DNA of 44,927 nucleotides from a phage, in sequence record PZ871095.1. One strand, given 5' to 3'. Numbering within the stretch: the stretch's first letter is position 1; every line of letters begins with the position of its first letter. The position numbers were made by a program, and so were the translations under genes. Positions 1-44,927 of this stretch are shown piece after piece. The notes below the pieces were generated by a model. It had not been told where the DNA came from and made no database searches. It saw nothing but the letters and a program-made list of their open reading frames with translations.

Positions 1-573
1 ATGCACAAAAGGGCTTATATCATGGCAGAAATCAAAGTTAAGGGCCGACGCGCCAAACTGGACGGACGAGTGGCAGTAACCCCGCGCCGTAAACCAGGCG
101 AGCAAACCGAGCATACCAATCTCGGACCTGAAATCGAGTACGGAAAGCGCCGTAAAGGCGGCAAATGTGGACGCCCTACTGACTACCGATCCGTTTACTG
201 CGACCAGCTTCGTCGCTATTTCGCCGACGCCGACGCCTGGCAGGTCAACTACTCCGATAAAGGCGCTGCGCAGGTAATCCCTCGCAACAAAATGCCAACC
301 TTCGGTCGATTTGCCGCGGAAATCGGCGTTGGCGTTGCTTGCCTGTATCGCTGGGCGCGTGCGCATGAGGAGTTTGCCGAGGCGATGGCGGACGCGATGG
401 AGTTGCAGAAAACTTTCCTGATGGAAGCTGGCGGCGTGACCATCGCGGCGGGCTTCGCGACCTTCCTGCTTAAAGCCAACCACGGAGTCCGCGACGATAT
501 CCCACTGGATGACGACGAAGATGATAACGGCGACGTCGTTGTCGAACCTACCGGAAAAGGCCAGGGCGAATAA
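1..573 (+). CDS. putative terminase small subunit
   Basis: 190-aa ORF immediately upstream of the large terminase, overlapping it by 1 nt (TAATG); basic N-terminus, HTH-like segment, acidic C-terminal tail. True start may be the ATG at 22 (MAEIKV). Confidence 0.5.
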   Translation: MHKRAYIMAEIKVKGRRAKLDGRVAVTPRRKPGEQTEHTNLGPEIEYGKRRKGGKCGRPTDYRSVYCDQLRRYFADADAWQVNYSDKGAAQVIPRNKMPTFGRFAAEIGVGVACLYRWARAHEEFAEAMADAMELQKTFLMEAGGVTIAAGFATFLLKANHGVRDDIPLDDDEDDNGDVVVEPTGKGQGE

Positions 574-1958
574 TGCGTAACTATGCGGCAGAACACCGCG
601 CACTGGAGCGCACGATCGCAAAGCGCAACCGACCACCACGCCCGACACGCGTTGCGCAGGCCGTCCGCCTGTACCAGCCTGATTGCCTACCGCACCAGGT
701 CGAACTACTGCGGGACACGAAGACTAAAATCCTCGGCCTGTGTTCCGGATTCGGCGGCGGCAAGTCATGGGTCGCCGCCCGTAAGGTAATCCAGCTTTTA
801 ACCCTGAACCCTGGTTATGACGGCATCGTGACCGAACCGACTATTCCACTCCTGGTTAAAATCATGTATCCGGAACTGGAGAAGGCATTCGACGAGGCTG
901 GCTTCCGGTGGAAGTTCAATAAGCAGGACAAGATCTATAACGTGCTGGTGAAAGGGAAATGGACCCGCGTTATCTGTGAATCAATGGAGAACTATACCCG
1001 CCTGATCGGGGTCAACGCCGCATGGATTGTCGCCGACGAGTTCGACACCACGAAACAAGACGTCGCAATGGCGGCATACCACAAATTGCTCGGTCGTCTG
1101 CGTGCGGGCTTCGTCCGCCAGTTTGTCATCGTGTCCACGCCGGAAGGCTACCGGGCGATGTATCAAATTTTCGAGGTGGAGAAGGGTAGCCAGAAGCGCC
1201 TGATCCGGGCGAAGACCACGGACAACCACCATTTACCGGCAGACTTTATCGACACGCTGCGCAGTCAGTACCCGACTAACCTGATTGATGCGTACCTGAA
1301 CGGCCTGTTTGTTAACCTTACGTCTGGCGCGGTGTACAAGATGTTCAACCGCGAGGAGAACGCCAGCACCGAAGAAGTGCAGCCGGACGACACGCTGATT
1401 ATCGGTATGGACTTTAACGTCACGAAAATGGCGGCGGTTGTGTATGTCAGACGGCAGCGCATCACCGAGAACAAGGAGTTCCGCGACGAGATCCACGCAG
1501 TGGATGAATTTGTGGACCTGTTTGACACCCCGGCTATGATTGAGGCGATCGAGGAGCGCTATCCGGAACATTGTGCCGCCGGTAGGGTCGTCGTTTACCC
1601 GGATAGCAGCGGCAAATCCCGCAAGACGGTCAACGCGTCGTCGTCCGATATCGCACAACTGGAAGACGCGGGCTTCGAGGTGGAATATGACAGCGTTAAC
1701 CCGCCAGTGAAAGACAGACTTATCGCGATGAATACGATGATGTGCAACTCGAAGGGCGTGCGCCAGTATTTTGTCAACCTGGATAAATGCCCTACACTAG
1801 CGAAATGTCTGGAGCAGCAGGTGTACGACCTGAAGAAAGGCGAACCGGATAAAACTGCCGGTGTGGACCACATGAATGACGCGGCGGGCTACCCGATTGC
1901 GCACTTGTTCCCTGTGATTCGTCCGATCGCCGTTGTTCCAACCGTAGACTTCTACTAA
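573..1958 (+). CDS. terminase large subunit
   Basis: 461 aa; Walker A-like GLCSGFGGGKS near the N-terminus; ATG start confirmed; sits directly before the portal gene. Confidence 0.9.
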   Translation: MRNYAAEHRALERTIAKRNRPPRPTRVAQAVRLYQPDCLPHQVELLRDTKTKILGLCSGFGGGKSWVAARKVIQLLTLNPGYDGIVTEPTIPLLVKIMYPELEKAFDEAGFRWKFNKQDKIYNVLVKGKWTRVICESMENYTRLIGVNAAWIVADEFDTTKQDVAMAAYHKLLGRLRAGFVRQFVIVSTPEGYRAMYQIFEVEKGSQKRLIRAKTTDNHHLPADFIDTLRSQYPTNLIDAYLNGLFVNLTSGAVYKMFNREENASTEEVQPDDTLIIGMDFNVTKMAAVVYVRRQRITENKEFRDEIHAVDEFVDLFDTPAMIEAIEERYPEHCAAGRVVVYPDSSGKSRKTVNASSSDIAQLEDAGFEVEYDSVNPPVKDRLIAMNTMMCNSKGVRQYFVNLDKCPTLAKCLEQQVYDLKKGEPDKTAGVDHMNDAAGYPIAHLFPVIRPIAVVPTVDFY

Positions 1959-1969
1959 GGAAACCGACC

Positions 1970-3490
1970 ATGACCGTTAACGTTGACAACCAGCACCCGC
2001 TCTATGCGCGCATCGCGCCAGAGTGGAAAATGATCCGTGACTGCGTAGCGGGGGAGCGCGCCGTGAAGGCGTGCGGCCCCTTGTACCTGCCACACCCAGC
2101 AAGCGGCGACACCTCCGACCCGAAATCTCGGGCACGCTATAAGGCATATAAGCAACGTGCTGTCTTCCTGAACGCCACCGCCCGCACACTGAATGCACTG
2201 TTAGGCGTCGCCTTCGCCAAACCGGTGAGTATGGACCTTTCCGGGGCAATGGCTGACCTGATCGAAGACGTAGACGGCAGCGGGATGCCCCTGGCACAAC
2301 TCCTGCGCGGCGCTATGTCGGAAGTGCTGCAATCAGGCCGTGCCGGGTTTATGGTCGACTACGACCGCCAGGCGCATTTTGACGAACTGGGTAACGTAGT
2401 ACCGCAGACCGCCGCTGAAATGGCAGCACACCGCCCGCTTATCCGCCTGTATACGGCTGAACAGATCATTAACTGGCGGCAGACCCACGGCGTCGACACG
2501 CTGATTGTGCTGAAGGAAACGGACGAAATCAGCACCGAAGACCCGGACGACTTCGCAAACCACGAAGTAACGATCTGGACCGAGCTTCGCATGATTGCAG
2601 GTAAGGCCCACGCCCGCCGCTGGTTTTACAACGCTGACACGTCCGAGGTGCAGATGGACTTGCCGCGAGGCTTCACCCGCACCGACCTTGTACCATTGGT
2701 GGATGCCTCCGGTAATGCGCTAACTCAACTGCCATTTTGCTGGTGTGGCGCGGTGGACAACAACGCGACACCGGACGCCGCACCGCTGGCGGATATTGCG
2801 TCCATCAACATTAAGCACTACAACGCCGAAGCGGACGTCGCCGAGATTGCGCACATCGTGGGGCAACCTACCCTCATTGCGACTGGTCTTACCCAATCAT
2901 GGGCGGACAAGAACCTGAAAGGCGGCATCGCGCTCGGGGCAACTAAGGGCGTTATCCTGGGCCAGAACATGGACGCCAAACTGCTTCAGGCGGAGGAGCG
3001 CAACTTGTCGGTTGCACTGTGTGAGCGCCGTGAATTGCAAATGGCTAAACTGGGCGCGGCCCTGGTCGAGAAGGGGACCGCACCTAAGACGGCAACCGAA
3101 GCGGCCTACGATGCGCAGACTGATAACAGTATCCTGTCACTGATTGCCGGTAACGTTGAGAAGGCTTTCAACCGTGCGCTGCAAATCGTCAAGCTGTTCA
3201 CGGGCGACACCGCAGATCAACGCGTAACGCTGAATAAGTTCTACACCGAAATCACGGTTGACGCACAGCTTATGACCGCAATGATGGCGGGTGTGCAGAC
3301 CGGTACGGTCCGTCTGGCGGACTTTATCAAGTGGATGATGGCCCAGGGCGTTATTGATGACTCGCAAACCGTCGAGCAGGTGGAAGACGAACTGCGAAAT
3401 CAGAATCCATTGCCTCAAATGTCCCCGGATGCGGTAGAATCGACCAAAGAAGCCCCGGACGAGGTAGCGGACAATGGCGAAGACAATTAA
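1970..3490 (+). CDS. portal protein
   Basis: 506 aa between terminase and head morphogenesis gene; acidic C-terminus; AAGGAAA ribosome-binding site before the ATG at 1970. Confidence 0.85.
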   Translation: MTVNVDNQHPLYARIAPEWKMIRDCVAGERAVKACGPLYLPHPASGDTSDPKSRARYKAYKQRAVFLNATARTLNALLGVAFAKPVSMDLSGAMADLIEDVDGSGMPLAQLLRGAMSEVLQSGRAGFMVDYDRQAHFDELGNVVPQTAAEMAAHRPLIRLYTAEQIINWRQTHGVDTLIVLKETDEISTEDPDDFANHEVTIWTELRMIAGKAHARRWFYNADTSEVQMDLPRGFTRTDLVPLVDASGNALTQLPFCWCGAVDNNATPDAAPLADIASINIKHYNAEADVAEIAHIVGQPTLIATGLTQSWADKNLKGGIALGATKGVILGQNMDAKLLQAEERNLSVALCERRELQMAKLGAALVEKGTAPKTATEAAYDAQTDNSILSLIAGNVEKAFNRALQIVKLFTGDTADQRVTLNKFYTEITVDAQLMTAMMAGVQTGTVRLADFIKWMMAQGVIDDSQTVEQVEDELRNQNPLPQMSPDAVESTKEAPDEVADNGEDN

Positions 3491-4577
3491 TCAATATATG
3501 GCGGATCGAATGATTCGCCGTCACATCTTCACCCAGCGCCTGAGTAATGACCAGGCGCGGATGGTGTTGGCTATGTGGGAGAAGTTCCGGCCCACGTTAC
3601 TGGGTAAGCTGACCGAGTTGCTTGATGGTAAAAAGTCCATGAGCAACAAGGCGCTTACCACCCTGTTAACGCAACTCGACAAGACCGTCAAAACGGAACT
3701 GCGCACCGAGTTTAAGGTGCTGGCTGAAAGCCTTCAGGAGTTCGCCGACACCGAGGCCGATTATCTCGCCGACACATTAACGGCAGCGATCCAGCCGGTG
3801 GTCGCCGTACCTGCGGTCGAGGTGGTTGGCGTAGTGACCGGCGCGCAGATCGCAGCAACGGCAATGAAAAACCCGTTCCTGGGCAATACCATGATGCAAT
3901 GGCCCGACTCACTTTCTGAGTGGACCAGGACGCAGATCGGTAATCAGGTGCGGGCGGGATTCATCCAGGGCAAGCCAACGATGGAAATTATCGCGGACGT
4001 GAGGCGCGCGCTAGGCGGTCGTAGTGCGCAAGCCATCTCAAGCGTTGTTAAGTCCGCAGTCAACCACTATGCGGCGACCGCCCGCGAACTAATGGTAAAA
4101 GCAAATGACGATATTCTCGAAGGTCGCCAATGGTTATCTACATTGGACACGCATACTTCTCCCATGTGCCAGCTACGCGATCGCCTGTTTTATCCGGTTG
4201 ATGTTACTCCCGACACCAAAGGAAAGCGCGGCGGGAAAGTGGTGGCTGGGTCACAATATGGCGCTGGTCCGGGCAAGTTGCATTATTGCTGCCGCTCGAC
4301 GGAGACGTGGAAAGTCAAAGGTATGGAAGATTGGCCCAGTGGTAAGCGTCCGGCACTGAAGGCCGACGCGGGCAGATTGCTGAGTGAGCAGGTCGACGCG
4401 CAGACGGATTTCTTCTCATGGGTACAGCGCCAGCCGCGCCATATCCTGGAGGAATTATATGGAGTGCAACGCGCCGACCAGATTATGCGCGGCGTGAAAG
4501 TGCCGAAGATGTTTACCGATTCTGGCGAACTGATGACTATCGCACAGCTTAAAAACCGGGGGTTATGGCGTGATTAA
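3474..4577 (+). CDS. head morphogenesis protein (Mu F / SPP1 gp7-like minor head protein)
   Basis: 367 aa overlapping the portal 3' end; conserved-looking WLSTLDTHTSPMCQ segment typical of this family; position after portal. Confidence 0.7.
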   Translation: MAKTINQYMADRMIRRHIFTQRLSNDQARMVLAMWEKFRPTLLGKLTELLDGKKSMSNKALTTLLTQLDKTVKTELRTEFKVLAESLQEFADTEADYLADTLTAAIQPVVAVPAVEVVGVVTGAQIAATAMKNPFLGNTMMQWPDSLSEWTRTQIGNQVRAGFIQGKPTMEIIADVRRALGGRSAQAISSVVKSAVNHYAATARELMVKANDDILEGRQWLSTLDTHTSPMCQLRDRLFYPVDVTPDTKGKRGGKVVAGSQYGAGPGKLHYCCRSTETWKVKGMEDWPSGKRPALKADAGRLLSEQVDAQTDFFSWVQRQPRHILEELYGVQRADQIMRGVKVPKMFTDSGELMTIAQLKNRGLWRD

Positions 4578-4899
4578 ATACGCAGCGATTGGGCTGGTTA
4601 TCGGTCTGGCGGTAGGATTCTGGCTAGGTGACTCCTATCGCGCTGGCGTAGTGGCGGAGGCGGCGCAAGAAGCGCAAGCCAAAGCCCAACGGCAGCAAAC
4701 TAAAGTAATCGAGCGCTCCGTGCAGGCAGAACAAGCCCGCGACGTGGAATACCGGACTATCACAAAAGAGGTTGTTAAATATGTTACGCGCCCTAACCGC
4801 CCTGATTGTAGTTTTGACGCTGAGCGCGTGCGGATCAAGCAGCGTGCCGTTGATGCCGCTAACGGAGTCGGCACTGCGACCGCCGTGCAAGTTCGATAA
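4570..4899 (+). CDS. Rz-like inner-membrane spanin (i-spanin)
   Basis: GTG start; N-terminal transmembrane segment AAIGLVIGLAVGFWLG followed by a charged coiled-coil-like region rich in A/Q/E/R; a lipoprotein ORF is embedded in the +1 frame. Confidence 0.6.
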   Translation: MIKYAAIGLVIGLAVGFWLGDSYRAGVVAEAAQEAQAKAQRQQTKVIERSVQAEQARDVEYRTITKEVVKYVTRPNRPDCSFDAERVRIKQRAVDAANGVGTATAVQVR

Positions 4900-5011
4900 C
4901 CCGTCTGCGGACCCCGACGAAGATTTGATGATTGACGTGAAAAATATGGAATGCGGGGCGAAGCTAAGGGCGCAGGTGCTCGAGTTGCAGCAAATAATTA
5001 AGGGGCCGTAA
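4781..5011 (+). CDS. Rz1-like outer-membrane lipoprotein spanin (o-spanin)
   Basis: Starts inside the i-spanin gene in another frame; lipoprotein signal MLRALTALIVVLTLSAC with lipobox LSAC; proline-rich mature part with extra Cys; AAAGAGG ribosome-binding site before ATG 4781. Confidence 0.65.
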   Translation: MLRALTALIVVLTLSACGSSSVPLMPLTESALRPPCKFDNPSADPDEDLMIDVKNMECGAKLRAQVLELQQIIKGP

Positions 5012-5025
5012 TGGCCCCTTTTTGT
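5001..5025. terminator. hairpin terminator between convergent genes (GGGGCC-gtaat-GGCCCC + TTTTTG)
   Basis: Perfect 6-bp GC stem followed by a T-run on the plus strand; lies between the plus-strand spanin stop and the minus-strand gene ending at 5025. Confidence 0.6.
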
Positions 5026-5789
5026 TAGCGCGGAATGCCGCAAATCTCGTTGAGTGTTTTCACATCCAGCGCCACTGCCGTGGATTTTGGCTTGTCCGGG
5101 TACGGGATGAATTGCTCGACTTCAGGCCATGCCTTAATCAGCTTCTTGTCAGTATTGTGCAGGTCCAGCACACCGGTAACGGTCAACTTGAATGCGTCAT
5201 ACTTCGCACGCAATTCGCGGCGGGCCTGGTCGTTACGGTCCAGGCGCTTACAGAAGTCATGGTCCGCAGGGTAATCTGCGCGACCGCGAGGGAGATATAT
5301 CGGCAGCGCTTTCCCGTCCTCGTCCACTTCGCACACTGACGCGAGCATAACTGTCTCGAACCCCGGAACGATATCGCCGAGATCAGGCGCGAGCTTATTC
5401 ATATATTTCTCTTCCCAGTATCCGCGATGTACGCGGTATCGGCGACCGTCACCGCTCAAGGACAAGGTGCGAACATTTCCGCCTGCGTTGATTTCGAAAG
5501 TGGCGTCGTAAACGCTGCCGATACCTTTCGGGCGGTCGGTGTTATAACTATATGTCGCCTTGTTGGTGTATACACAGACGCCGTACATCTGCGACTGGTC
5601 GTCGCGAATTGCCTTGATATGCTCGCGGAGCGCTGCGAACGTGCGAATGCCTTCCGGCATACAGTCCAGCGTTATTGCGTACGCCAGATCGCGTGAGTCC
5701 ATCATGATTTGTTTGGCTTCGGTTGCGATTTCGTGGTCGCGCAGGATGTTAGATAGGATCTGATTTTTAATGTCTTTTGTCAGTCTCAT
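5025..5789 (-). CDS. hypothetical protein (minus-strand gene inside the head module)
   Basis: 254-aa ORF with ATG start and GAGGA ribosome-binding site; opposite strand to the flanking structural genes; no motif recognised. Confidence 0.7.
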   Translation of the reverse strand: MRLTKDIKNQILSNILRDHEIATEAKQIMMDSRDLAYAITLDCMPEGIRTFAALREHIKAIRDDQSQMYGVCVYTNKATYSYNTDRPKGIGSVYDATFEINAGGNVRTLSLSGDGRRYRVHRGYWEEKYMNKLAPDLGDIVPGFETVMLASVCEVDEDGKALPIYLPRGRADYPADHDFCKRLDRNDQARRELRAKYDAFKLTVTGVLDLHNTDKKLIKAWPEVEQFIPYPDKPKSTAVALDVKTLNEICGIPR

Positions 5790-5828
5790 TTTTGTGTCCT
5801 CATTATTGGGGCTTTCGCCCCGATTGGT

Positions 5829-6143
5829 TTAGTTAAATTTGATGTTGCCGCCGGTTGAGGTTAAGCGAGCACATACAGATTCAACGGCATCGACGCACAT
5901 GAAATCGTTAAAGGCTTCGACCAGGGCGTTTATGAATGATGCCGGAACCAGGCCGCAAGCCGGATTATCGAATATCGCGGAGTTGATCGCCGCTTTTGCC
6001 GCTTCGGAAGCATTCATGCTCTGGCACAGATTCAGCGCTTCCGCGTTACGCATTGCGTGAAAGGTAAAGGTATTCGCTACGGTAGCTTTATTGAAACGGG
6101 CCATTGCGGCGTCTACTGGAGTTGCTACGGTCATGTTAGTCAT
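5829..6143 (-). CDS. hypothetical small Cys-containing protein (minus-strand gene)
   Basis: 104 aa from ATG (MTNMTVATP) with AAGGAAA ribosome-binding site; four Cys; co-oriented with 5025..5789. Confidence 0.6.
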   Translation of the reverse strand: MTNMTVATPVDAAMARFNKATVANTFTFHAMRNAEALNLCQSMNASEAAKAAINSAIFDNPACGLVPASFINALVEAFNDFMCVDAVESVCARLTSTGGNIKFN

Positions 6144-6178
6144 TTTGTTTTCCTTCATATCTCTGTTGGTGTGCAACC

Positions 6179-6208
6179 AATATAATGCAACCAACATACG
6201 CAATGCAA
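6179..6208 (-). promoter_or_regulatory. putative sigma70-type promoter for the minus-strand gene pair (TTGCAT-N18-TATATT)
   Basis: Minus-strand reading cgcTTGCATtgcgtatgTTGGTTGCATTATATTGGTTGCAC; contains two copies of the recurring TTGGTTGCA motif; about 30 nt upstream of the ATG at 6143. Confidence 0.4.
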
Positions 6209-6298
6209 GCGAATTTTGCGATTATTTTTATCGCTGATAATATTAGAAGCGTGAAGTCGAGCGGGTGGCCTGCTCTGCCACAATCCCAGGGGGATAGC

Positions 6299-7000
6299 AT
6301 GAAACTTACTAAAGCAGAATATGACGCGTTGCCGGAAGGTATGAAGGCGCTTTTTGTTGCCGATGGCGACGGGTATAAATCAACTTTCATGACCGCAGAA
6401 GAAGTACAGGCGGAAATCAAGGGTCTGAAAGACAACAACGCGAAGCTGGTGAGCGAGAAGAAAGCAGAAGCTGAACGCCGCGCCGAAGCTGAGCGCCTTG
6501 CGAAAGAGAAAGAGGAAGCCGCCGCGCGCAAAAATGGCGACCTCGAAGCGATCGACAAGTCCTGGAAAGATAAGTTTGCGAAACACGAAGCAGACACAGC
6601 GGGAAAAATCGAAGCCTACCGCAAGCAGATCCACGATCTAACCATCGGCAGCGCTGCCAAAGACCTGGCATCGAAGCTATTCGGTAAGAATGCCGGCATC
6701 ATGCAACGCCACGTAATGGACCGTCTGACGCTGGAAGACGGCGAAGACGGCAGCTTGAAAGTGCGTGTCTTGCAGGATGGCAAACCGTCCGCGCTGACTA
6801 TGGAAGAGTTAGAAAAAGAGTTCCGTAATAACGCCGATTTTGCATCCGTCCTGGCTGGCACGCCAGCCGGTGGCGCGCCTAGCAAACCGACGCAGGTTGT
6901 CGAAGATGTGAAGTCTAAAATTACGATGGGCCATAGCTTCGGTATCACCGATCTCACCAAACAGGCCGGTGAAATCATCGCTAAAATGGGTGACGAGTAA
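6299..7000 (+). CDS. putative scaffolding protein
   Basis: 233 aa immediately upstream of the major capsid gene; long charged K/E/A-rich helical-looking stretch; ATG 6299 with AGGGGGA ribosome-binding site. Confidence 0.65.
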   Translation: MKLTKAEYDALPEGMKALFVADGDGYKSTFMTAEEVQAEIKGLKDNNAKLVSEKKAEAERRAEAERLAKEKEEAAARKNGDLEAIDKSWKDKFAKHEADTAGKIEAYRKQIHDLTIGSAAKDLASKLFGKNAGIMQRHVMDRLTLEDGEDGSLKVRVLQDGKPSALTMEELEKEFRNNADFASVLAGTPAGGAPSKPTQVVEDVKSKITMGHSFGITDLTKQAGEIIAKMGDE

Positions 7001-7097
7001 GCAGATTGCCCGCGAAAGCGGGCAATTTTGCGAGCGCGTAAAACTAAGGTAACATTAATGCCACTGGGCGAATGCTCACAACTCAAAGGATTTCGAT

Positions 7098-8198
7098 ATG
7101 TCTTTAACAGTGTTCCAGCGTAAACTCGTTACCGCGGTTACGCAAATGATCCCCGACAACCTGAACGTATTCAACGCTGCCGCCAATGGCGCTGTTGTTC
7201 TCGGTACTGGTGAAGTGCTGAAGGATGTTATTGAGAAAATGTCCGTAGGCTTGATCGCCAACCTCGTTACCGACCGTAACGCCTACGCCCCTGTCGGCAC
7301 TCCGGCAACCGCGAAAGTGCTGGCGCGTATGCTGACCAACTCGGTTAACCTTTCCGCAAAAGTGGGTCCGGTAGCAATTACGAAGGCCATGATGGCTAAA
7401 ATCGAAACCAACGTTAACAGCGTTGCGGCTGAGATTGCGGCGCAGGCTACTCAAGCGATTATGCTGCACTACCTGAAAGCGGGTATCGGCGCAAGTAAAG
7501 CGGCGATCGAAAGCAACGCAGCGGCAAAATACACCCAACCGGCGCGCGTTGACGGCGTTGGCGGTCGTACCTTCCCGACCCTGGCAGACTTCCCGCTGGC
7601 GGCTTCTAAGTTCGGCGATCAGGCGTCTTTGATTAAGTCCTGGTTTATGGACGGCGTTACCTGGGCAAACTTCATTGCGTACCAGGCACTCCCTTCCGCT
7701 GAACAGGTATTCGCAATTGGCGATCTCCAGGTAATGGGCGATGGCCTGGGCCGTCGCTTCATTATCTCCGATGCCGCTGCCGATGCTATGGGTGCGGGCA
7801 ACATGCTGGGTCTGGTCCCTGGCGCGGTTGCAGTTACCACCAACGGCCTCGATATGCTGGCGCAGGAAAAAGGCGGTAACGAGAACATCGAGCGCTGGTG
7901 GCAGGGCGAGTTTGACTTCAACGTGGCTGTTAAAGGCTACCGTCTGAAGGCGTCCGCTCGTACCCCGATCGAAGGCGTTCGCTCGTTCAAACTGTCCGAC
8001 ATCACCACTTCCGCTAACTGGGAACTGGATCAGGGCCAGGTAGACAACGCACCGGCAACCGTTCAGGATGTTGGCGCTGTGGGTGATGGCGATACTAAAG
8101 GCCGTCGTAAGACCCAGGCAGCACAGGCAGTGCCGACCCGTCACATCAAGGAAACCGCAGGCGTACTGGTTAAGCTGACGGCGACTACCGCGTCTTAA
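7098..8198 (+). CDS. major capsid protein
   Basis: 366 aa after the scaffold; A/G/V-rich capsid-like composition; followed by a strong terminator; AAGGA ribosome-binding site. Confidence 0.85.
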   Translation: MSLTVFQRKLVTAVTQMIPDNLNVFNAAANGAVVLGTGEVLKDVIEKMSVGLIANLVTDRNAYAPVGTPATAKVLARMLTNSVNLSAKVGPVAITKAMMAKIETNVNSVAAEIAAQATQAIMLHYLKAGIGASKAAIESNAAAKYTQPARVDGVGGRTFPTLADFPLAASKFGDQASLIKSWFMDGVTWANFIAYQALPSAEQVFAIGDLQVMGDGLGRRFIISDAAADAMGAGNMLGLVPGAVAVTTNGLDMLAQEKGGNENIERWWQGEFDFNVAVKGYRLKASARTPIEGVRSFKLSDITTSANWELDQGQVDNAPATVQDVGAVGDGDTKGRRKTQAAQAVPTRHIKETAGVLVKLTATTAS

Positions 8199-8216
8199 CG
8201 GGCGCACATCCCAAAT

Positions 8217-8242
8217 GGGCGGGCTTATGCCCGCCTTTTTTA
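8217..8242 (+). terminator. rho-independent terminator (GGGCGGGC-ttat-GCCCGCC + TTTTTT)
   Basis: GC-rich stem-loop and T6 run immediately after the capsid gene stop. Confidence 0.7.
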
Positions 8243-8256
8243 TAGGAGTGAATCTA

Positions 8257-8757
8257 ATGTATGGCGACCCGCAAACCTTTGTCGATTATGCCGCTGCGCG
8301 AGGCGTTGAAGTCACGTTGGGCGATGCAACGCGACACCTTACCATCGTTAATGACTTCCTTAACGGCATCACCTGGATCGGCGAACAGGCGGACCAGACA
8401 GGAATAGACGCATGGCCCCGCATCAATTACCCATCGGACGGGAAGCCGGTGCGCGACACGCTAACCGAAATCGTGGCGGTAGTGCCTGTCGGGCAGATCG
8501 TAGATTTTGCATCAATCCCCATTGCCGTCGAGCAAGCAGCTTACAGGTTGGCGATGTTGGTGGCGGACGAGGTCGATATTTCTCCTGTTGGCAGTGGTAA
8601 GGAGACTATCCGCGAAACTGTCGGCCCGATCACGATGGAATATGACCCTGCGACGATTGGTAGCGGTGTCTCGTTCCCGTGGTGGGATGGCTTGCTGGGC
8701 CACTGGATTGACACAGACGGCAACGCAGCGGGTAATTTTGACGTATTCCGGGGGTGA
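8257..8757 (+). CDS. putative head-tail connector / head completion protein
   Basis: 166 aa from ATG 8257 with TAGGAG ribosome-binding site; first gene after the capsid terminator; function assigned by position and size. Confidence 0.5.
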   Translation: MYGDPQTFVDYAAARGVEVTLGDATRHLTIVNDFLNGITWIGEQADQTGIDAWPRINYPSDGKPVRDTLTEIVAVVPVGQIVDFASIPIAVEQAAYRLAMLVADEVDISPVGSGKETIRETVGPITMEYDPATIGSGVSFPWWDGLLGHWIDTDGNAAGNFDVFRG

Positions 8758-8855
8758 TATGAATCCTGCATTACTGGCGGCTATTTTAGCCGCAAATACT
8801 AAACGTCAACCGGAACCTGAACCAGAACCGGAACCACCGGTACAGGAGGATGAAA

Positions 8856-9209
8856 ATGGCGGGCTTTAATTACGCGGGCTTAAAGCGGAAAGTCAATCCG
8901 CTGATTAAAAAGTACGGCATGACGGCTACGGTGACGCGTCCTGGTACAGTCGACCGCGTAGACGGCGACGAAGTGGTCATCCCTCCGACCTCGTTTGACG
9001 TCATCGGACTTCGTGAGGAGTACAAGCCAAGCGAGATCGACGGGACGCGTATAGTTGCCGGAGATGTGAAGTTTTTGTGTCAGGCAGTAAAGCCGGTGCA
9101 GGTCGGGGATTTGATTAGCCTGAACGGCACGGACTACCGGGTCGTCAACCCTAACCCACTGCAACCGGCTGGCACTACCATGCTGTTTCAACTACAGCTA
9201 AGGGGCTAA
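8856..9209 (+). CDS. putative head-tail joining protein
   Basis: 117 aa; AGGAGG ribosome-binding site; position within the head-tail joining gene set. Confidence 0.5.
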   Translation: MAGFNYAGLKRKVNPLIKKYGMTATVTRPGTVDRVDGDEVVIPPTSFDVIGLREEYKPSEIDGTRIVAGDVKFLCQAVKPVQVGDLISLNGTDYRVVNPNPLQPAGTTMLFQLQLRG

Positions 9210-9210
9210 C

Positions 9211-9804
9211 GTGGCTGAAGTCTACTCGTTCGCCGCCACTATTGCTACGTGGGTGGATAAGACGAAGGAGAACAACGACAAGGCGGTGCGGGCGTACGGT
9301 ATGCAAATACTCGGACGCCTGATCGAGATCTCCCCAGTGGGCGACCCCCGCCGGTGGAAAATTAACAGGGCTTACGCGCTCGCCCGCCAGCACGCAAACA
9401 AGGTGAACGCCGCACAGCGTCGCAAGAATGGCGGCAAACTGAAGCGTGGACAGAAGAAGCACGCAAGTGTGCTGGTATCGTTCAAGACTAAAAACGGCAA
9501 TGTAACATTTCGCCAGCGTGGCTGGGCCGCGAAGAATTACACCGGCGGGCGCTTCCGGGGGAACTGGCAGGTGACATTTGATCGCCCGGCTGTCGGTGCT
9601 ATTGACCGCGTTGACAAGGCCGGAACGGCAACATTAGCCGCGGGGCGTGAAGTGCTGGCGCATTACGATTCGAGTGAATACGGGTCGATCTGGTTTACTA
9701 ACAACGTGCCATACGCGCAGCGCCTGGAGTATGGCTGGAGTAAACAAGCGCCCGCGGGGATTGTTCGCGTAGTAGCGGCAGAAATTAATTCGAAGGTGAA
9801 ATAA
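9211..9804 (+). CDS. putative tail component (HK97 gp10-like)
   Basis: 197 aa, GTG start with AAGGGG ribosome-binding site; basic central segment; position between joining proteins and major tail protein. Confidence 0.5.
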   Translation: MAEVYSFAATIATWVDKTKENNDKAVRAYGMQILGRLIEISPVGDPRRWKINRAYALARQHANKVNAAQRRKNGGKLKRGQKKHASVLVSFKTKNGNVTFRQRGWAAKNYTGGRFRGNWQVTFDRPAVGAIDRVDKAGTATLAAGREVLAHYDSSEYGSIWFTNNVPYAQRLEYGWSKQAPAGIVRVVAAEINSKVK

Positions 9805-10226
9805 TGAGCAATACCGCAATCCGCAAAGCGCTTAACAGCGTGGTAGAAGAGTTATCGGTAAGCCTGAGCACTAGCCAGCGCCCGATCCAGGTTAACTGGG
9901 AGAACGTGAGCGGCGACCACGCAAACGGCAGCGGTGTCTACCTGGAGCCGTACCTGCTACCGGCCCCGACCCAGTTTGTGGGCTTCCAGCAGAAGGGCCG
10001 GATCTATGCTGGCGTATATCAGGTTGCCGTAGTGTTTCCCGCGGGCACTGGTACACAGTATGCGAGCGAACTGGCGGACGCCATCGCGACGTCGGATAAA
10101 TGGCAGGCCGTAAGGATTTCCGGAGCGGCCTTCCAGCTTCAGGACTCGCCTTATACCAGTTCGGTGGTCGAGGACGTTGATCGCGCCCGCATCGTGGTTA
10201 CAGTACCCTACACCTGTTGCGCCTGA
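9804..10226 (+). CDS. putative tail terminator / tail completion protein
   Basis: 140 aa, ATG overlapping the previous stop (ATAATG); gene immediately before the major tail protein. Confidence 0.5.
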   Translation: MSNTAIRKALNSVVEELSVSLSTSQRPIQVNWENVSGDHANGSGVYLEPYLLPAPTQFVGFQQKGRIYAGVYQVAVVFPAGTGTQYASELADAIATSDKWQAVRISGAAFQLQDSPYTSSVVEDVDRARIVVTVPYTCCA

Positions 10227-10286
10227 TTTGGCGCAATTCTGCGCGTGCTGTATCATTAAACCGTATATCTAAACAGGAGCTTTATT

Positions 10287-11012
10287 ATGGGTTATCAACT
10301 TCCCAACGGGTCCAGCGTCCAGATCGGGTCCGTATTAGGCAGCGGCATCGCGGTTACGGCAGCTACCAACGCCGCCGCGTCGATCTCCGACCTTACGCAA
10401 GGTTGCGTAATCACCTGCGCGGCTTCGCATGGTCTGGTTGTTGGCGACGTTGTTATGTTCACTAAAACCCCGTGGGTCCGAGCGCTTAACCGCGCGTTCA
10501 TCGTGGGTAAAGTGGATGCTAACGACGTGACGCTGGCGCGCTTCGATACTCAAGACGTCACAAAATACCCTACCGGCGCTTTCGGCGTAGGCACGCCGGG
10601 CGAAGTGGTGAAGGTGTCGAGCTTTATCGACTTCCCGTTTATCACTAACGTTGCCGTGTCTGGTGGCGACCAGCAGACCACCACCTTCCAGCCGTTGCAG
10701 GTGAATACCGCGATCAGTCTGAACACCACGAAAAACCCGTTGGTACAGACTTACACCTTCACCCACGACGAAGAAGACCCGATCCGCCCAATCCTGGAAG
10801 ACCTGGACGACACACAGAAAACCACTGTGATTAAGTTCACTAACCCAGCGGCAGCAAGCGGCAAAGGTGAGATTCGTATTTACCCAGCTAAGGTATCTTT
10901 CCAGAAGATTCCGTCCGCTGAAGTAAACAACGTGGAAACGGTACAATCCACTCTGACCATGCAGTCTGATATGGTTATCTACCGTAAGGATCTGGTCGAG
11001 GCATTGTCTTGA
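10287..11012 (+). CDS. major tail protein
   Basis: 241 aa, strong AGGAG ribosome-binding site, followed by a strong terminator and then the chaperone/tape-measure genes (canonical order). Confidence 0.7.
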   Translation: MGYQLPNGSSVQIGSVLGSGIAVTAATNAAASISDLTQGCVITCAASHGLVVGDVVMFTKTPWVRALNRAFIVGKVDANDVTLARFDTQDVTKYPTGAFGVGTPGEVVKVSSFIDFPFITNVAVSGGDQQTTTFQPLQVNTAISLNTTKNPLVQTYTFTHDEEDPIRPILEDLDDTQKTTVIKFTNPAAASGKGEIRIYPAKVSFQKIPSAEVNNVETVQSTLTMQSDMVIYRKDLVEALS

Positions 11013-11043
11013 TTTGGTCGCTTAAATAGCGAGTGATAATATG

Positions 11044-11067
11044 GGGCCAGCACGGCCCCTTTTTTAT
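11044..11067 (+). terminator. rho-independent terminator (GGGGCC-agcac-GGCCCC + TTTTTTATT)
   Basis: Perfect GC stem and T-run directly after the major tail gene. Confidence 0.7.
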
Positions 11068-11081
11068 TGGAGAATACTACA

Positions 11082-11444
11082 ATGGCTAAAGCACCACTCT
11101 TCACACTTGACCCTAAGCCAACCTTTAAGCTGCCGATTGAGATCCCGCGCCCTGGTGAGAACGAACCAGGCAAGATGACGTTTACCGTACGCCACCGCCC
11201 GATCGACGAGTTTTCGCAGACCATGCAGGACACCGAACGCAAGCTGTCGGAATATGACGACAATGACCCGGACGGCTTTAACGTTATGGTCGAGGCCATC
11301 ATGCACGTCGCAGAAGGCTGGAATCTGCCGGACGAATTTAACGCGGAGAACGTCCGCCGCCTGGTGGTCAACTATCCACGCGCGTTCGGTGTGTTCCACA
11401 CGTCGTACTATCTCGAACTGATGGGGTTGCGTGAAAAAAACTAA
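11082..11444 (+). CDS. tail assembly chaperone (lambda G-like)
   Basis: 120 aa from ATG 11082 (GGAG ribosome-binding site); located between major tail and tape measure genes; ends with slippery heptamer A_AAA_AAC at 11435-11441. Confidence 0.75.
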   Translation: MAKAPLFTLDPKPTFKLPIEIPRPGENEPGKMTFTVRHRPIDEFSQTMQDTERKLSEYDDNDPDGFNVMVEAIMHVAEGWNLPDEFNAENVRRLVVNYPRAFGVFHTSYYLELMGLREKN

Positions 11445-11758
11445 TTGAGGCGGCGCGACGCTTTTATGGCCCGCCGCCACCCTCCGAAGATTTAGCTGCA
11501 AGTTTATGGGGCGCGGCCCCCGAAGATGTTTGTCCACCTGTTGCGCTGTGGCCCGACAACGCGAAGGTAGTCGCAGTCTTCACAGATTGCTCCACGCAAT
11601 GGCGCACCGGATTTGGTGGCGCATACGGCATCGACTACGGCGTGCTGGAGTGGTTATTTAAGATGCACGGTATCGAAAACGAACAGCGCGCGTTTAAAGA
11701 TATCAAGCTAATGGAACGAATAGCGCTTGATGAGATGGCGCAGCAGAACCCCGCATAA
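11082..11758 (+). CDS. tail assembly chaperone frameshift product (lambda GT-like, -1 shift near 11435-11441)
   Basis: The -1 frame is open for about 105 codons from the slippery site to a TAA at 11756-11758, with no independent start or ribosome-binding site; canonical position for programmed frameshifting. Confidence 0.6.
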
Positions 11759-11760
11759 TG

Positions 11761-12012
11761 AAGCGGGACGTCCCGCTTTGTCCCGCCCTGTAAAACCGCA
11801 TATCTAATCACTTTCATTGCATAAACTCAAAGCGGGACAGGCGGGACGTCCCGTTTTGTCCCGCCCATGAAATGTGCATACCTATTCTAATTTCGTGCAT
11901 AAAACAAGCGGGACAGAAAGCGGGACAGACAAGGGGCGGGACAAAGCGGGACAGCACCCCGTCCCCGCCAGTGCTGCCGCGGTTTTCAGCCGATCGGGAC
12001 AAGCGGGACAAA
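11761..12012. repeat. cluster of GCGGGACA octamer repeats (about 12-14 copies, direct and inverted)
   Basis: Direct reading: GCGGGAC(A/G) recurs at roughly 11-16 bp spacing, including two GCGGGACGTCCCG palindromic hairpins followed by T-runs; starts right after the chaperone extension stop. Confidence 0.85.
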
Positions 12013-12015
12013 GCC

Positions 12016-12064
12016 CAGTCTTTCAGACTAGACGGGGGTCAACGGCCCCCCTCGTCTGAGACTG
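12016..12064 (+). promoter_or_regulatory. conserved 49-nt bulged hairpin element (copy 1)
   Basis: CAGTCTttCAGACtaGACGGGGG-tcaacgg-CCCCCCTCGTCTGAGACTG folds into an interrupted stem of about 18 bp; near-identical copy at 39700-39749. Confidence 0.5.
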
Positions 12065-12132
12065 AATAAGGTTTGTTTGAAATTTGCTGATACAATGACA
12101 GTCGGCAACTGCATAAAAAAGGGGACTGCATA

Positions 12133-14775
12133 ATGGCAGATCAAGCGGCTGGCATCACGCTAAAGGCGGATGTTGCACAAATCAGAACGGCAAATACTGT
12201 GCTGGACTCCTTCGCACAGAAATCCGAGAACACAGAAAACAAGGTTAAGAAATTAAACGACACCCTCGGCAAATCCAAAAAGGTGACGAGTGACGCCGCG
12301 GGCGGAATGGAGAAGCTGGCGACTGAATCGCAGCGCGCCGCCGATGGCATGACGAAACAGGAGCGACTTGCCAACAGGTTAGGCATGTCGACAAAAAACC
12401 TGGGCTTTGCCTCGCGTAACGCCGCATTCCAGTTACAGGATATCGCAGTTACGCTTGAGATGGGGATGCCAGTACACCGCGTTATGCTTCAGCAGTTACC
12501 GCAGTTAACTGGGGCGTTCGGCGGACTGGGTAACACGCTGCGTTATGTTGCGGGATTCCTCGGCCCAGTAGGGATCGGCCTTGCCGCCGTAACGGCAACG
12601 TTAGGCGTGGGCGTGGCAATTACGTCCCGCGCAGAGAACCAGGTCGCCGCGCTTAACAAGACGCTGGCGCTTTCCGGCAACATTTCCGGCCTGACGGCAA
12701 ACCAGATCCTGGTGCTATCCGAGAACGCCGAGCGCATGGGCGGGTCGTTCCGCAAGACGCGTGACACAATCCAGGCGCTGGCGGCGGCGGGTGTGAAAGC
12801 GGGTGGTGACTTCGGCGCACTGGCGAAGGTAGTGAATGACTTCGCGAAGGTGTCCAGCCAGCCGATCGAGGATGTAGTCGCGGCGGTGGCGAAGCTATCT
12901 ACCGACCCGGTAGGTGGCTTGCGAGCATTGGCTGATAAGTATCACGTCGTAAACGAAGCGCAGATCCAGCAGGTGCAGTCGCTCGTTGATGCGGGTCGTG
13001 AGACAGACGCAGTTGCGTTGGCTAACAAAACAGCCGCTGCGTCGTTCACCAGCATGACCAATGAAATCAAGTCCAACATGGGTACGCTTGAGCGGTCGAT
13101 GAACGTCGTCACATCGGCAGCTAAATCTATGTGGGATGCAATCCTGGATGTGGGCCGCGCGCAGTCCTCGAATGAGTCAGAGATGAAAGCGCGTGAGTCA
13201 TTGCAGCGCATGACCACGGCTTATTATGCCGAGATGAAAGCGGTAAACGCTGCCGGTGGGGTAATGACTGAAGCGCAGAAAGCACGTATTAACATGCTTT
13301 ACAGCGAACTGGTCGCCCAGGAAAAAGTGGTGGCGTCGCTCACCCTGCGTAATCGTGCGGAGCGAGACAACGCCCGCGCCGCAGACGAATCCGCAAAGGC
13401 GAACGAGGAGGCCAACCGCACTGCCCGTGACCGCGCCGCGTTCGAGAAGGAATACGCCACCAACGCTAAGAAGCGCGCCGACGAGATCGCCCGCCTCAAT
13501 TTGCTGAATAAGCGCGGCGTGATTGACGAGAAAGAGCTTGCCGAGGCGGTGAAGCAGGTAAACGAGCGTTACAAAGACCCCGCCCCGAAGAAGGCCGCCG
13601 CTGTTCGAGTCGATGCCGGGCTGAAAATGCTGGAAGTCGCGCGAAGCGAATTAGCCCAGCTTCGTGAGTCTGGGAAGCAGATCGAAGCCAACGCATCGAC
13701 GCAGACCAGAACGCAACGCGCGCAAGCGGCCCTTAACAAGCTGATTGCCGACAACGAGCAGTTAATCGCTGCGAGCAAAGAAAGGGCGCTGACGGCAGCA
13801 GAGAAGCAGCAATTAGTCGAGTTCGGGCGCGTGAAGGAAGTACGCGAGCAGATCGTCGAAGAAGCCAAATTGCTGGACGCAAAAGAGAAGCAGGTCAAGG
13901 CGCACGCGCAGATCGACGCCTTCGTTAAGAACCAGAACGCCGAGCTAAAAGCCACCGCGGCGGGCTATGCGCTTTCCACTCGCGAAGCGGCAAACCTGCG
14001 CGAAGAATTGCAGCTAATTGACCGCCTGAAGCGGGTTGGCGCTAACGATACCGATATTGACAAGGCGGTGTCTAAGCTGCGAGAAGTGCAGGAAGCACAG
14101 ACCGGCGCTAACGCCTCGTTATGGGATGGATTCAGTCGCGGGCTTAAGGATAGCGTGGATGAAATGGGTAACGGATATACGCAGATGGCGTCGCTCACGA
14201 AATTTACATTCAGCGCTATGCAGGACACGATGAACGAGTTTTTCGAGACTGGTAAGCTGAACGCAAAGGATATGGTTAAGTCCATCCTGAGCGAATTAAT
14301 CAAGCTGGCTACCTCGCAGGCGTTCAAGTCCATCGTTAGCGCTTTCGGTGGTGACGGCGGCAAAAACGGATTGTTCGGCGCTATCTTCTCTGGCCTCACT
14401 AAGAATGCGGACGGCGGAGCGTACACAGGCGGCAATCTCGCGGCCTATTCGGGGAAAGTGGTAAGCCAGCCTACCTTTTTCAGTTATGGCGTCCAGGCGT
14501 TCGCTAAGGGCGCTGGGTTGATGGGTGAGGCTGGACCCGAGGCCATCATGCCACTGAAGCGCGGGCCGGACGGGAAACTGGGCGTTGCCGCGTCTGGCGC
14601 AGGCGGTGGTATGGTCGTGACGACTAACGTTTACACGGGGACCGGTAAGACGGACACCAGTGTTAGCGGGCCAGACCCACGTACCGCGCAGGCGTTCGGC
14701 AAGCAAATCACCGAGGCGGTGAAGTCCGAGATCGTGAAAGCGACTAAACCAGGTGGTGTACTTTACAAACGATGA
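12133..14775 (+). CDS. tail tape measure protein
   Basis: 880 aa, long helical A/K/E/Q-rich protein with a glycine-rich hydrophobic segment; directly follows the chaperone genes. Confidence 0.9.
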   Translation: MADQAAGITLKADVAQIRTANTVLDSFAQKSENTENKVKKLNDTLGKSKKVTSDAAGGMEKLATESQRAADGMTKQERLANRLGMSTKNLGFASRNAAFQLQDIAVTLEMGMPVHRVMLQQLPQLTGAFGGLGNTLRYVAGFLGPVGIGLAAVTATLGVGVAITSRAENQVAALNKTLALSGNISGLTANQILVLSENAERMGGSFRKTRDTIQALAAAGVKAGGDFGALAKVVNDFAKVSSQPIEDVVAAVAKLSTDPVGGLRALADKYHVVNEAQIQQVQSLVDAGRETDAVALANKTAAASFTSMTNEIKSNMGTLERSMNVVTSAAKSMWDAILDVGRAQSSNESEMKARESLQRMTTAYYAEMKAVNAAGGVMTEAQKARINMLYSELVAQEKVVASLTLRNRAERDNARAADESAKANEEANRTARDRAAFEKEYATNAKKRADEIARLNLLNKRGVIDEKELAEAVKQVNERYKDPAPKKAAAVRVDAGLKMLEVARSELAQLRESGKQIEANASTQTRTQRAQAALNKLIADNEQLIAASKERALTAAEKQQLVEFGRVKEVREQIVEEAKLLDAKEKQVKAHAQIDAFVKNQNAELKATAAGYALSTREAANLREELQLIDRLKRVGANDTDIDKAVSKLREVQEAQTGANASLWDGFSRGLKDSVDEMGNGYTQMASLTKFTFSAMQDTMNEFFETGKLNAKDMVKSILSELIKLATSQAFKSIVSAFGGDGGKNGLFGAIFSGLTKNADGGAYTGGNLAAYSGKVVSQPTFFSYGVQAFAKGAGLMGEAGPEAIMPLKRGPDGKLGVAASGAGGGMVVTTNVYTGTGKTDTSVSGPDPRTAQAFGKQITEAVKSEIVKATKPGGVLYKR

Positions 14776-14809
14776 TAAAATGGCCCTCACTACAACGTGG
14801 GGGCTTTTT

Positions 14810-15409
14810 ATGTCACAAGGTACAATCACACTAACGAAAGGAAGTAAGACCGTCACGGGCGCGGGAACGGCGTTCCTTAGCGAGATCGGGAAGGTACTCG
14901 TATTCGCCCGCATCGACGGCAACGACTACACCGGCAAAATTGCGGCATTCAACTCGAACACGGTCATTACGCTGAAAGATAACTGGGCTGGGCCAACGAA
15001 ATCCGGTGCGGCATATGAGCTAATCGAAGCACACGACCCGCGATCAAACGAATGGCCCTATTACTGGCACATGCAATTGCAGGGCGGTGGCGACGTGCAG
15101 TTAGCTTTCCGGTCCGAGGAATTGCAATTCGGTAATGGCTACGGGCAGAACATCGCGGACGGCCCGAACGCCGAAACTAAACAGTTCCCCGTGCAATTCA
15201 TAGGGCTGACTACTGACAAGTGGTGCAACCCTAAACTGGTTTACAACTTCCTTCGCGGGCACTTCGTCAAGCCGTTTGTCGTCACCGCGCCGGATGGCGA
15301 AACAGGTTTATTCGTGGTCGAGCGTTCGAGCTTGTCGTACACGGACAACGGACACCTCACGGCAACCGTATCCGCCACCCTTAAGACTGCTATTGGATTC
15401 GTAAGATGA
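14810..15409 (+). CDS. minor tail protein (lambda M-like C-terminal region with N-terminal extension)
   Basis: 199 aa after the tape measure; C-terminal segment resembles lambda gpM; N-terminal ~70 aa resemble the tail fiber N-terminus (22293..). Confidence 0.6.
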   Translation: MSQGTITLTKGSKTVTGAGTAFLSEIGKVLVFARIDGNDYTGKIAAFNSNTVITLKDNWAGPTKSGAAYELIEAHDPRSNEWPYYWHMQLQGGGDVQLAFRSEELQFGNGYGQNIADGPNAETKQFPVQFIGLTTDKWCNPKLVYNFLRGHFVKPFVVTAPDGETGLFVVERSSLSYTDNGHLTATVSATLKTAIGFVR

Positions 15410-16194
15410 ATAAACTTTATCGCGAGGCGACGCGCTTTGACCCATCGGGTCGCGTTCGCCTGATTCACATTGACGCGCAGGACGTGGAACCAGGCGACGG
15501 TGCGATCGGCGCGGGCCATCACTATTTCCACTACTGCTTTATTCCGCACACTGCCGAGGATATTGCTGCCGCCGGTGGTGACGAGGATAAGCTAAAACCT
15601 AAATCCATCTTCTTCGGCGGGCAGGAGTTCGAATTTTGGCCCTTCGATTTGTCCGGCCTTAACTTCTCCACATCGACGGCGGCAGAACCGCAACTAACAA
15701 TCGTCGATATTGGCGGCATAATAACCCGGCTGTCGCTGAACCACGACCAGCTACTTGGCGCGAAGGTTGAGATCATTGATACGTTCGCGAAGTTCCTGGA
15801 CAACGGGGCAGATCCAGACCCGACGCAGAAACGAGTTCAGGAGTATTACATCGACTCGCAGGTCGGGCGCAATCCGGGCAAGCAAATTACCTTCGCACTA
15901 TCCTCGCCTGCGGATATGGAAGGGCTGGTCGTTCCCCGTCGCCAAATCATGAATATGTGCGAGTGGGCGCTCAACGGGAAGTACGCCAGCGGGGACGGGT
16001 GCACCTGGAACCTTGCGAAGCCTGGTATAAAGTATTATGACGAGCGGGGTAATGAAGTCATTGCGATGAATATGGACCGATGTGGCGGCTGTTTGTCCGA
16101 CTGTTATCTTCGATTTGGGCAAGGGCTTGCGGACCCGAAAGCGGCGGTGCTGGACTTCGGCGGCTTTCCTGGGTCCAGATTAATTAAGGGGTAG
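15406..16194 (+). CDS. minor tail protein (lambda L-like)
   Basis: 262 aa, overlaps the previous stop; C-terminal Cys cluster (CEWA...CTWN...CGGCLSDC) as in gpL-type proteins. Confidence 0.7.
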   Translation: MNKLYREATRFDPSGRVRLIHIDAQDVEPGDGAIGAGHHYFHYCFIPHTAEDIAAAGGDEDKLKPKSIFFGGQEFEFWPFDLSGLNFSTSTAAEPQLTIVDIGGIITRLSLNHDQLLGAKVEIIDTFAKFLDNGADPDPTQKRVQEYYIDSQVGRNPGKQITFALSSPADMEGLVVPRRQIMNMCEWALNGKYASGDGCTWNLAKPGIKYYDERGNEVIAMNMDRCGGCLSDCYLRFGQGLADPKAAVLDFGGFPGSRLIKG

Positions 16195-16196
16195 CC

Positions 16197-16937
16197 ATGT
16201 TAACGAAAAAGGTTAAAAGCGATATCGCCGCGCACGTTGCGGCGTGTCTGCCGGAAGAAGCCTGCGGCCTGGTGGTCATGGTGGGTCGTAGGCAAGTGTT
16301 CGTCCCATGTCTGAACGTATTTGAAGACCCGACCGGCGTGCGCTCACGCAAAGACGCGTTTACTATTAGTGATATGGCCTGGATGGATGCCGAGGATATG
16401 GGCGACGTCGTGCGCGTAGTCCACTCGCATCCGGGCCAGCGCGAGCTTACCCCATCACTGGGAGACGTTAACGGATGCAACGGCAGCGGCGTAGTCTGGA
16501 CCATCACTAACGAATATGGCGACTTTATCGAGATCGACCCTGAAGACCCGCCGCTGGTAGGCCGCCGATTTGTTCTCGGAATTACAGATTGTTATGGCCT
16601 CGTCATGGACTGGCACAAAAAGCAGGGCGTAAACCTGCCAGACTTCCGCGTGCCGTATAACTGGTGGGAGACAGGCGAAAATCTGTATATGGATAACTGG
16701 TACGGCGCGGGCTTCAGGGAATGCGAGGAGAATACGCCGGGGGCGATGGTCATCATGCAGATTAGCGCGCCAGTGCCTAACCACGCTGGGATATTCCTTC
16801 CGGGCAACCAACTACTACACCATATCTACGGCAGTCTGTCGAGCGTAGTCCCCTTCCGGGCAGGATTTTTCCGCGACAATGTGGTTAAATGGGTCCGTCA
16901 TAAAGACCTACCGGGGAATATCACAGAATGGCAATGA
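16197..16937 (+). CDS. tail assembly protein (lambda K-like, MPN/JAB plus NlpC/P60-like)
   Basis: 246 aa; HSHPG metal-binding motif typical of MPN/JAB domains; position in the M-L-K-I-J order. Confidence 0.75.
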   Translation: MLTKKVKSDIAAHVAACLPEEACGLVVMVGRRQVFVPCLNVFEDPTGVRSRKDAFTISDMAWMDAEDMGDVVRVVHSHPGQRELTPSLGDVNGCNGSGVVWTITNEYGDFIEIDPEDPPLVGRRFVLGITDCYGLVMDWHKKQGVNLPDFRVPYNWWETGENLYMDNWYGAGFRECEENTPGAMVIMQISAPVPNHAGIFLPGNQLLHHIYGSLSSVVPFRAGFFRDNVVKWVRHKDLPGNITEWQ

Positions 16938-17545
16938 CAACGTTTAAATTGTACGGCGTTTTGGGACGTCGATTCGGTAAAGTTCATAAGCTGGACTGCT
17001 TCACTCCGGGCGAGGGTATTACCGGCCTGTGCGTGAAGTTACCCGGCTTACAGGACTTTCTAATGTCAGCCCACCTGGACAATATGATGTTCAAGGTGCG
17101 CAAAGGCGACCACACGATGACCGGCTATGATGAGCTGGGTGAGTTCCACGGCAACCGCGTCGTCACCATCGCGCCGGTTATGACGGGCGCAAAAAGAGGG
17201 TTGGGACAATTGCTGGCGGGTGTCGCGATCGTAGTGGCGTCGTTCTATACGGGCGGACTTGCTACTGCCGCTTTCGGGGCTTCGGCTGCAACCGCTGCCG
17301 CTATCGGGACGGCGACGTTTTCGTTCGGGATGTCGATGGCGCTGGGTGGCGTTATGCAATTGCTGTCGCCACAACCGAAAGGATTGCAGACAAGGCAGGA
17401 CGTGGATAACAAGGCGTCGTATGCGTTCGGCGGCCCCGTAAACACTACCGCGCAAGGCACGGCTCTTGGTGTATTATGGGGCGAGCGTGAGATCGGCGGC
17501 GCTATTATTTCAGCCGGAATCGTAACCGAGGACTTGAACGAATGA
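16928..17545 (+). CDS. tail assembly protein (lambda I-like)
   Basis: 205 aa overlapping the K-like gene; glycine/alanine-rich hydrophobic C-terminal half; precedes the J-like gene. Confidence 0.65.
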   Translation: MAMTTFKLYGVLGRRFGKVHKLDCFTPGEGITGLCVKLPGLQDFLMSAHLDNMMFKVRKGDHTMTGYDELGEFHGNRVVTIAPVMTGAKRGLGQLLAGVAIVVASFYTGGLATAAFGASAATAAAIGTATFSFGMSMALGGVMQLLSPQPKGLQTRQDVDNKASYAFGGPVNTTAQGTALGVLWGEREIGGAIISAGIVTEDLNE

Positions 17546-20500
17546 CGATTATCTACGACGTCACAGGGCATAAAGGCGGCGGCGGAAAACAGCACACCCC
17601 ACAGGAGACGCCAGATAGCCTGCATTCGCTGGCTAAAATCCGCATCTTGCTTGCGCTGGGGGAAGGGGAATTCGAAAGTATTACCAGCGCCAGCGAATTG
17701 CGGCAGCGTGTTTACCTGGATGGAACGCCGATCCAGAACGCTGACTTGTCCGAAAACTTCCCTGGCGCGCGTGTGGAGTTCCGCCCCGGCACACAGCACC
17801 AGGATGTGATCCACGGATTTTCAGCGGTGGAAAGTGAGCAATCTGTCGGCGTAAAACTGGAAAACGGTACGCCGTGGGTACGCCAGATTAACGATACCAG
17901 TCTGGACGCCGTTCGCATTCGCATCGGAATTCCGGCCCTGTACACTAACGAAGATAATGGCGACCTGGTTGGCGGACGCATTGACTATAAGATCGTTGTG
18001 TATACGGATAACGCCGACCCGCGTGAGTTCAGATTCTCCGCCGTTGGTAAAACAATGTCGCTGTATGAGCGCGACCACCGCATCGAATTACCGCCGAACG
18101 TGAATACCGGCTGGCGCGTGGAGGTGCACCGCATAACGGCAGACTCCACATCGGCGAAAGTGGTTAATGATATCCGGGTGCAGTCCATCACTGAGATTAT
18201 TGACGCCCGCCTGCGTTACCCGCTAACCGCGCTGTTGTTTGTGGAGTTCGACGCCAAAGCGTTCCAGAACATCCCGCGCGTGTCCATCAAGTGCAAAGGT
18301 CGCAAAGTTCTAATACCGAACAACTACGACCCGATCAATCATACCTATTCCGGGGACTGGGACGGCACGTTTAAACGCGCATGGACGGATAACCCTGCGT
18401 GGCACTGGTACGATATTTGTATTACTGAGCGCTTCGGCCTCGGTCGGCGTATCAAACCGCAAATGCTAAACCGATACGCGCTCTACCAGATTGCGCAGCG
18501 CTGCGATCAGTTGGTCAGCGACGGCAACGGTGGTCGAGAAATCCGCTTTAAGAATGATATGTACATTCAGTCACAGACGGATGCCTGGACCGTGCTTAAG
18601 GATTTAGCCGCCATCTTTGCCGGTATGACCTGGTGGGGCAACCAGATGTTGAATATCGTCAGTGACCAGCCGGTCGCAGCGGTATCGCACACCATCACCA
18701 ACGCCTCGGTCATTGATGGGCGATTCGACTACGCATCTGGCAGCCAGAAAACTCGCTATTCCACATTCGCGGTAGCATACGGCAACCCGAAGAACCACTA
18801 TGAAGACGCCATTGCTACGGGGCAGCGTGTCGAACTGGTACGCCGCCATAAGATCAACCGTCTTGATATAACGGCGATCGGCTGTACGCGCGAGTCAGAA
18901 GCGCAACGCCGCGGGCACTGGGCGCTAATCTCAAACCAGCTTGACCAGCAAGTTAGTTTTAAGGTTGGCATGGAGGGGTTATTCTTTATCCCCGGTAGCG
19001 TAGTCGCGATCGCAGATACTAATATTTCTGGCGGATTCGAGACTCGTGGCGGTCGCCTGTTGTCGGACCCCGGAACGCGTACCGTGCTGAACACGGACAG
19101 CGAAATCACGTTCCGCCCTGGCGATAAGTTCATGGTGCGCACCGATAGCGGTAATGTGGAGACTCGCGAGATCGCCAACGTCAACGGCAACAAGGTAACT
19201 CTAAAAACCGCACTGGATGCCGACCCGATTCCGGACCAGCCGTTTTGCGTTGATGGCGACGATATCCAGTTGCAGAAGTTCCGCATCACCGACCTGGAAT
19301 ATGACGACTCTACCAGCACTTTTTCAGTGCGCGGGATCGAGTACAACGATAGCAAATACGATGCCGTTGATAATGGCGCTCGTCTTGACCCAGGCATCTT
19401 TACGCAAGTGCCTGACGGCGTAATGAAGGGGCCGGAGTCCGTGACCATCACCCCGTCGCAGATTTCATCGCAAGGCCAGCTAATCACCAACGTGGATATT
19501 GTTTTCCCGCCGGTGAAGGATGCCGTTGTATATGAAATCCAGTGGCGGCGTACCAGCCTGCAGAATATGGAAATCCAGTGGGGTAACGACTGGGTGAACA
19601 TTCCCCGCACGGCATCGAACGGTGCGCACATCCCGAACGTGTTTTCCGGAAACTATCAGGCGCGCGTTCGCGCAATCGGTATGGGCGAAATTTCATCCCC
19701 GTGGGTGTCGTCTGCCATCACGCCGATCGAAGGTCGTCTCGGTGGGCTTAACGCGCCTATCATCACAAACGCTATTCCGGGCCTCCACCAAATTTTGTGG
19801 AAGTGGAACCACAACAACGCCGCGACGGATATCTCTTACACCGAGCTTGAAGTGCGCAAGCGGGGTGAAACGGAATGGAAGTTCTTGACCAACGTCCCAT
19901 ATCCGGGGTCGGACTATGCGCAAACGTCGCTGGAGTTCGGGATCTACCAGCAGTTGCGCGCCCGCGTAGCGGATAAAATCGGCAACCTGTCGGACTGGTC
20001 CGCCCCGTTTGAAGGCCAGGTGAGTGACAAAGTTGACGAGTACATGAAGGGGTTGGACGACGAGTTCTTGACTTCCGAGGACGGTAAACGCTTCCAGGAA
20101 GCGATCGACACCATGCCGCAAGGCATTTATGAAGCCATGCTCACAGACGCGCAGCAATTGTTTAACGCCCGCGCCGAGTACCAGGGGATTTACGCAGAAA
20201 TCAAGGTGGCGTATAACGTGGCTGCGGATGCCCACAAGGCGGTAGCGCAACTTGAGACGTTGATCGGCACGCGCCTTGACGATGCGGAAGCGGCGATCCA
20301 CACGTTGCAGACCGCGCAAAGCACGCACGAACAAGCGTTCGCCCAGTACCAACAAACTGTTGCCGCTAAGTTCGGGGAGCAGGAAGCTGCCATCCAGCAG
20401 GTACAAACGGCAACGGCAGACGTAGCGGGCGCGCTGGCGGAGTACAAGACCCAAGTAGCGGCGCAGTTCGGGCAGCAGTCCGCAGCTATCGAGCAGAAGA

Positions 20501-20961
20501 TGACGTCTTCGTTTAACCATACTGGCGGTAGTGCCACATACAGCCTTAAGGCTGGCGTGACGTATAACGGGACTTACTATGATGCCGGTATGCAGCTTTC
20601 AGTTGTGGCGGAAGGTGGCGCGGTTAAATCCCGCATCGCGTTCAAGGCGGACCAGTTCTACATCATGCACCCGTCGAATGGGTCGCTTTCGTCCGCGTTT
20701 ATCGTCGACGGCGGGCAGGTGTACATCGACACGGCGCGCATCAAGAACGCGTCCATCAACTTCGGGCAGATCACAGACACGCTGCAATCGAATAACTACG
20801 ACGGCAGCACGCGCGGATGGCGCTTAGGTAAGGATGGAACGTTTATTAACCTGGGGACCGGAAGCGGTGGTGGTACAAAGCTGACCAACACCAACTACAG
20901 CGTTAAAGACGCGAACGGTGTTTTACGCGTGCAAATTGGCGAGCTTACTGGTCGCTGGTAG
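17542..20961 (+). CDS. host specificity / central tail fiber protein (lambda J-like)
   Basis: 1139 aa, largest tail-tip ORF; ATG overlaps the I-like stop (GAATGA); A/Q-rich repeated helical segment near the C-terminus. Confidence 0.85.
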   Translation: MTIIYDVTGHKGGGGKQHTPQETPDSLHSLAKIRILLALGEGEFESITSASELRQRVYLDGTPIQNADLSENFPGARVEFRPGTQHQDVIHGFSAVESEQSVGVKLENGTPWVRQINDTSLDAVRIRIGIPALYTNEDNGDLVGGRIDYKIVVYTDNADPREFRFSAVGKTMSLYERDHRIELPPNVNTGWRVEVHRITADSTSAKVVNDIRVQSITEIIDARLRYPLTALLFVEFDAKAFQNIPRVSIKCKGRKVLIPNNYDPINHTYSGDWDGTFKRAWTDNPAWHWYDICITERFGLGRRIKPQMLNRYALYQIAQRCDQLVSDGNGGREIRFKNDMYIQSQTDAWTVLKDLAAIFAGMTWWGNQMLNIVSDQPVAAVSHTITNASVIDGRFDYASGSQKTRYSTFAVAYGNPKNHYEDAIATGQRVELVRRHKINRLDITAIGCTRESEAQRRGHWALISNQLDQQVSFKVGMEGLFFIPGSVVAIADTNISGGFETRGGRLLSDPGTRTVLNTDSEITFRPGDKFMVRTDSGNVETREIANVNGNKVTLKTALDADPIPDQPFCVDGDDIQLQKFRITDLEYDDSTSTFSVRGIEYNDSKYDAVDNGARLDPGIFTQVPDGVMKGPESVTITPSQISSQGQLITNVDIVFPPVKDAVVYEIQWRRTSLQNMEIQWGNDWVNIPRTASNGAHIPNVFSGNYQARVRAIGMGEISSPWVSSAITPIEGRLGGLNAPIITNAIPGLHQILWKWNHNNAATDISYTELEVRKRGETEWKFLTNVPYPGSDYAQTSLEFGIYQQLRARVADKIGNLSDWSAPFEGQVSDKVDEYMKGLDDEFLTSEDGKRFQEAIDTMPQGIYEAMLTDAQQLFNARAEYQGIYAEIKVAYNVAADAHKAVAQLETLIGTRLDDAEAAIHTLQTAQSTHEQAFAQYQQTVAAKFGEQEAAIQQVQTATADVAGALAEYKTQVAAQFGQQSAAIEQKMTSSFNHTGGSATYSLKAGVTYNGTYYDAGMQLSVVAEGGAVKSRIAFKADQFYIMHPSNGSLSSAFIVDGGQVYIDTARIKNASINFGQITDTLQSNNYDGSTRGWRLGKDGTFINLGTGSGGGTKLTNTNYSVKDANGVLRVQIGELTGRW

Positions 20962-20964
20962 TAT

Positions 20965-20986
20965 AGGGGCTTAGGCCCCTTTTTAA
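20965..20986 (+). terminator. rho-independent terminator (AGGGGC-tta-GCCCCT + TTTTT)
   Basis: Stem-loop with T-run directly after the J-like stop. Confidence 0.65.
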
Positions 20987-20997
20987 CGAGGTTATTT

Positions 20998-21300
20998 ATG
21001 GCATTCGGTATCGCAACGTGGGACGCGCAAGGACGCCCCAACAACTACGGCATTAAACCGGTAAGCGTGATCGGAAGGATTCATCTTGCGGAAGGACAAA
21101 AATCAGGCGCATGGTCATTCCCGGTACCGGCGGGGATGAAGGTCGGATATGTGGTCGCCCTGGATAAAGGCGCGGTCGGGCCGGGACGCAGAATAACCGC
21201 CAGCGGGAACACTATCACGGTTTCCGCGGCAAGTGCGGTAGGTGGCGGGGTTTACTCCGCATCTGAATGTGACGTTATTGTTTTTGTGGAGCGAGCATAA
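20998..21300 (+). CDS. hypothetical protein (tail-associated by position)
   Basis: 100 aa, ATG with GAGG ribosome-binding site, between the J-like gene and the fiber locus. Confidence 0.55.
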   Translation: MAFGIATWDAQGRPNNYGIKPVSVIGRIHLAEGQKSGAWSFPVPAGMKVGYVVALDKGAVGPGRRITASGNTITVSAASAVGGGVYSASECDVIVFVERA

Positions 21301-21974
21301 TGGCTAATTACGGCGCGCTGATTGACTTACCAAACGGCAACCCGTTTATCACGCCAGAATCGACGCCGTTTTGTCTATTCCGCCGTGTGGTTGTTGGGTC
21401 TTCGGCTAACGGCACTGCGCAGTCGGCGGCTGCCGATATTAATTTGGGGGGTGACTACCCTGCAATAGCGTTTGTGAAAACTACGCACACCGCCCAGCCG
21501 ACCGTCGTAGGGTCTTCTCGCGTTGGTAATGTGGTGAAGGTGAGCGCCAGCAATCCATTTGGGCAAGGATTCACGATGACAGCATACATCTTTGCCATAT
21601 TCCCACAGACCCTTCCGCGGTGGGGCTTCGCTATTTGGGATAAGACGGGGAGGCTAGTGCTGACGAACGAGAGCCGGGTACTAAGCGATTTAGTTACCGT
21701 CGGATCGCCAGGCGCTAACGGGGGAATTAACATTGACCAGACGCTAAACGGCAGCTACGCCGTCGCTCCGGGCATATTGGGGTCTACGCTGATCCGGTTT
21801 TTTGTGCAGGGCCAGCCACAGGTAATATCGGTAACGGCGTACACGGGGGCCAGATTTGATGGGTCGCGAACGCGTATATCGGCAGCGTCGTCGGGGAACG
21901 CCACGGGGGATGTGGTGGGGTATACTAACAACGGCAACGCGATTATGGCGATTAACACTGCCAATTATGATTGA
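21300..21974 (+). CDS. hypothetical protein (tail-associated by position)
   Basis: 224 aa, ATG overlapping the upstream stop (TAATG); Gly/Ser/Thr/Asn-rich, fiber-like composition. Confidence 0.6.
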   Translation: MANYGALIDLPNGNPFITPESTPFCLFRRVVVGSSANGTAQSAAADINLGGDYPAIAFVKTTHTAQPTVVGSSRVGNVVKVSASNPFGQGFTMTAYIFAIFPQTLPRWGFAIWDKTGRLVLTNESRVLSDLVTVGSPGANGGINIDQTLNGSYAVAPGILGSTLIRFFVQGQPQVISVTAYTGARFDGSRTRISAASSGNATGDVVGYTNNGNAIMAINTANYD

Positions 21975-21977
21975 AGA

Positions 21978-22000
21978 AGGCCCCGAAAGGGGCCTATTTG
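21978..22000. terminator. hairpin terminator between convergent genes (AGGCCCC-gaaa-GGGGCCT)
   Basis: 7-bp GC stem between the plus-strand gene ending 21974 and the minus-strand gene ending 21994; T-runs are weak on both strands. Confidence 0.5.
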
Positions 22001-22212
22001 CAGGTTGTGCTTTTGAAATGGTCAACTGACACATACTGGAAGTTAAACGGGTATCCCGCCCTGAGCATTTTGTGGCCGCTAAAATCCGCGACCCCAAACA
22101 CGGGGACTGAGTAATCCATGCCGCTATTCTGGTACGTCGCGTCGCAGACTTTAGCTGGCATGTTGGCACAACCGGACAAAAGAACTGCACAAATCATAAT
22201 TAAAGTTTTCAT
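21994..22212 (-). CDS. small outer-membrane lipoprotein (Cor-like superinfection-exclusion candidate)
   Basis: 72 aa from ATG 22212 (AGGGGATGA ribosome-binding site); lipoprotein signal MKTLIMICAVLLSGC with lipobox LLSGC; sole minus-strand gene among tail genes. Confidence 0.55.
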   Translation of the reverse strand: MKTLIMICAVLLSGCANMPAKVCDATYQNSGMDYSVPVFGVADFSGHKMLRAGYPFNFQYVSVDHFKSTTCK

Positions 22213-22292
22213 GGTATCATCCCCTATATTTGGTTGAGTTTTAGTATTACACCGCTCAACCAGGATTGCAACCAATTTATGAGGATTTAGCT

Positions 22293-24047
22293 ATGGCGGC
22301 GGGTACTCTATCCGTAACGAATAACAGCAAGGCGGTTGTTGGGGTTGGCACGACGTTTACCGCGCTGAAGGCTGGCGACTTCCTGTCGCTGGTAGTGGGG
22401 CAAGTCCCTTACACTGTCGCTATTGCATCCGTAGAAAGTGACACCGCGCTTACGCTGGTGCTGCCGTTCGATGGCCCAACGGCAACCGGCCTCGCATGGG
22501 ATAGCGTGGCGCGCGATACAATGTCGCTTGCGACTATGGGCGTAACCGTCCAGGCGCAGAAAGCATTGCGCTTGCTGATTGCAGATGAGAACAACTGGCG
22601 CGCAATCTTCGGCGACGATGAAGAAATCACAGTGACGTTACCTAACGGGCAGGTTATGCAGGGCATGTCATGGGGCTATCTGTCACAGTTGATGAAACAG
22701 ATCGACCCCGTTGAGATGCGCAACCTGCAACAACAAGCCGCCGCATCTGAAGCAGCCGCGCAAGGATTTCGTAACGAGGCTGAAGGATTTCGAGACGGCG
22801 CGCAAGGATACCGCAACGAGGCGCTCCAATTCCGCACCGACTGCGAAGGGCTGAAGAACGAAACGACAAACCTTCGCAACGATGCGCTCCAATTCCGCAC
22901 CGACTGCGAAGGGCTGAAGAACGAAACGACAAACCTTCGCAACGATGCTAACACAGCTAAGACTGGCGCGGAGACGGCACGCGATCAGGCGCAGAACATC
23001 GCCGACGGTATGGACCCTGGACAGTATATGCAGAAATCTGCAAACCTGAGCGATGTAGTGGATAAGGCGCAAGGCCGCGCGAATATGGGTCTTGGCACTA
23101 CAGATGCCGTGGAGTTTGGTGGGGCCACCCTCAATGGTCACACCCGCATCAATGGCTCGTTGCTGTTGGGGCGTAACCAGTGGGATGGGTCTAGCTGGGG
23201 GAGCTACGGACTACAATCGTCATTCGTCATCATGTCGCCGGATGGAGACTCCGAGCCGGGATTTTACATCAGGCCGCTATCGGGTGCGCCTGGGTACGCA
23301 ACGTCGTTCACCTATAATCTCGCGATTAATCTTTTCAGCACCAGTGCTCGCATCAAGGCGGTTAACTTCTCATCCAGCACTACGACTATGGGATATAACG
23401 AGATGTGGTCACGTGCATGTTTCCAGGGGCAGCCATACGAGGCCCAGGCGGGGGTTGAGAACTACCAATCGCTTGTCGCAGGTACTTGCGGTACGGTATC
23501 ACACGGATTTTACGGTGGCGTTGCGTTCGGCATGATGACTGCTGGCGGGGATGGGTGGCCTGTCGGTCAGATCTCGATCGGCACGCAGGACAGAGCCGCT
23601 GATGGCACTATCGGATTACAAATGCACTTCCGTTTCCATTCATCCGGTAACATTACGTATACGGGGCCGGCGGGGTCGGGGTCATTCCAGCAAATCCCGG
23701 CATCTGACCGCAACATTAAGCATGATATTAAAGACGATAAATCCAGCACAGCATACGATAACATTAGAGCCATTCGATTCCGTAATTTCGTATTTAATGA
23801 TGACGAGCAGGAGCGTATTCGTCGCGGGGTTATCGCACAGGAGCTTGAAGAAATCGACCCGCTTTATGTTAAGCACCGCGAATACCACAACATGGAGCTT
23901 AACGGGCCGAAGATTACTCGACTGGAGCTTGACACGACGCCGCTGTTACTGGACACAATGCGAGCGTTGCAGGATACGATTAAGCAGGTGGAGGAGTTGA
24001 AGGCCGAGATCGCAGCTATGAAACAGGTGGAGGAGTTGAAGAAATAA
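22293..24047 (+). CDS. tail fiber protein with C-terminal intramolecular chaperone (S74 peptidase-like) domain
   Basis: 584 aa from ATG 22293 (GAGGA ribosome-binding site); SDRNIKHDIKD... segment characteristic of autoproteolytic fiber chaperone domains; internal exact tandem repeat. Confidence 0.8.
   Translation: MAAGTLSVTNNSKAVVGVGTTFTALKAGDFLSLVVGQVPYTVAIASVESDTALTLVLPFDGPTATGLAWDSVARDTMSLATMGVTVQAQKALRLLIADENNWRAIFGDDEEITVTLPNGQVMQGMSWGYLSQLMKQIDPVEMRNLQQQAAASEAAAQGFRNEAEGFRDGAQGYRNEALQFRTDCEGLKNETTNLRNDALQFRTDCEGLKNETTNLRNDANTAKTGAETARDQAQNIADGMDPGQYMQKSANLSDVVDKAQGRANMGLGTTDAVEFGGATLNGHTRINGSLLLGRNQWDGSSWGSYGLQSSFVIMSPDGDSEPGFYIRPLSGAPGYATSFTYNLAINLFSTSARIKAVNFSSSTTTMGYNEMWSRACFQGQPYEAQAGVENYQSLVAGTCGTVSHGFYGGVAFGMMTAGGDGWPVGQISIGTQDRAADGTIGLQMHFRFHSSGNITYTGPAGSGSFQQIPASDRNIKHDIKDDKSSTAYDNIRAIRFRNFVFNDDEQERIRRGVIAQELEEIDPLYVKHREYHNMELNGPKITRLELDTTPLLLDTMRALQDTIKQVEELKAEIAAMKQVEELKK
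22821..22946. repeat. exact 63-bp tandem duplication (2 copies) inside the tail fiber gene
   Basis: gcgctccaattccgcaccgactgcgaagggctgaagaacgaaacgacaaaccttcgcaacgat appears twice back to back, encoding ALQFRTDCEGLKNETTNLRND twice. Confidence 0.9.
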
Positions 24048-24053
24048 TGAGAA

Positions 24054-24076
24054 GGGGCCATACGGCCCCTTTTTTA
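24054..24076. terminator. hairpin terminator between convergent genes (GGGGCC-atac-GGCCCC + TTTTTT)
   Basis: Perfect GC stem with T6 on the plus strand; the rightward fiber gene and the leftward early block converge here. Confidence 0.65.
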
Positions 24077-24649
24077 GTTTGAGTTTTCCCAGTCCATTTT
24101 GCGCCGCACCAGCGGGCTTTCGTAATACTCCTTTCCCTCCACTTCCACCAAAGGCCAGTCATTAACAATCACGTATGGCTCCGCGATATCCTCGATCACG
24201 CCGTGCGCACTATGTTGCCCGAAATCTACGCTAACCAGGATAACACCGGCAACGCGACGGGTAAGATACTCGCGAGCGCAACGCGCCTCTACCAGTCCGC
24301 GACGGATGCCGCTGGTGGCCTTAACTTCGTAGGTCCATACGGCATCGATCACATGCTCACGGAAGTCTGGCCCGGACTTCACCTTGCGCTTGCCGACCAT
24401 GATAATATCGCCGCGGTCAATGGTGTTGGCGCTAAACAGGCCGGTACGCATTAGCAAACCTTGCGGGATACAGCTACGCCCGCCCGCCTGCCCTTCGAGG
24501 TACATGCCTGCAAACATTTCGCCCAGCACACCGACGAGTCTGCTTTGCTTGCACGCGTCGGACTTTAGGCGCCACTGGTCAAACTCGATGCTTGCGATCA
24601 TTGCCGCCAGGTGGAATTGTTTACCGGATATTTCATATTCGCCGTACAT
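24074..24649 (-). CDS. hypothetical protein, possible PD-(D/E)xK-type nuclease
   Basis: 191 aa, ATG with AAGGAGG ribosome-binding site; D...EVK arrangement (IDAVWTYEVKAT) compatible with a restriction-endonuclease-like fold; weak call. Confidence 0.5.
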   Translation of the reverse strand: MYGEYEISGKQFHLAAMIASIEFDQWRLKSDACKQSRLVGVLGEMFAGMYLEGQAGGRSCIPQGLLMRTGLFSANTIDRGDIIMVGKRKVKSGPDFREHVIDAVWTYEVKATSGIRRGLVEARCAREYLTRRVAGVILVSVDFGQHSAHGVIEDIAEPYVIVNDWPLVEVEGKEYYESPLVRRKMDWENSN

Positions 24650-24691
24650 CGTGTGGTCCTCCTTGATGCGGGCCGAAGCCCGCGATTAGAA

Positions 24692-25246
24692 TTATTTCAG
24701 TGCGCCAGTCACCAGTGTTTTTTCCATGTTGCGGAAGTCTTCCGGCGTCATGAGGATTTTGGACCCGTCTTCGCCAGTTAGAACGACCATAGGCTGGACG
24801 TCTTGATCTGCAATGCCGAAATTGGCGGCTTTGACAGTCTTTCCGAACGAGGCCACAGTCTCCTCGGCAACGCGCATCGCACTGTTATACGCATTAATCT
24901 CGCCATCAAGACGCACGGACAGACCTTTGAGGCTTTCAAACTGTTCTGCCGTTGTATCGACCTGAATCTCGTCATGCACGGTCATGTAAGACTCGCCCAG
25001 CAATGCGGCATACGCTACCAGGTCGACGATATTGTCTTCCTGGTGCTTACGGTGCTGGCGCACCAGCTTCAGGCAAATCAGGAAGGTCCAGGCTTCTTGC
25101 TCGGTTAGGTCGCGACCGGTAAGAGCGTTAAACACGGCGGCGATTTGTTTAGCGCTGCGTTCTTCTTTCGCGTTGTCATAGCCGTTTGCTTTCCCGCGCT
25201 GCTCCATAGTGGTGGCGGCGTTTTTGCAGTATTCGTATGCTTTCAC
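24692..25246 (-). CDS. hypothetical protein
   Basis: 184 aa ORF with GTG start in the leftward block; no motif recognised. Confidence 0.5.
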   Translation of the reverse strand: MKAYEYCKNAATTMEQRGKANGYDNAKEERSAKQIAAVFNALTGRDLTEQEAWTFLICLKLVRQHRKHQEDNIVDLVAYAALLGESYMTVHDEIQVDTTAEQFESLKGLSVRLDGEINAYNSAMRVAEETVASFGKTVKAANFGIADQDVQPMVVLTGEDGSKILMTPEDFRNMEKTLVTGALK

Positions 25247-25309
25247 AGTATTACCCTTTTTAGTGAGGGGGCTGTATTGCCCCGACGAGTTAACTATAAT
25301 GCAACCAAC

Positions 25310-25780
25310 CTATTGGTTGCAAGTGAATTTTGCAACGTTTATTGCGTAAATTTTCGGAACCAAATCACCACACGCCCGACGAATTGCCGCGATGTTCTTC
25401 TCGCAATCTTCAATGATGACCAGTTCCGACACGTCTGCGTAGCAGACCATTTTGAATACAGCGCACGCCTTAAACTCTGGCGGCGGGGTGTCGTCCAGCA
25501 TGTGGCGCATAAACAACCGGCCGTTCGGGAAGACCTCCAATTGCTCGGCGGTGGTGTCCCAACATTCTCGCTGCCGGTTGGTCAGATACGCGATCTCGAA
25601 GCCTTGCTCTTTATACATGCGCAGTAGCGGCAGCATATCCATGTTAAGGTCTTCGCGGACATGCGCCTTGTGCCACTTCGCCCAAAAGGTGGATTTAGTT
25701 TTTATGCCCGGCACCAAGTCGGCACGCGCATCACTTGAACCGTTAATAACGCCATCCAAATCGCAAATCAGTAATTTCAT
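25310..25780 (-). CDS. HAD-superfamily hydrolase (putative nucleotidase/phosphatase)
   Basis: 156 aa; N-terminal LLICDLDGVI matches HAD motif I (DxDG); ATG start. Confidence 0.65.
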   Translation of the reverse strand: MKLLICDLDGVINGSSDARADLVPGIKTKSTFWAKWHKAHVREDLNMDMLPLLRMYKEQGFEIAYLTNRQRECWDTTAEQLEVFPNGRLFMRHMLDDTPPPEFKACAVFKMVCYADVSELVIIEDCEKNIAAIRRACGDLVPKIYAINVAKFTCNQ

Positions 25781-26001
25781 TTTAAACTCTCAATAAGGGT
25801 CTGTCGGGCGCTTCGCGCAGTAAAGGAGTTGCACACGAAATGGCAACGCTGAGTCATGACAAGCCAACCGGTGAGGTCAAGGCCCATGATGCGTCCGGGG
25901 CGAGACGCGCGCACCACATGATTGCGCCGCGGGTCAATGCAGAAGTCTTTTTGCATATGGTCTACAACCGCGGGGTCGCGGTCAACGATTAAGATATTCA
26001 A
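25777..26001 (-). CDS. small hypothetical protein
   Basis: 74-aa ORF filling the gap between the HAD and Dam genes; TTG start preceded by AAGGAG; stop overlaps the HAD ATG (ATGA). Confidence 0.35.
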   Translation of the reverse strand: MNILIVDRDPAVVDHMQKDFCIDPRRNHVVRASRPGRIMGLDLTGWLVMTQRCHFVCNSFTARSARQTLIESLK

Positions 26002-26467
26002 GGAGTTCTCCTTCGCTCATTATTTCAATTTGTGCGCTGCCGATGGGTGGCGCTTCGTCAAAGATTATCAGTTGCTGGCACTTATTATTGCTAGGCCCGA
26101 CTTCACCGGTTACAGCGTGTATAAATCTAATCCGCCAGTCCAGAAGAATTATCAGGTTTGCAGTCTTCCGGGCCAGCTTCGCCCACTTCGTCGACGTGTC
26201 CTGATTCAGTAGCATGACAGTACGGCGTCCGTGCGCTGCGCACTCGACCCACGGCAGCGGATCGGAATACGGCGGATTGCACCACTTCCACCCTTTCAAC
26301 TCGGACCAGTCCACATCAAGCGCGCTGTGTTCCGCCGTGAAGTAACGCGGGAGCAGGTGGTTTGCATCGCTTGCCGCCATATCGTAACGGAATCGGTATT
26401 TCCGACGAAGCGGTTTAAATAAAGCTGGCGGCGTGCGCCAGCCATCCTTCTGCTCACTCTTCTGCAT
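25982..26467 (-). CDS. DNA N6-adenine methyltransferase (phage Dam-type)
   Basis: 161 aa with catalytic NPPY motif (WCNPPYS) typical of N6-adenine methyltransferases; ATG start. Confidence 0.8.
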   Translation of the reverse strand: MQKSEQKDGWRTPPALFKPLRRKYRFRYDMAASDANHLLPRYFTAEHSALDVDWSELKGWKWCNPPYSDPLPWVECAAHGRRTVMLLNQDTSTKWAKLARKTANLIILLDWRIRFIHAVTGEVGPSNNKCQQLIIFDEAPPIGSAQIEIMSEGELLEYLNR

Positions 26468-26912
26468 GATCTGGATCTATCGCATACAAGGCAATTTTCT
26501 CACCACTGTTTAGAACGCGTTGCAGGCGCTTTGCTCCATCGTCGCTGAGCCGTCGGCAATCGGAGTAGTAGCTACCGTTTTTGCGCCACGCCATAAGCAC
26601 CAGGTCTTTACGGTCGATCTTCGTTGTGCGACCTTTTGGGCGCACGTACTCCTCGGCACGTTTGCAATGCTCGCGCAAACCTTCGGCAGTGATGCGGTTT
26701 AGTGCAACGCTGGTTGTGTATCCGGTGCGCTGCATAATCCCCATCAATTCGAAAAGCAGTTCGAAGCGCTCCTCTAATTCCTTGCGCATCTTCTCCTCGC
26801 CTTCATAGCTTGCCAGGTAGGTATCCGCCAGCGCGTTCGCCCGTTCGGCTTGCTCTCGGGCTTCGAGGCATTGCGCGGCCCAGTAATTTTTCTCTTCTTG
26901 TAAAATTTTCAT
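26454..26912 (-). CDS. hypothetical protein
   Basis: 152 aa, ATG start, overlaps the Dam start; charged helical N-terminus, basic C-terminal half. Confidence 0.55.
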   Translation of the reverse strand: MKILQEEKNYWAAQCLEAREQAERANALADTYLASYEGEEKMRKELEERFELLFELMGIMQRTGYTTSVALNRITAEGLREHCKRAEEYVRPKGRTTKIDRKDLVLMAWRKNGSYYSDCRRLSDDGAKRLQRVLNSGEKIALYAIDPDHAEE

Positions 26913-26959
26913 CGTGTTGTCTCCAGGTATTAAAAAGGGCGTCCAAACCGGACACCCTC

Positions 26960-26988
26960 AATATAATGCAACCAATCTAATTATGCAA
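26960..26988 (-). promoter_or_regulatory. putative sigma70-type promoter (TTGCAT-N17-TATATT) with TTGGTTGCA motif
   Basis: Minus-strand reading aTTGGTTGCATaattagaTTGGTTGCATTATATTgaggg, about 45 nt upstream of the ATG at 26912. Confidence 0.4.
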
Positions 26989-26993
26989 CCAAT

Positions 26994-27317
26994 TTACGAA
27001 TAAAAATTTGGGTCGCGTGCAACGTCTACCAGATACAGATTGCTGATTCGGTTGCCGTAGTGGCCTGGTGTTCGCTGGCGGCACACAACGGCGTAGCCTG
27101 GAGGAATTGTATTGCCGGTCGCGATAATCCACGCCACGCGTGCGCCCGATAGCGTTTTGCCGTTGCATTCGATGCGCGTGCCGCCATCGGCAGTGTTGAG
27201 GTTGCCAATTTTGCAGCCGGTGGACTTCAGACGAATGACGCCGGTTTTGCTGTCGTAGGAGAATAACTGGTTAGTCATTGCAACCGAAAAATCAATGGCT
27301 TCGAATGTAGTATTCAT
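26994..27317 (-). CDS. HNH-like endonuclease-family protein (possibly degenerate)
   Basis: 107 aa; C-terminal PGHYGNRISNLYLVDVARDPN resembles the HNH core (H...N...N), but the first conserved His region looks substituted. Confidence 0.4.
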   Translation of the reverse strand: MNTTFEAIDFSVAMTNQLFSYDSKTGVIRLKSTGCKIGNLNTADGGTRIECNGKTLSGARVAWIIATGNTIPPGYAVVCRQRTPGHYGNRISNLYLVDVARDPNFYS

Positions 27318-28009
27318 TTTAAATTTTCCTCATTGACCGCTATCGCGAAGCCGCGCGGGGTGAGCGACCGGATTAATTTTGTGCGGGCTGATTTGCCTCC
27401 GAGGCGACTATACTGCTTCGAGTACCCTTTTTCAACGAAAACAGGTTTCTTCTCTGGCATACGGAAGCCGTTACCGGTCCATAAGCAGGTCAGCTTCGGA
27501 TATGAATCGCGGGCGTTGATGTATTCCGGGAAGAGCGGGTGTACGTCATCCTCCGGCAGATATCCCCCATACTCCCACGGGTCGAATGAGTGGTCCGGCT
27601 TACGCCACTGGGTGGAAAGCACACTGCGCGGATTCTCAATCATATATGGCACTTCGAAGAAGTCACCCAGGTAAGCGGCGATCTTCGCGGTGCGCACCGC
27701 CTTAAGCTGAAAGGCTGGGTCTTTTGCACGCTTGCGCGGGAAAGCTGGCGCACCGCTCACTGCCAGATCCGTGCACGGAGGAAACGCATAGATGATATCT
27801 GGCGTACCGAAATCGCCATTCATCGCACGGTCTACAAAGTCCAGATCGATAAACTCATTGCGATAGCGGATTCCGCGACCATAAATCCGGTAGTCAAGGT
27901 AAGACCCGTGATCGGCTTCGGAGTAGTTGAAGCAATAACACTTATGCCCCATCTCGGCAGCACGCTCAATCATCAAACCGCTGCCGTCAAACAATGACCA
28001 GATTATCAT
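27314..28009 (-). CDS. compact C5-cytosine methyltransferase-like protein
   Basis: 231 aa with motif I-like LFDGSG, motif IV-like FPPCTDLAVSG (catalytic PC) and motif VI-like ENP; far shorter than typical C5 methyltransferases; coupled to neighbours by ATGA overlaps. Confidence 0.55.
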   Translation of the reverse strand: MIIWSLFDGSGLMIERAAEMGHKCYCFNYSEADHGSYLDYRIYGRGIRYRNEFIDLDFVDRAMNGDFGTPDIIYAFPPCTDLAVSGAPAFPRKRAKDPAFQLKAVRTAKIAAYLGDFFEVPYMIENPRSVLSTQWRKPDHSFDPWEYGGYLPEDDVHPLFPEYINARDSYPKLTCLWTGNGFRMPEKKPVFVEKGYSKQYSRLGGKSARTKLIRSLTPRGFAIAVNEENLK

Positions 28010-29430
28010 TTGCGCGCCTTTTTAGCTTTCATGTATTCCATCAAGTCGTCCTGTATATCTCGCTTACTGTCGCGACGCTCGGCGACCAATTCGTCCAATG
28101 TCCCGCGAGCCTGGATAATGTAGACGAATACCGGTCGAGGGTGTCCGGCCTGCATCTGGCGAACCGGCCCGATACGTTCAACGATCTGCGAAAAGTGCTC
28201 AAAGTTCCAGGTATCGGAGAATATTGCCAGGTGATGTCCGCCGTCCTGCAAGTTAAGGCCGTGGCCCGCCGATGCCGGGTGTGCAAACATGATGGGGATC
28301 TCGCCCCTGTTCCACGCTTCCATATCCTTATTGCCCTGCTTACCTTTACCCAACGCAACGCCGTGCGGAAATTTCTTCTTAAGACGTGCCAGGTCATGCT
28401 TATACTGATACGCAACGAGCAACGGCGCGCCGTTCAACTCCTCCACGATACTTTCCAGTGCGTCCAGCTTCGCGTCGTGAATCTTCACCCACTCGTCGGT
28501 CCGTTCGCCGTCTTCGTCCACCTTATACACAGCGCCGGAAGCAAGCTGAAGGCACTTAATTGTCTTCGATGCCGCGTTCGCCGCTTCCACTGTTCCGCTT
28601 TCCAGTTCGGCAAATAGCTCGCTTTCAAACTGGTCGTAGATCTTGCGGGCTTTCTTCGGCAGGTCCACAACAACCGGCGTATAGATTGGCTTGTCGCATC
28701 CGAAGTATTCAGCCGCGTCAACGGTTAGTGATACGTCAGACAGGCGTTGTTGTATTTCTTTCTCGGAGTTCTTTAGCGGGGCGTGCTGCATCGTGAAGCT
28801 GCCAGGCTTAACAGGCTTGCTAATGAACCAGCGATCGGTGAATGCCTTATAGCTACTGCCGAGGCGTTCGCCACCGTCGACAAACCACGTCTGACCCCAT
28901 AAGTCTTTTAGCCCGTTTGGCGCTGGTGTGCCGGTAAGGTTAATCCAGCGCTTGACGTGTTTATGTGCAATCGCTGCCAGTGCGCGGGCGCGCTTGCTCC
29001 CCTGCTTGCTACGATAGCCTTTCAGCTTAGTCGATTCATCGGCAACAACGACCGTAAAGGGCCACGCATCGCCGTAATAGTCGACCAGCCACTCAACCAC
29101 ATCGTAGTTAACACAAACCACGTTAGCGTCGCTCTCAAGCGCCGCAATACGGTCCTTCTCCGGCCCGGTGCCGTCTACGACCAGCAGGGATGAGAATCGC
29201 CATTTCTCCTGTTCCGGGGGCCATGTACCCGACGCAACACGCAGCGGGGCCAGCACCAGTACGCGGTCCTCATGATGGGACAGGACGCCAGTCTGGAACA
29301 TTTTATTCAGCGCCCACATTGTCGCGCCGGTTTTACCCGACCCCATTGTCGCCCAGATATTACATCGCTTATGCTTGAGGATGAACGCGGTTATCAACTT
29401 CTGATATTCGCGGCGTCGGAATCGTGCCAT
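28006..29430 (-). CDS. SNF2/DEAD-like superfamily 2 helicase
   Basis: Walker A GSGKTG, DExx-like VVADEST and conserved helicase C-terminal motifs; start placed at ATG 29430 (MARFRRREYQ) rather than the upstream alternative at 29520. Confidence 0.85.
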   Translation of the reverse strand: MARFRRREYQKLITAFILKHKRCNIWATMGSGKTGATMWALNKMFQTGVLSHHEDRVLVLAPLRVASGTWPPEQEKWRFSSLLVVDGTGPEKDRIAALESDANVVCVNYDVVEWLVDYYGDAWPFTVVVADESTKLKGYRSKQGSKRARALAAIAHKHVKRWINLTGTPAPNGLKDLWGQTWFVDGGERLGSSYKAFTDRWFISKPVKPGSFTMQHAPLKNSEKEIQQRLSDVSLTVDAAEYFGCDKPIYTPVVVDLPKKARKIYDQFESELFAELESGTVEAANAASKTIKCLQLASGAVYKVDEDGERTDEWVKIHDAKLDALESIVEELNGAPLLVAYQYKHDLARLKKKFPHGVALGKGKQGNKDMEAWNRGEIPIMFAHPASAGHGLNLQDGGHHLAIFSDTWNFEHFSQIVERIGPVRQMQAGHPRPVFVYIIQARGTLDELVAERRDSKRDIQDDLMEYMKAKKARK

Positions 29431-29434
29431 TTCT

Positions 29435-29653
29435 TTATTCCGCCTTTTTCCAGACTTCGGTTTCACTGTTCCAGTTCCTTTTTGTAGCGTCGTAGTTGGT
29501 GGCGTGTCCGATGTGCACACCGGTAGCCCGGAAGCTCTTAAATTTTTGCCAGCACACCGTCAACGGCAGCGGATCATTCATGCCCGCGATAAACCATACG
29601 CGATCGCCCGGTTTACATTCGCCCAGCTTGGTTAGTCGGTAATGTTCTTTCAT
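29435..29653 (-). CDS. small hypothetical protein
   Basis: 72 aa from ATG 29653 preceded by GGGAGA; stop lies 5 nt upstream of the helicase start. Confidence 0.4.
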   Translation of the reverse strand: MKEHYRLTKLGECKPGDRVWFIAGMNDPLPLTVCWQKFKSFRATGVHIGHATNYDATKRNWNSETEVWKKAE

Positions 29654-29665
29654 CGTCATGTCTCC

Positions 29666-29689
29666 CAAAAATGGCGGGACAAGCCCGCC
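29666..29689 (-). terminator. rho-independent terminator on the minus strand (GGCGGG-cttgt-CCCGCC + TTTTT)
   Basis: Stem-loop followed by a T-run when read on the minus strand, directly after the zinc-ribbon gene; the stem includes a GCGGGACA copy. Confidence 0.6.
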
Positions 29690-29696
29690 GTATTAA

Positions 29697-29870
29697 TTAT
29701 TTTTGTTTTGCACGGTAGCGGCGCTGCCGTTCGCGCTCTTTCTTATTGCGGCACGATTTGCACTCTGCCCGGTGCCCGTCTGGACTGCGCGCAGTCTTAC
29801 CGGTGTATTTGTGGAACTGGGATAGCGGCTTGACACAGCCGCAATTACTACAACGTTTTTCTTCAATCAT
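29697..29870 (-). CDS. small zinc-ribbon protein
   Basis: 57 aa from ATG 29870; two CxxC pairs (CSNCGC ... CKSC) and a basic C-terminus. Confidence 0.5.
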   Translation of the reverse strand: MIEEKRCSNCGCVKPLSQFHKYTGKTARSPDGHRAECKSCRNKKERERQRRYRAKQK

Positions 29871-29910
29871 CTCTAAAATCCTCGATATGGCTAACCGGCA
29901 CACTATACCG

Positions 29911-30189
29911 CTATGCGACCAATTCAGCAACCAATAAATCGCAGTCGGATATGTTGTCGATAACGCGAACGTCAGCACCGCGGCGGGCCATCCGTTCATG
30001 TTCGCGTACCTGGTGCGGCTTCGGTTTTCCACCGGGGCGCTTCACTTCGACGAACACTATTTTGCCGTTGATGATAATAATCAGGTCGGGCGCACCTGCG
30101 CGCCCCTCCCATGCCAGTTTTCGGCAGAATCCGCCGACCTCTTTCACCCGTTTCATCAGGTGACTTTGAATCTTGCCTTCTGGTGTCAT
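29911..30189 (-). CDS. VRR-NUC domain nuclease
   Basis: 92 aa with PDLIII...VFVEVK arrangement (PD-(D/E)xK core) typical of VRR-NUC proteins. Confidence 0.7.
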   Translation of the reverse strand: MTPEGKIQSHLMKRVKEVGGFCRKLAWEGRAGAPDLIIIINGKIVFVEVKRPGGKPKPHQVREHERMARRGADVRVIDNISDCDLLVAELVA

Positions 30190-30377
30190 TTGGTCTGCAA
30201 CTCCACGTTACGCAGACGAAGGTCTACCGGTATGTCCGATCGCCCGGTTAGCGCCAGCGCCAGGTTTTCAGGCGTGACGAGTGCCGTAATGGTCTTGCCA
30301 CGTTCCAGTCTAATGACGATTCGAATCTCGTCATCGTCCGCCGCGCCAGCGCGCATAATGCTCATTTCTGCTTTCAT
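30186..30377 (-). CDS. small hypothetical protein
   Basis: 63 aa, ATG with AGGAAG ribosome-binding site, between the polymerase and VRR-NUC genes. Confidence 0.45.
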   Translation of the reverse strand: MKAEMSIMRAGAADDDEIRIVIRLERGKTITALVTPENLALALTGRSDIPVDLRLRNVELQTK

Positions 30378-30381
30378 AATC

Positions 30382-32673
30382 TTACTTCCTGTACCTGTAC
30401 ATAATGTCGCCTTCTGCGGCGAGTGGGAAGCCTTTCGCCCAAACTGGCAGGTCGCACATCAGCGCGCATAGCTCCTCGGTCGTGTAGTCGTCAGTATCCG
30501 GCACTTCTGTGATCAATTCGTCGTGTACTGACAGGACGATTTCATAGCCCGCGGCTTCAACGCCGGGCATGGACCATGCGAGAATATCGCGACACAACGC
30601 CTGTACGATGTTCTCCGTAAGTTTGCCGCCGTAGGTATACTGGAATCCCCACTGGCGCGTCGTCTGATTCTCGCCCTGATATTTAATGTGTGTGCTGGTG
30701 CGCTTCTTGCCGGTGTCTTCATCAATCTCGGTAGTGACAGACAGCGCGATGCCGGGGTAGCTCATGATGCGCCCCGACGGCAACTCAATTTTCAACCACC
30801 ACCCCGCGGCGTCCGGGTCGTCGCGCTCCTCGTCGAAGGTTGGGTCGTGCTTCGCCTTCGTGCGCACAATCTTGAGCGCTTTTCTACCGTCCGGGCGAAC
30901 GTTCGCGCCAGCCCAGTATGCTTTACCCGGATTGCGGATTGCACACAACACCGCGTCCTCAAGCTCGGCCCAAAAGGCTACCGTCTTCGGGTGAGCCTCA
31001 CGCCACATGCGTTTGATCGCGTCACAGGTAAGCCATACGTTTTTCGGCAGTATGTATGTTGGGCGCTCGTCCTTCTTGCCCGGCTTCGGCGGGCGCTTCG
31101 CTTCGTTAATGCGAGCGTACTCATAACCACGTTTCGCCGCCGCCCAAATGTGGTCCGGGAACGTGCCTTTCATCACGTCCGCCATAGTGTAAAGGTCGAG
31201 TCCCAGGTTTTTAGCGAACTGCAAGAACGCCGCGACGCCGCCACCATAGCCCAGTCCCAATTCGCACGCCTTACCAATCTGGCGTAAGTCCTTGCGGTTG
31301 GCTTTAATGTAATCCGGGTCAAGGCCGAACATCTTACCGGCAGTCTCACAATAGATATCGCGACCGGCCTTAAACACCATTAGCGCGGTTTTCTCGCCAG
31401 CAATCCAGGCAAGGCCGCGCCCTTCCACGTTGGAGTAGTCCGCTACGACAAACTTCTTGCCCTTCGCCGGAATAATGCACCCGCGAACGGTCGAGGCCGT
31501 TAGCTTCGATATGTCATACGCCCAGTGTGCGGTCCCGCGTAACAGGGAGTTGATGCCGTTGGTGAGCATGTGCGACCGGACCCAAAACGAGACGTCGCTT
31601 TCACCCTCGCGGCGTTTAATCTTCCCTTCGTGGTCGTCGCTGTACTCGCCACGCGCCAGGTTTTGAGGTTGAAAGCCTTTACCGGCCCAGCGTAGCGTGC
31701 GCTTTGCCCCACCATACTGAAGACAACCACGGCGGCGACCATCGGCAGACAGGCCATTGACGAGCGGATTGTATTTAGTAGATGCGGTTGATGACGCACC
31801 GAGGCGCATTTCGATCAGCGCTTTGCCCTCGTCCGGGAAGTCCGGGTCTTCCAGTAGGTCGTTTAGCGTGGATTTCTGCGCGTTGTGGATTGTGAACGCC
31901 GGGGCGATATCACGCAGGATTGGCAGGAAGTCATTGCCTGTCAGTTTACCGCCAAATCGCTCCCAGGCTTCCTCCTTCAATTCTTCCTTATGCGCCTGCA
32001 CCGCTTTGATCGCGGCGTTCGCCAGGTCAACGTCCACATAGAAGCCGCGGTCGTTGATCAACTGGTCGATAAGCAGGATTTCATCTTCCTTCGGAGTATT
32101 ACCCCAGTCCGGTATGCGCCAGTAGACCTCACGCATCGCGATAATATCCAGCGCGGCATATCGCAGAAATTTGGCCCATTCTTCAGGGTGAGTCTCGCGA
32201 GTGTAGCGGCGGATTTTGTAAGTCTTAGGGGTCGGCTTACAGAATCGTTTGATCAGCGCCTTGCCTGCCTTATCCTTCGCGTGCTCTGCGTCAACGCCCA
32301 GCACCTGGCACTGCATATCGAGGCTACCGGGCAGCGCGTGGCGAAAGGCCATAATCATGGTGTCTTCGATCTGGCTTACCGGCAGGTCAATACCCCACTT
32401 CTCGCGAATAACCAGGCGGTCAAACAGTAGGCCGTTAGCCATCACGATTTTTGCTTTCTTGCGGGATACATGGCGGAGCGCTTTGCGCAGTTCACGCGGC
32501 ATTGTGGGGGATTCAGTGCAATCCCATGTCTGCACGCGGCCCTCGTCGATGGCGTATGTGCAAATCATAATCTCGGTGGTTGGGTGCTCTGCGTAGGCGT
32601 ACGCCCCTACTTTCTTCAGGTCCACCCCGCTAAATGTCTCGGTATCGAGAAACAGGCGTTCGAAGTCTTTCAT
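30382..32673 (-). CDS. DNA polymerase I-like (family A) with N-terminal 3'-5' exonuclease region
   Basis: 763 aa; exonuclease-like N-terminus (LFLDTETFSG), motif A-like ADYSNVEGR and motif C SVHDELITEV characteristic of family A polymerases. Confidence 0.9.
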   Translation of the reverse strand: MKDFERLFLDTETFSGVDLKKVGAYAYAEHPTTEIMICTYAIDEGRVQTWDCTESPTMPRELRKALRHVSRKKAKIVMANGLLFDRLVIREKWGIDLPVSQIEDTMIMAFRHALPGSLDMQCQVLGVDAEHAKDKAGKALIKRFCKPTPKTYKIRRYTRETHPEEWAKFLRYAALDIIAMREVYWRIPDWGNTPKEDEILLIDQLINDRGFYVDVDLANAAIKAVQAHKEELKEEAWERFGGKLTGNDFLPILRDIAPAFTIHNAQKSTLNDLLEDPDFPDEGKALIEMRLGASSTASTKYNPLVNGLSADGRRRGCLQYGGAKRTLRWAGKGFQPQNLARGEYSDDHEGKIKRREGESDVSFWVRSHMLTNGINSLLRGTAHWAYDISKLTASTVRGCIIPAKGKKFVVADYSNVEGRGLAWIAGEKTALMVFKAGRDIYCETAGKMFGLDPDYIKANRKDLRQIGKACELGLGYGGGVAAFLQFAKNLGLDLYTMADVMKGTFPDHIWAAAKRGYEYARINEAKRPPKPGKKDERPTYILPKNVWLTCDAIKRMWREAHPKTVAFWAELEDAVLCAIRNPGKAYWAGANVRPDGRKALKIVRTKAKHDPTFDEERDDPDAAGWWLKIELPSGRIMSYPGIALSVTTEIDEDTGKKRTSTHIKYQGENQTTRQWGFQYTYGGKLTENIVQALCRDILAWSMPGVEAAGYEIVLSVHDELITEVPDTDDYTTEELCALMCDLPVWAKGFPLAAEGDIMYRYRK

Positions 32674-32840
32674 TGCTTTATCCTCACTACGGCGTCAGCG
32701 CTGCCGATCATGGAGAAGATGCCGTCGGTCAGGGCAATCTCTTCGCCATTGTTGCGAATCTCGGCAACTGTGAAATATTCCCCCAGTAGCTTGGACCATA
32801 CTTGCATTCCGACTTTTACTTCGCTGGCTTTAATACGCAT
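32670..32840 (-). CDS. small hypothetical protein
   Basis: 56-aa ORF (MRIKASEVKVGMQVW...) whose TGA overlaps the polymerase ATG (ATGA); not in the supplied track because it is under 60 aa. Confidence 0.4.
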   Translation of the reverse strand: MRIKASEVKVGMQVWSKLLGEYFTVAEIRNNGEEIALTDGIFSMIGSADAVVRIKQ

Positions 32841-32855
32841 TTTTCATTGTCCTAT

Positions 32856-32880
32856 TAAAAAGCCCGCATTAAGCGGGCTT
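32856..32880 (-). terminator. rho-independent terminator on the minus strand (AGCCCGC-ttaat-GCGGGCT + TTTTT)
   Basis: Stem-loop plus T-run in minus-strand orientation immediately downstream of the SSB-like gene. Confidence 0.65.
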
Positions 32881-32898
32881 GAATAGTGGGATTTGCCC

Positions 32899-33683
32899 TT
32901 AACGGCGGCGACGTTTACGTGGTGCTTCGTCTTCGTCGTCTTCGTCCTCATCTTCGTCATCGCGGGACTTGCGGCGTTTGCGAGGTTTTTCATCTTCCTC
33001 ATCATCGTCGTCATCGCGGCGCTTGGACTTTTTGGACTTGCGCGGCTTGTCATCTTCATCATCGTCATCACGACGTTTTGACTTCTTAGCCTTGCGCGGT
33101 GCTTCGTCTTCGTCGTCGTTGTCCAGGTCTTCATCGGAGCAAGAAGACCCGCCACCGCCGAAGGCTTCACCGTCATCACGGAAGCGTAAACCCAGCAAGC
33201 CAGCACCGAGTCCCTTGCCGTTGGTGTTGTTCCACGCCCAAATATCAAGTGACACGTTGCAATAACAACCGGAGTAGATCTCCTGGCCTTCAATCTCGTC
33301 GCCGTCGATGGTCAGACCTTGTTCAGTCTGCTTCTCGCCGAGTGACGTTTGAATGATTGGCTGTTTGAACGATTTAGCGTTGATGTACAACATGCCTTCG
33401 AATTCTTCGGTTACTTCGTCGCGCTCGTCACCGTCGCGAACTGCGCATTCCTTAGAATCCTGGGCGTAGTGGCGGTCCATCCACTTATCGGCATTCTTCT
33501 CGGATTTCAGCTTATCGGTGAGCACTGCGCGCGCTGCCGCTTCCACTTTGTCCACCTGCGGATCTTCTTTATCCAGAAGAATCACGGCACGGTATGCCGG
33601 TTTTTGTCCATCCTGTTTAGGGGTATCACGTTCCCAAATTTTCAGGAAGCATACGCGCACATTTTTCAGGTTGACTTTAGCCA
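32899..33683 (-). CDS. SSB-like protein (DUF2815 family) with repetitive charged C-terminal tail
   Basis: N-terminus MAKVNLKNVRV typical of DUF2815; start placed at ATG 33683 after GAGGA; C-terminus carries three repeats of an acidic run followed by PRK(A/S)KKSKRR. Confidence 0.7.
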
Positions 33684-33995
33684 TTTTCCAATTCCTCATT
33701 TTCACATGTATCGGGGTTATTGTGAGCCACCCCGTCCGGCTTGGTTGCTAATCTACTTGGTTGCGCCTGAGCGGTCAAGCATTTTCATTAAAAAGATTTC
33801 TGGTAACGTAGTCGGTAGCGTTCTCGATCCAGCTTAATGGCGGGCGGTCGATATTCTTCGCCACCCAATCGGCGGCAGCTTCGCTATAACCGTCATCCAG
33901 CCAGCGGGTCGGATGCCGAATCATCCACGCCATGCACACAATGCAGGATAAAGCCCAGCGCGCCGATAACAAACATCAATAATATTGCGAATACT

Positions 33996-35426
33996 TTATT
34001 CATTGCTTAAGTCCTCGTCAGTAGCTACAGACCACGCAGGGCGCGGGTCATCGATGGGTGCTAATACCGGTTTAGCTGGTGCGCGCGTGATTTTATCACA
34101 CAATTTCGCCCACACTTTCGGCTTCTCGTCCTTCAATACCTTCTCGGCGTCGGTAGGACTGAGTAATGTTTCTTTGTACATAACATCGCGCTTGATCCGG
34201 GCCTTCGTGAAGATTTCAATCACTTCGCTTTCGTCCGCCCACTTGCGGATCCCTTCCTTACCGGCAACCATTTTGAGGCCCAGAGATTCGCCATCACCCG
34301 CCATTACGGCCTTGAATACTGCGGACTCGATAGCCTTGATGTGCTGGCGCATTGCGTCCAGACCTTCATATGCCTTGCGCAGTTCTGCTGCGGTCATAGC
34401 GCCGGGGGCCGCTTCTTTCTTACCACGCTTCGCACGTCGTGCCGCTTTCCGGGCTTCGCGGGCCATATTGCGGTCATGATTGGCGCATTCTTCCTCTGTC
34501 GCAATACTCACGTCGTCGCCCAGGTCTTCGTCTGTTGCCGTTGGTGGGGTCATCGTGTCGATTGCGGCCTTAGCGCGGGCGCTACACTGATCCGCAAATC
34601 TGCACCACTGACACGCATCAACGCTCGGTCGGAAGTCGGCACGGGTGAGTCCCTTTTTGCCGCGGGCGTACGCTTCCAGGGCGGCGATAGCACGCTTGGA
34701 CGCAAACTTCGCGAATATCTCCAGGGCTTCTACCGAAATATCCCACTCCGACGCCCCGCCGCAATACGGCTGGAAGATAACCAGGCGCACGGTCGTGATG
34801 TCGTACATGGATTGCAGCTTGCGCAGCAGGCCGAGCGCATACAGCATAAGCTGTTTGTTTTCTTTCGCCTCGACCTTATGCCGCCCCGTCTTCAGGTCGC
34901 CAACAATCAGCATGTACGTCCCGTCGGTCTTTTTCATGACCATGACCATATCGGCAGTACCGAACGTTTTAATCCTGTTGCCGTCGATCTCGTAGCCTGA
35001 GTGAAGGACGCGGGTCAGATCGGCGCGCATCTCAAGCTGGACAAACTCCGCCACTTCGAGGAGTGGTCGCCAGTGGTCGATGTACGCGTCGCACTGTTTC
35101 ACCATGTCGTCGTTGACCAGTACGCCGCCTTTCGGTGCTTTCGGGTGCGCCTTTACTGGCCCCTTGCCTTCGTTCTCGACGTAACACCCTTTATACGTCT
35201 TTGCGGATATCAGCTTCTCACCGGCGATAATGCGGTTTAGCACCACCTCAGATACGGTGTGCATACTCGTACCGTTAATCGCGGCTTGCCCGGATTCGTT
35301 CGGGATATCTTTTTCCACCACCAGGGCGGCGGGACACCCCATCCATTTTTTAGCACCGGATGGGCCGAGTAATGAGTGTTCCGTATTGCTACCGGATTGC
35401 GTTTTACGTTTTGGTTTAATCGCCAT
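33996..35426 (-). CDS. PD-(D/E)xK Cas4-like nuclease (DUF2800 family)
   Basis: 476 aa; N-terminal SLLGPSGAKKWMGCPA signature and CQWCRFADQC cysteine cluster typical of DUF2800/Cas4-like phage nucleases; adjacent to the DUF2815 gene. Confidence 0.75.
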   Translation of the reverse strand: MAIKPKRKTQSGSNTEHSLLGPSGAKKWMGCPAALVVEKDIPNESGQAAINGTSMHTVSEVVLNRIIAGEKLISAKTYKGCYVENEGKGPVKAHPKAPKGGVLVNDDMVKQCDAYIDHWRPLLEVAEFVQLEMRADLTRVLHSGYEIDGNRIKTFGTADMVMVMKKTDGTYMLIVGDLKTGRHKVEAKENKQLMLYALGLLRKLQSMYDITTVRLVIFQPYCGGASEWDISVEALEIFAKFASKRAIAALEAYARGKKGLTRADFRPSVDACQWCRFADQCSARAKAAIDTMTPPTATDEDLGDDVSIATEEECANHDRNMAREARKAARRAKRGKKEAAPGAMTAAELRKAYEGLDAMRQHIKAIESAVFKAVMAGDGESLGLKMVAGKEGIRKWADESEVIEIFTKARIKRDVMYKETLLSPTDAEKVLKDEKPKVWAKLCDKITRAPAKPVLAPIDDPRPAWSVATDEDLSNE

Positions 35427-35614
35427 TATTCCACCCTTGAAAACTGAGCAATGTAATAATCATGTTCAACATTGGCCCGCTTAGCGGCATTGTTCATGGT
35501 AGCCGCCAGTCCTCGGGCTTGCATCCAGCAGCAATTCCAGTTTTGATTCATAACAATTTCCGGTTGCTCGTCGCCGGTAATACGGCAACGAAATAAAACA
35601 AAGAATATAGCCAT
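35426..35614 (-). CDS. small hypothetical protein
   Basis: 62-aa ORF with ATG start, upstream of the nuclease gene in the same operon. Confidence 0.4.
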   Translation of the reverse strand: MAIFFVLFRCRITGDEQPEIVMNQNWNCCWMQARGLAATMNNAAKRANVEHDYYIAQFSRVE

Positions 35615-35866
35615 TTATTTTGTCTCCCAGCGGTCAATTGTTTTTGCTTCGGATGCAACTGCGAAGCGAACATATTCCAGATTGGAATCCGCCCAAATAT
35701 AAAAGTCGGGGTTAGTAAAGGTGGTGCGCTTAATTTGCGCGGGGGTAGTGCGGCGTTTATCAATTACGGCAACGCGTGACTGAAAGCTGCCGATGCGCTC
35801 GAATAGCCAATAGTACGGGCGCTGGTCGCGGGAATCCACCGCCTCGATTAGCGTGAAGCGTGCCAT
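35615..35866 (-). CDS. hypothetical protein
   Basis: 83 aa, ATG with GAGGA ribosome-binding site. Confidence 0.5.
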   Translation of the reverse strand: MARFTLIEAVDSRDQRPYYWLFERIGSFQSRVAVIDKRRTTPAQIKRTTFTNPDFYIWADSNLEYVRFAVASEAKTIDRWETK

Positions 35867-35914
35867 TGTCTCGTCCTCTAAAAATAGGCCCGCAGATTAG
35901 CGGGCCGGATAATA

Positions 35915-36427
35915 TTAGTCTTCCAGTTCGAAATAGGTTTCTACAATTTCTTTCAGATCTTTGTGGAAGTCTTCTACGTCGTCATCTTCCAGTTTTGCGA
36001 TTGATTTGATCTCGAACGCTTCCAGCAGGTCGTCAAATTCGTCGTTGGCATCGTCGTCATCACCACCGGCGATAATCGCGGCATACTGTTTGATTTCGTC
36101 GCGCATCTCTGCCAGCGGGTCGGCATCTTTCTTGCCTTTGCCTTTCGCCGGAGCTTTTTTGGTTTTCGCCGGTTTTTCGTCTTCGGCTTCTTCATCGTCG
36201 TCATCTTCTACGACTTCTTTTTTGGCCTTACCTTTAGCCGGTGCTTTTTTGGTTTTCGCCGGTGCTTCGTCTTCAGCGTCGTCATCTTCTACGACTTCTT
36301 TTTTCGCCTTAGATGGCTTTTTATCTTCCTGCTTACCAACGGCAGCGCCAACGGTTTCATAATGCTTAGCGATGGTTTCCAGTGCTACTACGCCGCGTGT
36401 AATCAGGTTTACGATTTGTTCAAACAT
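35915..36427 (-). CDS. acidic repeat-containing early protein
   Basis: 170 aa; first gene after the leftward promoter; about 50 D/E residues, internal imperfect tandem repeat (KKEVVEDDD..EDE.PAKTKKAPAKGK twice), very acidic C-terminus. Confidence 0.6.
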   Translation of the reverse strand: MFEQIVNLITRGVVALETIAKHYETVGAAVGKQEDKKPSKAKKEVVEDDDAEDEAPAKTKKAPAKGKAKKEVVEDDDDEEAEDEKPAKTKKAPAKGKGKKDADPLAEMRDEIKQYAAIIAGGDDDDANDEFDDLLEAFEIKSIAKLEDDDVEDFHKDLKEIVETYFELED

Positions 36428-36625
36428 GTTTTATATCTCCGATTGGTTAAGTTTAGGTGTCGACCATTAACCTCGTCGGTGGCCTTAACATATTGCCAGG
36501 TTACGCGTTCTCCCTTTCGGGTAGTGGACCTGGTTATATAATCACGGTTGGGAATCCTGACACTTCGATCCGGCCCCTGCGTTGCCCCTCTCCAGTTTGC
36601 GTCCTGCATCCTGTCGACGAGGTGC

Positions 36626-36654
36626 ATATTAGATTGGTTGCAGAAGGGAGTCAA
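36626..36654 (-). promoter_or_regulatory. putative leftward early promoter (TTGACT-N17-TAATAT)
   Basis: Minus-strand reading TTGACTcccttctgcaaccaatcTAATAT; near-consensus sigma70 hexamers with 17-nt spacer containing GCAACCAA; heads the leftward gene block. Confidence 0.5.
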
Positions 36655-36663
36655 CAACTAATT

Positions 36664-36698
36664 TAAAAAAAAGCGCCGAAGCAAAATGCGACGGCGCT
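36664..36698 (-). terminator. rho-independent terminator on the minus strand (AGCGCCG stem, T9 run)
   Basis: Minus-strand AGCGCCG-tcgcattttgctt-CGGCGCT followed by TTTTTTTTT, just upstream of the early leftward promoter in the divergent control region. Confidence 0.6.
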
Positions 36699-36827
36699 AA
36701 CCAATAAGAGACAATGAGACGGGGGTATTATTACACGCGTGCGCGCCCGTTTCAATATCCAAAGGATTTGACACCGTGCCGTTTTGGGTGTAGTTTCGTT
36801 GGTCATTAACCAACTGAGGGCAGAGCA

Positions 36828-37157
36828 ATGAATGTAAACGACGCAATCGAAATGTTAACGAAGACTGTTTGCAGTGAGACAAGCCGGTCATGGGCATACA
36901 CCGATGCCGTGGGGGCTGTGTTATTTGAAATCGAACGACTGCGGCTTACCGAAAAAGAATTGCGCGCCAGGCTGGAACTACTCAACGGTACAGCAGCAAG
37001 CAAGCTGCAAAAGCACAATGAAGAAATGGAAGAATACAAAAAGCAGGTTATCCGTTTGCGCGACGAAGGGAAATCATGGGCGATGATTGCCGAGTTGACC
37101 GGAATTAATCAGAGCACAGTGCGCTCCTGGGTACGCAATAATAAAACTTCTAAGTAA
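36828..37157 (+). CDS. putative HTH DNA-binding regulator
   Basis: 109 aa; C-terminal KSWAMIAELTGINQSTVRSWV resembles a helix-turn-helix; first rightward gene of the divergent control region; GAGGG ribosome-binding site. Confidence 0.6.
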   Translation: MNVNDAIEMLTKTVCSETSRSWAYTDAVGAVLFEIERLRLTEKELRARLELLNGTAASKLQKHNEEMEEYKKQVIRLRDEGKSWAMIAELTGINQSTVRSWVRNNKTSK

Positions 37158-37167
37158 GGCCACGGCA

Positions 37168-39432
37168 ATGAGCTTAATTAAATTCGCTGTAACACGACCC
37201 GCTAAAAAAGGCGAAAAAGCCAGGGCGGAAAACTTCCAGATGACCACCGATGAGTTTTTCGAATTTATCAATGACGCGAAAGAAATATCCTCGGTGCATA
37301 TCAACAAGACGGAAGATAAAGCCGAGTATGCGCGCCGCAAGCGTAAGGCCGATGGCATCGTGGCGTATACCAGTGACGGATTGCGTCGTAAGACCAGTGC
37401 GGTGGACCGCTCGATCCTGTTCTTTGATATTGACCGCACCGACACCCGCACCCTGCGCCGCTGCCGTAAGGCGTTCATCGACGCGGGTCTGGAACACGTA
37501 TTTCACACCACCACCGGCGACCGCCACCCGCTGAAGGGTGGCACGCGTTGCGCCCGTTTCCTGGTGCTCACTGACAAGCCTGTACCGGCTGAAGACCTGG
37601 GCCGCGTCCAGTATGCACTATTACACCAACTGGGCCTGTCAGATGTGGACTTCGACGATTGCACGAAAGACACAAACCGCCTTATGTACCTGCCTCACCA
37701 GCAATCGGTTGTTAAGTGTCACTACGGCAAACGCGCCCGCGTCCGTCGTCTGCTTCGCCTGGCTGATAAGCTGGGAGTGGAGAAAGAGGAAGTACGCCGC
37801 GAACTAACCCAGGGCGATGACGGCGTGGCGGACGGTATTCTGGATTGGTGCTTCCAGGCAGGATTCGAACCGCTGTCGTCCGGTCGTGGTTATGAAGTGC
37901 CGTGCCCTAACGAACACCTGCACAGCGGCGAAGGGTCCACCGCTATCATGGTTAAGGATGGCGAGATCCGTTTCAAGTGTATGCACACCGGCAACGAGTG
38001 TTGCTCGGAACTGAACAGACACCAGCACCTGGCGCTACGTCTTATCGGGATCCCGGACCACCTGAACGTCGAACCGCACAACATGTCACGTAAGCAAATC
38101 GCCGCCATCCTCCCAGGACTGGACGACGAGGAAGTGGAATCGTGCTATGAACATATCGTTGATGCGGTCGGAGACGGCGACGAGTACGGCGGATGTACTG
38201 ACGCTGACCTGGATAACGAACCGGTCGCACTGTTCAGTAAGCACGACCCGATCATAGAAGGCCTGGTCAACTTCAAATCGACCTGGTATATGGCTGGCGA
38301 GTCGAACATCGGTAAATCGTTCTACGTGCTGGGTCAAATGGGTGCGGTTGCCGCGGGGATTCCGTTCGGGGGTGCGAAGGTCGTCCAGTCCCATTGCTTC
38401 TATTTCGACGCGGAAGGTGGCGAAGCCTCCAACCAGCGTAAGGAAGCATTGCAGATCAAATATGAGCACGACCTCGACAAGCTGCACATTATCGATCTGC
38501 AATCACGCGGCTGGGATATCACCAGCAAATCCGGCTTGCGTGAAGTTATCAGCTTTATCAACCGCACCGCTAACGGCGAACCGGTTGGTCTGGTGGCGTT
38601 CGACTCCCTCAACCAGACTGTTGCGTTGCGGTCCGCCGATGCTAAACCGTTCGACGAGAACAACGCCAGCGATATGGGTGAAGTGGTCAAAGCGCTGAAG
38701 GCCATTGCGGAAAATACCGGCGGCAGTGCGGGCGTCATCCACCACCCGGCGAAAGGCGCAAACGGCAGCAGATCCCCCCGCGGGTCCGGCGCACTGCATG
38801 GCGCTGTCGATTCCGCGTTCTTCCTGGAGCAACCGGACGACAACCAGCCAGGTCAATTGAACCTGTATCACGAAAAGGCACGTAACGGCATCAAGCAAGC
38901 GCCGCGCGGCTTCGTCCTGCTCAAGTGCAAGGTTAAGGTGGATCTCCGCAAGTCCGAGGCGTTCGAAGCCCACCAGTCCACCAGCACCGGGCCGGACTTC
39001 GGTGATGTAGTTGCAGGTTGGGACGTCAAGCCGATTGCATCCACGCCACGCGACGAGACTCTTTACCTCGTACCGGTCGCCCTAGCACCGTTCGCCATCG
39101 AACAGGCGAAGGCCTCGGGCAAGGCCGCAGTTAAGGAAGAGAACTCCGCAGGACCGCGCAACGAAAAAGAGAAAGTGCTTTATGCGGCACTGGAAAAACT
39201 GATGGAAGATAACCCGGACCATACCGGATTCAGTAAATCGGCAATTGTCCGCCAGGCTGGACTGGCGAAAGGTGGCACATCGACGAAGGCAATCGACGAT
39301 ATGGTCGAGCGCGGAGTGTTAGGTTTTTATACAGACCCGCACACCAGGGCCATCTATGGGTCGTCTAATATCGTCATAAAAACGAAGATACCCATCACGC
39401 TTTCGGCGACCGATGACGACCTGAAAGATTAA
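37168..39432 (+). CDS. DNA primase/helicase (primase-like N-terminus plus P-loop ATPase)
   Basis: 754 aa; Walker A GESNIGKS and Walker B-like LVAFDSLNQ in the C-terminal half; Cys/His cluster in the middle; replication-module context. Confidence 0.75.
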   Translation: MSLIKFAVTRPAKKGEKARAENFQMTTDEFFEFINDAKEISSVHINKTEDKAEYARRKRKADGIVAYTSDGLRRKTSAVDRSILFFDIDRTDTRTLRRCRKAFIDAGLEHVFHTTTGDRHPLKGGTRCARFLVLTDKPVPAEDLGRVQYALLHQLGLSDVDFDDCTKDTNRLMYLPHQQSVVKCHYGKRARVRRLLRLADKLGVEKEEVRRELTQGDDGVADGILDWCFQAGFEPLSSGRGYEVPCPNEHLHSGEGSTAIMVKDGEIRFKCMHTGNECCSELNRHQHLALRLIGIPDHLNVEPHNMSRKQIAAILPGLDDEEVESCYEHIVDAVGDGDEYGGCTDADLDNEPVALFSKHDPIIEGLVNFKSTWYMAGESNIGKSFYVLGQMGAVAAGIPFGGAKVVQSHCFYFDAEGGEASNQRKEALQIKYEHDLDKLHIIDLQSRGWDITSKSGLREVISFINRTANGEPVGLVAFDSLNQTVALRSADAKPFDENNASDMGEVVKALKAIAENTGGSAGVIHHPAKGANGSRSPRGSGALHGAVDSAFFLEQPDDNQPGQLNLYHEKARNGIKQAPRGFVLLKCKVKVDLRKSEAFEAHQSTSTGPDFGDVVAGWDVKPIASTPRDETLYLVPVALAPFAIEQAKASGKAAVKEENSAGPRNEKEKVLYAALEKLMEDNPDHTGFSKSAIVRQAGLAKGGTSTKAIDDMVERGVLGFYTDPHTRAIYGSSNIVIKTKIPITLSATDDDLKD

Positions 39433-39507
39433 ATTTTGCGCGCGTTGGTTGCCGATATGGGAATTCCCATATCGCTAAAAGATTAAATTTTGCGCGCATT
39501 GGTTGCC
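39424..39507. repeat. two 30-bp direct repeats flanking a perfect 20-bp palindrome
   Basis: AAAGATTAAATTTTGCGCGC(G/A)TTGGTTGCC at 39424-39453 and 39478-39507; palindrome GATATGGGAATTCCCATATC at 39454-39473; first repeat includes the primase stop codon. Confidence 0.8.
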
Positions 39508-39591
39508 ATTTTGGGTGTTTTTATCATGTCGTATTGGTTGCCGTGTTGTGTAGCTATAATGAATAGTTATGCAATAAAACTGCATAAAGTA

Positions 39592-39697
39592 AGCGGGACA
39601 GAAAGCGGGACAAACAAGGGGCGGGACAAAGCGGGACAGCACCCCCGTCCCGCCCCGGATGGCGCGGCCCGGAGAGGAGCGGGACAGGCGGGACAAA
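39592..39697. repeat. cluster of GCGGGACA octamer repeats (about 7 copies), second locus
   Basis: aagcgggacagaaagcgggacaaacaaggggcgggacaaagcgggacagc...gagcgggacaggcgggacaa; highly similar to 11901-12012. Confidence 0.85.
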
Positions 39698-39699
39698 CC

Positions 39700-39749
39700 C
39701 CAGTCTTTCAGACTAGACGGGGGTCAATGGCCCCCCTCGTCTGAGACTG
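39700..39749 (+). promoter_or_regulatory. conserved 49-nt bulged hairpin element (copy 2)
   Basis: Same sequence as 12016-12064 except one loop base (tcaatgg versus tcaacgg). Confidence 0.5.
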
Positions 39750-39909
39750 CATAAAATCCGGGGATTGCAAAATACACGGCAGCATGATGCGAAGTGCGGT
39801 CGTTGACGAACTAGGCAACCAATGCGAGTTGTATTATGCGGAGTGAAAAATGCGGTTTGCAGTCACAGCGGATAGCGATCAACTTTTTCATGCGCGTGAT
39901 TAATATTGG

Positions 39910-39938
39910 TTGCACACCCCCAGGCGTCCTGCTATATT
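39910..39938 (+). promoter_or_regulatory. putative sigma70-type promoter (TTGCAC-N17-TATATT) flanked by two TATTGGTTGCACACC repeats
   Basis: -35 and -10 hexamers with 17-nt spacer about 30 nt upstream of the ATG at 39967; the -35 lies within one TTGGTTGCA copy and the second copy follows the -10. Confidence 0.4.
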
Positions 39939-39966
39939 GGTTGCACACCAACATGAGGACTGAACA

Positions 39967-40293
39967 ATGAAAGCGATTATCTGGAATTACGCAATGGCAA
40001 TGGCTGCGGCACAAGAAGCGGAGGAGTTCGTCGGTGAGGGAGCGGAAGCGGTCGAAAGACTATCGGCAGCGTGGTCCGTTGTTCGCGTCACGCAGCAGGC
40101 CATCGCCTGCATGCTGGAGCGCCGCTTCGACACGATGGCAGAGATCCAGCCACTGGCGAACGCTATCCAGGACTACGCGCTGGCATTTGCCCGAGAGCGC
40201 CTGGCGTATCGCTTCGGTATCGGCGAGACGGCAGTGACAAACGTCGCCCGGATTAAAGCCCAGCGCGAACTATTCGCCCAGCTTGCGAAATAA
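39967..40293 (+). CDS. hypothetical protein
   Basis: 108 aa, ATG with GAGGA ribosome-binding site. Confidence 0.55.
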   Translation: MKAIIWNYAMAMAAAQEAEEFVGEGAEAVERLSAAWSVVRVTQQAIACMLERRFDTMAEIQPLANAIQDYALAFARERLAYRFGIGETAVTNVARIKAQRELFAQLAK

Positions 40294-40302
40294 GGGGCCA
40301 AA

Positions 40303-40572
40303 ATGAGCCGCAGACGAGCGAAACAGCTTTCGTGGCATATTCCACTGCATTGCATACGAATATGGGCTAAGAATGCGAATGAGGGCGATTCTGTGTACTG
40401 GTGCTATCGCGATGACGTTAAGCCACTGACGCAGACTCGTTACTTGCACCAGTTCGCAGCACAACACGATTTCAGGGTGCGGACTTCCTTGCAATCAATG
40501 GGGATCCGTATTACATTACGCCGGAAGCCCGCCATTGAGAGGGTAGGCAAACACTGGAGACGGAGCAAATGA
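40303..40572 (+). CDS. hypothetical basic protein
   Basis: 89 aa, ATG with AAGGGG ribosome-binding site; Arg/Lys-rich. Confidence 0.5.
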   Translation: MSRRRAKQLSWHIPLHCIRIWAKNANEGDSVYWCYRDDVKPLTQTRYLHQFAAQHDFRVRTSLQSMGIRITLRRKPAIERVGKHWRRSK

Positions 40573-40721
40573 CGCCAATGCAAAGAGCACTAATGGCGGG
40601 ATTCTCGCAGAAGTTTATTTCAGTAGACGCCTGCATAGCTGATTATGAGACGGACGGCATCGCTACGGTATGCGATGGCGACTATAAGACTGTTGACGAG
40701 ATTGAGGAGACTGAGCAATGA
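40569..40721 (+). CDS. small hypothetical acidic protein
   Basis: 50-aa ORF linking two genes by ATGA-type overlaps; GGAG before the ATG; not in the supplied track (under 60 aa). Confidence 0.35.
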   Translation: MTPMQRALMAGFSQKFISVDACIADYETDGIATVCDGDYKTVDEIEETEQ

Positions 40722-41242
40722 GATTACTATTCCGCCGCAAATCAGACGGGCGCATACTGAAGCCGATCCAGACCCTGGATTCCTACGTCCGCTTGCACCA
40801 CGCGGCAAGCGATCGGGTATTCCGCGCATCGAAGGGCACATTGCCGCAGTTCTTCGAAGTCCTCACACACGATATTGAGCGCGGCGATGTGTTGCGTGAT
40901 ATTCGCGACGGGCAATTGTGGGTCGTGGAGCACACCTCCCAGCACGGCTTGCGGTTTAAGTCCGGCATCTGGTTGAAGGGTATGACGTACTTCGGGCTAA
41001 TCCACTACGAGCGCGTGGGGCGCAAGTACAGACTTCGCGACCACCAGCCGCATGAGCGCGCTACTTACGACGCGACCCAGGTGCAATCTAAAATTCGCCA
41101 GGCCACGCGTGAGATAGTCAATCGCTTTGACGCCGTGACGAATGCACAGCGCCATGCGCAGGAATACGGTGTGGGATTCATCCGGGTAGAACGAGACGGC
41201 AGCATGAAGGCCATCGACCCGCGCTCGGTGATTCTGAAATGA
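40718..41242 (+). CDS. hypothetical protein
   Basis: 174 aa, ATG overlapping the upstream stop. Confidence 0.55.
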   Translation: MRLLFRRKSDGRILKPIQTLDSYVRLHHAASDRVFRASKGTLPQFFEVLTHDIERGDVLRDIRDGQLWVVEHTSQHGLRFKSGIWLKGMTYFGLIHYERVGRKYRLRDHQPHERATYDATQVQSKIRQATREIVNRFDAVTNAQRHAQEYGVGFIRVERDGSMKAIDPRSVILK

Positions 41243-41385
41243 GTGCGACTATCCGTGATATGCTGATGCGCAACCGCTTTGAGATCGGCGGTCGGGTGTT
41301 TCGCAATTACTTCGTGGCGCGTGCCTGGGCGCGCCATATTGGCAAACCAGAGGGGGCAATTCGATGCTATACGTCTTCGCGGTAG
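41239..41385 (+). CDS. small hypothetical protein
   Basis: 48-aa ORF with ATGA overlap to the upstream stop. Confidence 0.3.
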   Translation: MSATIRDMLMRNRFEIGGRVFRNYFVARAWARHIGKPEGAIRCYTSSR

Positions 41386-41449
41386 TATGTGGCGGTAGTC
41401 TGGCGGCCCTGGTGCTGTTGGCGTCGGTTATTAGTATGGTTAAATACCT

Positions 41450-41749
41450 ATGGGGCAGATTATGATTCATGATGTGATTTATTGGTTTGGTTTGATCTGC
41501 GGGCTATGCCTGCTTACCGCGGTGCTGTTGGGCATCCTGATGTTCGTCGTATGGCCTGCAGTGGAAGCCGCCAGTATTACCCGCATGACGTTCGAGGTAT
41601 ACAAGCGCCGAGGGATCACGGAGCACCCGACCAGGTTGCGCATGTGGTGGCTGTGGTATCGGGATATGATAGGCGGGCGAACATTCGAGGCCGTCCGGTC
41701 GAGTGGATGGGAGTGGAAAGGCGTCGGCAAGTGGTCCATTTTCGATTAA
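41450..41749 (+). CDS. small membrane protein
   Basis: 99 aa (alternative ATG at 41462); N-terminal hydrophobic segment WFGLICGLCLLTAVLLGILMFVVW; a 33-aa hydrophobic ORF (41364..41465) lies just upstream. Confidence 0.5.
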   Translation: MGQIMIHDVIYWFGLICGLCLLTAVLLGILMFVVWPAVEAASITRMTFEVYKRRGITEHPTRLRMWWLWYRDMIGGRTFEAVRSSGWEWKGVGKWSIFD

Positions 41750-41801
41750 TTATGCAAGCGTGATATAGTCCTAGTGAGATAAAACTTACTGGGACTTTTT
41801 T

Positions 41802-42092
41802 ATGGATAAGCTAAACGAGTGGTTATTCGCCCTTGCGTGTCTGGCTGGCGGCTTCGTAGGCGCACGCATTCACGGCGAGGCCACGAAAGGGCCGCTAAAC
41901 TTCGTTTTATATATCGTAGTTGGCTTCCTGTGTGCCATATTTGGCGCACCGGCTATCGCTGAGTGGGCTGGTTTATCTGGCGAGCGCACTGTCGCCGGTT
42001 TGGGCTTCGTAACTGCAATCTTCTGGATGCCAATAGCCGCCCGGATCAGGGAGACTATTGAGTCGTTCCGACTTCCGGGGGGCGTAAAATGA
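41802..42092 (+). CDS. putative holin
   Basis: 96 aa with two to three predicted transmembrane segments and a charged C-terminus; immediately upstream of the endolysin gene. Confidence 0.6.
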   Translation: MDKLNEWLFALACLAGGFVGARIHGEATKGPLNFVLYIVVGFLCAIFGAPAIAEWAGLSGERTVAGLGFVTAIFWMPIAARIRETIESFRLPGGVK

Positions 42093-42334
42093 TTATCTCC
42101 GTCCTGTTGTTTGTTATCATAGGGGCTTCGTCCCTGTTTAACGTGTATGCGCCGTCCGTTCAGGATGGCTTCTTCGGTCGGGTGTTATATCTGCTAACAG
42201 CAATGACCTGTATTGTCGGGCTGTTGCAAACGGGAGACGTATCTGACGCCACCTGGACCGCGTTAATCTGGCTGTTTGCATTGCGCACGCTGCGTAATGC
42301 TGTTTTGAATGGGGTAAAGCATGCGATTCAGTGA
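42089..42334 (+). CDS. small membrane protein (second holin / antiholin candidate)
   Basis: 81 aa with two hydrophobic segments, overlapping the holin stop and the endolysin start. Confidence 0.5.
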   Translation: MIISVLLFVIIGASSLFNVYAPSVQDGFFGRVLYLLTAMTCIVGLLQTGDVSDATWTALIWLFALRTLRNAVLNGVKHAIQ

Positions 42335-42812
42335 CAACGGTCTAAGATTTACGGCGGCATGGGAGCAATTCAGCCCAGTGCCGTATTTCGCGACTAAGAA
42401 AGAGCAGGCCCGCGGCCTGTATACCTGGGGCTATGGTCACACCGGCACTAATCCGCCGCGGAGCATTACCCGTGCGGAAGCACTGGAGCTACTCAAGCGC
42501 GACGTGGCGTATGCAGAGGACTGGGTGAACAAATACGCACATCCGAGCATTACTCAGGCGCAATTCGACGCGCTGGTGGACCTGGTTATCAATGCTGGTC
42601 CAGGTCCGATCATGCCGGACGACGTCGCGGGTGATTTCGACGATGCGATCCGCCTGGGTGACTGGGCGAAGGTACGAGCTACTCTGCCGCAGTTCCGCAA
42701 GCAAGGCGGGGAAGTGCTTAAGGGTCTGGTACGTCGAGCAATCGGCAGGCAGGCGCTATTCGATGGAAAGCAGTGGGACGTTGCCGAGAAGATCGGACGT
42801 AACGCAGCATAA
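42321..42812 (+). CDS. endolysin (lysozyme, T4/lambda-type glycoside hydrolase)
   Basis: 163 aa with a LYTWGYGHTG segment matching the conserved lysozyme core; lysis-cassette context. Confidence 0.85.
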   Translation: MRFSDNGLRFTAAWEQFSPVPYFATKKEQARGLYTWGYGHTGTNPPRSITRAEALELLKRDVAYAEDWVNKYAHPSITQAQFDALVDLVINAGPGPIMPDDVAGDFDDAIRLGDWAKVRATLPQFRKQGGEVLKGLVRRAIGRQALFDGKQWDVAEKIGRNAA

Positions 42813-42828
42813 TACGGGGTAACACAGT

Positions 42829-43242
42829 ATGTTAAGAAGTATTCTTGATCATAACGCCGACGCGATTGCCGCGCTGGCTAAAACAGAAGACCCAGGCGCT
42901 CGCGCTATCATCGCGGACACTATCAGCCATGCGGGGGTCTTCGACGCGAAGTTACCCAGTCCGCCGGAAAGTAAGCCGGTGACGAGTGCGACCGTAACTA
43001 TCGCACCGGAATCCGCCGCAGTTGGTGCGAAGGCCACCGCTTCGGTTGCGGTCCAGCCATCCGACGCGACTAACAAGGCCGGGAAGTGGGTGTCGTCGAA
43101 TCCTGCCTGCGCGGCAATAGATCAGACTACCGGCGAAATCACAGCCCAAACGGCAGGTAGCGCCCACATCTTTTGGGTGGCCTCCGATGGTAGCGGGGTG
43201 ATAGCGTCCGCCATCTTCACCGTAACGGGAGCAGAAGAATAA
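42829..43242 (+). CDS. Ig-like (Big_2-type) domain protein
   Basis: 137 aa; C-terminal ~80 aa look like a bacterial Ig-like domain (alternating hydrophobic beta pattern, GEITAQTAGSAHIFWVASDGSG); followed by a terminator. Confidence 0.5.
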   Translation: MLRSILDHNADAIAALAKTEDPGARAIIADTISHAGVFDAKLPSPPESKPVTSATVTIAPESAAVGAKATASVAVQPSDATNKAGKWVSSNPACAAIDQTTGEITAQTAGSAHIFWVASDGSGVIASAIFTVTGAEE

Positions 43243-43248
43243 AACCAT

Positions 43249-43276
43249 AAGCCCGGATAATTCCGGGCTTTTTATT
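43249..43276 (+). terminator. rho-independent terminator (GCCCGGA-taat-TCCGGGC + TTTTTATT)
   Basis: Perfect 7-bp stem with T-run immediately after the stop at 43242. Confidence 0.7.
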
Positions 43277-43327
43277 GCTTGACTCGCAACCAACACAGGG
43301 GCCATACTGCAACCAATCAACTGGAGG

Positions 43328-43408
43328 AGTAATCAAGATGGCACGTAAAGATATTTGGGTATTAGCGATCTGGACCACCGCGGCTTTTATCGGCATGGTT
43401 ATTTGCGA
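43328..43408 (+). CDS. very small hydrophobic peptide (26 aa)
   Basis: ATG preceded by strong GGAGGAG ribosome-binding site; MARKDIWVLAIWTTAAFIGMVICELI; not in the supplied track. Confidence 0.3.
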
Positions 43409-43479
43409 ATTGATATAGCCCGCCGCCATACGGACCGTGGTATATTGTCCACGGTCCACTAATCAGGAATTAATTAAAT

Positions 43480-44622
43480 ATGCACCCGCAAACTAAAATT
43501 ACCGATGAGCAATTGATCGCAGAAATTCAGGCCGGAACTACGGTTAAAGAGATTGCGAAGAAGTACGGCATTGCACTTCGAAATGTCTACATGCGCAAAG
43601 CCCGCCTGTCAAAAAAGGGGATTGGTCACGGTAATGATGCCGTAATCCGCAAGCGCGTTGCCGATGGCTTTGGGGTTAAGCGCGTATCGGCCCTGGTGCG
43701 CGGCAATGGCGAAGAGGTCATGTCGTGGGTCATCACTGAGCAGGACAAAGAGCGCCAACTCGAAGCCATGCGCGCTGTTGTCGAGGGTATGAACAGCGAA
43801 ATCACACCGGCAGCGCCAGTAAAAGCCCCGCCAGTACCGATCCAGGCGCTCGACTTGCTCAACCTGTACACCGTGTCAGACTTCCACCTGGGCATGTTGG
43901 CATGGGGCGAGGAGACTGGCGAAGACTGGGATATGGCGATCGCCGAAGACCTGTTCTACCGCTGGTTTGTCGAAGCCTTCGCACGCGCCCCGGACGCAGG
44001 CACTGCCGTAATTAATATCCTCGGTGATATGGCCCACTTTGATAGCCTCGATGCTGTCACTCCGGCAAGTGGTCACATACTGGACGCTGACACCCGCTAC
44101 CAGAAACTGGTCCGATACATGATTCGCATGGTGCGCAACGTAGTCGAACTGGCGCTGCAAAAACACCACAAAGTCAAACTGCTAATCGTCCAGGGAAATC
44201 ATGACGAATCGGGTATGATTTGGCTGGCTGAGATGTTCAATACTCTGTACGAGAACGAGCCGCGCGTCGATGTAGATACGTCACCGGACGTATACAAGAT
44301 GGTGCAGCACGGTAAGACCACGCTGTTTTTCCACCACGGGCACAAAGCGCGATTCGATGCTATCGAGCCGGTTATGATTTCTAAATTCAGACAGGCTTTC
44401 GGGTCCAGTGAGTACAGCTACGCGCACGTAGGCCACTTGCACCACCAGAAGATTGTAGAATCCCGCAACATGATTGTTGAACAGCACCGGACGCTCGCAG
44501 CGAAAGACGCCTACGCCAGCCGTGGTGGTTGGATGTCCGGTCGCAGCGCCAACGTCATTACCTACAGCGCCAACTACGGCGAAGTAGCGCGCTTAACCAT
44601 TAGCCCGGAAATGTTGAAATGA
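43480..44622 (+). CDS. HTH-domain / calcineurin-like metallophosphoesterase fusion protein
   Basis: 380 aa; N-terminal HTH-like TVKEIAKKYGIALRNVY; phosphoesterase motifs DFHLG (DxH), ILGDMAH (GDxxH), VQGNHDE (GNHD/E), FFHHGH and AHVGHLHH. Confidence 0.7.
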   Translation: MHPQTKITDEQLIAEIQAGTTVKEIAKKYGIALRNVYMRKARLSKKGIGHGNDAVIRKRVADGFGVKRVSALVRGNGEEVMSWVITEQDKERQLEAMRAVVEGMNSEITPAAPVKAPPVPIQALDLLNLYTVSDFHLGMLAWGEETGEDWDMAIAEDLFYRWFVEAFARAPDAGTAVINILGDMAHFDSLDAVTPASGHILDADTRYQKLVRYMIRMVRNVVELALQKHHKVKLLIVQGNHDESGMIWLAEMFNTLYENEPRVDVDTSPDVYKMVQHGKTTLFFHHGHKARFDAIEPVMISKFRQAFGSSEYSYAHVGHLHHQKIVESRNMIVEQHRTLAAKDAYASRGGWMSGRSANVITYSANYGEVARLTISPEMLK

Positions 44623-44831
44623 TTAGACAAGTATTCATGAGCACGCAGGCCGATCGCCTGAAAGAACTACGCAAACAACTCGAAGGCTTGCGCCGATTCG
44701 AACGAACGGCAGCGGCGGTAGGCATGTCTATCAGCGAACGGATCGAGATACTATCGCAAATACGCTACACAGAAGGCGCGATAAGAGAAGTACAAAGCAT
44801 GTTAACCCGATACTACGGGCGTGACGTTTAA
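44619..44831 (+). CDS. hypothetical protein
   Basis: 70 aa, ATG overlapping the upstream stop (ATGA); helical charged sequence; followed by a T-run. Confidence 0.5.
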   Translation: MIRQVFMSTQADRLKELRKQLEGLRRFERTAAAVGMSISERIEILSQIRYTEGAIREVQSMLTRYYGRDV

Positions 44832-44927
44832 CCCTCCCAGCCTGCCGATTTGGTGGGCTTTTTTGTGCCTGTTATAATCCCAATTAGATGGCAGGGCCGT
44901 CTCCTATGTTGCCGATGGTCGGCGCAT

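Follow-up and report, generated by a model that had tools for sequence, protein, structure and literature searches.

The stretch of phage DNA analyzed here (44,927 nt, referred to as the window) is a near-complete genome of a Dhillonvirus, that is, an HK578/SO-1-like E. coli siphophage. Dhillonviruses are common E. coli phages that are represented in the BASEL collection and have been used in studies of bacterial defence and phage engineering. The locus considered lies at the end of a plus-strand gene (37168–39432 in the ORF list) for a replicative helicase-primase of 754 aa. The protein shares 98% amino acid identity with bas14_0051 of TheodorHerzl and matches Pfam AAA_25 and PHROG 3228 (replicative helicase-primase); the best PDB match of its helicase domain was RSF1010 RepA, a weak match that is not significant (E 0.47). 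At the head of the primase operon, positions 36828–37157 encode a 109-aa product that matches HTH_23 and Sigma70_r4_2 in Pfam. Seventeen other proteins of the window were scanned with Pfam and gave no HTH domain match.

Two 30-nt copies of AAAGATTAAATTTTGCGCGC(G/A)TTGGTTGCC are present at 39424–39453 and 39478–39507, 54 nt apart from start to start and with one mismatch, and the TAA stop codon of the helicase-primase gene (39430–39432) falls within the first copy, as the initial annotation had it. The perfect palindrome that had been described between the copies is also present (CGATATGGGAATTCCCATATCG), with a length of 22 bp (39453–39474) in an inverted-repeat search instead of the 20 bp claimed. 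It is the longest palindrome in the window, and 22 bp was reached in 1 of 200 shuffles. The pattern AAAGATTAAATTTTG, with up to two mismatches, occurs in the window at these two places only. The repeat and the palindrome are not chance features. The repeat can be extended to 41 nt at 88% identity (39421–39461 and 39475–39515), and the description of the direct repeats as flanks of the palindrome has to be given up, as they are successive copies of a copy-number-variable tandem unit of 54 bp. Unit 1 (39421–39474, plus strand) consists of CTGAAAGATTAA, ATTTTGCGCG, a short motif termed box 1 and the palindrome, and contains the stop codon. Comparison with SO-1, HK578 and TheodorHerzl showed that a partial unit 2 follows on the same strand (39475–39515), its 41 nt matching the beginning of unit 1 at 88% identity, and that the sequence past 39515 is the ancestral spacer found in one-unit phages. 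Repeat and palindrome together thus form about 1.8 copies of a 53/54-bp tandem unit; TRF makes no call on the array of the window, which has fewer than two copies. The last 13 nt of the palindrome (39462–39474) are new relative to the direct repeat and are the exact reverse complement of 39453–39465. The literature searched on the motif and on Dhillonvirus promoters and origins, including the SO-1, YD-2008.s and B2 papers, contained nothing on these repeats, no description of Dhillonvirus regulatory DNA and no Dhillonvirus binding, transcription or replication data.

The number of units varies across Dhillonvirus, with none in EP23, one in SO-1, HK578 and TheodorHerzl, and about five in Teewinot, where TRF called 5.1 units of 53 bp (96% matches, score 505). 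Counted as boxes, close relatives carry 1, 2, 3, 4 or 6. EP23 carries a single box and lacks the palindrome; two boxes, again without a palindrome, occur in SO-1, HK578, SSL-2009a, EK99P-1, TheodorHerzl and jat; three boxes with one palindrome occur in the window and 12 other phages; and four boxes with two palindromes occur in PNS1. The palindrome junction was found in 82 of 157 Dhillonvirus records and was missing from 75, and SO-1, HK578, EP23 and TheodorHerzl lack the palindrome despite having the same flanking genes. One-unit and two-unit phages were interspersed in a tree of the adjacent 3′ end of the primase gene. Head-to-tail copies of a unit, in numbers that vary between close relatives, are the mark of a minisatellite, and both are found here; the feature is a variable tandem repeat, which is an ordinary kind of feature. 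Only five Dhillonvirus contigs were matched in IMG/VR, all of them one-unit, and similar DNA was absent from 5,426 E. coli genomes and 72,556 plasmids. Two metagenome matches to the spaced pattern were unrelated and were set aside as chance. Among known arrays, sopC of the F plasmid is built from 43-bp units that each contain a short inverted repeat; the iteron arrays of plasmids are comparable. The phage array resembles these in its head-to-tail units of tens of bp with one motif and an internal dyad each, in its position next to replication genes and in the variation of its copy number between isolates. It differs in that the window has only 1.8 units, the dyad is not conserved, and no ParA/ParB-type genes were noticed in this phage, a member of a virulent group.

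The constrained part of the 54-bp unit is the box CGYATTGGTTGCC, a member of the TTGGTTGC family. TTGGTTGC is the most over-represented 8-mer of the window, with 20 sites against 2.1 expected, a number reached in none of 100 shuffles. Seventeen of the 20 sites are intergenic, where intergenic DNA makes up 15% of the window or less. The boxes were intact at orthologous places in all 18 alignable cases in TheodorHerzl (two of the 20 were without alignment) and in 20 of 20 in SO-1, at a local divergence of 1–12%. The motif therefore has both properties of a regulon box, being over-represented in intergenic DNA and conserved at orthologous sites. It is a genus-wide box marking probable promoters, with overlaps of sigma-70-like sites at 6187 and 26968 (TTGCAT-17/18-TATATT) and at 29927 (TTGCTG-17-TATAGT). 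Throughout the genome, the box overlaps sigma-70-like promoter sites at their −35, in their spacer or at their start. We infer that a DNA-binding protein encoded by the phage binds to it; the candidate binder is the product of 36828–37157, the sole HTH protein detected. Dispersed asymmetric regulator boxes are known from other phages, such as the operators of the P1 C1 repressor and the MotA boxes at T4 middle promoters. TTGGTTGC resembles them as a short asymmetric box with about 20 copies per genome, nearly all intergenic and conserved in relatives, which overlaps the −35, spacer or start of host-type promoters and is sometimes in tandem. In contrast, its sequence is unrelated, its binder is a candidate only, and the distances from box to −10 are heterogeneous (19, 2, +1 and 13–15 nt). 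Because of this heterogeneity, it is not established that the boxes act purely in repression or take the place of the −35 element in a MotA-like manner. The CytR octamer GTTGCATT lies inside some boxes (TTGGTTGCATT at 6187, 25301 and 26968) but not inside those of the repeat described here, and was taken as a coincidence.

Each unit carries one box, CG(C/T)ATTGGTTGCC, which is a local subtype of the genus-wide motif. Box 3 (CGTATTGGTTGCC, 39530–39542, plus strand) is the oldest copy; it is present in EP23 and has a syntenic counterpart in the Cornellvirus VSiP. Box 2 (CGCATTGGTTGCC) lies at 39495–39507 and box 1 (CGCGTTGGTTGCC), which came with the extra unit, at 39441–39453, both on the plus strand. 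Box 4, beyond the iteron and hairpin module described below, is an inverted copy on the minus strand (GGCAACCAATGCG on the plus strand; 39814–39826) and is 100% complementary to box 2. Among the 13 two-unit genomes, nucleotide diversity was 0.0 in box 3, 0.015 in box 2 and 0.054 in box 1; in the same genomes, third codon positions of the primase gene gave 0.186 and the spacer behind box 2 gave 0.20. Conservation is weaker in box 1 than in the other two, and 3 of the 13 genomes read TTGGTCGCC there. The distance from boxes 1–3 to the nearest −10-like hexamer is 13–15 nt, compared with 19 nt at strong promoters, and their role may differ from that of the promoter boxes. VSiP has the syntenic order of stop codon, ATGTTGGCTG, GAATAGTTATGCA and GGGGGAGA iterons, and TTGGTTGC is absent throughout its genome; the same layout with a different box argues for a phage-encoded rather than a host binder. 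An 8-mer that is over-represented in VSiP, TGTTGCCG, proved to be a coding-sequence word and no box.

The surroundings of the array bear out an earlier suggestion of a dense regulatory region, as six TTGGTTGC boxes and as many GCGGGACA iterons lie within 39.42–39.97 kb, together with conserved hairpins and the highest-scoring promoter-like site of the region. The GCGGGACA cluster had been placed directly after the repeats; it begins at 39593, 86 nt past the second copy. Between them lies a conserved −10-like hexamer, TATAAT (39555–39560, plus strand, PWM score 8.7), which points into the iterons and is located 15 nt past the TTGGTT of box 3. It reads TATAAT, TATAGT, TATATT or TATTAT in most relatives read, is mutated in bob and is missing from LM40P1-type records. 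It is followed by an inverted repeat, TTATGCA-N7-TGCATAA (39567–39587); the 7 nt at its centre are found in one or the other orientation, depending on the relative. The six plus-strand iterons (39593–39695) form the second of two clusters, the first being at 11779–12010, and GCGGGACA has 18 copies against 2 expected. A conserved G+C-rich compound hairpin at 39701–39749 (fold −27.6 kcal/mol, z −4.3; diversity 0.049) is, by alignment, common to region A (about 12015–12065). Further on, a plus-strand promoter-like site, TTGCAC-17-TATATT (39910–39938, score 11.35), lies upstream of the next operon (ATG at 39967), with TTGGTTGC boxes over its −35 (39906–39913) and its predicted transcription start region (39937–39944), so that site and boxes span 39906–39944. 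The ORFs 39559–39744 and 39836–39970 showed no third-position excess, and the small 'hypothetical proteins' annotated over the region in several records are probably not genes.

The module of iterons and hairpin is probably a replication origin region, and this putative module is present twice in the genome. An iteron cluster next to a helicase gene, as at iteron-type origins, is found 160 nt past the helicase-primase stop and concerns this neighbouring module rather than the 84-bp feature. The ori and crr of P4 are iteron clusters, two in number and far apart, to which the alpha primase-helicase binds; oriV of RSF1010 consists of iterons, an A+T-rich region and ssi hairpins. The phage is similar in having two distant clusters of 8-bp iterons (11779–12010 and 39593–39695) in a shared 170-bp module, one of them directly after the helicase-primase gene, and conserved hairpins. 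It differs in that the origin role is putative here and that the 54-bp unit and the palindrome lie outside the shared module and are dispensable.

The explanation that we prefer, and hold with modest confidence to be the probable one, is that a labile array of boxes bound by protein, variable in copy number, borders the putative origin region, with the palindrome as a by-product. The feature is the start of a short minisatellite of 53/54-bp units between the helicase-primase stop and the iteron and hairpin module. The extra unit adds a third box 54 bp, or about five helical turns, upstream of box 2. If active at all, box 1 may be an auxiliary site through which boxes 2 and 3, beside the TATAAT, are occupied more fully. 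The right half of the palindrome repeats the post-box sequence in inverted orientation and may stem from a fold-back template switch with priming at the self-complementary AATT, and the copy number may later have changed by slippage or unequal recombination between units. An order of events from a 32-bp unit (LM40P1) to the 54-bp unit is suggested by few genomes. Quasipalindrome mutations, in which fold-back template switching creates or perfects inverted repeats during replication, are a known process. The locus agrees with it in that the 13 new nt are an exact inverted copy of adjacent sequence centred on AATT and that the loop of the neighbouring inverted repeat is found in both orientations among relatives; the difference is that the event itself is not observable here. 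Since the neighbouring inverted repeat shows loop inversion among relatives, template switching at palindromes does occur in this region. The palindrome shows no sign of being needed and is most likely an evolutionary by-product.

A tentative alternative, to which we give less weight, is a neutral minisatellite in which boxes 2 and 3 are functional and the extra unit (box 1, the palindrome and a second A+T-rich segment) is slippage DNA without effect. The unit is missing from about half of the genus, the number of boxes ranges from one to six without phylogenetic pattern, box 1 is conserved less than boxes 2 and 3, and the palindrome decays through one-sided changes, all of which would be expected of such DNA. 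However, the diversity of the unit (0.05–0.13) is below the neutral 0.19–0.20 of the same genomes, and units of 53 or 54 bp keep the boxes near whole helical turns, which could be a coincidence. In the palindrome and in the unit's A+T-rich part the values are 0.07–0.13 against 0.19–0.20 at neutral sites. This lower diversity also tells against the preferred explanation, as it could reflect some constraint, or else a younger or gene-converted sequence.

The palindrome had been offered as an operator for a dimeric protein or as a hairpin at the end of the primase transcript, and neither proposal is supported, because it is present in only 82 of the 157 records, is unique in the genome, shows no covariation and lacks a U-tract. 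It appears unlikely to be an operator at which a dimeric protein controls the primase operon's end, the origin region or expression downstream. Such an operator would account for a perfect 22-bp dyad that has no equal in length within the window and would seldom arise by chance, that is perfect in at least nine instances read, one divergent lineage among them, and that in B2 has a single symmetric central change (GGGAATTCCC to GGGGATCCCC). Yet 75 of the 157 records, those of SO-1, HK578 and EP23 among them, lack the dyad, and the genome has neither a second copy nor a cluster of half-sites elsewhere. Its half-sites vary independently, the left more than the right. A pairing test on 12 palindrome variants gave 14 unpaired, symmetry-breaking cells against one double-sided, compensated change, and hence no covariation; the covariation score was 0.059 against 0.076 in shuffles, and the observed value was reached by 456 of 500 shuffles. 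The palindrome of Zar3M and the hybrid Teewinot units, the latter with 3 mismatches, are clearly imperfect. Symmetry, the first property of a dyad operator, is thus present, and conservation or covariation among relatives and co-occurrence with regulated genes are not. In OZ035780, a divergent LM40P1-type phage, a perfect palindrome lies directly between two boxes, which could hint at a role; a deletion between two ATATCGC microhomologies explains this arrangement.

Even less probable, in our estimate, is that the 54-bp units are parts of the replication origin rather than transcriptional operators and that the hairpin or cruciform of the palindrome, after unwinding, is a loading or priming signal for the RepA-type helicase-primase, much like the ssi hairpins of RSF1010. 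Each unit would then offer a box for an origin-associated protein and a palindrome able to form a hairpin or cruciform, and the number of units, from none to about five, would tune the timing or efficiency of initiation. This would make the array a minisatellite of 'origin strength' that varies naturally among virulent phages of this kind.

A stem-loop at the 3′ end of the primase transcript, acting as a terminator or as a barrier to exonucleases, is very improbable. As RNA, the palindrome would form a stable hairpin with a 9-bp stem (5 G-C pairs) and a 4-nt AAUU loop (−13.6 to −14.3 kcal/mol, z −3.4), 21 nt past the primase stop codon, and G-U pairs are kept on the plus strand in some variants (mckay). 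An intrinsic terminator combines a G+C-rich stem-loop with a 3′ run of U; the former is found here, but the stem is followed by CUAAAAGAUUAAA instead of a U-tract (CUAAAAGAUUAAAUUUUG on the plus strand and GCAACCAACG on the minus strand), and a terminator scan of the plus strand from 39000 to 40300 called no terminator. The hairpin has no match in Rfam, half of the genus is without the palindrome, and its mismatches are uncompensated. The weakest of the explanations is the footprint of a small mobile element, with abutting terminal inverted repeats and a target-site duplication; it is very doubtful indeed, as the superficial likeness (an 11+11-bp inverted repeat inside a direct duplication, and an 'empty site' in relatives) is set against a duplication of 30–41 nt that far exceeds the usual 2–14 bp and is no short target-site duplication from a single insertion, arrays of 3 and 5 units, a left palindrome half homologous to the sequence after the other boxes, and searches of E. 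coli genomes, plasmids and the rest of the window that gave no related sequence.

Several other candidates within the unit were considered and rejected. The best promoter candidates take TTGGTT as their −35; the one after box 2 (TTGGTT-17-TATCAT) scores 9.6 with a −10 hexamer that is not conserved in relatives, and the one after box 1 (TTGGTT-17-CATATC) scores lower. The sequence TAAATTTT-N13-GCCGATAT at 39430–39458 looks like a sigma-28 (FliA) promoter, for which the consensus is TAAAGTTT-N11-GCCGATAA; its spacer is two nt too long, and its GCCGATAT part is variable (GCCGTTAT, GCCAATAT, GCCTATAT), with GCCATTTT in one-unit phages. The lone match to a known RNA family, mir-606 (E 0.49), is far under the gathering score and lies outside the repeat and palindrome. 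The unit of 54 nt equals 18 codons, yet the same in-frame TAA stands in every unit. The array is naturally polymorphic, and phages that differ in unit number, e.g., Bas14 (TheodorHerzl) with one unit and Bas15 (PaulFeyerabend) with two, therefore provide ready-made, isogenic-like comparisons.

A 3.1-kb segment around the feature matched 162 phage records, nearly all from Dhillonvirus (HK578/SO-1-like siphophages of E. coli), at 90–95% identity. Annotated TheodorHerzl proteins, mapped onto the window, show it to be a collinear and essentially complete genome. Up to ~24 kb the + strand carries structural genes, and between 24 and 36.8 kb replication genes lie on the − strand. The + strand then encodes a 109-aa HTH protein (36828–37157) and the 754-aa replicative helicase-primase (37168–39432, stop TAA at 39430–39432). 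A 535-bp gap follows, of which the feature forms the start, and beyond it lie small genes from 39967, lysis genes and the gene of a 380-aa phosphoesterase-type protein. Downstream of the endolysin gene, a 137-aa ORF (42829–43242) matches Ig-domain segments of phage structural/major tail proteins (PHROGs 215, 341), an unusual position for a domain of this kind. The feature at the primase end is real and non-random. The 30-nt repeat of the initial annotation is present at 39424–39453 and 39478–39507 with one mismatch, the primase stop lying within the first copy, and the repeated sequence extends further than noted, over 41 nt at 88% identity (39421–39461 vs. 39475–39515). The palindrome between the copies is perfect as described, but it measures 22 bp and not 20 (CGATATGGGAATTCCCATATCG, 39453–39474). 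It is the longest in the window, and an equal length was reached in a single shuffle out of 200.

A 196-nt query spanning the region had matches in 157 records, and many of these matches covered just 140–142 nt, or 54 nt less. The region was read in more than 30 loci, counting palindromes and the 13-nt boxes (39441–39453, 39495–39507 and 39530–39542 in the window, boxes 1–3) that precede the iterons, six short direct repeats at 39593–39695. EP23 has one box and no palindrome; SO-1, HK578, SSL-2009a, EK99P-1, TheodorHerzl and jat have two boxes and no palindrome; the window and 12 others have three and one, PNS1 four and two, and Teewinot six and five. In two-box phages the primase stop is followed by one box and then ATTTTGAGTGTTTTT, uninterrupted, and in Teewinot TRF counts 5.1 tandem copies of a 53-bp unit (score 505, 96% matches). 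Because unit number varies among relatives, the direct repeats, though present, are not flanks of the palindrome but belong to a tandem array of a 54-bp unit, variable in copy number and here ~1.8 copies long. The feature is of an ordinary kind: a regulator-box unit has been duplicated in tandem, and the duplication is polymorphic. When the palindrome junction was probed with a 45-nt sequence spanning it, hits fell at 94 places, in 82 of the 157 records. A neighbour-joining tree built from the final 500 nt of the primase gene mixes one-unit with two-unit phages, and the array has therefore been repeatedly gained, lost or exchanged. In one LM40P1-type phage the duplication is 32 bp long and includes the palindrome's left half only. 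Another has box, perfect palindrome and box in direct succession, an order that a JLBYU37-like array would acquire by deletion between two ATATCGC microhomologies. In the SO-1 GenBank record a 'region A' and a 'region B' are annotated as repeat regions, their repeats being direct, inverted and palindromic; SO-1 is without the extra 54-bp unit and the palindrome. A literature search turned up no account of the boxes, of the array or of its polymorphism.

Boxes 1–3 are members of the TTGGTTGC family. This is the top over-represented 8-mer of the window (20 exact sites vs. 2.1 expected; 0 of 100 shuffles reached 20), and 17 of the 20 sites are intergenic in a window of which at most 15% is intergenic. 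The boxes are intact at orthologous positions in SO-1 (20/20) and in TheodorHerzl (18/18 alignable of the 20). Sites of 8 nt lie at 6173, 6187, 22268, 25301, 25313, 26968, 26985, 29927, 33741, 33757, 36634, 39906, 39937, 43286 and 43309, mostly paired 12–31 bp apart in either orientation. Read in context, many boxes lie over parts of sigma-70-like promoters (−35, spacer or start region). At 6187, 25301 and 26968 TTGGTTGCAT abuts TATATT or TATAGT, at 26985, 29927 and 39906 the TTGC of the box forms the −35 at 17 nt from the −10, and the boxes at 6173 and 39937 fall in the predicted transcription start region. A promoter-like site before 43480 has reverse-oriented boxes in its spacer and start region. 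The longer subtype CGYATTGGTTGCC is confined to the 535-bp gap (direct at 39441, 39495 and 39530, inverted at 39814), where its copies flank the iteron and hairpin module on both sides. The distribution suggests a putative genus-wide box regulon, of which no description was found in the literature. Dispersed asymmetric operators are known from phages as the P1 C1 operators and T4 MotA boxes, which the dispersed family appears to resemble. A degenerate inverted box copy occupies the last primase codons (39404–39420 vs. 39528–39543; CGGCGACCGATGACGAC against GTCGTATTGGTTGCCG) and pairs with box 3 in the predicted RNA fold of 39400–39560 (z −4.6).

Cornellvirus VSiP, of a related genus, has a primase of 49% identity and a syntenic layout after the primase stop, namely ATGTTGGCTG, GAATAGTTATGCA, GGGGGAGA iterons, a G+C-rich hairpin and a box-bearing promoter. 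Its box differs in sequence from the Dhillonvirus box and TTGGTTGC does not occur in its genome, so a phage-encoded binder fits better than a host one. The sole HTH protein detected is the 36828–37157 product, with HTH_23 and Sigma70_r4_2 matches; it is a candidate binder, a lead and not a result. VSiP also has a 15-nt inverted copy of its own box, 93% complementary, at the place of the degenerate inverted copy in the window (locus L027, 2405–2419 vs. 2468–2482). Three transcription units share a leader motif, ACCAAC(N1-2)GAG, directly 5' of the ribosome-binding site of their first gene, at 6161 (−), 36809 (+) and 39947 (+); VSiP carries GCCAACAGAGGAG at the corresponding place.

On balance, the array is somewhat likely to be a labile set of boxes to which a DNA-binding protein of the phage binds, on the border of a probable origin/control region, with the palindrome as a by-product. 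Each box would be a binding site, and box 3 covers the position of the −35 for TATAAT, a conserved −10-like hexamer (39555–39560, PWM score 8.7) aimed into the iterons. The extra unit, adding a box 54 bp upstream, would serve as an auxiliary site; 54 bp is about five helical turns, so the added box would be on the same helix face. The main rival, that the extra unit is simply neutral, is doubtful but deserves weight. Over 13 two-unit genomes nucleotide diversity was 0.186 at primase third codon positions, 0.20 in the spacer after box 2, 0.126 and 0.069 in the left and right palindrome halves, 0.08–0.105 in the A+T-rich part of the unit, and 0.054, 0.015 and 0.0 in boxes 1, 2 and 3. A sigma-28 (FliA) promoter look-alike, TAAATTTT-N13-GCCGATAT (39430–39458), was judged coincidental because its spacer is two too long and its −10-like part varies among relatives.

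The initial annotation had offered the palindrome as an operator for a dimeric protein or as a hairpin ending the primase transcript. The operator is very improbable. The palindrome is clearly imperfect in Zar3M (GATTTGGGAATTCCGATATGA) and in hybrid Teewinot units (ATTTTGGGAATTCCCATATCG), although its diversity is somewhat below neutral and a perfect palindrome is kept between two boxes in one divergent phage, both caveats for the by-product reading. The transcript-end hairpin is very improbable. The predicted RNA has a 9-bp stem and 4-nt loop (−13.6 kcal/mol on +, −14.3 on −), but a U-tract after the stem is absent on both strands, a + strand terminator scan gave nothing at the palindrome and an Rfam search gave no match. 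The 12 distinct variants comprise 14 unpaired cells, 6 single-sided wobble changes and one double-sided change (B2, GGGGATCCCC), and the covariation score was 0.059 vs. 0.076 in shuffles, most of which reached the observed values. A mobile-element footprint is scarcely credible for the repeat and palindrome, the window having no further copy elsewhere of the palindrome (≤3 mismatches) or of the repeat's A+T-rich part.

As for a by-product origin, the left half of the palindrome aligns with sequence 3' of other boxes (GATATGGG, ATTTTGGG, AGATTGGG, AATATGG), and the 13 nt that have no counterpart in the direct repeat (39462–39474) are the exact reverse complement of 39453–39465; a fold-back (template-switch) origin is therefore suggested. 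As the 54-bp unit was created by duplication, the self-complementary AATT would have primed the copy. Of the relatives read, about half have ATAAAAC as the centre of the inverted repeat directly 5' of the iterons (39567–39587, TTATGCA-N7-TGCATAA) and the rest have its exact reverse complement, GTTTTAT, a flip-flop pattern that points to hairpin-mediated template switching; fold-back events thus appear to happen in the region. The palindrome is probably non-functional.

Two small ORFs of this region (39559–39744 and 39836–39970) are 'hypothetical proteins' in several Dhillonvirus records (e.g., bas14_0052). Their codon-position variation (0.131/0.080/0.064 and 0.110/0.112/0.086) has no third-position excess, compared with 0.022/0.003/0.186 in the primase gene, and the first lacks a conserved start codon. 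The two are unlikely to be genes. A ~170-bp module combines TGCATAAA with four to six copies of the GCGGGACA iteron and a G+C-rich compound hairpin. It occurs twice at high identity, 27.7 kb apart: one copy (11897–12070) is within the block of tail genes, ahead of the tape-measure gene, and the other (39580–39752) follows the helicase-primase gene. The copies are regions A and B of the SO-1 record. Tandem binding-site arrays occur in replicon control regions (sopC, iteron arrays), and the array of 54-bp units, with its predicted binding, resembles them. P4 ori/crr is a two-site iteron origin of a primase-helicase replicon, and the module duplicated at 11.9 and 39.6 kb may by analogy be a putative origin of this two-site type. 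Region A also contains an 18-bp perfect palindrome, AAGCGGGACGTCCCGCTT (11761–11778), made of two inverted iterons, with a similar second copy 78 nt downstream (63-nt repeat, 76% identity).

Follow-up and report, generated by a model that had tools for sequence, protein, structure and literature searches.

The window, i.e., the whole stretch of DNA that was analysed, is the complete 44,927-bp genome of a Dhillonvirus, an HK578/SO-1-like lytic siphophage of E. coli, of which the gene order agrees with that of annotated relatives and of which the segment 39400-40400 matches 159 phage records at about 80-94% identity. Judged by gene order, terminase, head, and tail genes occupy positions 1-24,047 on the plus strand, replication and modification genes occupy positions 24,074-36,900 on the minus strand, and these are followed on the plus strand by a gene for a 109-aa HTH protein (36828-37157) and a gene for a 754-aa primase-helicase (37168-39432), the latter assigned by Pfam and AF2 models. 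On the 3' side of the primase-helicase gene, small genes and the lysis cassette continue into the terminase genes. GC skew turns at about 24 kb and at 36-37 kb, where transcription direction changes too, and since the skew turns follow transcription direction they give no origin location.

The gap that follows the primase-helicase gene contains a 174-nt element (39581-39754, plus strand), which starts 149 nt past the primase-helicase stop codon and forms one repeat family with positions 11896-12069 (plus strand), the two copies being 87% identical and in direct orientation at a spacing of 27,685. The left copy is located between the tail chaperone G/GT gene, which ends at about 11758, and the tape-measure gene, which starts at 12133, and both copies head long rightward gene blocks, leading into lysis and head genes on the right and into tail genes on the left. 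A preceding sequence-only reading had proposed that a segment like 11901-12012 recurs at 39592-39697, after the primase gene, and that the genome thus holds two near-identical non-coding modules. Both proposals were borne out, the sequences being as described and the repeat running beyond the coordinates given at the time; pairwise alignment of the left and right modules is gap-free over the shared part, with similarity extending well beyond a shared octamer and including a 49-nt hairpin of which the two copies differ at a single loop base.

Open reading frames overlap both modules (11872-12069 and 39490-39744), in frames that differ relative to the gap-free shared sequence. A protein-coding reading of the modules was rejected on this basis: since the overlapping ORFs are not in the same frame at both copies, the modules do not encode a conserved protein, and the 'hypothetical proteins' called across them in several GenBank records are probably spurious. 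The GenBank record of Sodalis phage SO-1 annotates 'region A' and 'region B' as repeat regions, and thus the repeats themselves have been noticed before. Within the literature library that was searched, nothing was found on Dhillonvirus origins, Dhillonvirus transcription, or the CGGGACA motif, and none of its papers assigns the repeats a function.

The octamer GCGGGACA occurs 18 times in the window when both strands are counted, compared to an expectation of 2.07 (sd 1.49), and none of 100 shuffled sequences reached 18. Two non-coding gaps account for 14 of the 18 copies, six of them at 39593-39695 and eight at 11779-12010. Each module is built in the same order, from an AT-rich flank through four direct boxes and one inverted box, a GC-rich centre, and two further boxes to a conserved hairpin. 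At the right copy, the AT-rich flank (39555-39592, 21% G+C), which is a candidate unwinding element, contains the inverted repeat TTATGCA-N7-TGCATAA (39567-73 and 39581-87), and its core, GAATAGTTATGCA, is also present in Kagunavirus St162. The gcataaa that had been noted as a flank shared by both segments is indeed present, but it is part of this inverted repeat (39567-39587) in the 21% G+C flank. The first box set (39593-39654, plus strand) consists of four direct copies of GCGGGACA at 39593, 39605, 39621, and 39631, spaced by 12, 16, and 10, and an inverted box GTCCCGC at 39647-53, the first box being situated 161 nt past the primase-helicase stop codon. The GC-rich centre (39655-39678, 79% G+C) differs in sequence between left and right, and is followed by the second box set (39679-39695, plus strand) with direct copies of GCGGGACA at 39679 and 39688. 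The left module (plus strand) has its four direct boxes at 11908, 11920, 11936, and 11946, followed by an imperfect inverted box GTCCCCGCC, a CGGGACA at 11995, and a copy of GCGGGACA at 12003, the entire set spanning 11908-12010. Moreover, two extra 63-nt units (11763-11825 and 11841-11903, plus strand; repeat family D5) are located 5' of the left module. In each unit, an inverted GTCCCGCC, an AT-rich stretch, and TGCATAAA accompany a GCGGGAC/GTCCCG(C/T) palindrome, which is perfect in 11763-11825 and has a single mismatch in 11841-11903.

The hairpin (39701-39749 at the right copy and 12016-12064 at the left, both on the plus strand) is imperfect and has the form CAGTCTTTCAGACTAGACGGGGG-loop-CCCCCCTCGTCTGAGACTG. 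Folded as RNA, the right copy reaches -27.6 kcal/mol with a z-score of -4.85, the z-score of the other copy is -3.71, and all hairpin variants, folded singly, range from -23 to -29 kcal/mol. On the 3' side of the hairpin, the right copy continues with CATAAAAT and the left copy with AATAAGG. An intrinsic terminator was rejected, given the lack of a T-run 3' of the GC-rich hairpin, and no terminator-like site was found within 39300-40100.

Conservation of the modules and exchange of the box

Both module copies are present in all 159 Dhillonvirus records (359 matching places). Column counts in an alignment of 38 module copies from about 20 genomes, from which the sister-lineage copy c50407 was excluded, revealed that 35 of the 42 columns in the CGGGACA cores are invariant versus 15 of the 60 columns between boxes, with spacer lengths kept. 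Invariant cores combined with varying spacers are, at the level of sequence, the usual signature of protein-binding sites. Within the same set of genus copies the stems of the hairpin are invariant, unlike its apical loop, although the invariance of the 5' stem is partly by construction, since part of it served as the search anchor; the 3' half was not part of the anchor, and copies found by BLAST agree with that half. Because the stems are conserved in sequence within the genus, they are probably recognised by a protein. In addition, the apical stem GGGGG/CCCCC has changed on both sides in two sister lineages, to GGGAG/CTCCC in L147 and to GGGTG/CACCC in L146, which supports a selected structure. 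Left and right copies are 85.1% identical within genomes versus 82.4% between genomes, and in SM_S22, where left-right identity amounts to 95%, the right copy has a left-type centre, which points to occasional gene conversion between the copies.

Sister lineages, at 67-70% identity, have kept the flanks and the TTGGTTGCC motifs, as well as the hairpin where the contig extends that far. The right-locus box is retained as GCGGGACA in L144, and reads GTGTGGCA in L145 and L146, GTGTGCCA in L147, GGTGCCA in L148, and GGGTGCCA in L149. At the matching position, Serratia phage Otaku (primase-helicase 46% identical) has four TTCCGCAC boxes, and in Kagunavirus St162, of which the primase-helicase is 44% identical, six direct GGGG(G)AGA boxes are accompanied by an inverted copy and a hairpin, in a region that begins 7 nt past the stop codon. 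Related phages can thereby be seen to carry GTGTGGCA, GTGTGCCA, GGTGCCA, GGGGGAGA, or TTCCGCAC at the homologous position in the same layout, and when the arrays of more distant phages described below are included, at least seven box variants were encountered (GCGGGACA, GTGTGGCA, GTGTGCCA, GGTGCCA, GGGGGAGA, TTCCGCAC, and GCGTGACA).

The left locus could be followed in some of these lineages as well. A tape-measure query of IMG/VR returned only close relatives, and the left loci of sister lineages were found via a major-tail-protein query. In L165, which is on one contig with L144, the chaperone and tape-measure genes are separated by CGGGAC boxes and the hairpin, and in L166 the hairpin is accompanied by nine GTGTGGCA boxes, of which the orientation is mixed; L166 and L146 are separate contigs of one sample, and their assignment to one genome is assumed. 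The left box matches the right box where both were seen (L144/L165, and GTGTGGCA in L146/L166), and on this ground both loci would be read by one lineage-specific trans factor. Together with the invariant cores and varying spacers, this agreement supports the earlier suggestion that the two modules have been selected for a shared, and by implication trans-acting, function. The two-locus layout would, by the same sequence comparison, predate the split from the sister lineages. The left locus is nevertheless variable, with extra small genes in sister lineages, and the more distant lineage L167 has no gap and no left module at this place, which indicates that the left copy may be dispensable in some relatives.

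The primase-helicase and its association with box arrays

The primase-helicase comprises an AEP primase fold, a zinc ribbon, an AAA_25 RepA-like helicase, and a C-terminal winged helix. AAA_25 was the only Pfam match (E 6e-19), and assigns the helicase core to the RepA/RecA-like family and not to SF3/AAA+, in addition to which a weak PDB sequence match to RSF1010 RepA was obtained. AlphaFold (AF2) models were built on a 44-sequence alignment. The N-terminal model has an AEP primase-polymerase fold (pLDDT 84.6), with the PrimPol of cyanophage S-2L as best match (E 7.6e-6), and in the C-terminal model residues of about 666-739, at a pLDDT of 78-90, have the order helix, strand, helix, helix, strand, strand. 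All top Foldseek matches of the latter model are winged-helix domains, with probabilities up to 0.99 and E values of only 0.03-0.3. A protein search with the C-terminal 224 aa alone returned no matches, and the full-length query did.

Relative to Guernseyvirinae, identity amounts to 22-35% in the winged helix and 29-30% in the AEP domain versus 66-71% in the helicase core, and the phage polymerase and SNF2 helicase are 62-70% identical to their Guernseyvirinae counterparts; by these sequence identities, the primase-helicase has evolved fastest in its winged helix and its AEP domain. A search for specificity residues among sister lineages identified five columns only (R90, C128, A141, T169, and T704), without clear clustering and with just one of them (T704S) in the winged helix. 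Identity of the winged helix to that of the window is 56% both for P0011, which has the same box, and for P0010, which has a different one.

The other candidate reader is the 109-aa HTH protein, which is the only recognisable sequence-specific DNA-binding protein in the window. Its HTH, EGKSWAMIAELTGINxSTVRSWVRN, is invariant across lineages with differing boxes, and since it is unchanged where the boxes change, this protein was rejected as the box reader; judged from sequence conservation, a better match for it is the TTGGTTGC motif, which is just as invariant. A scan of 20 small proteins against PHROGs revealed no further DNA-binding protein.

Dense CGGGACA/TGTCCCG arrays, with up to 15 boxes in 300 bp, are present in many non-Dhillonvirus contigs. 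A blind scan of IMG/VR, by box pattern alone, retrieved 49 non-Dhillonvirus loci with such arrays, and in 32 of the 49 a replicase gene of 600-750 aa ends at the array (gap of -303 to +93 nt), the array being on the 3' side of the gene in all 32 replicase-linked loci. The replicases combine Prim-Pol and AAA_25 at 23 loci and belong to an uncharacterised P-loop family at the other nine. Among the proteins of the window, only the primase-helicase has homologs in more than three of these loci (17 loci by direct search). The replicase p101 of Rhizobium phage 16-3 and that of L039 are 68% identical, with identity dropping mainly in the last ~100 residues, and the array box is GCGTGACA in 16-3 versus CGGGACA in L039. 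Box and replicase C-terminus thus appear to change together in this one clean pair of sequences. The second, unrelated replicase family adjoins the identical CGGGACA box at its nine loci, an observation that sits uneasily with the reading of the box by one conserved domain.

Candidate functions of the paired modules

The right module is read here as an origin because its layout is that of known self-loading primase-helicase-initiators with cognate repeats downstream of their gene. By this analogy, the right module is probably an iteron-type origin for the phage's own primase-helicase, and the left module either a further origin or a partner site comparable to P4 crr. The (G/A)CGGGACA boxes would be read by the winged helix at the C-terminus of the primase-helicase (754 aa), and protomers bound to the 4+1+2 boxes would assemble the ring of the RepA-like helicase on the DNA, with no need for a separate loader. 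Single-stranded DNA would be provided by the AT-rich flank (21% G+C) and/or by an extruded hairpin, after which the AEP primase domain would make the first primer, to be extended by the phage Pol I-type polymerase. We infer all three of the central elements of this scheme, i.e., which domain binds the boxes, the melting step, and the start of replication at this site. A DnaA-dependent origin was rejected: TTWTNCACA, allowing up to one mismatch, has 55 matches in the window versus 56.4 expected; only two one-mismatch sites are found in the vicinity of the left module, and the right module contains none. A second origin inside the tail operon would be placed there without obvious rationale.

The boxes could alternatively be the sites of a lineage-specific transcription regulator, either an activator or a repressor, that co-ordinates the two late operons, which is considered unlikely. 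In favour of a regulator, both copies are located 5' of long gene blocks that run rightward, the chaperone gene of Ioannina and that of L166 are followed by a terminator-like hairpin, a conserved extended -10 (GCTGATACAAT) follows the left hairpin, and matching boxes at two loci would suit any shared trans factor. The promoter geometry differs, however, between the two copies: at the left copy an extended -10, TGATACAAT, is found at 12088-96 (hexamer at 12091-96), at the right copy the promoter-like site is at 39911-38, and the nearest promoter-like -10 consequently begins 27 nt past the hairpin on the left versus 184 nt on the right, which disfavours a promoter-module role. The box orientation in L166 is mixed, the only recognisable HTH protein keeps its HTH while the boxes change, the scan of 20 small proteins yielded no substitute, and the arrays in unrelated phages track the replicase gene and not late genes. 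The activator-dependent promoter that the sequence-only reading had listed as a candidate is for these reasons not favoured, given the unequal -10 distances, the occurrence of boxes in both orientations in relatives, and the association of the arrays with replicases. Its other candidate, a paired site for looping, is possible by analogy with the P4 ori/crr pair.

That the module acts as RNA, as a 5' leader, a stabiliser, or a put-like antitermination element that is transcribed at the beginning of the two late units and has the hairpin as the functional part, is highly improbable. The hairpin does fold well as RNA at both copies, both copies are oriented as the late genes, transcription into the right module could be driven from a TATAAT at 39555-60, and phage HK022, with putL and putR, is a known two-copy precedent for antitermination elements. 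Against this, the TATAAT is not conserved in sister lineages, the left promoter-like site is downstream of the hairpin, the stem sequence is conserved beyond pairing needs, and the whole window, searched on both strands, has no Rfam 15 match at gathering score; moreover, the presence of boxes on both strands in relatives suggests that double-stranded DNA is recognised. It is also very unlikely that the pair is a site for recombination, packaging, or partition, or a functionless selfish repeat kept similar by gene conversion. The slightly higher left-right identity within genomes and the conversion in SM_S22 would agree with such an explanation, as would the variability of the left locus, with its extra small genes in sister lineages and its lack of a module in L167. 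The presence of both copies in every one of the Dhillonvirus records argues against it, and so does the finding that the left locus bears the right-locus box in the two sister lineages sampled, which indicates selection by a trans factor and not drift. As to packaging, the modules are at least 5 kb away from the terminase small-subunit gene, and as to partition, no genes for it were detected in this lytic phage. A few records (e.g., Zar3M) end near the right module, termini are not annotated and the record start looks arbitrary, and a packaging site was rejected as a candidate.

A variant of the preferred origin reading is that the two modules act as a coupled pair, with the primase-helicase bridging them or firing from both and thereby tying the start of replication to the opening of both late operons. 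This is rather improbable in this specific form, and a combined role linking replication with late gene expression is possible. If the coupled pair were real, it would represent replication-coupled late gene control from a duplicated origin, and the box and its reader would constitute a fast-evolving, swappable specificity pair, by which relatives in the same cell would be insulated from one another's replication machinery.

Dhillonviruses are widespread E. coli phages, represented here by 159 records and by several members of the BASEL reference collection, and for this genus, in which no replication origin has been described, the analysis provides two precise candidate origin sites together with a candidate initiator. 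The different boxes at one position represent natural variants from which it can be learned how an initiator reads its site. Moreover, many unrelated viral contigs, as well as Rhizobium phage 16-3, have CGNGACA-type arrays 3' of a Prim-Pol/RepA replicase gene, and this type of origin may be broad and currently unannotated.

Comparison with known replication systems

Satellite phage P4 has two clusters, ori and crr, of one octamer iteron, TGTTCACC, which are about 4.5 kb apart and differ in structure. The P4 alpha protein, a primase-helicase-initiator with an SF3 helicase, binds both clusters by its C-terminal winged helix, and one of the clusters adjoins the alpha gene. The Dhillonvirus genome likewise has two distant clusters of one octamer, with six and eight copies of GCGGGACA, but these are 27.7 kb apart and near-identical, and the helicase is of the AAA_25 type. 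The P4 ori/crr pair has reportedly been the subject of work by Flensburg & Calendar in 1987, Ziegelin et al. in 1993 and 1995, and Yeo et al. in 2002.

AAA_25 helicase and AEP primase folds occur in the replication proteins of both the phage and the IncQ plasmid RSF1010. RepA of RSF1010 is the founding AAA_25 helicase, its RepB', a primase of the AEP type, recognises ssi sites that form hairpins, and its oriV contains iterons, a GC-rich stretch, an AT-rich stretch, and hairpins. In RSF1010, however, the three functions reside in separate proteins, the iterons are 20 bp in length and present in 3.5 copies compared to the 8-bp boxes of the phage, and two ssi hairpins are located on opposite strands compared to one hairpin per phage module. 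PDB sequence and fold searches with the primase-helicase returned no specific RepB' or RepC match.

In the Sulfolobus plasmid pRN1, the replicase ORF904 consists of a primase-polymerase, a helicase, and a winged helix, in this order; its gene is followed by a stem-loop that serves as origin, and immediately preceded, within one operon, by the gene of a small DNA-binding protein (PMC4234260). The phage protein has its domain types in the same order, and the small-protein gene, the replicase gene, and the stem-loop have their equivalents in the gene of the 109-aa HTH protein, that of the primase-helicase, and the hairpin 3' of the latter. Unlike the phage, pRN1 has no described iterons and employs an SF3 helicase, and its stem-loop is about 100 nt long and poorly conserved in sequence, compared to 49 nt with conserved stems in the phage.

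In the pri-rep-ori module of the Staphylococcus aureus pathogenicity islands (SaPI/PICI), the origin consists of six to twelve short boxes in both orientations, 3' of the gene of a self-loading helicase-initiator, and the C-terminal winged helix of SaPI Rep reads iterons of 5-6 nt directly downstream of rep, primase and helicase being fused in SaPI5 (PMC9371898). The phage resembles this arrangement in having its box array 3' of the gene for a primase-helicase fusion, for which a winged helix is predicted at the C-terminus. It differs in that its helicase core is RepA/AAA_25-type and not SF3/AAA+, in that its boxes measure 7-8 nt and not 5-6, and in that its centre is GC-rich (79% G+C) with the AT-rich stretch on the upstream flank, whereas the SaPI centre is AT-rich. 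Furthermore, the phage module includes a conserved 49-nt hairpin, has a second complete copy 27.7 kb away, and belongs to a lytic phage and not to a satellite. The function proposed for the phage modules would place them in a known kind of system, with a helicase of another class, a layout in two copies, and a hairpin as a built-in part of the module.

An intergenic motif and its candidate regulator

Besides the boxes, the short repeats of the modules, the window contains a second motif, TTGGTTGC(A/C), which occurs 20 times and is nearly always intergenic (6173-6200, 22268, 25301-25320, 26968-26992, 29927, 33741-33765, 36634, 39445/39499/39534, 39815, 39906/39937 and 43286-43316). Its sites are frequently arranged as pairs or palindromes (TTGGTTGCACACCAA) and adjoin -10-like hexamers, e.g., TATATT or TATAAT. 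In sister lineages with different origin boxes the motif is the same, and the HTH of the 109-aa protein encoded directly before the primase-helicase gene (36828-37157) is likewise constant. The motif and this protein probably represent an operator-regulator pair acting at early or middle promoters.

Rearrangement and annotation of the module loci

The right module of phage SM_S22 has a left-type centre, with a left-right identity of 95%, and carries extra boxes in place of its upstream flank; this copy looks like the product of gene conversion or recombination between the left and right loci. The gap separating the left module from the tail chaperone gene seems to be an insertion hotspot: sister lineages have small inserted genes there, on the minus strand and with a predicted TTGGTTGC-type promoter of their own (L165, 4964-5712; L166, 11473-11646).

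Several GenBank records contain 'hypothetical protein' genes drawn across the modules, corresponding to ORFs at 11872-12069 and 39490-39744 in the window, and at 11528-11692 and 38917-39102 (L003), 11586-11732 (L126) and 11511-11708 (SM_S22, L128) in its relatives. These ORFs are probably spurious, since their reading frame differs between the left and right copies. Record PQ843332.1 (phage P-GXEC-L2P5; 88,607 bp), with 7 module matches and approximately twice the normal genome length, probably reflects an artefact of assembly, namely a dimer or concatemer.

Other repeats in the window include a 63-nt tandem duplication (22812-22937; 98% identical) within the lateral tail fibre gene, and GTC/TTC triplet-rich repeats inside two minus-strand genes (32915-33135 and 36121-36299), one SSB-like and the other coding for 170 aa; these repeats would encode acidic Asp/Glu-rich protein tails.

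Box arrays beside replicase genes in other viruses

Directly 5' of the box array lies GAATAGTTATGCA (window 39560-39573; phage St162, 12718-12750; also in sister lineages L144 and L146), which is kept from Dhillonvirus to Kagunavirus despite differing boxes, and which may be bound by a conserved factor or by a conserved part of the replicase. Serratia phage Otaku has four boxes 3' of its helicase gene and, distant from these, three more TTCCGCA/TGCGGAA boxes in a head-gene gap (15436-15501). This 7-mer is rather frequent in the Otaku genome (17 sites), making the head-gene boxes weak evidence for a second locus, which may have originated independently.

Many unrelated viral contigs (e.g., L039, L067, L078, L085 and L110 from IMG/VR) carry dense CGGGACA arrays 3' of Prim-Pol + AAA_25 replicase genes, with direct and inverted boxes that often flank a GC-rich hairpin. 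The same box is shared by a second, unrelated replicase family of ~650-aa P-loop proteins without a Pfam domain, the genes of which end 3-10 nt before the array (L024, L025, L034, L037, L063, L070, L071, L093 and L115). Arrays following Prim-Pol + AAA_25 replicase genes may constitute a broad, unannotated class of origins; that of Rhizobium phage 16-3 (56250-56620 of its record) has the box GCGTGACA in place of CGGGACA.

Follow-up and report, generated by a model that had tools for sequence, protein, structure and literature searches.

The window analysed here is the whole 44,927-nt sequence of record PZ871095.1, which is a Dhillonvirus (HK578-like) genome. A plus-strand ORF encoding 380 aa at 43480..44622, present exactly as the initial annotation had claimed, joins an N-terminal helix-turn-helix (HTH) to a metallophosphoesterase (MPE) domain. 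This HTH-MPE gene sits in a cassette that, from its sequence, appears self-contained (promoter-like site, 26-aa ORF, hairpin, HTH-MPE, 70-aa ORF, terminator-like hairpin), and we infer that the cassette is a single transcription unit. The elements of the cassette, and the terminase genes that open the window, are:

43249..43270, no strand assigned: bidirectional intrinsic-terminator-like hairpin with a T-run, its 9-bp stem including 6 G-C pairs, closing the block of lysis/Ig-like genes upstream
43279..43308, plus strand: sigma-70 promoter-like site of the cassette, TTGACT-N18-CATACT (9/12 consensus matches)
43285..43316, minus strand: two TTGGTTGCA operator-like half-sites overlapping the promoter-like site (43285-43293 with 1 mismatch; 43308-43316 exact)
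43338..43418, plus strand: small ORF of 26 aa (MARKDIWVLAIWTTAAFIGMVICELI), hydrophobic and transmembrane-like, first gene of the cassette, with a GGAGGAG Shine-Dalgarno
43432..43457, plus strand: perfect inverted repeat with 9-bp arms, GGACCGTGG-N8-CCACGGTCC, lying after the small ORF and before the HTH-MPE gene, unique in the genome
43480..44622, plus strand: HTH-MPE gene, 380 aa, ATG start, of the HK578 gp59 / T1 gp16 family (PHROG 704)
44619..44831, plus strand: 70-aa ORF, HK578 gp60-like, PHROG 20931 (5.1e-48, full length), last gene of the cassette, in ATGA overlap with the HTH-MPE gene
44839..44859, plus strand: intrinsic-terminator-like hairpin and T-run closing the cassette, ~70 nt before the TerS start (position 1)
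1-573: TerS (phrog_3064, 7.9e-73)
573-1958: TerL

The upstream hairpin was kept in five Dhillonviruses; in EP23 the loop of 4 nt is different and the pair that closes it is T-A instead of A-T, which leaves the stem complementary. The -35 hexamer of the promoter-like site was likewise invariant in five Dhillonviruses, and the -10 of EP23 reads TATACT. The inverted repeat (RNA fold -18.8 kcal/mol, z -2.2), which may be a candidate RNA hairpin or operator, was conserved in Dhillonviruses with single mismatches and no compensatory changes, and no equivalent palindrome was found upstream of homologues in eight other lineages. Given this restriction to Dhillonvirus and the uncompensated variants, a conserved palindromic operator was rejected as evidence of autoregulation. 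Also rejected was a conserved two-gene module of the MPE gene and a small downstream partner: several sampled lineages do have a small ORF after the MPE gene, but the six such ORFs compared share no detectable homology. TTGGTTGCA occurs in 12 exact genomic copies (11 in HK578), nearly all intergenic and beside -10-like boxes, with a further pair at 39906-39945, while GCGGGACA forms two iteron-like clusters, at 11779-12010 and 39593-39695; both are truly over-represented in the genome and Dhillonvirus-specific among the loci fetched. A link of these repeats to HTH-MPE was discarded, as nothing favours its HTH over the phage's other HTH proteins.

The protein matched the PHROG 704 ('DNA repair exonuclease') profile over its full length (E = 2e-161; residues 5-380 on positions 2-390 of 390), as did T1 gp16 and the Vibrio and Ruegeria homologues, and was 99.7% identical to a protein of phage UHP65 and 97.6% to that of EP23. 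Members of PHROG 704 are HK578 gp59, T1 gp16, EP23 p56 ('phosphoesterase') and probably TLS gp66; compared with the HK578 gp59/EP23 p56 family, the protein has the same two-domain build, comes from the same genus (Dhillonvirus) and shows no material difference. Homologues turned up in 2,063 phage records; clustering at 50% identity divides the family into more than 4,600 clusters, and ~4% of sequenced phage genomes carry a member. The gene is core to Drexlerviridae, where it has been reported as persistent in 508/522 (PMC13164509), and also occurs in Dhillonvirus, Jersey-like and Kagunavirus phages. GenBank and RefSeq label the family 'phosphoesterase' or 'DNA repair exonuclease', and the PHROG name is a label given by remote homology. 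With its PHROG 704 match, its many phage records and its persistence in Drexlerviridae, the gene is therefore known and annotated: it is real, already catalogued and ordinary for such phages. No biochemical or genetic study of any family member was found in the literature searched, and studies of OLD, RAZR, Metis, PANGU, PUA-Cal-HAD and daunorubicin name Dhillonvirus or T1-like phages without the HTH-MPE gene. Searches against NCBIfam and PADLOC returned nothing meaningful, and the protein as a single query against PDB sequences gave only spurious matches to designed repeat proteins.

Along the protein, the following domains and motifs were located, the motifs being read from the translation:

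43504..43614, plus strand: HTH, residues 9-45 (helices 9-17, 22-29, 33-45), of LuxR/GerE/sigma-70 region 4 type
43669..43797, plus strand: conserved beta-hairpin (residues 64-88) and helix (90-106)
43846..44619, plus strand: MPE catalytic domain, residues 123-380, motifs I-V
43879-43887, plus strand: MPE motif I, D134-F-H136
44023-44037, plus strand: MPE motif II, G182-D183-M-A-H186
44194-44205, plus strand: MPE motif III, G239-N240-H241-D242
44332-44343, plus strand: MPE motif IV, H285-H286-G287-H288
44431-44442, plus strand: MPE motif V, G318-H319-L-H321

The HTH folds as a compact bundle of helices that includes a recognition helix and can be superposed on known DNA-binding domains (DBDs). 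Pfam GerE scored below its cut-off on this protein (15.2 vs 23.5 bits gathering), and the HTH of homologues reached E values of 2.4e-8 (GerE) and 1.5e-9 (Sigma70_r4_2). The HTH is genuine and belongs to a class that reads double-stranded DNA in a sequence-dependent manner. It evolves much faster than the catalytic domain, with a mean identity of 18% versus 46% for the MPE domain, and is missing altogether from the Campylobacter homologue (phage F370). Within the region that follows, G77 and W83 of the beta-hairpin were invariant in close-relative alignments (A3 and A6) and conserved at 90% or more in the 91-member alignment (A4); residues 64-106 gave no convincing structural match.

All five metal-binding and catalytic motifs of the MPE superfamily (DxH, GD, GNH(D/E), H, GHxH) are present in the protein, which has the beta-alpha-beta-alpha-beta sandwich fold of that superfamily. 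Conservation was assessed in an alignment of 91 diverse relatives (32-47% identity), where D134, H136, G182, D183, N240, H241, H286, G287, G318 and H321 were invariant and H186, D242, H285, H288 and H319 were conserved at 90% or more. The motif set is not a chance occurrence, being invariant or at least 90% conserved in relatives of such low identity. The initial annotation's reading of an N-terminal HTH joined to a complete MPE motif set was thus confirmed, and its caveat that homology might be restricted to inactive paralogues does not apply, because the catalytic residues are invariant. The active site is intact and strongly constrained, and the enzyme is apparently active. Scores for Pfam Metallophos and Metallophos_2 fell short of the gathering cut-offs (20.0 vs 21.5 bits and 22.3 vs 27 bits), and even at E <= 0.01 these models matched only 24 and 13 of the 91 relatives; such sub-threshold scores are those of a divergent family, the cut-off being operational and no biological criterion. 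A family-specific, highly conserved loop spans residues 186-210 (HFDSLDAVTPASGHILDADTRYQKL), its core (189-205) being modelled at low confidence. Good structural matches of the MPE domain include the cyclic-nucleotide and general phosphodiesterases Rv0805, YfcE, MJ0936 and GpdQ. The features of PPP-type Ser/Thr phosphatases of the lambda NinI kind (GDxHG, GDxVDRG, GNHE and a close fold match) were not found in the protein.

When a profile of the MPE domain alone was compared with all PDB sequences, the only MPE proteins retrieved were Mre11/SbcD (E 0.07-0.25) and the P. putida 'Nuclease MPE' (E ~2); significant similarity to Mre11/SbcD was not reached with this profile, the best E being 0.07. 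The same profile placed SDxHLG, GDxxH, GNHD and GHxH in register with SDWHLG, GDLLH, GNHD and GHIH of TmMre11. The near-invariant H186 after motif II lies where, as we take it, Mre11 has its motif II histidine, a residue that work by Williams and colleagues in 2008 reportedly implicated in exonuclease action. In hhalign against E. coli SbcD, the probability was 2.6% and the GNHD motif alone was aligned. An Mre11-type C-terminal capping domain is absent from the modelled protein, which ends at residue 380 with the last MPE-core strands and has no extra domain. Neither the annotation of the collinear HK578 genome nor the genes beside homologues in 14 lineages include a Rad50/SbcC-type ATPase partner. 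Mre11, SbcD and T4 gp47 have a capping domain and a Rad50/SbcC/gp46 partner, whereas the HTH-MPE protein has instead its N-terminal HTH and the conserved loop.

The archaeal PolD small subunit DP1, an MPE proofreading exonuclease, contains an OB fold in place of an HTH and acts bound to the DP2 polymerase, a type of polymerase not present in T1-like phages. PdeM (ligase-associated nuclease) and the P. putida 'Nuclease MPE' are small stand-alone MPE DNA endonucleases with a weak motif III match; the matches lie far under the threshold, at 12.9 bits against a cut-off of 150, and both size and N-terminal domain set them apart from the HTH-MPE protein. Among phage proteins of MPE type, two have been tied to host DNA degradation: Gp48 of the cluster A mycobacteriophage A10ZJ24, which degrades DNA in vitro and in vivo (PMC12287305), and T5 A1, a predicted metallophosphatase both necessary and sufficient for host DNA degradation (bioRxiv 10.64898/2026.04.02.716235). 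Neither has detectable sequence kinship to the HTH-MPE protein. Gp48 seems, from its residue numbering, to be the shorter protein, and an HTH has not been described for it; in the tblastn summary for HTH-MPE, Mycobacterium was not one of the ten most frequent organism names. Kinship with T5 A1 was rejected, as A1 falls only in phrog_1745, hhalign gave 19% probability over 19 columns covering just NHDxxxSxWL, and BLASTP gave E = 0.17.

A circular genome places the gene next to TerS, as had been proposed initially: TerS and TerL open the window, and the permuted relative bov22_1 shows the unbroken order MPE, small ORF, TerS, TerL. The two window ends are contiguous in that relative, and the adjacency is therefore real in this genome. 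The functional meaning first attached to it was not sustained. The gene lies directly before the terminase in 2 of the 14 lineages sampled; in T1 the terminase is ~32 kb from the gene 16 homologue, in Jerseyvirus the HTH-MPE gene forms a cassette in reverse orientation within the tail-gene region, and yet other positions are seen in the Jersey-like, Vibrio, Ruegeria, Campylobacter and prophage lineages. One unrelated metagenomic phage also has its MPE gene adjoining the terminase (lambda-type Nu1/GpA). Also at odds with a terminase link are the two terminator-like hairpins that bracket the gene, the second of them before TerS, and its own conserved promoter-like site. The position beside the terminase reflects genome layout, not a packaging role.

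In 8 of the 14 lineages, the HTH-MPE gene was found in, or at the end of, a replication/recombination block, while in three it lies among tail or late genes without DNA-metabolism neighbours. Its neighbours in T1-like phages are helicase, VRR-NUC and Dam genes; in one lineage, VRR_NUC overlaps the start of the MPE gene and NinB is also near. A RecA-dependent nuclease gene lies beside homologues in other lineages, and NinG does so in another. In the early operon of a temperate E. coli lambdoid prophage, the DnaB helicase gene begins 18 nt downstream of the homologue. The HTH-less homologue of Campylobacter phage F370, annotated as 'T1 gp16-like recombination endonuclease', directly follows a DNA ligase gene and has a Holliday-junction resolvase nearby. 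One metagenomic phage carries an Acb2/Tad1-like gene 1.4 kb downstream.

We tentatively favour, at somewhat short of even confidence, the possibility that the HTH-MPE protein is an HTH-tethered metal-dependent DNA nuclease of phage replication, recombination or repair. The LuxR/sigma-4-type HTH would hold the protein on double-stranded DNA, taking over the DNA-holding part otherwise played by the Rad50/SbcC clamp and the capping domain, and the C-terminal binuclear-metal MPE phosphodiesterase, with Mre11/SbcD as its closest characterised relatives, would cut DNA phosphodiester bonds. The phage would thus possess its own stand-alone 'Mre11 without Rad50', a Mn2+/Mg2+-dependent exo/endonuclease that may process DNA ends, hairpins or branched intermediates in phage replication, recombination and repair. 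The analysis establishes the architecture, the conserved active site, the fold, the family membership, the distribution and the synteny, and from these we infer the DNA substrate, the nuclease chemistry, the need for metal and the biological role. The gene would adjoin the terminase only because, on the circular map, it falls at the far end of the non-structural gene set. The intact, constrained active site, the in-register alignment with Mre11/SbcD, the genuine HTH and the DNA-metabolism neighbours in other lineages count in favour of a nuclease, as does, by analogy, the phage MPE precedent of Gp48 and T5 A1 for DNA degradation, and persistence of the gene (508/522 Drexlerviridae; 2,063 records) is more in keeping with a core function in the life cycle than with a variable accessory role. 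Against it stand the non-significant Mre11/SbcD matches, the missing capping domain and Rad50/SbcC partner, and the three tail/late-gene lineages. Furthermore, the phage already has another exonuclease (phrog_69), together with an annealing protein that is gp2.5-like, and it is not obvious that it would require a second nuclease for recombination. Of the initial proposal of a DNA-targeted nuclease in packaging or recombination, the nuclease part gains from fold matches and weak sequence matches that point to Mre11/SbcD, and the recombination part from recombination/replication neighbours, whereas the packaging part is not supported.

As an accessory nuclease helping TerS/TerL to cleave at pac/cos or to resolve concatemers, which was the leading idea at the outset and is now the least supported, the protein seems highly improbable. 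Adjacency to TerS in this genome, and to the terminase in the unrelated metagenomic phage, speaks for it; set against this are the low share of lineages with such adjacency (2/14, with T1 ~32 kb apart and other lineages differing again), the terminator-like hairpin between the cassette and TerS, and a terminase large-subunit match of TerL that covers its C-terminal part, where the nuclease domain would be expected. The accessory nucleases known to us beside terminases are HNH proteins, and the HTH-MPE protein is not one. An unlikely alternative is a regulator or replication factor, in which the HTH would bind lineage-specific phage sites, such as the TTGGTTGCA half-sites or GCGGGACA iterons, and the MPE domain would sense or nick locally, site-directed nicking then starting replication or recombination. 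This agrees with an HTH of sequence-specific class that evolves much faster than the catalytic domain, with 12 TTGGTTGCA sites nearly all intergenic at promoter-like positions (including the cassette's own), with the two iteron-like GCGGGACA clusters, and with the prophage gene directly preceding DnaB, where initiators or loaders are often encoded. However, computation ties the HTH to neither repeat, other HTH proteins could bind them (e.g. the gp45-like protein, whose gene precedes that of the helicase-primase), a Lin1244_N-type protein may, going by its Pfam family, be the prophage's replication organiser, and the Campylobacter homologue has no HTH.

Degradation of the bacterial chromosome by a host-takeover DNase, with the HTH providing DNA affinity, would shut off host expression and defences and supply nucleotides, making the protein a functional analogue of cluster A mycobacteriophage Gp48 and T5 A1; we regard this as conceivable but on the unlikely side. 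T1 and TLS degrade the host genome by a gene that the authors state is unknown (PMC11447400), and T1 gp16 and its probable homologue TLS gp66 are nuclease-like genes with no assigned role. Two other phage groups have an MPE-type protein linked to degradation of host DNA (Gp48 being a shown DNase, T5 A1 a putative one), a defence that senses a product of host-DNA degradation restricts a Tunavirinae phage (bioRxiv 10.64898/2026.01.15.699771), and the fold and motif evidence is equal to that for the nuclease of phage DNA metabolism. Yet there is no detectable sequence tie to T5 A1, which belongs to a separate PHROG, wholesale destruction of host DNA is unexpected from an early operon of a temperate lambdoid prophage, the sparing of the phage's own DNA is unexplained, and the fast HTH evolution (18% vs 46%) suggests lineage-specific targets over generic host DNA. 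Quite unlikely, in our view, is a small-molecule or anti-defence phosphodiesterase that hydrolyses nucleotide second messengers, whether cyclic mononucleotides, dinucleotides or oligonucleotides, or other derivatives of nucleotides, while its HTH autoregulates the gene. Rv0805, YfcE, MJ0936 and GpdQ likewise match well in structure, the cassette seems to be autonomous and has a palindrome, unique in the genome, separating promoter-like site from gene, and an Acb2/Tad1-like gene is found near one homologue; but the gene persists in whole families, unlike typical anti-defence genes, PADLOC and NCBIfam gave no match, the palindromic operator is not conserved upstream of homologues in eight other lineages, the neighbours are DNA-metabolism rather than anti-defence genes, and sequence affinity among solved MPEs is to nucleases only.

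If the protein is a stand-alone HTH-tethered Mre11-like nuclease, it would represent a new architecture in the phage nuclease repertoire and would bear on defence systems triggered by DNA ends or by products of degradation. A bolder proposition, for which the chances seem rather low, is that PHROG 704 is the long-sought host-chromosome degradation enzyme of T1-like and related siphophages, or else an HTH-guided MPE nuclease cutting lineage-specific phage sites and so starting recombination-dependent replication. A site-directed 'Mre11 without Rad50' would explain both the DnaB-side position in the prophage and the fast-evolving HTH. The family is an obvious, cheaply testable candidate for the T1/TLS host-genome degradation gene.

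The 26-aa ORF at the head of the cassette, unannotated in the HK578 RefSeq record, keeps its frame and stop position in five Dhillonviruses despite substitutions.

The window is a complete Dhillonvirus genome of 44,927 bp and belongs to an E. coli siphophage of the HK578 type. Collinearity with NC_019724 extends from the gene for the small terminase subunit (TerS) at base 1 to the helix-turn-helix-metallophosphoesterase (HTH-MPE) gene at the right end. The HTH-MPE ORF (43480-44622, + strand) is intact, encodes 380 aa and has its counterpart in HK578 gp59; its product shared 99.7% identity with a protein of phage UHP65 and 97.6% with a 'phosphoesterase' from the Shigella phage EP23. The profile of PHROG 704 ('DNA repair exonuclease'), which also takes in gene 16 of phage T1, matched the protein over its full length (E = 2e-161), and the protein is a member of this family and of the MPE superfamily. 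As an annotated phage gene it will not surprise a specialist: the gene was already known, its putative function being assigned by remote homology alone, and a full-text literature search found no experimental study of any PHROG 704 member.

The full catalytic motif set described in the initial annotation was borne out, with all five MPE motifs found (D134-x-H136, G182-D183-x-x-H186, G239-N-H-D242, H285-H-G-H288 and G318-H-x-H321); Pfam scores were slightly below curated cut-offs. Since the metal-binding and catalytic residues were invariant or at least 90% conserved among 91 representatives (32-47% identity to the query), and an AlphaFold2 model (38-sequence alignment, pLDDT 78.3) displayed the MPE sandwich, this set is no chance pattern. 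The best-conserved stretch of the family was residues 186-210 (nt 44035-44109, HFDSLDAVTPASGHILDADTRYQKL; mean identity 59%, versus 46% for the whole catalytic domain), which contains the worst-modelled residues (189-205, pLDDT below 50) and may form a substrate- or partner-binding loop particular to PHROG 704. The HTH, fast-evolving and lineage-specific, had a mean identity of just 18%.

When all 1.84 billion cluster representatives were scanned, 4649 clusters matched at E <= 1e-3 and 1130 at E <= 1e-30, mostly of 370-420 aa, a length indicating the same two-part architecture. By tblastn, the gene was present in 2063 of 50,697 phage records, including Dhillonvirus, Kagunavirus, Jerseyvirus, T1-like Drexlerviridae (among them many Klebsiella phages) and Vibrio, Ruegeria and Campylobacter phages.

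Gene neighbourhoods were compared across 14 lineages, seven of them metagenomic phages.

Gene order around the HTH-MPE gene in selected lineages
Dhillonvirus (window lineage): gene directly before TerS
T1 and Changchunvirus: helicase, VRR-NUC, Dam, small ORFs, MPE, lysis genes; terminase ~32 kb off
Jerseyvirus: inverted cassette within tail genes
Vibrio phage: gene between lysis and head genes
Ruegeria phage: gene adjoins DNA methylase
E. coli lambdoid prophage: cI/cro, Lin1244_N, variable cargo, MPE, DnaB (18-nt gap), NinB
Campylobacter F370: Holliday-junction resolvase, ligase, then HTH-less homologue noted as 'T1 gp16-like'

The window opens with TerS and the large subunit (TerL), and the proposal that the gene would adjoin TerS in a circular genome was confirmed by the differently permuted relative bov22_1, where MPE, small ORF, TerS and TerL follow in unbroken order. 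This adjacency is real, but its supposed significance was not upheld: the gene lay directly before a terminase in two of the 14 lineages (Dhillonvirus and the metagenomic phage L010). The likeliest reason for the adjacency is the modular layout of the genome, in which lysis genes and then packaging genes come after the non-structural ones. In eight lineages, the gene was located within or at the distal end of a replication/recombination block, with neighbours including VRR_NUC, NinB, NinG, a RecA-dependent nuclease, DnaB and ligase.

In the E. coli prophage loci (L007-L009, L014 and L015; 10001-11119 in L007) a gene for a DnaB-family helicase always follows the homologue directly; the gene on the upstream side of the homologue varies, encoding either an ANT/Bro or a DUF4379 protein. 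The 317-aa Campylobacter F370 homologue (L017, 4848-5801; 29% identity across the catalytic domain) is encoded straight after a T4 gp30-like DNA ligase gene, with the resolvase further upstream, an order echoing bacterial ligase-associated MPE nucleases. In a further metagenomic phage (L011), a gene for a protein of the Acb2/Tad1-hairpin family of anti-CBASS/anti-Thoeris sponges (9565-9927) lies 1.4 kb downstream of the homologue, after a lysozyme gene.

Within the window, the gene sits in an apparent cassette running from a promoter-like site to a terminator-like hairpin.

Features in and around the apparent HTH-MPE cassette
43249-43270: terminator-like hairpin, flanking the gene
43279-43308: promoter-like site, conserved
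43338-43418: small hydrophobic ORF, 26 aa (MARKDIWVLAIWTTAAFIGMVICELI), first gene of the cassette
43432-43457: perfect 9-bp inverted repeat (hairpin with an 8-nt loop), after the small ORF and before the HTH-MPE gene
44619-44831: 70-aa ORF following the HTH-MPE gene
44839-44859: terminator-like hairpin, flanking the gene

The 26-aa ORF is unannotated and has a strong GGAGGAG ribosome-binding site; its frame and stop position are kept in five Dhillonviruses although the amino acids change. The inverted repeat occurs once in the genome (RNA fold -18.8 kcal/mol, z -2.2), shows single-base variants without compensation in relatives and, having no T-run, was ruled out as a typical terminator.

The protein is probably a DNA nuclease. 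The narrower reading, an HTH-tethered, metal-dependent DNA exo/endonuclease that would act in phage DNA replication, recombination and repair, is tentative and held with slightly less than even confidence; it draws on the replication/recombination neighbours, a fused HTH of the dsDNA-reading type, fold and profile matches, and phage MPE precedents. The best Foldseek match of the model was an Mre11-DNA complex, although structural scores barely set nucleases apart from other MPEs (MJ0936 13.4, Rv0805 11.4). When the catalytic-domain profile was searched against all PDB sequences, the MPE matches were solely Mre11/SbcD (E 0.07-0.25, none individually significant) and a P. putida 'Nuclease MPE', with SDxHLG, GDxxH, GNHD and GHxH aligning in register with T. 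maritima Mre11. The protein may work like Mre11/SbcD, yet differs in lacking significant sequence similarity, a capping domain and an annotated Rad50 partner; a caveat is that the phage also encodes another exonuclease and an annealing protein. As precedents, mycobacteriophage A10ZJ24 has an MPE-type protein, Gp48, that degrades DNA in vitro as well as in vivo (PMC12287305), and phage T5 requires its predicted metallophosphatase A1 for the degradation of host DNA, for which A1 also suffices, its own in vitro nuclease activity not having been demonstrated (bioRxiv 10.64898/2026.04.02.716235). No sequence relationship of PHROG 704 to either was detectable.

Fold, weak sequence matches and neighbours thus point to DNA, as initially proposed, whereas the packaging version of that proposal, an accessory nuclease, fared worst of all readings and is very improbable. 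Degradation of the host chromosome is rather unlikely: T1 and TLS degrade host DNA by a gene not yet known (PMC11447400), making the family a concrete candidate for the destruction of the host genome by T1-like phages, but it also occurs in the early operon of a temperate prophage, and the lineage-specific, rapidly diverging HTH argues against this role.

The protein might instead act at repeats of the phage genome, in a site-directed or regulatory capacity; this would be compatible with the data, though we regard it as unlikely. TTGGTTGCA has 12 exact copies in the window (25 with up to one mismatch, versus 11.9 +/- 3.7 in shuffles), 11 in HK578 and two in T1. Its sites (6172-6194, 22267-22275, 25300-25321, 26967-26992, 36634-36642, 39906-39945 and 43285-43316) are almost all intergenic, mostly paired and adjoining -10-like TATA boxes; one pair is inverted (TGCAACCAA-N4-TTGGTTGCA, 25300-25321), and two sites fall in the promoter-like region of the cassette. 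It resembles an operator half-site through which a phage regulator would act on early/middle promoters. GCGGGACA, with 18 exact copies against 2.1 +/- 1.5 expected, is concentrated in two iteron-like clusters (11779-12010 and 39593-39695; nine copies in the gap that precedes the tape-measure gene, six shortly behind the helicase-primase gene), which are candidates for origin or binding arrays. Hydrolysis of a nucleotide signal, with the HTH serving autoregulation, is quite unlikely; generic fold similarity and the palindrome near the gene were the sole positive points, and the palindrome is confined to Dhillonvirus.

Assignment as a PPP phosphatase or as a relative of T5 A1 was rejected. The sole segment of T5 A1 aligned to the HTH-MPE family by hhalign (19% probability) was an extended motif III, (V/I)xxxNHDxxxSxWL, common to T5 A1 residues 389-407 (L013) and HTH-MPE residues 233-251, a possible sign of very remote kinship between the two phage MPE groups.
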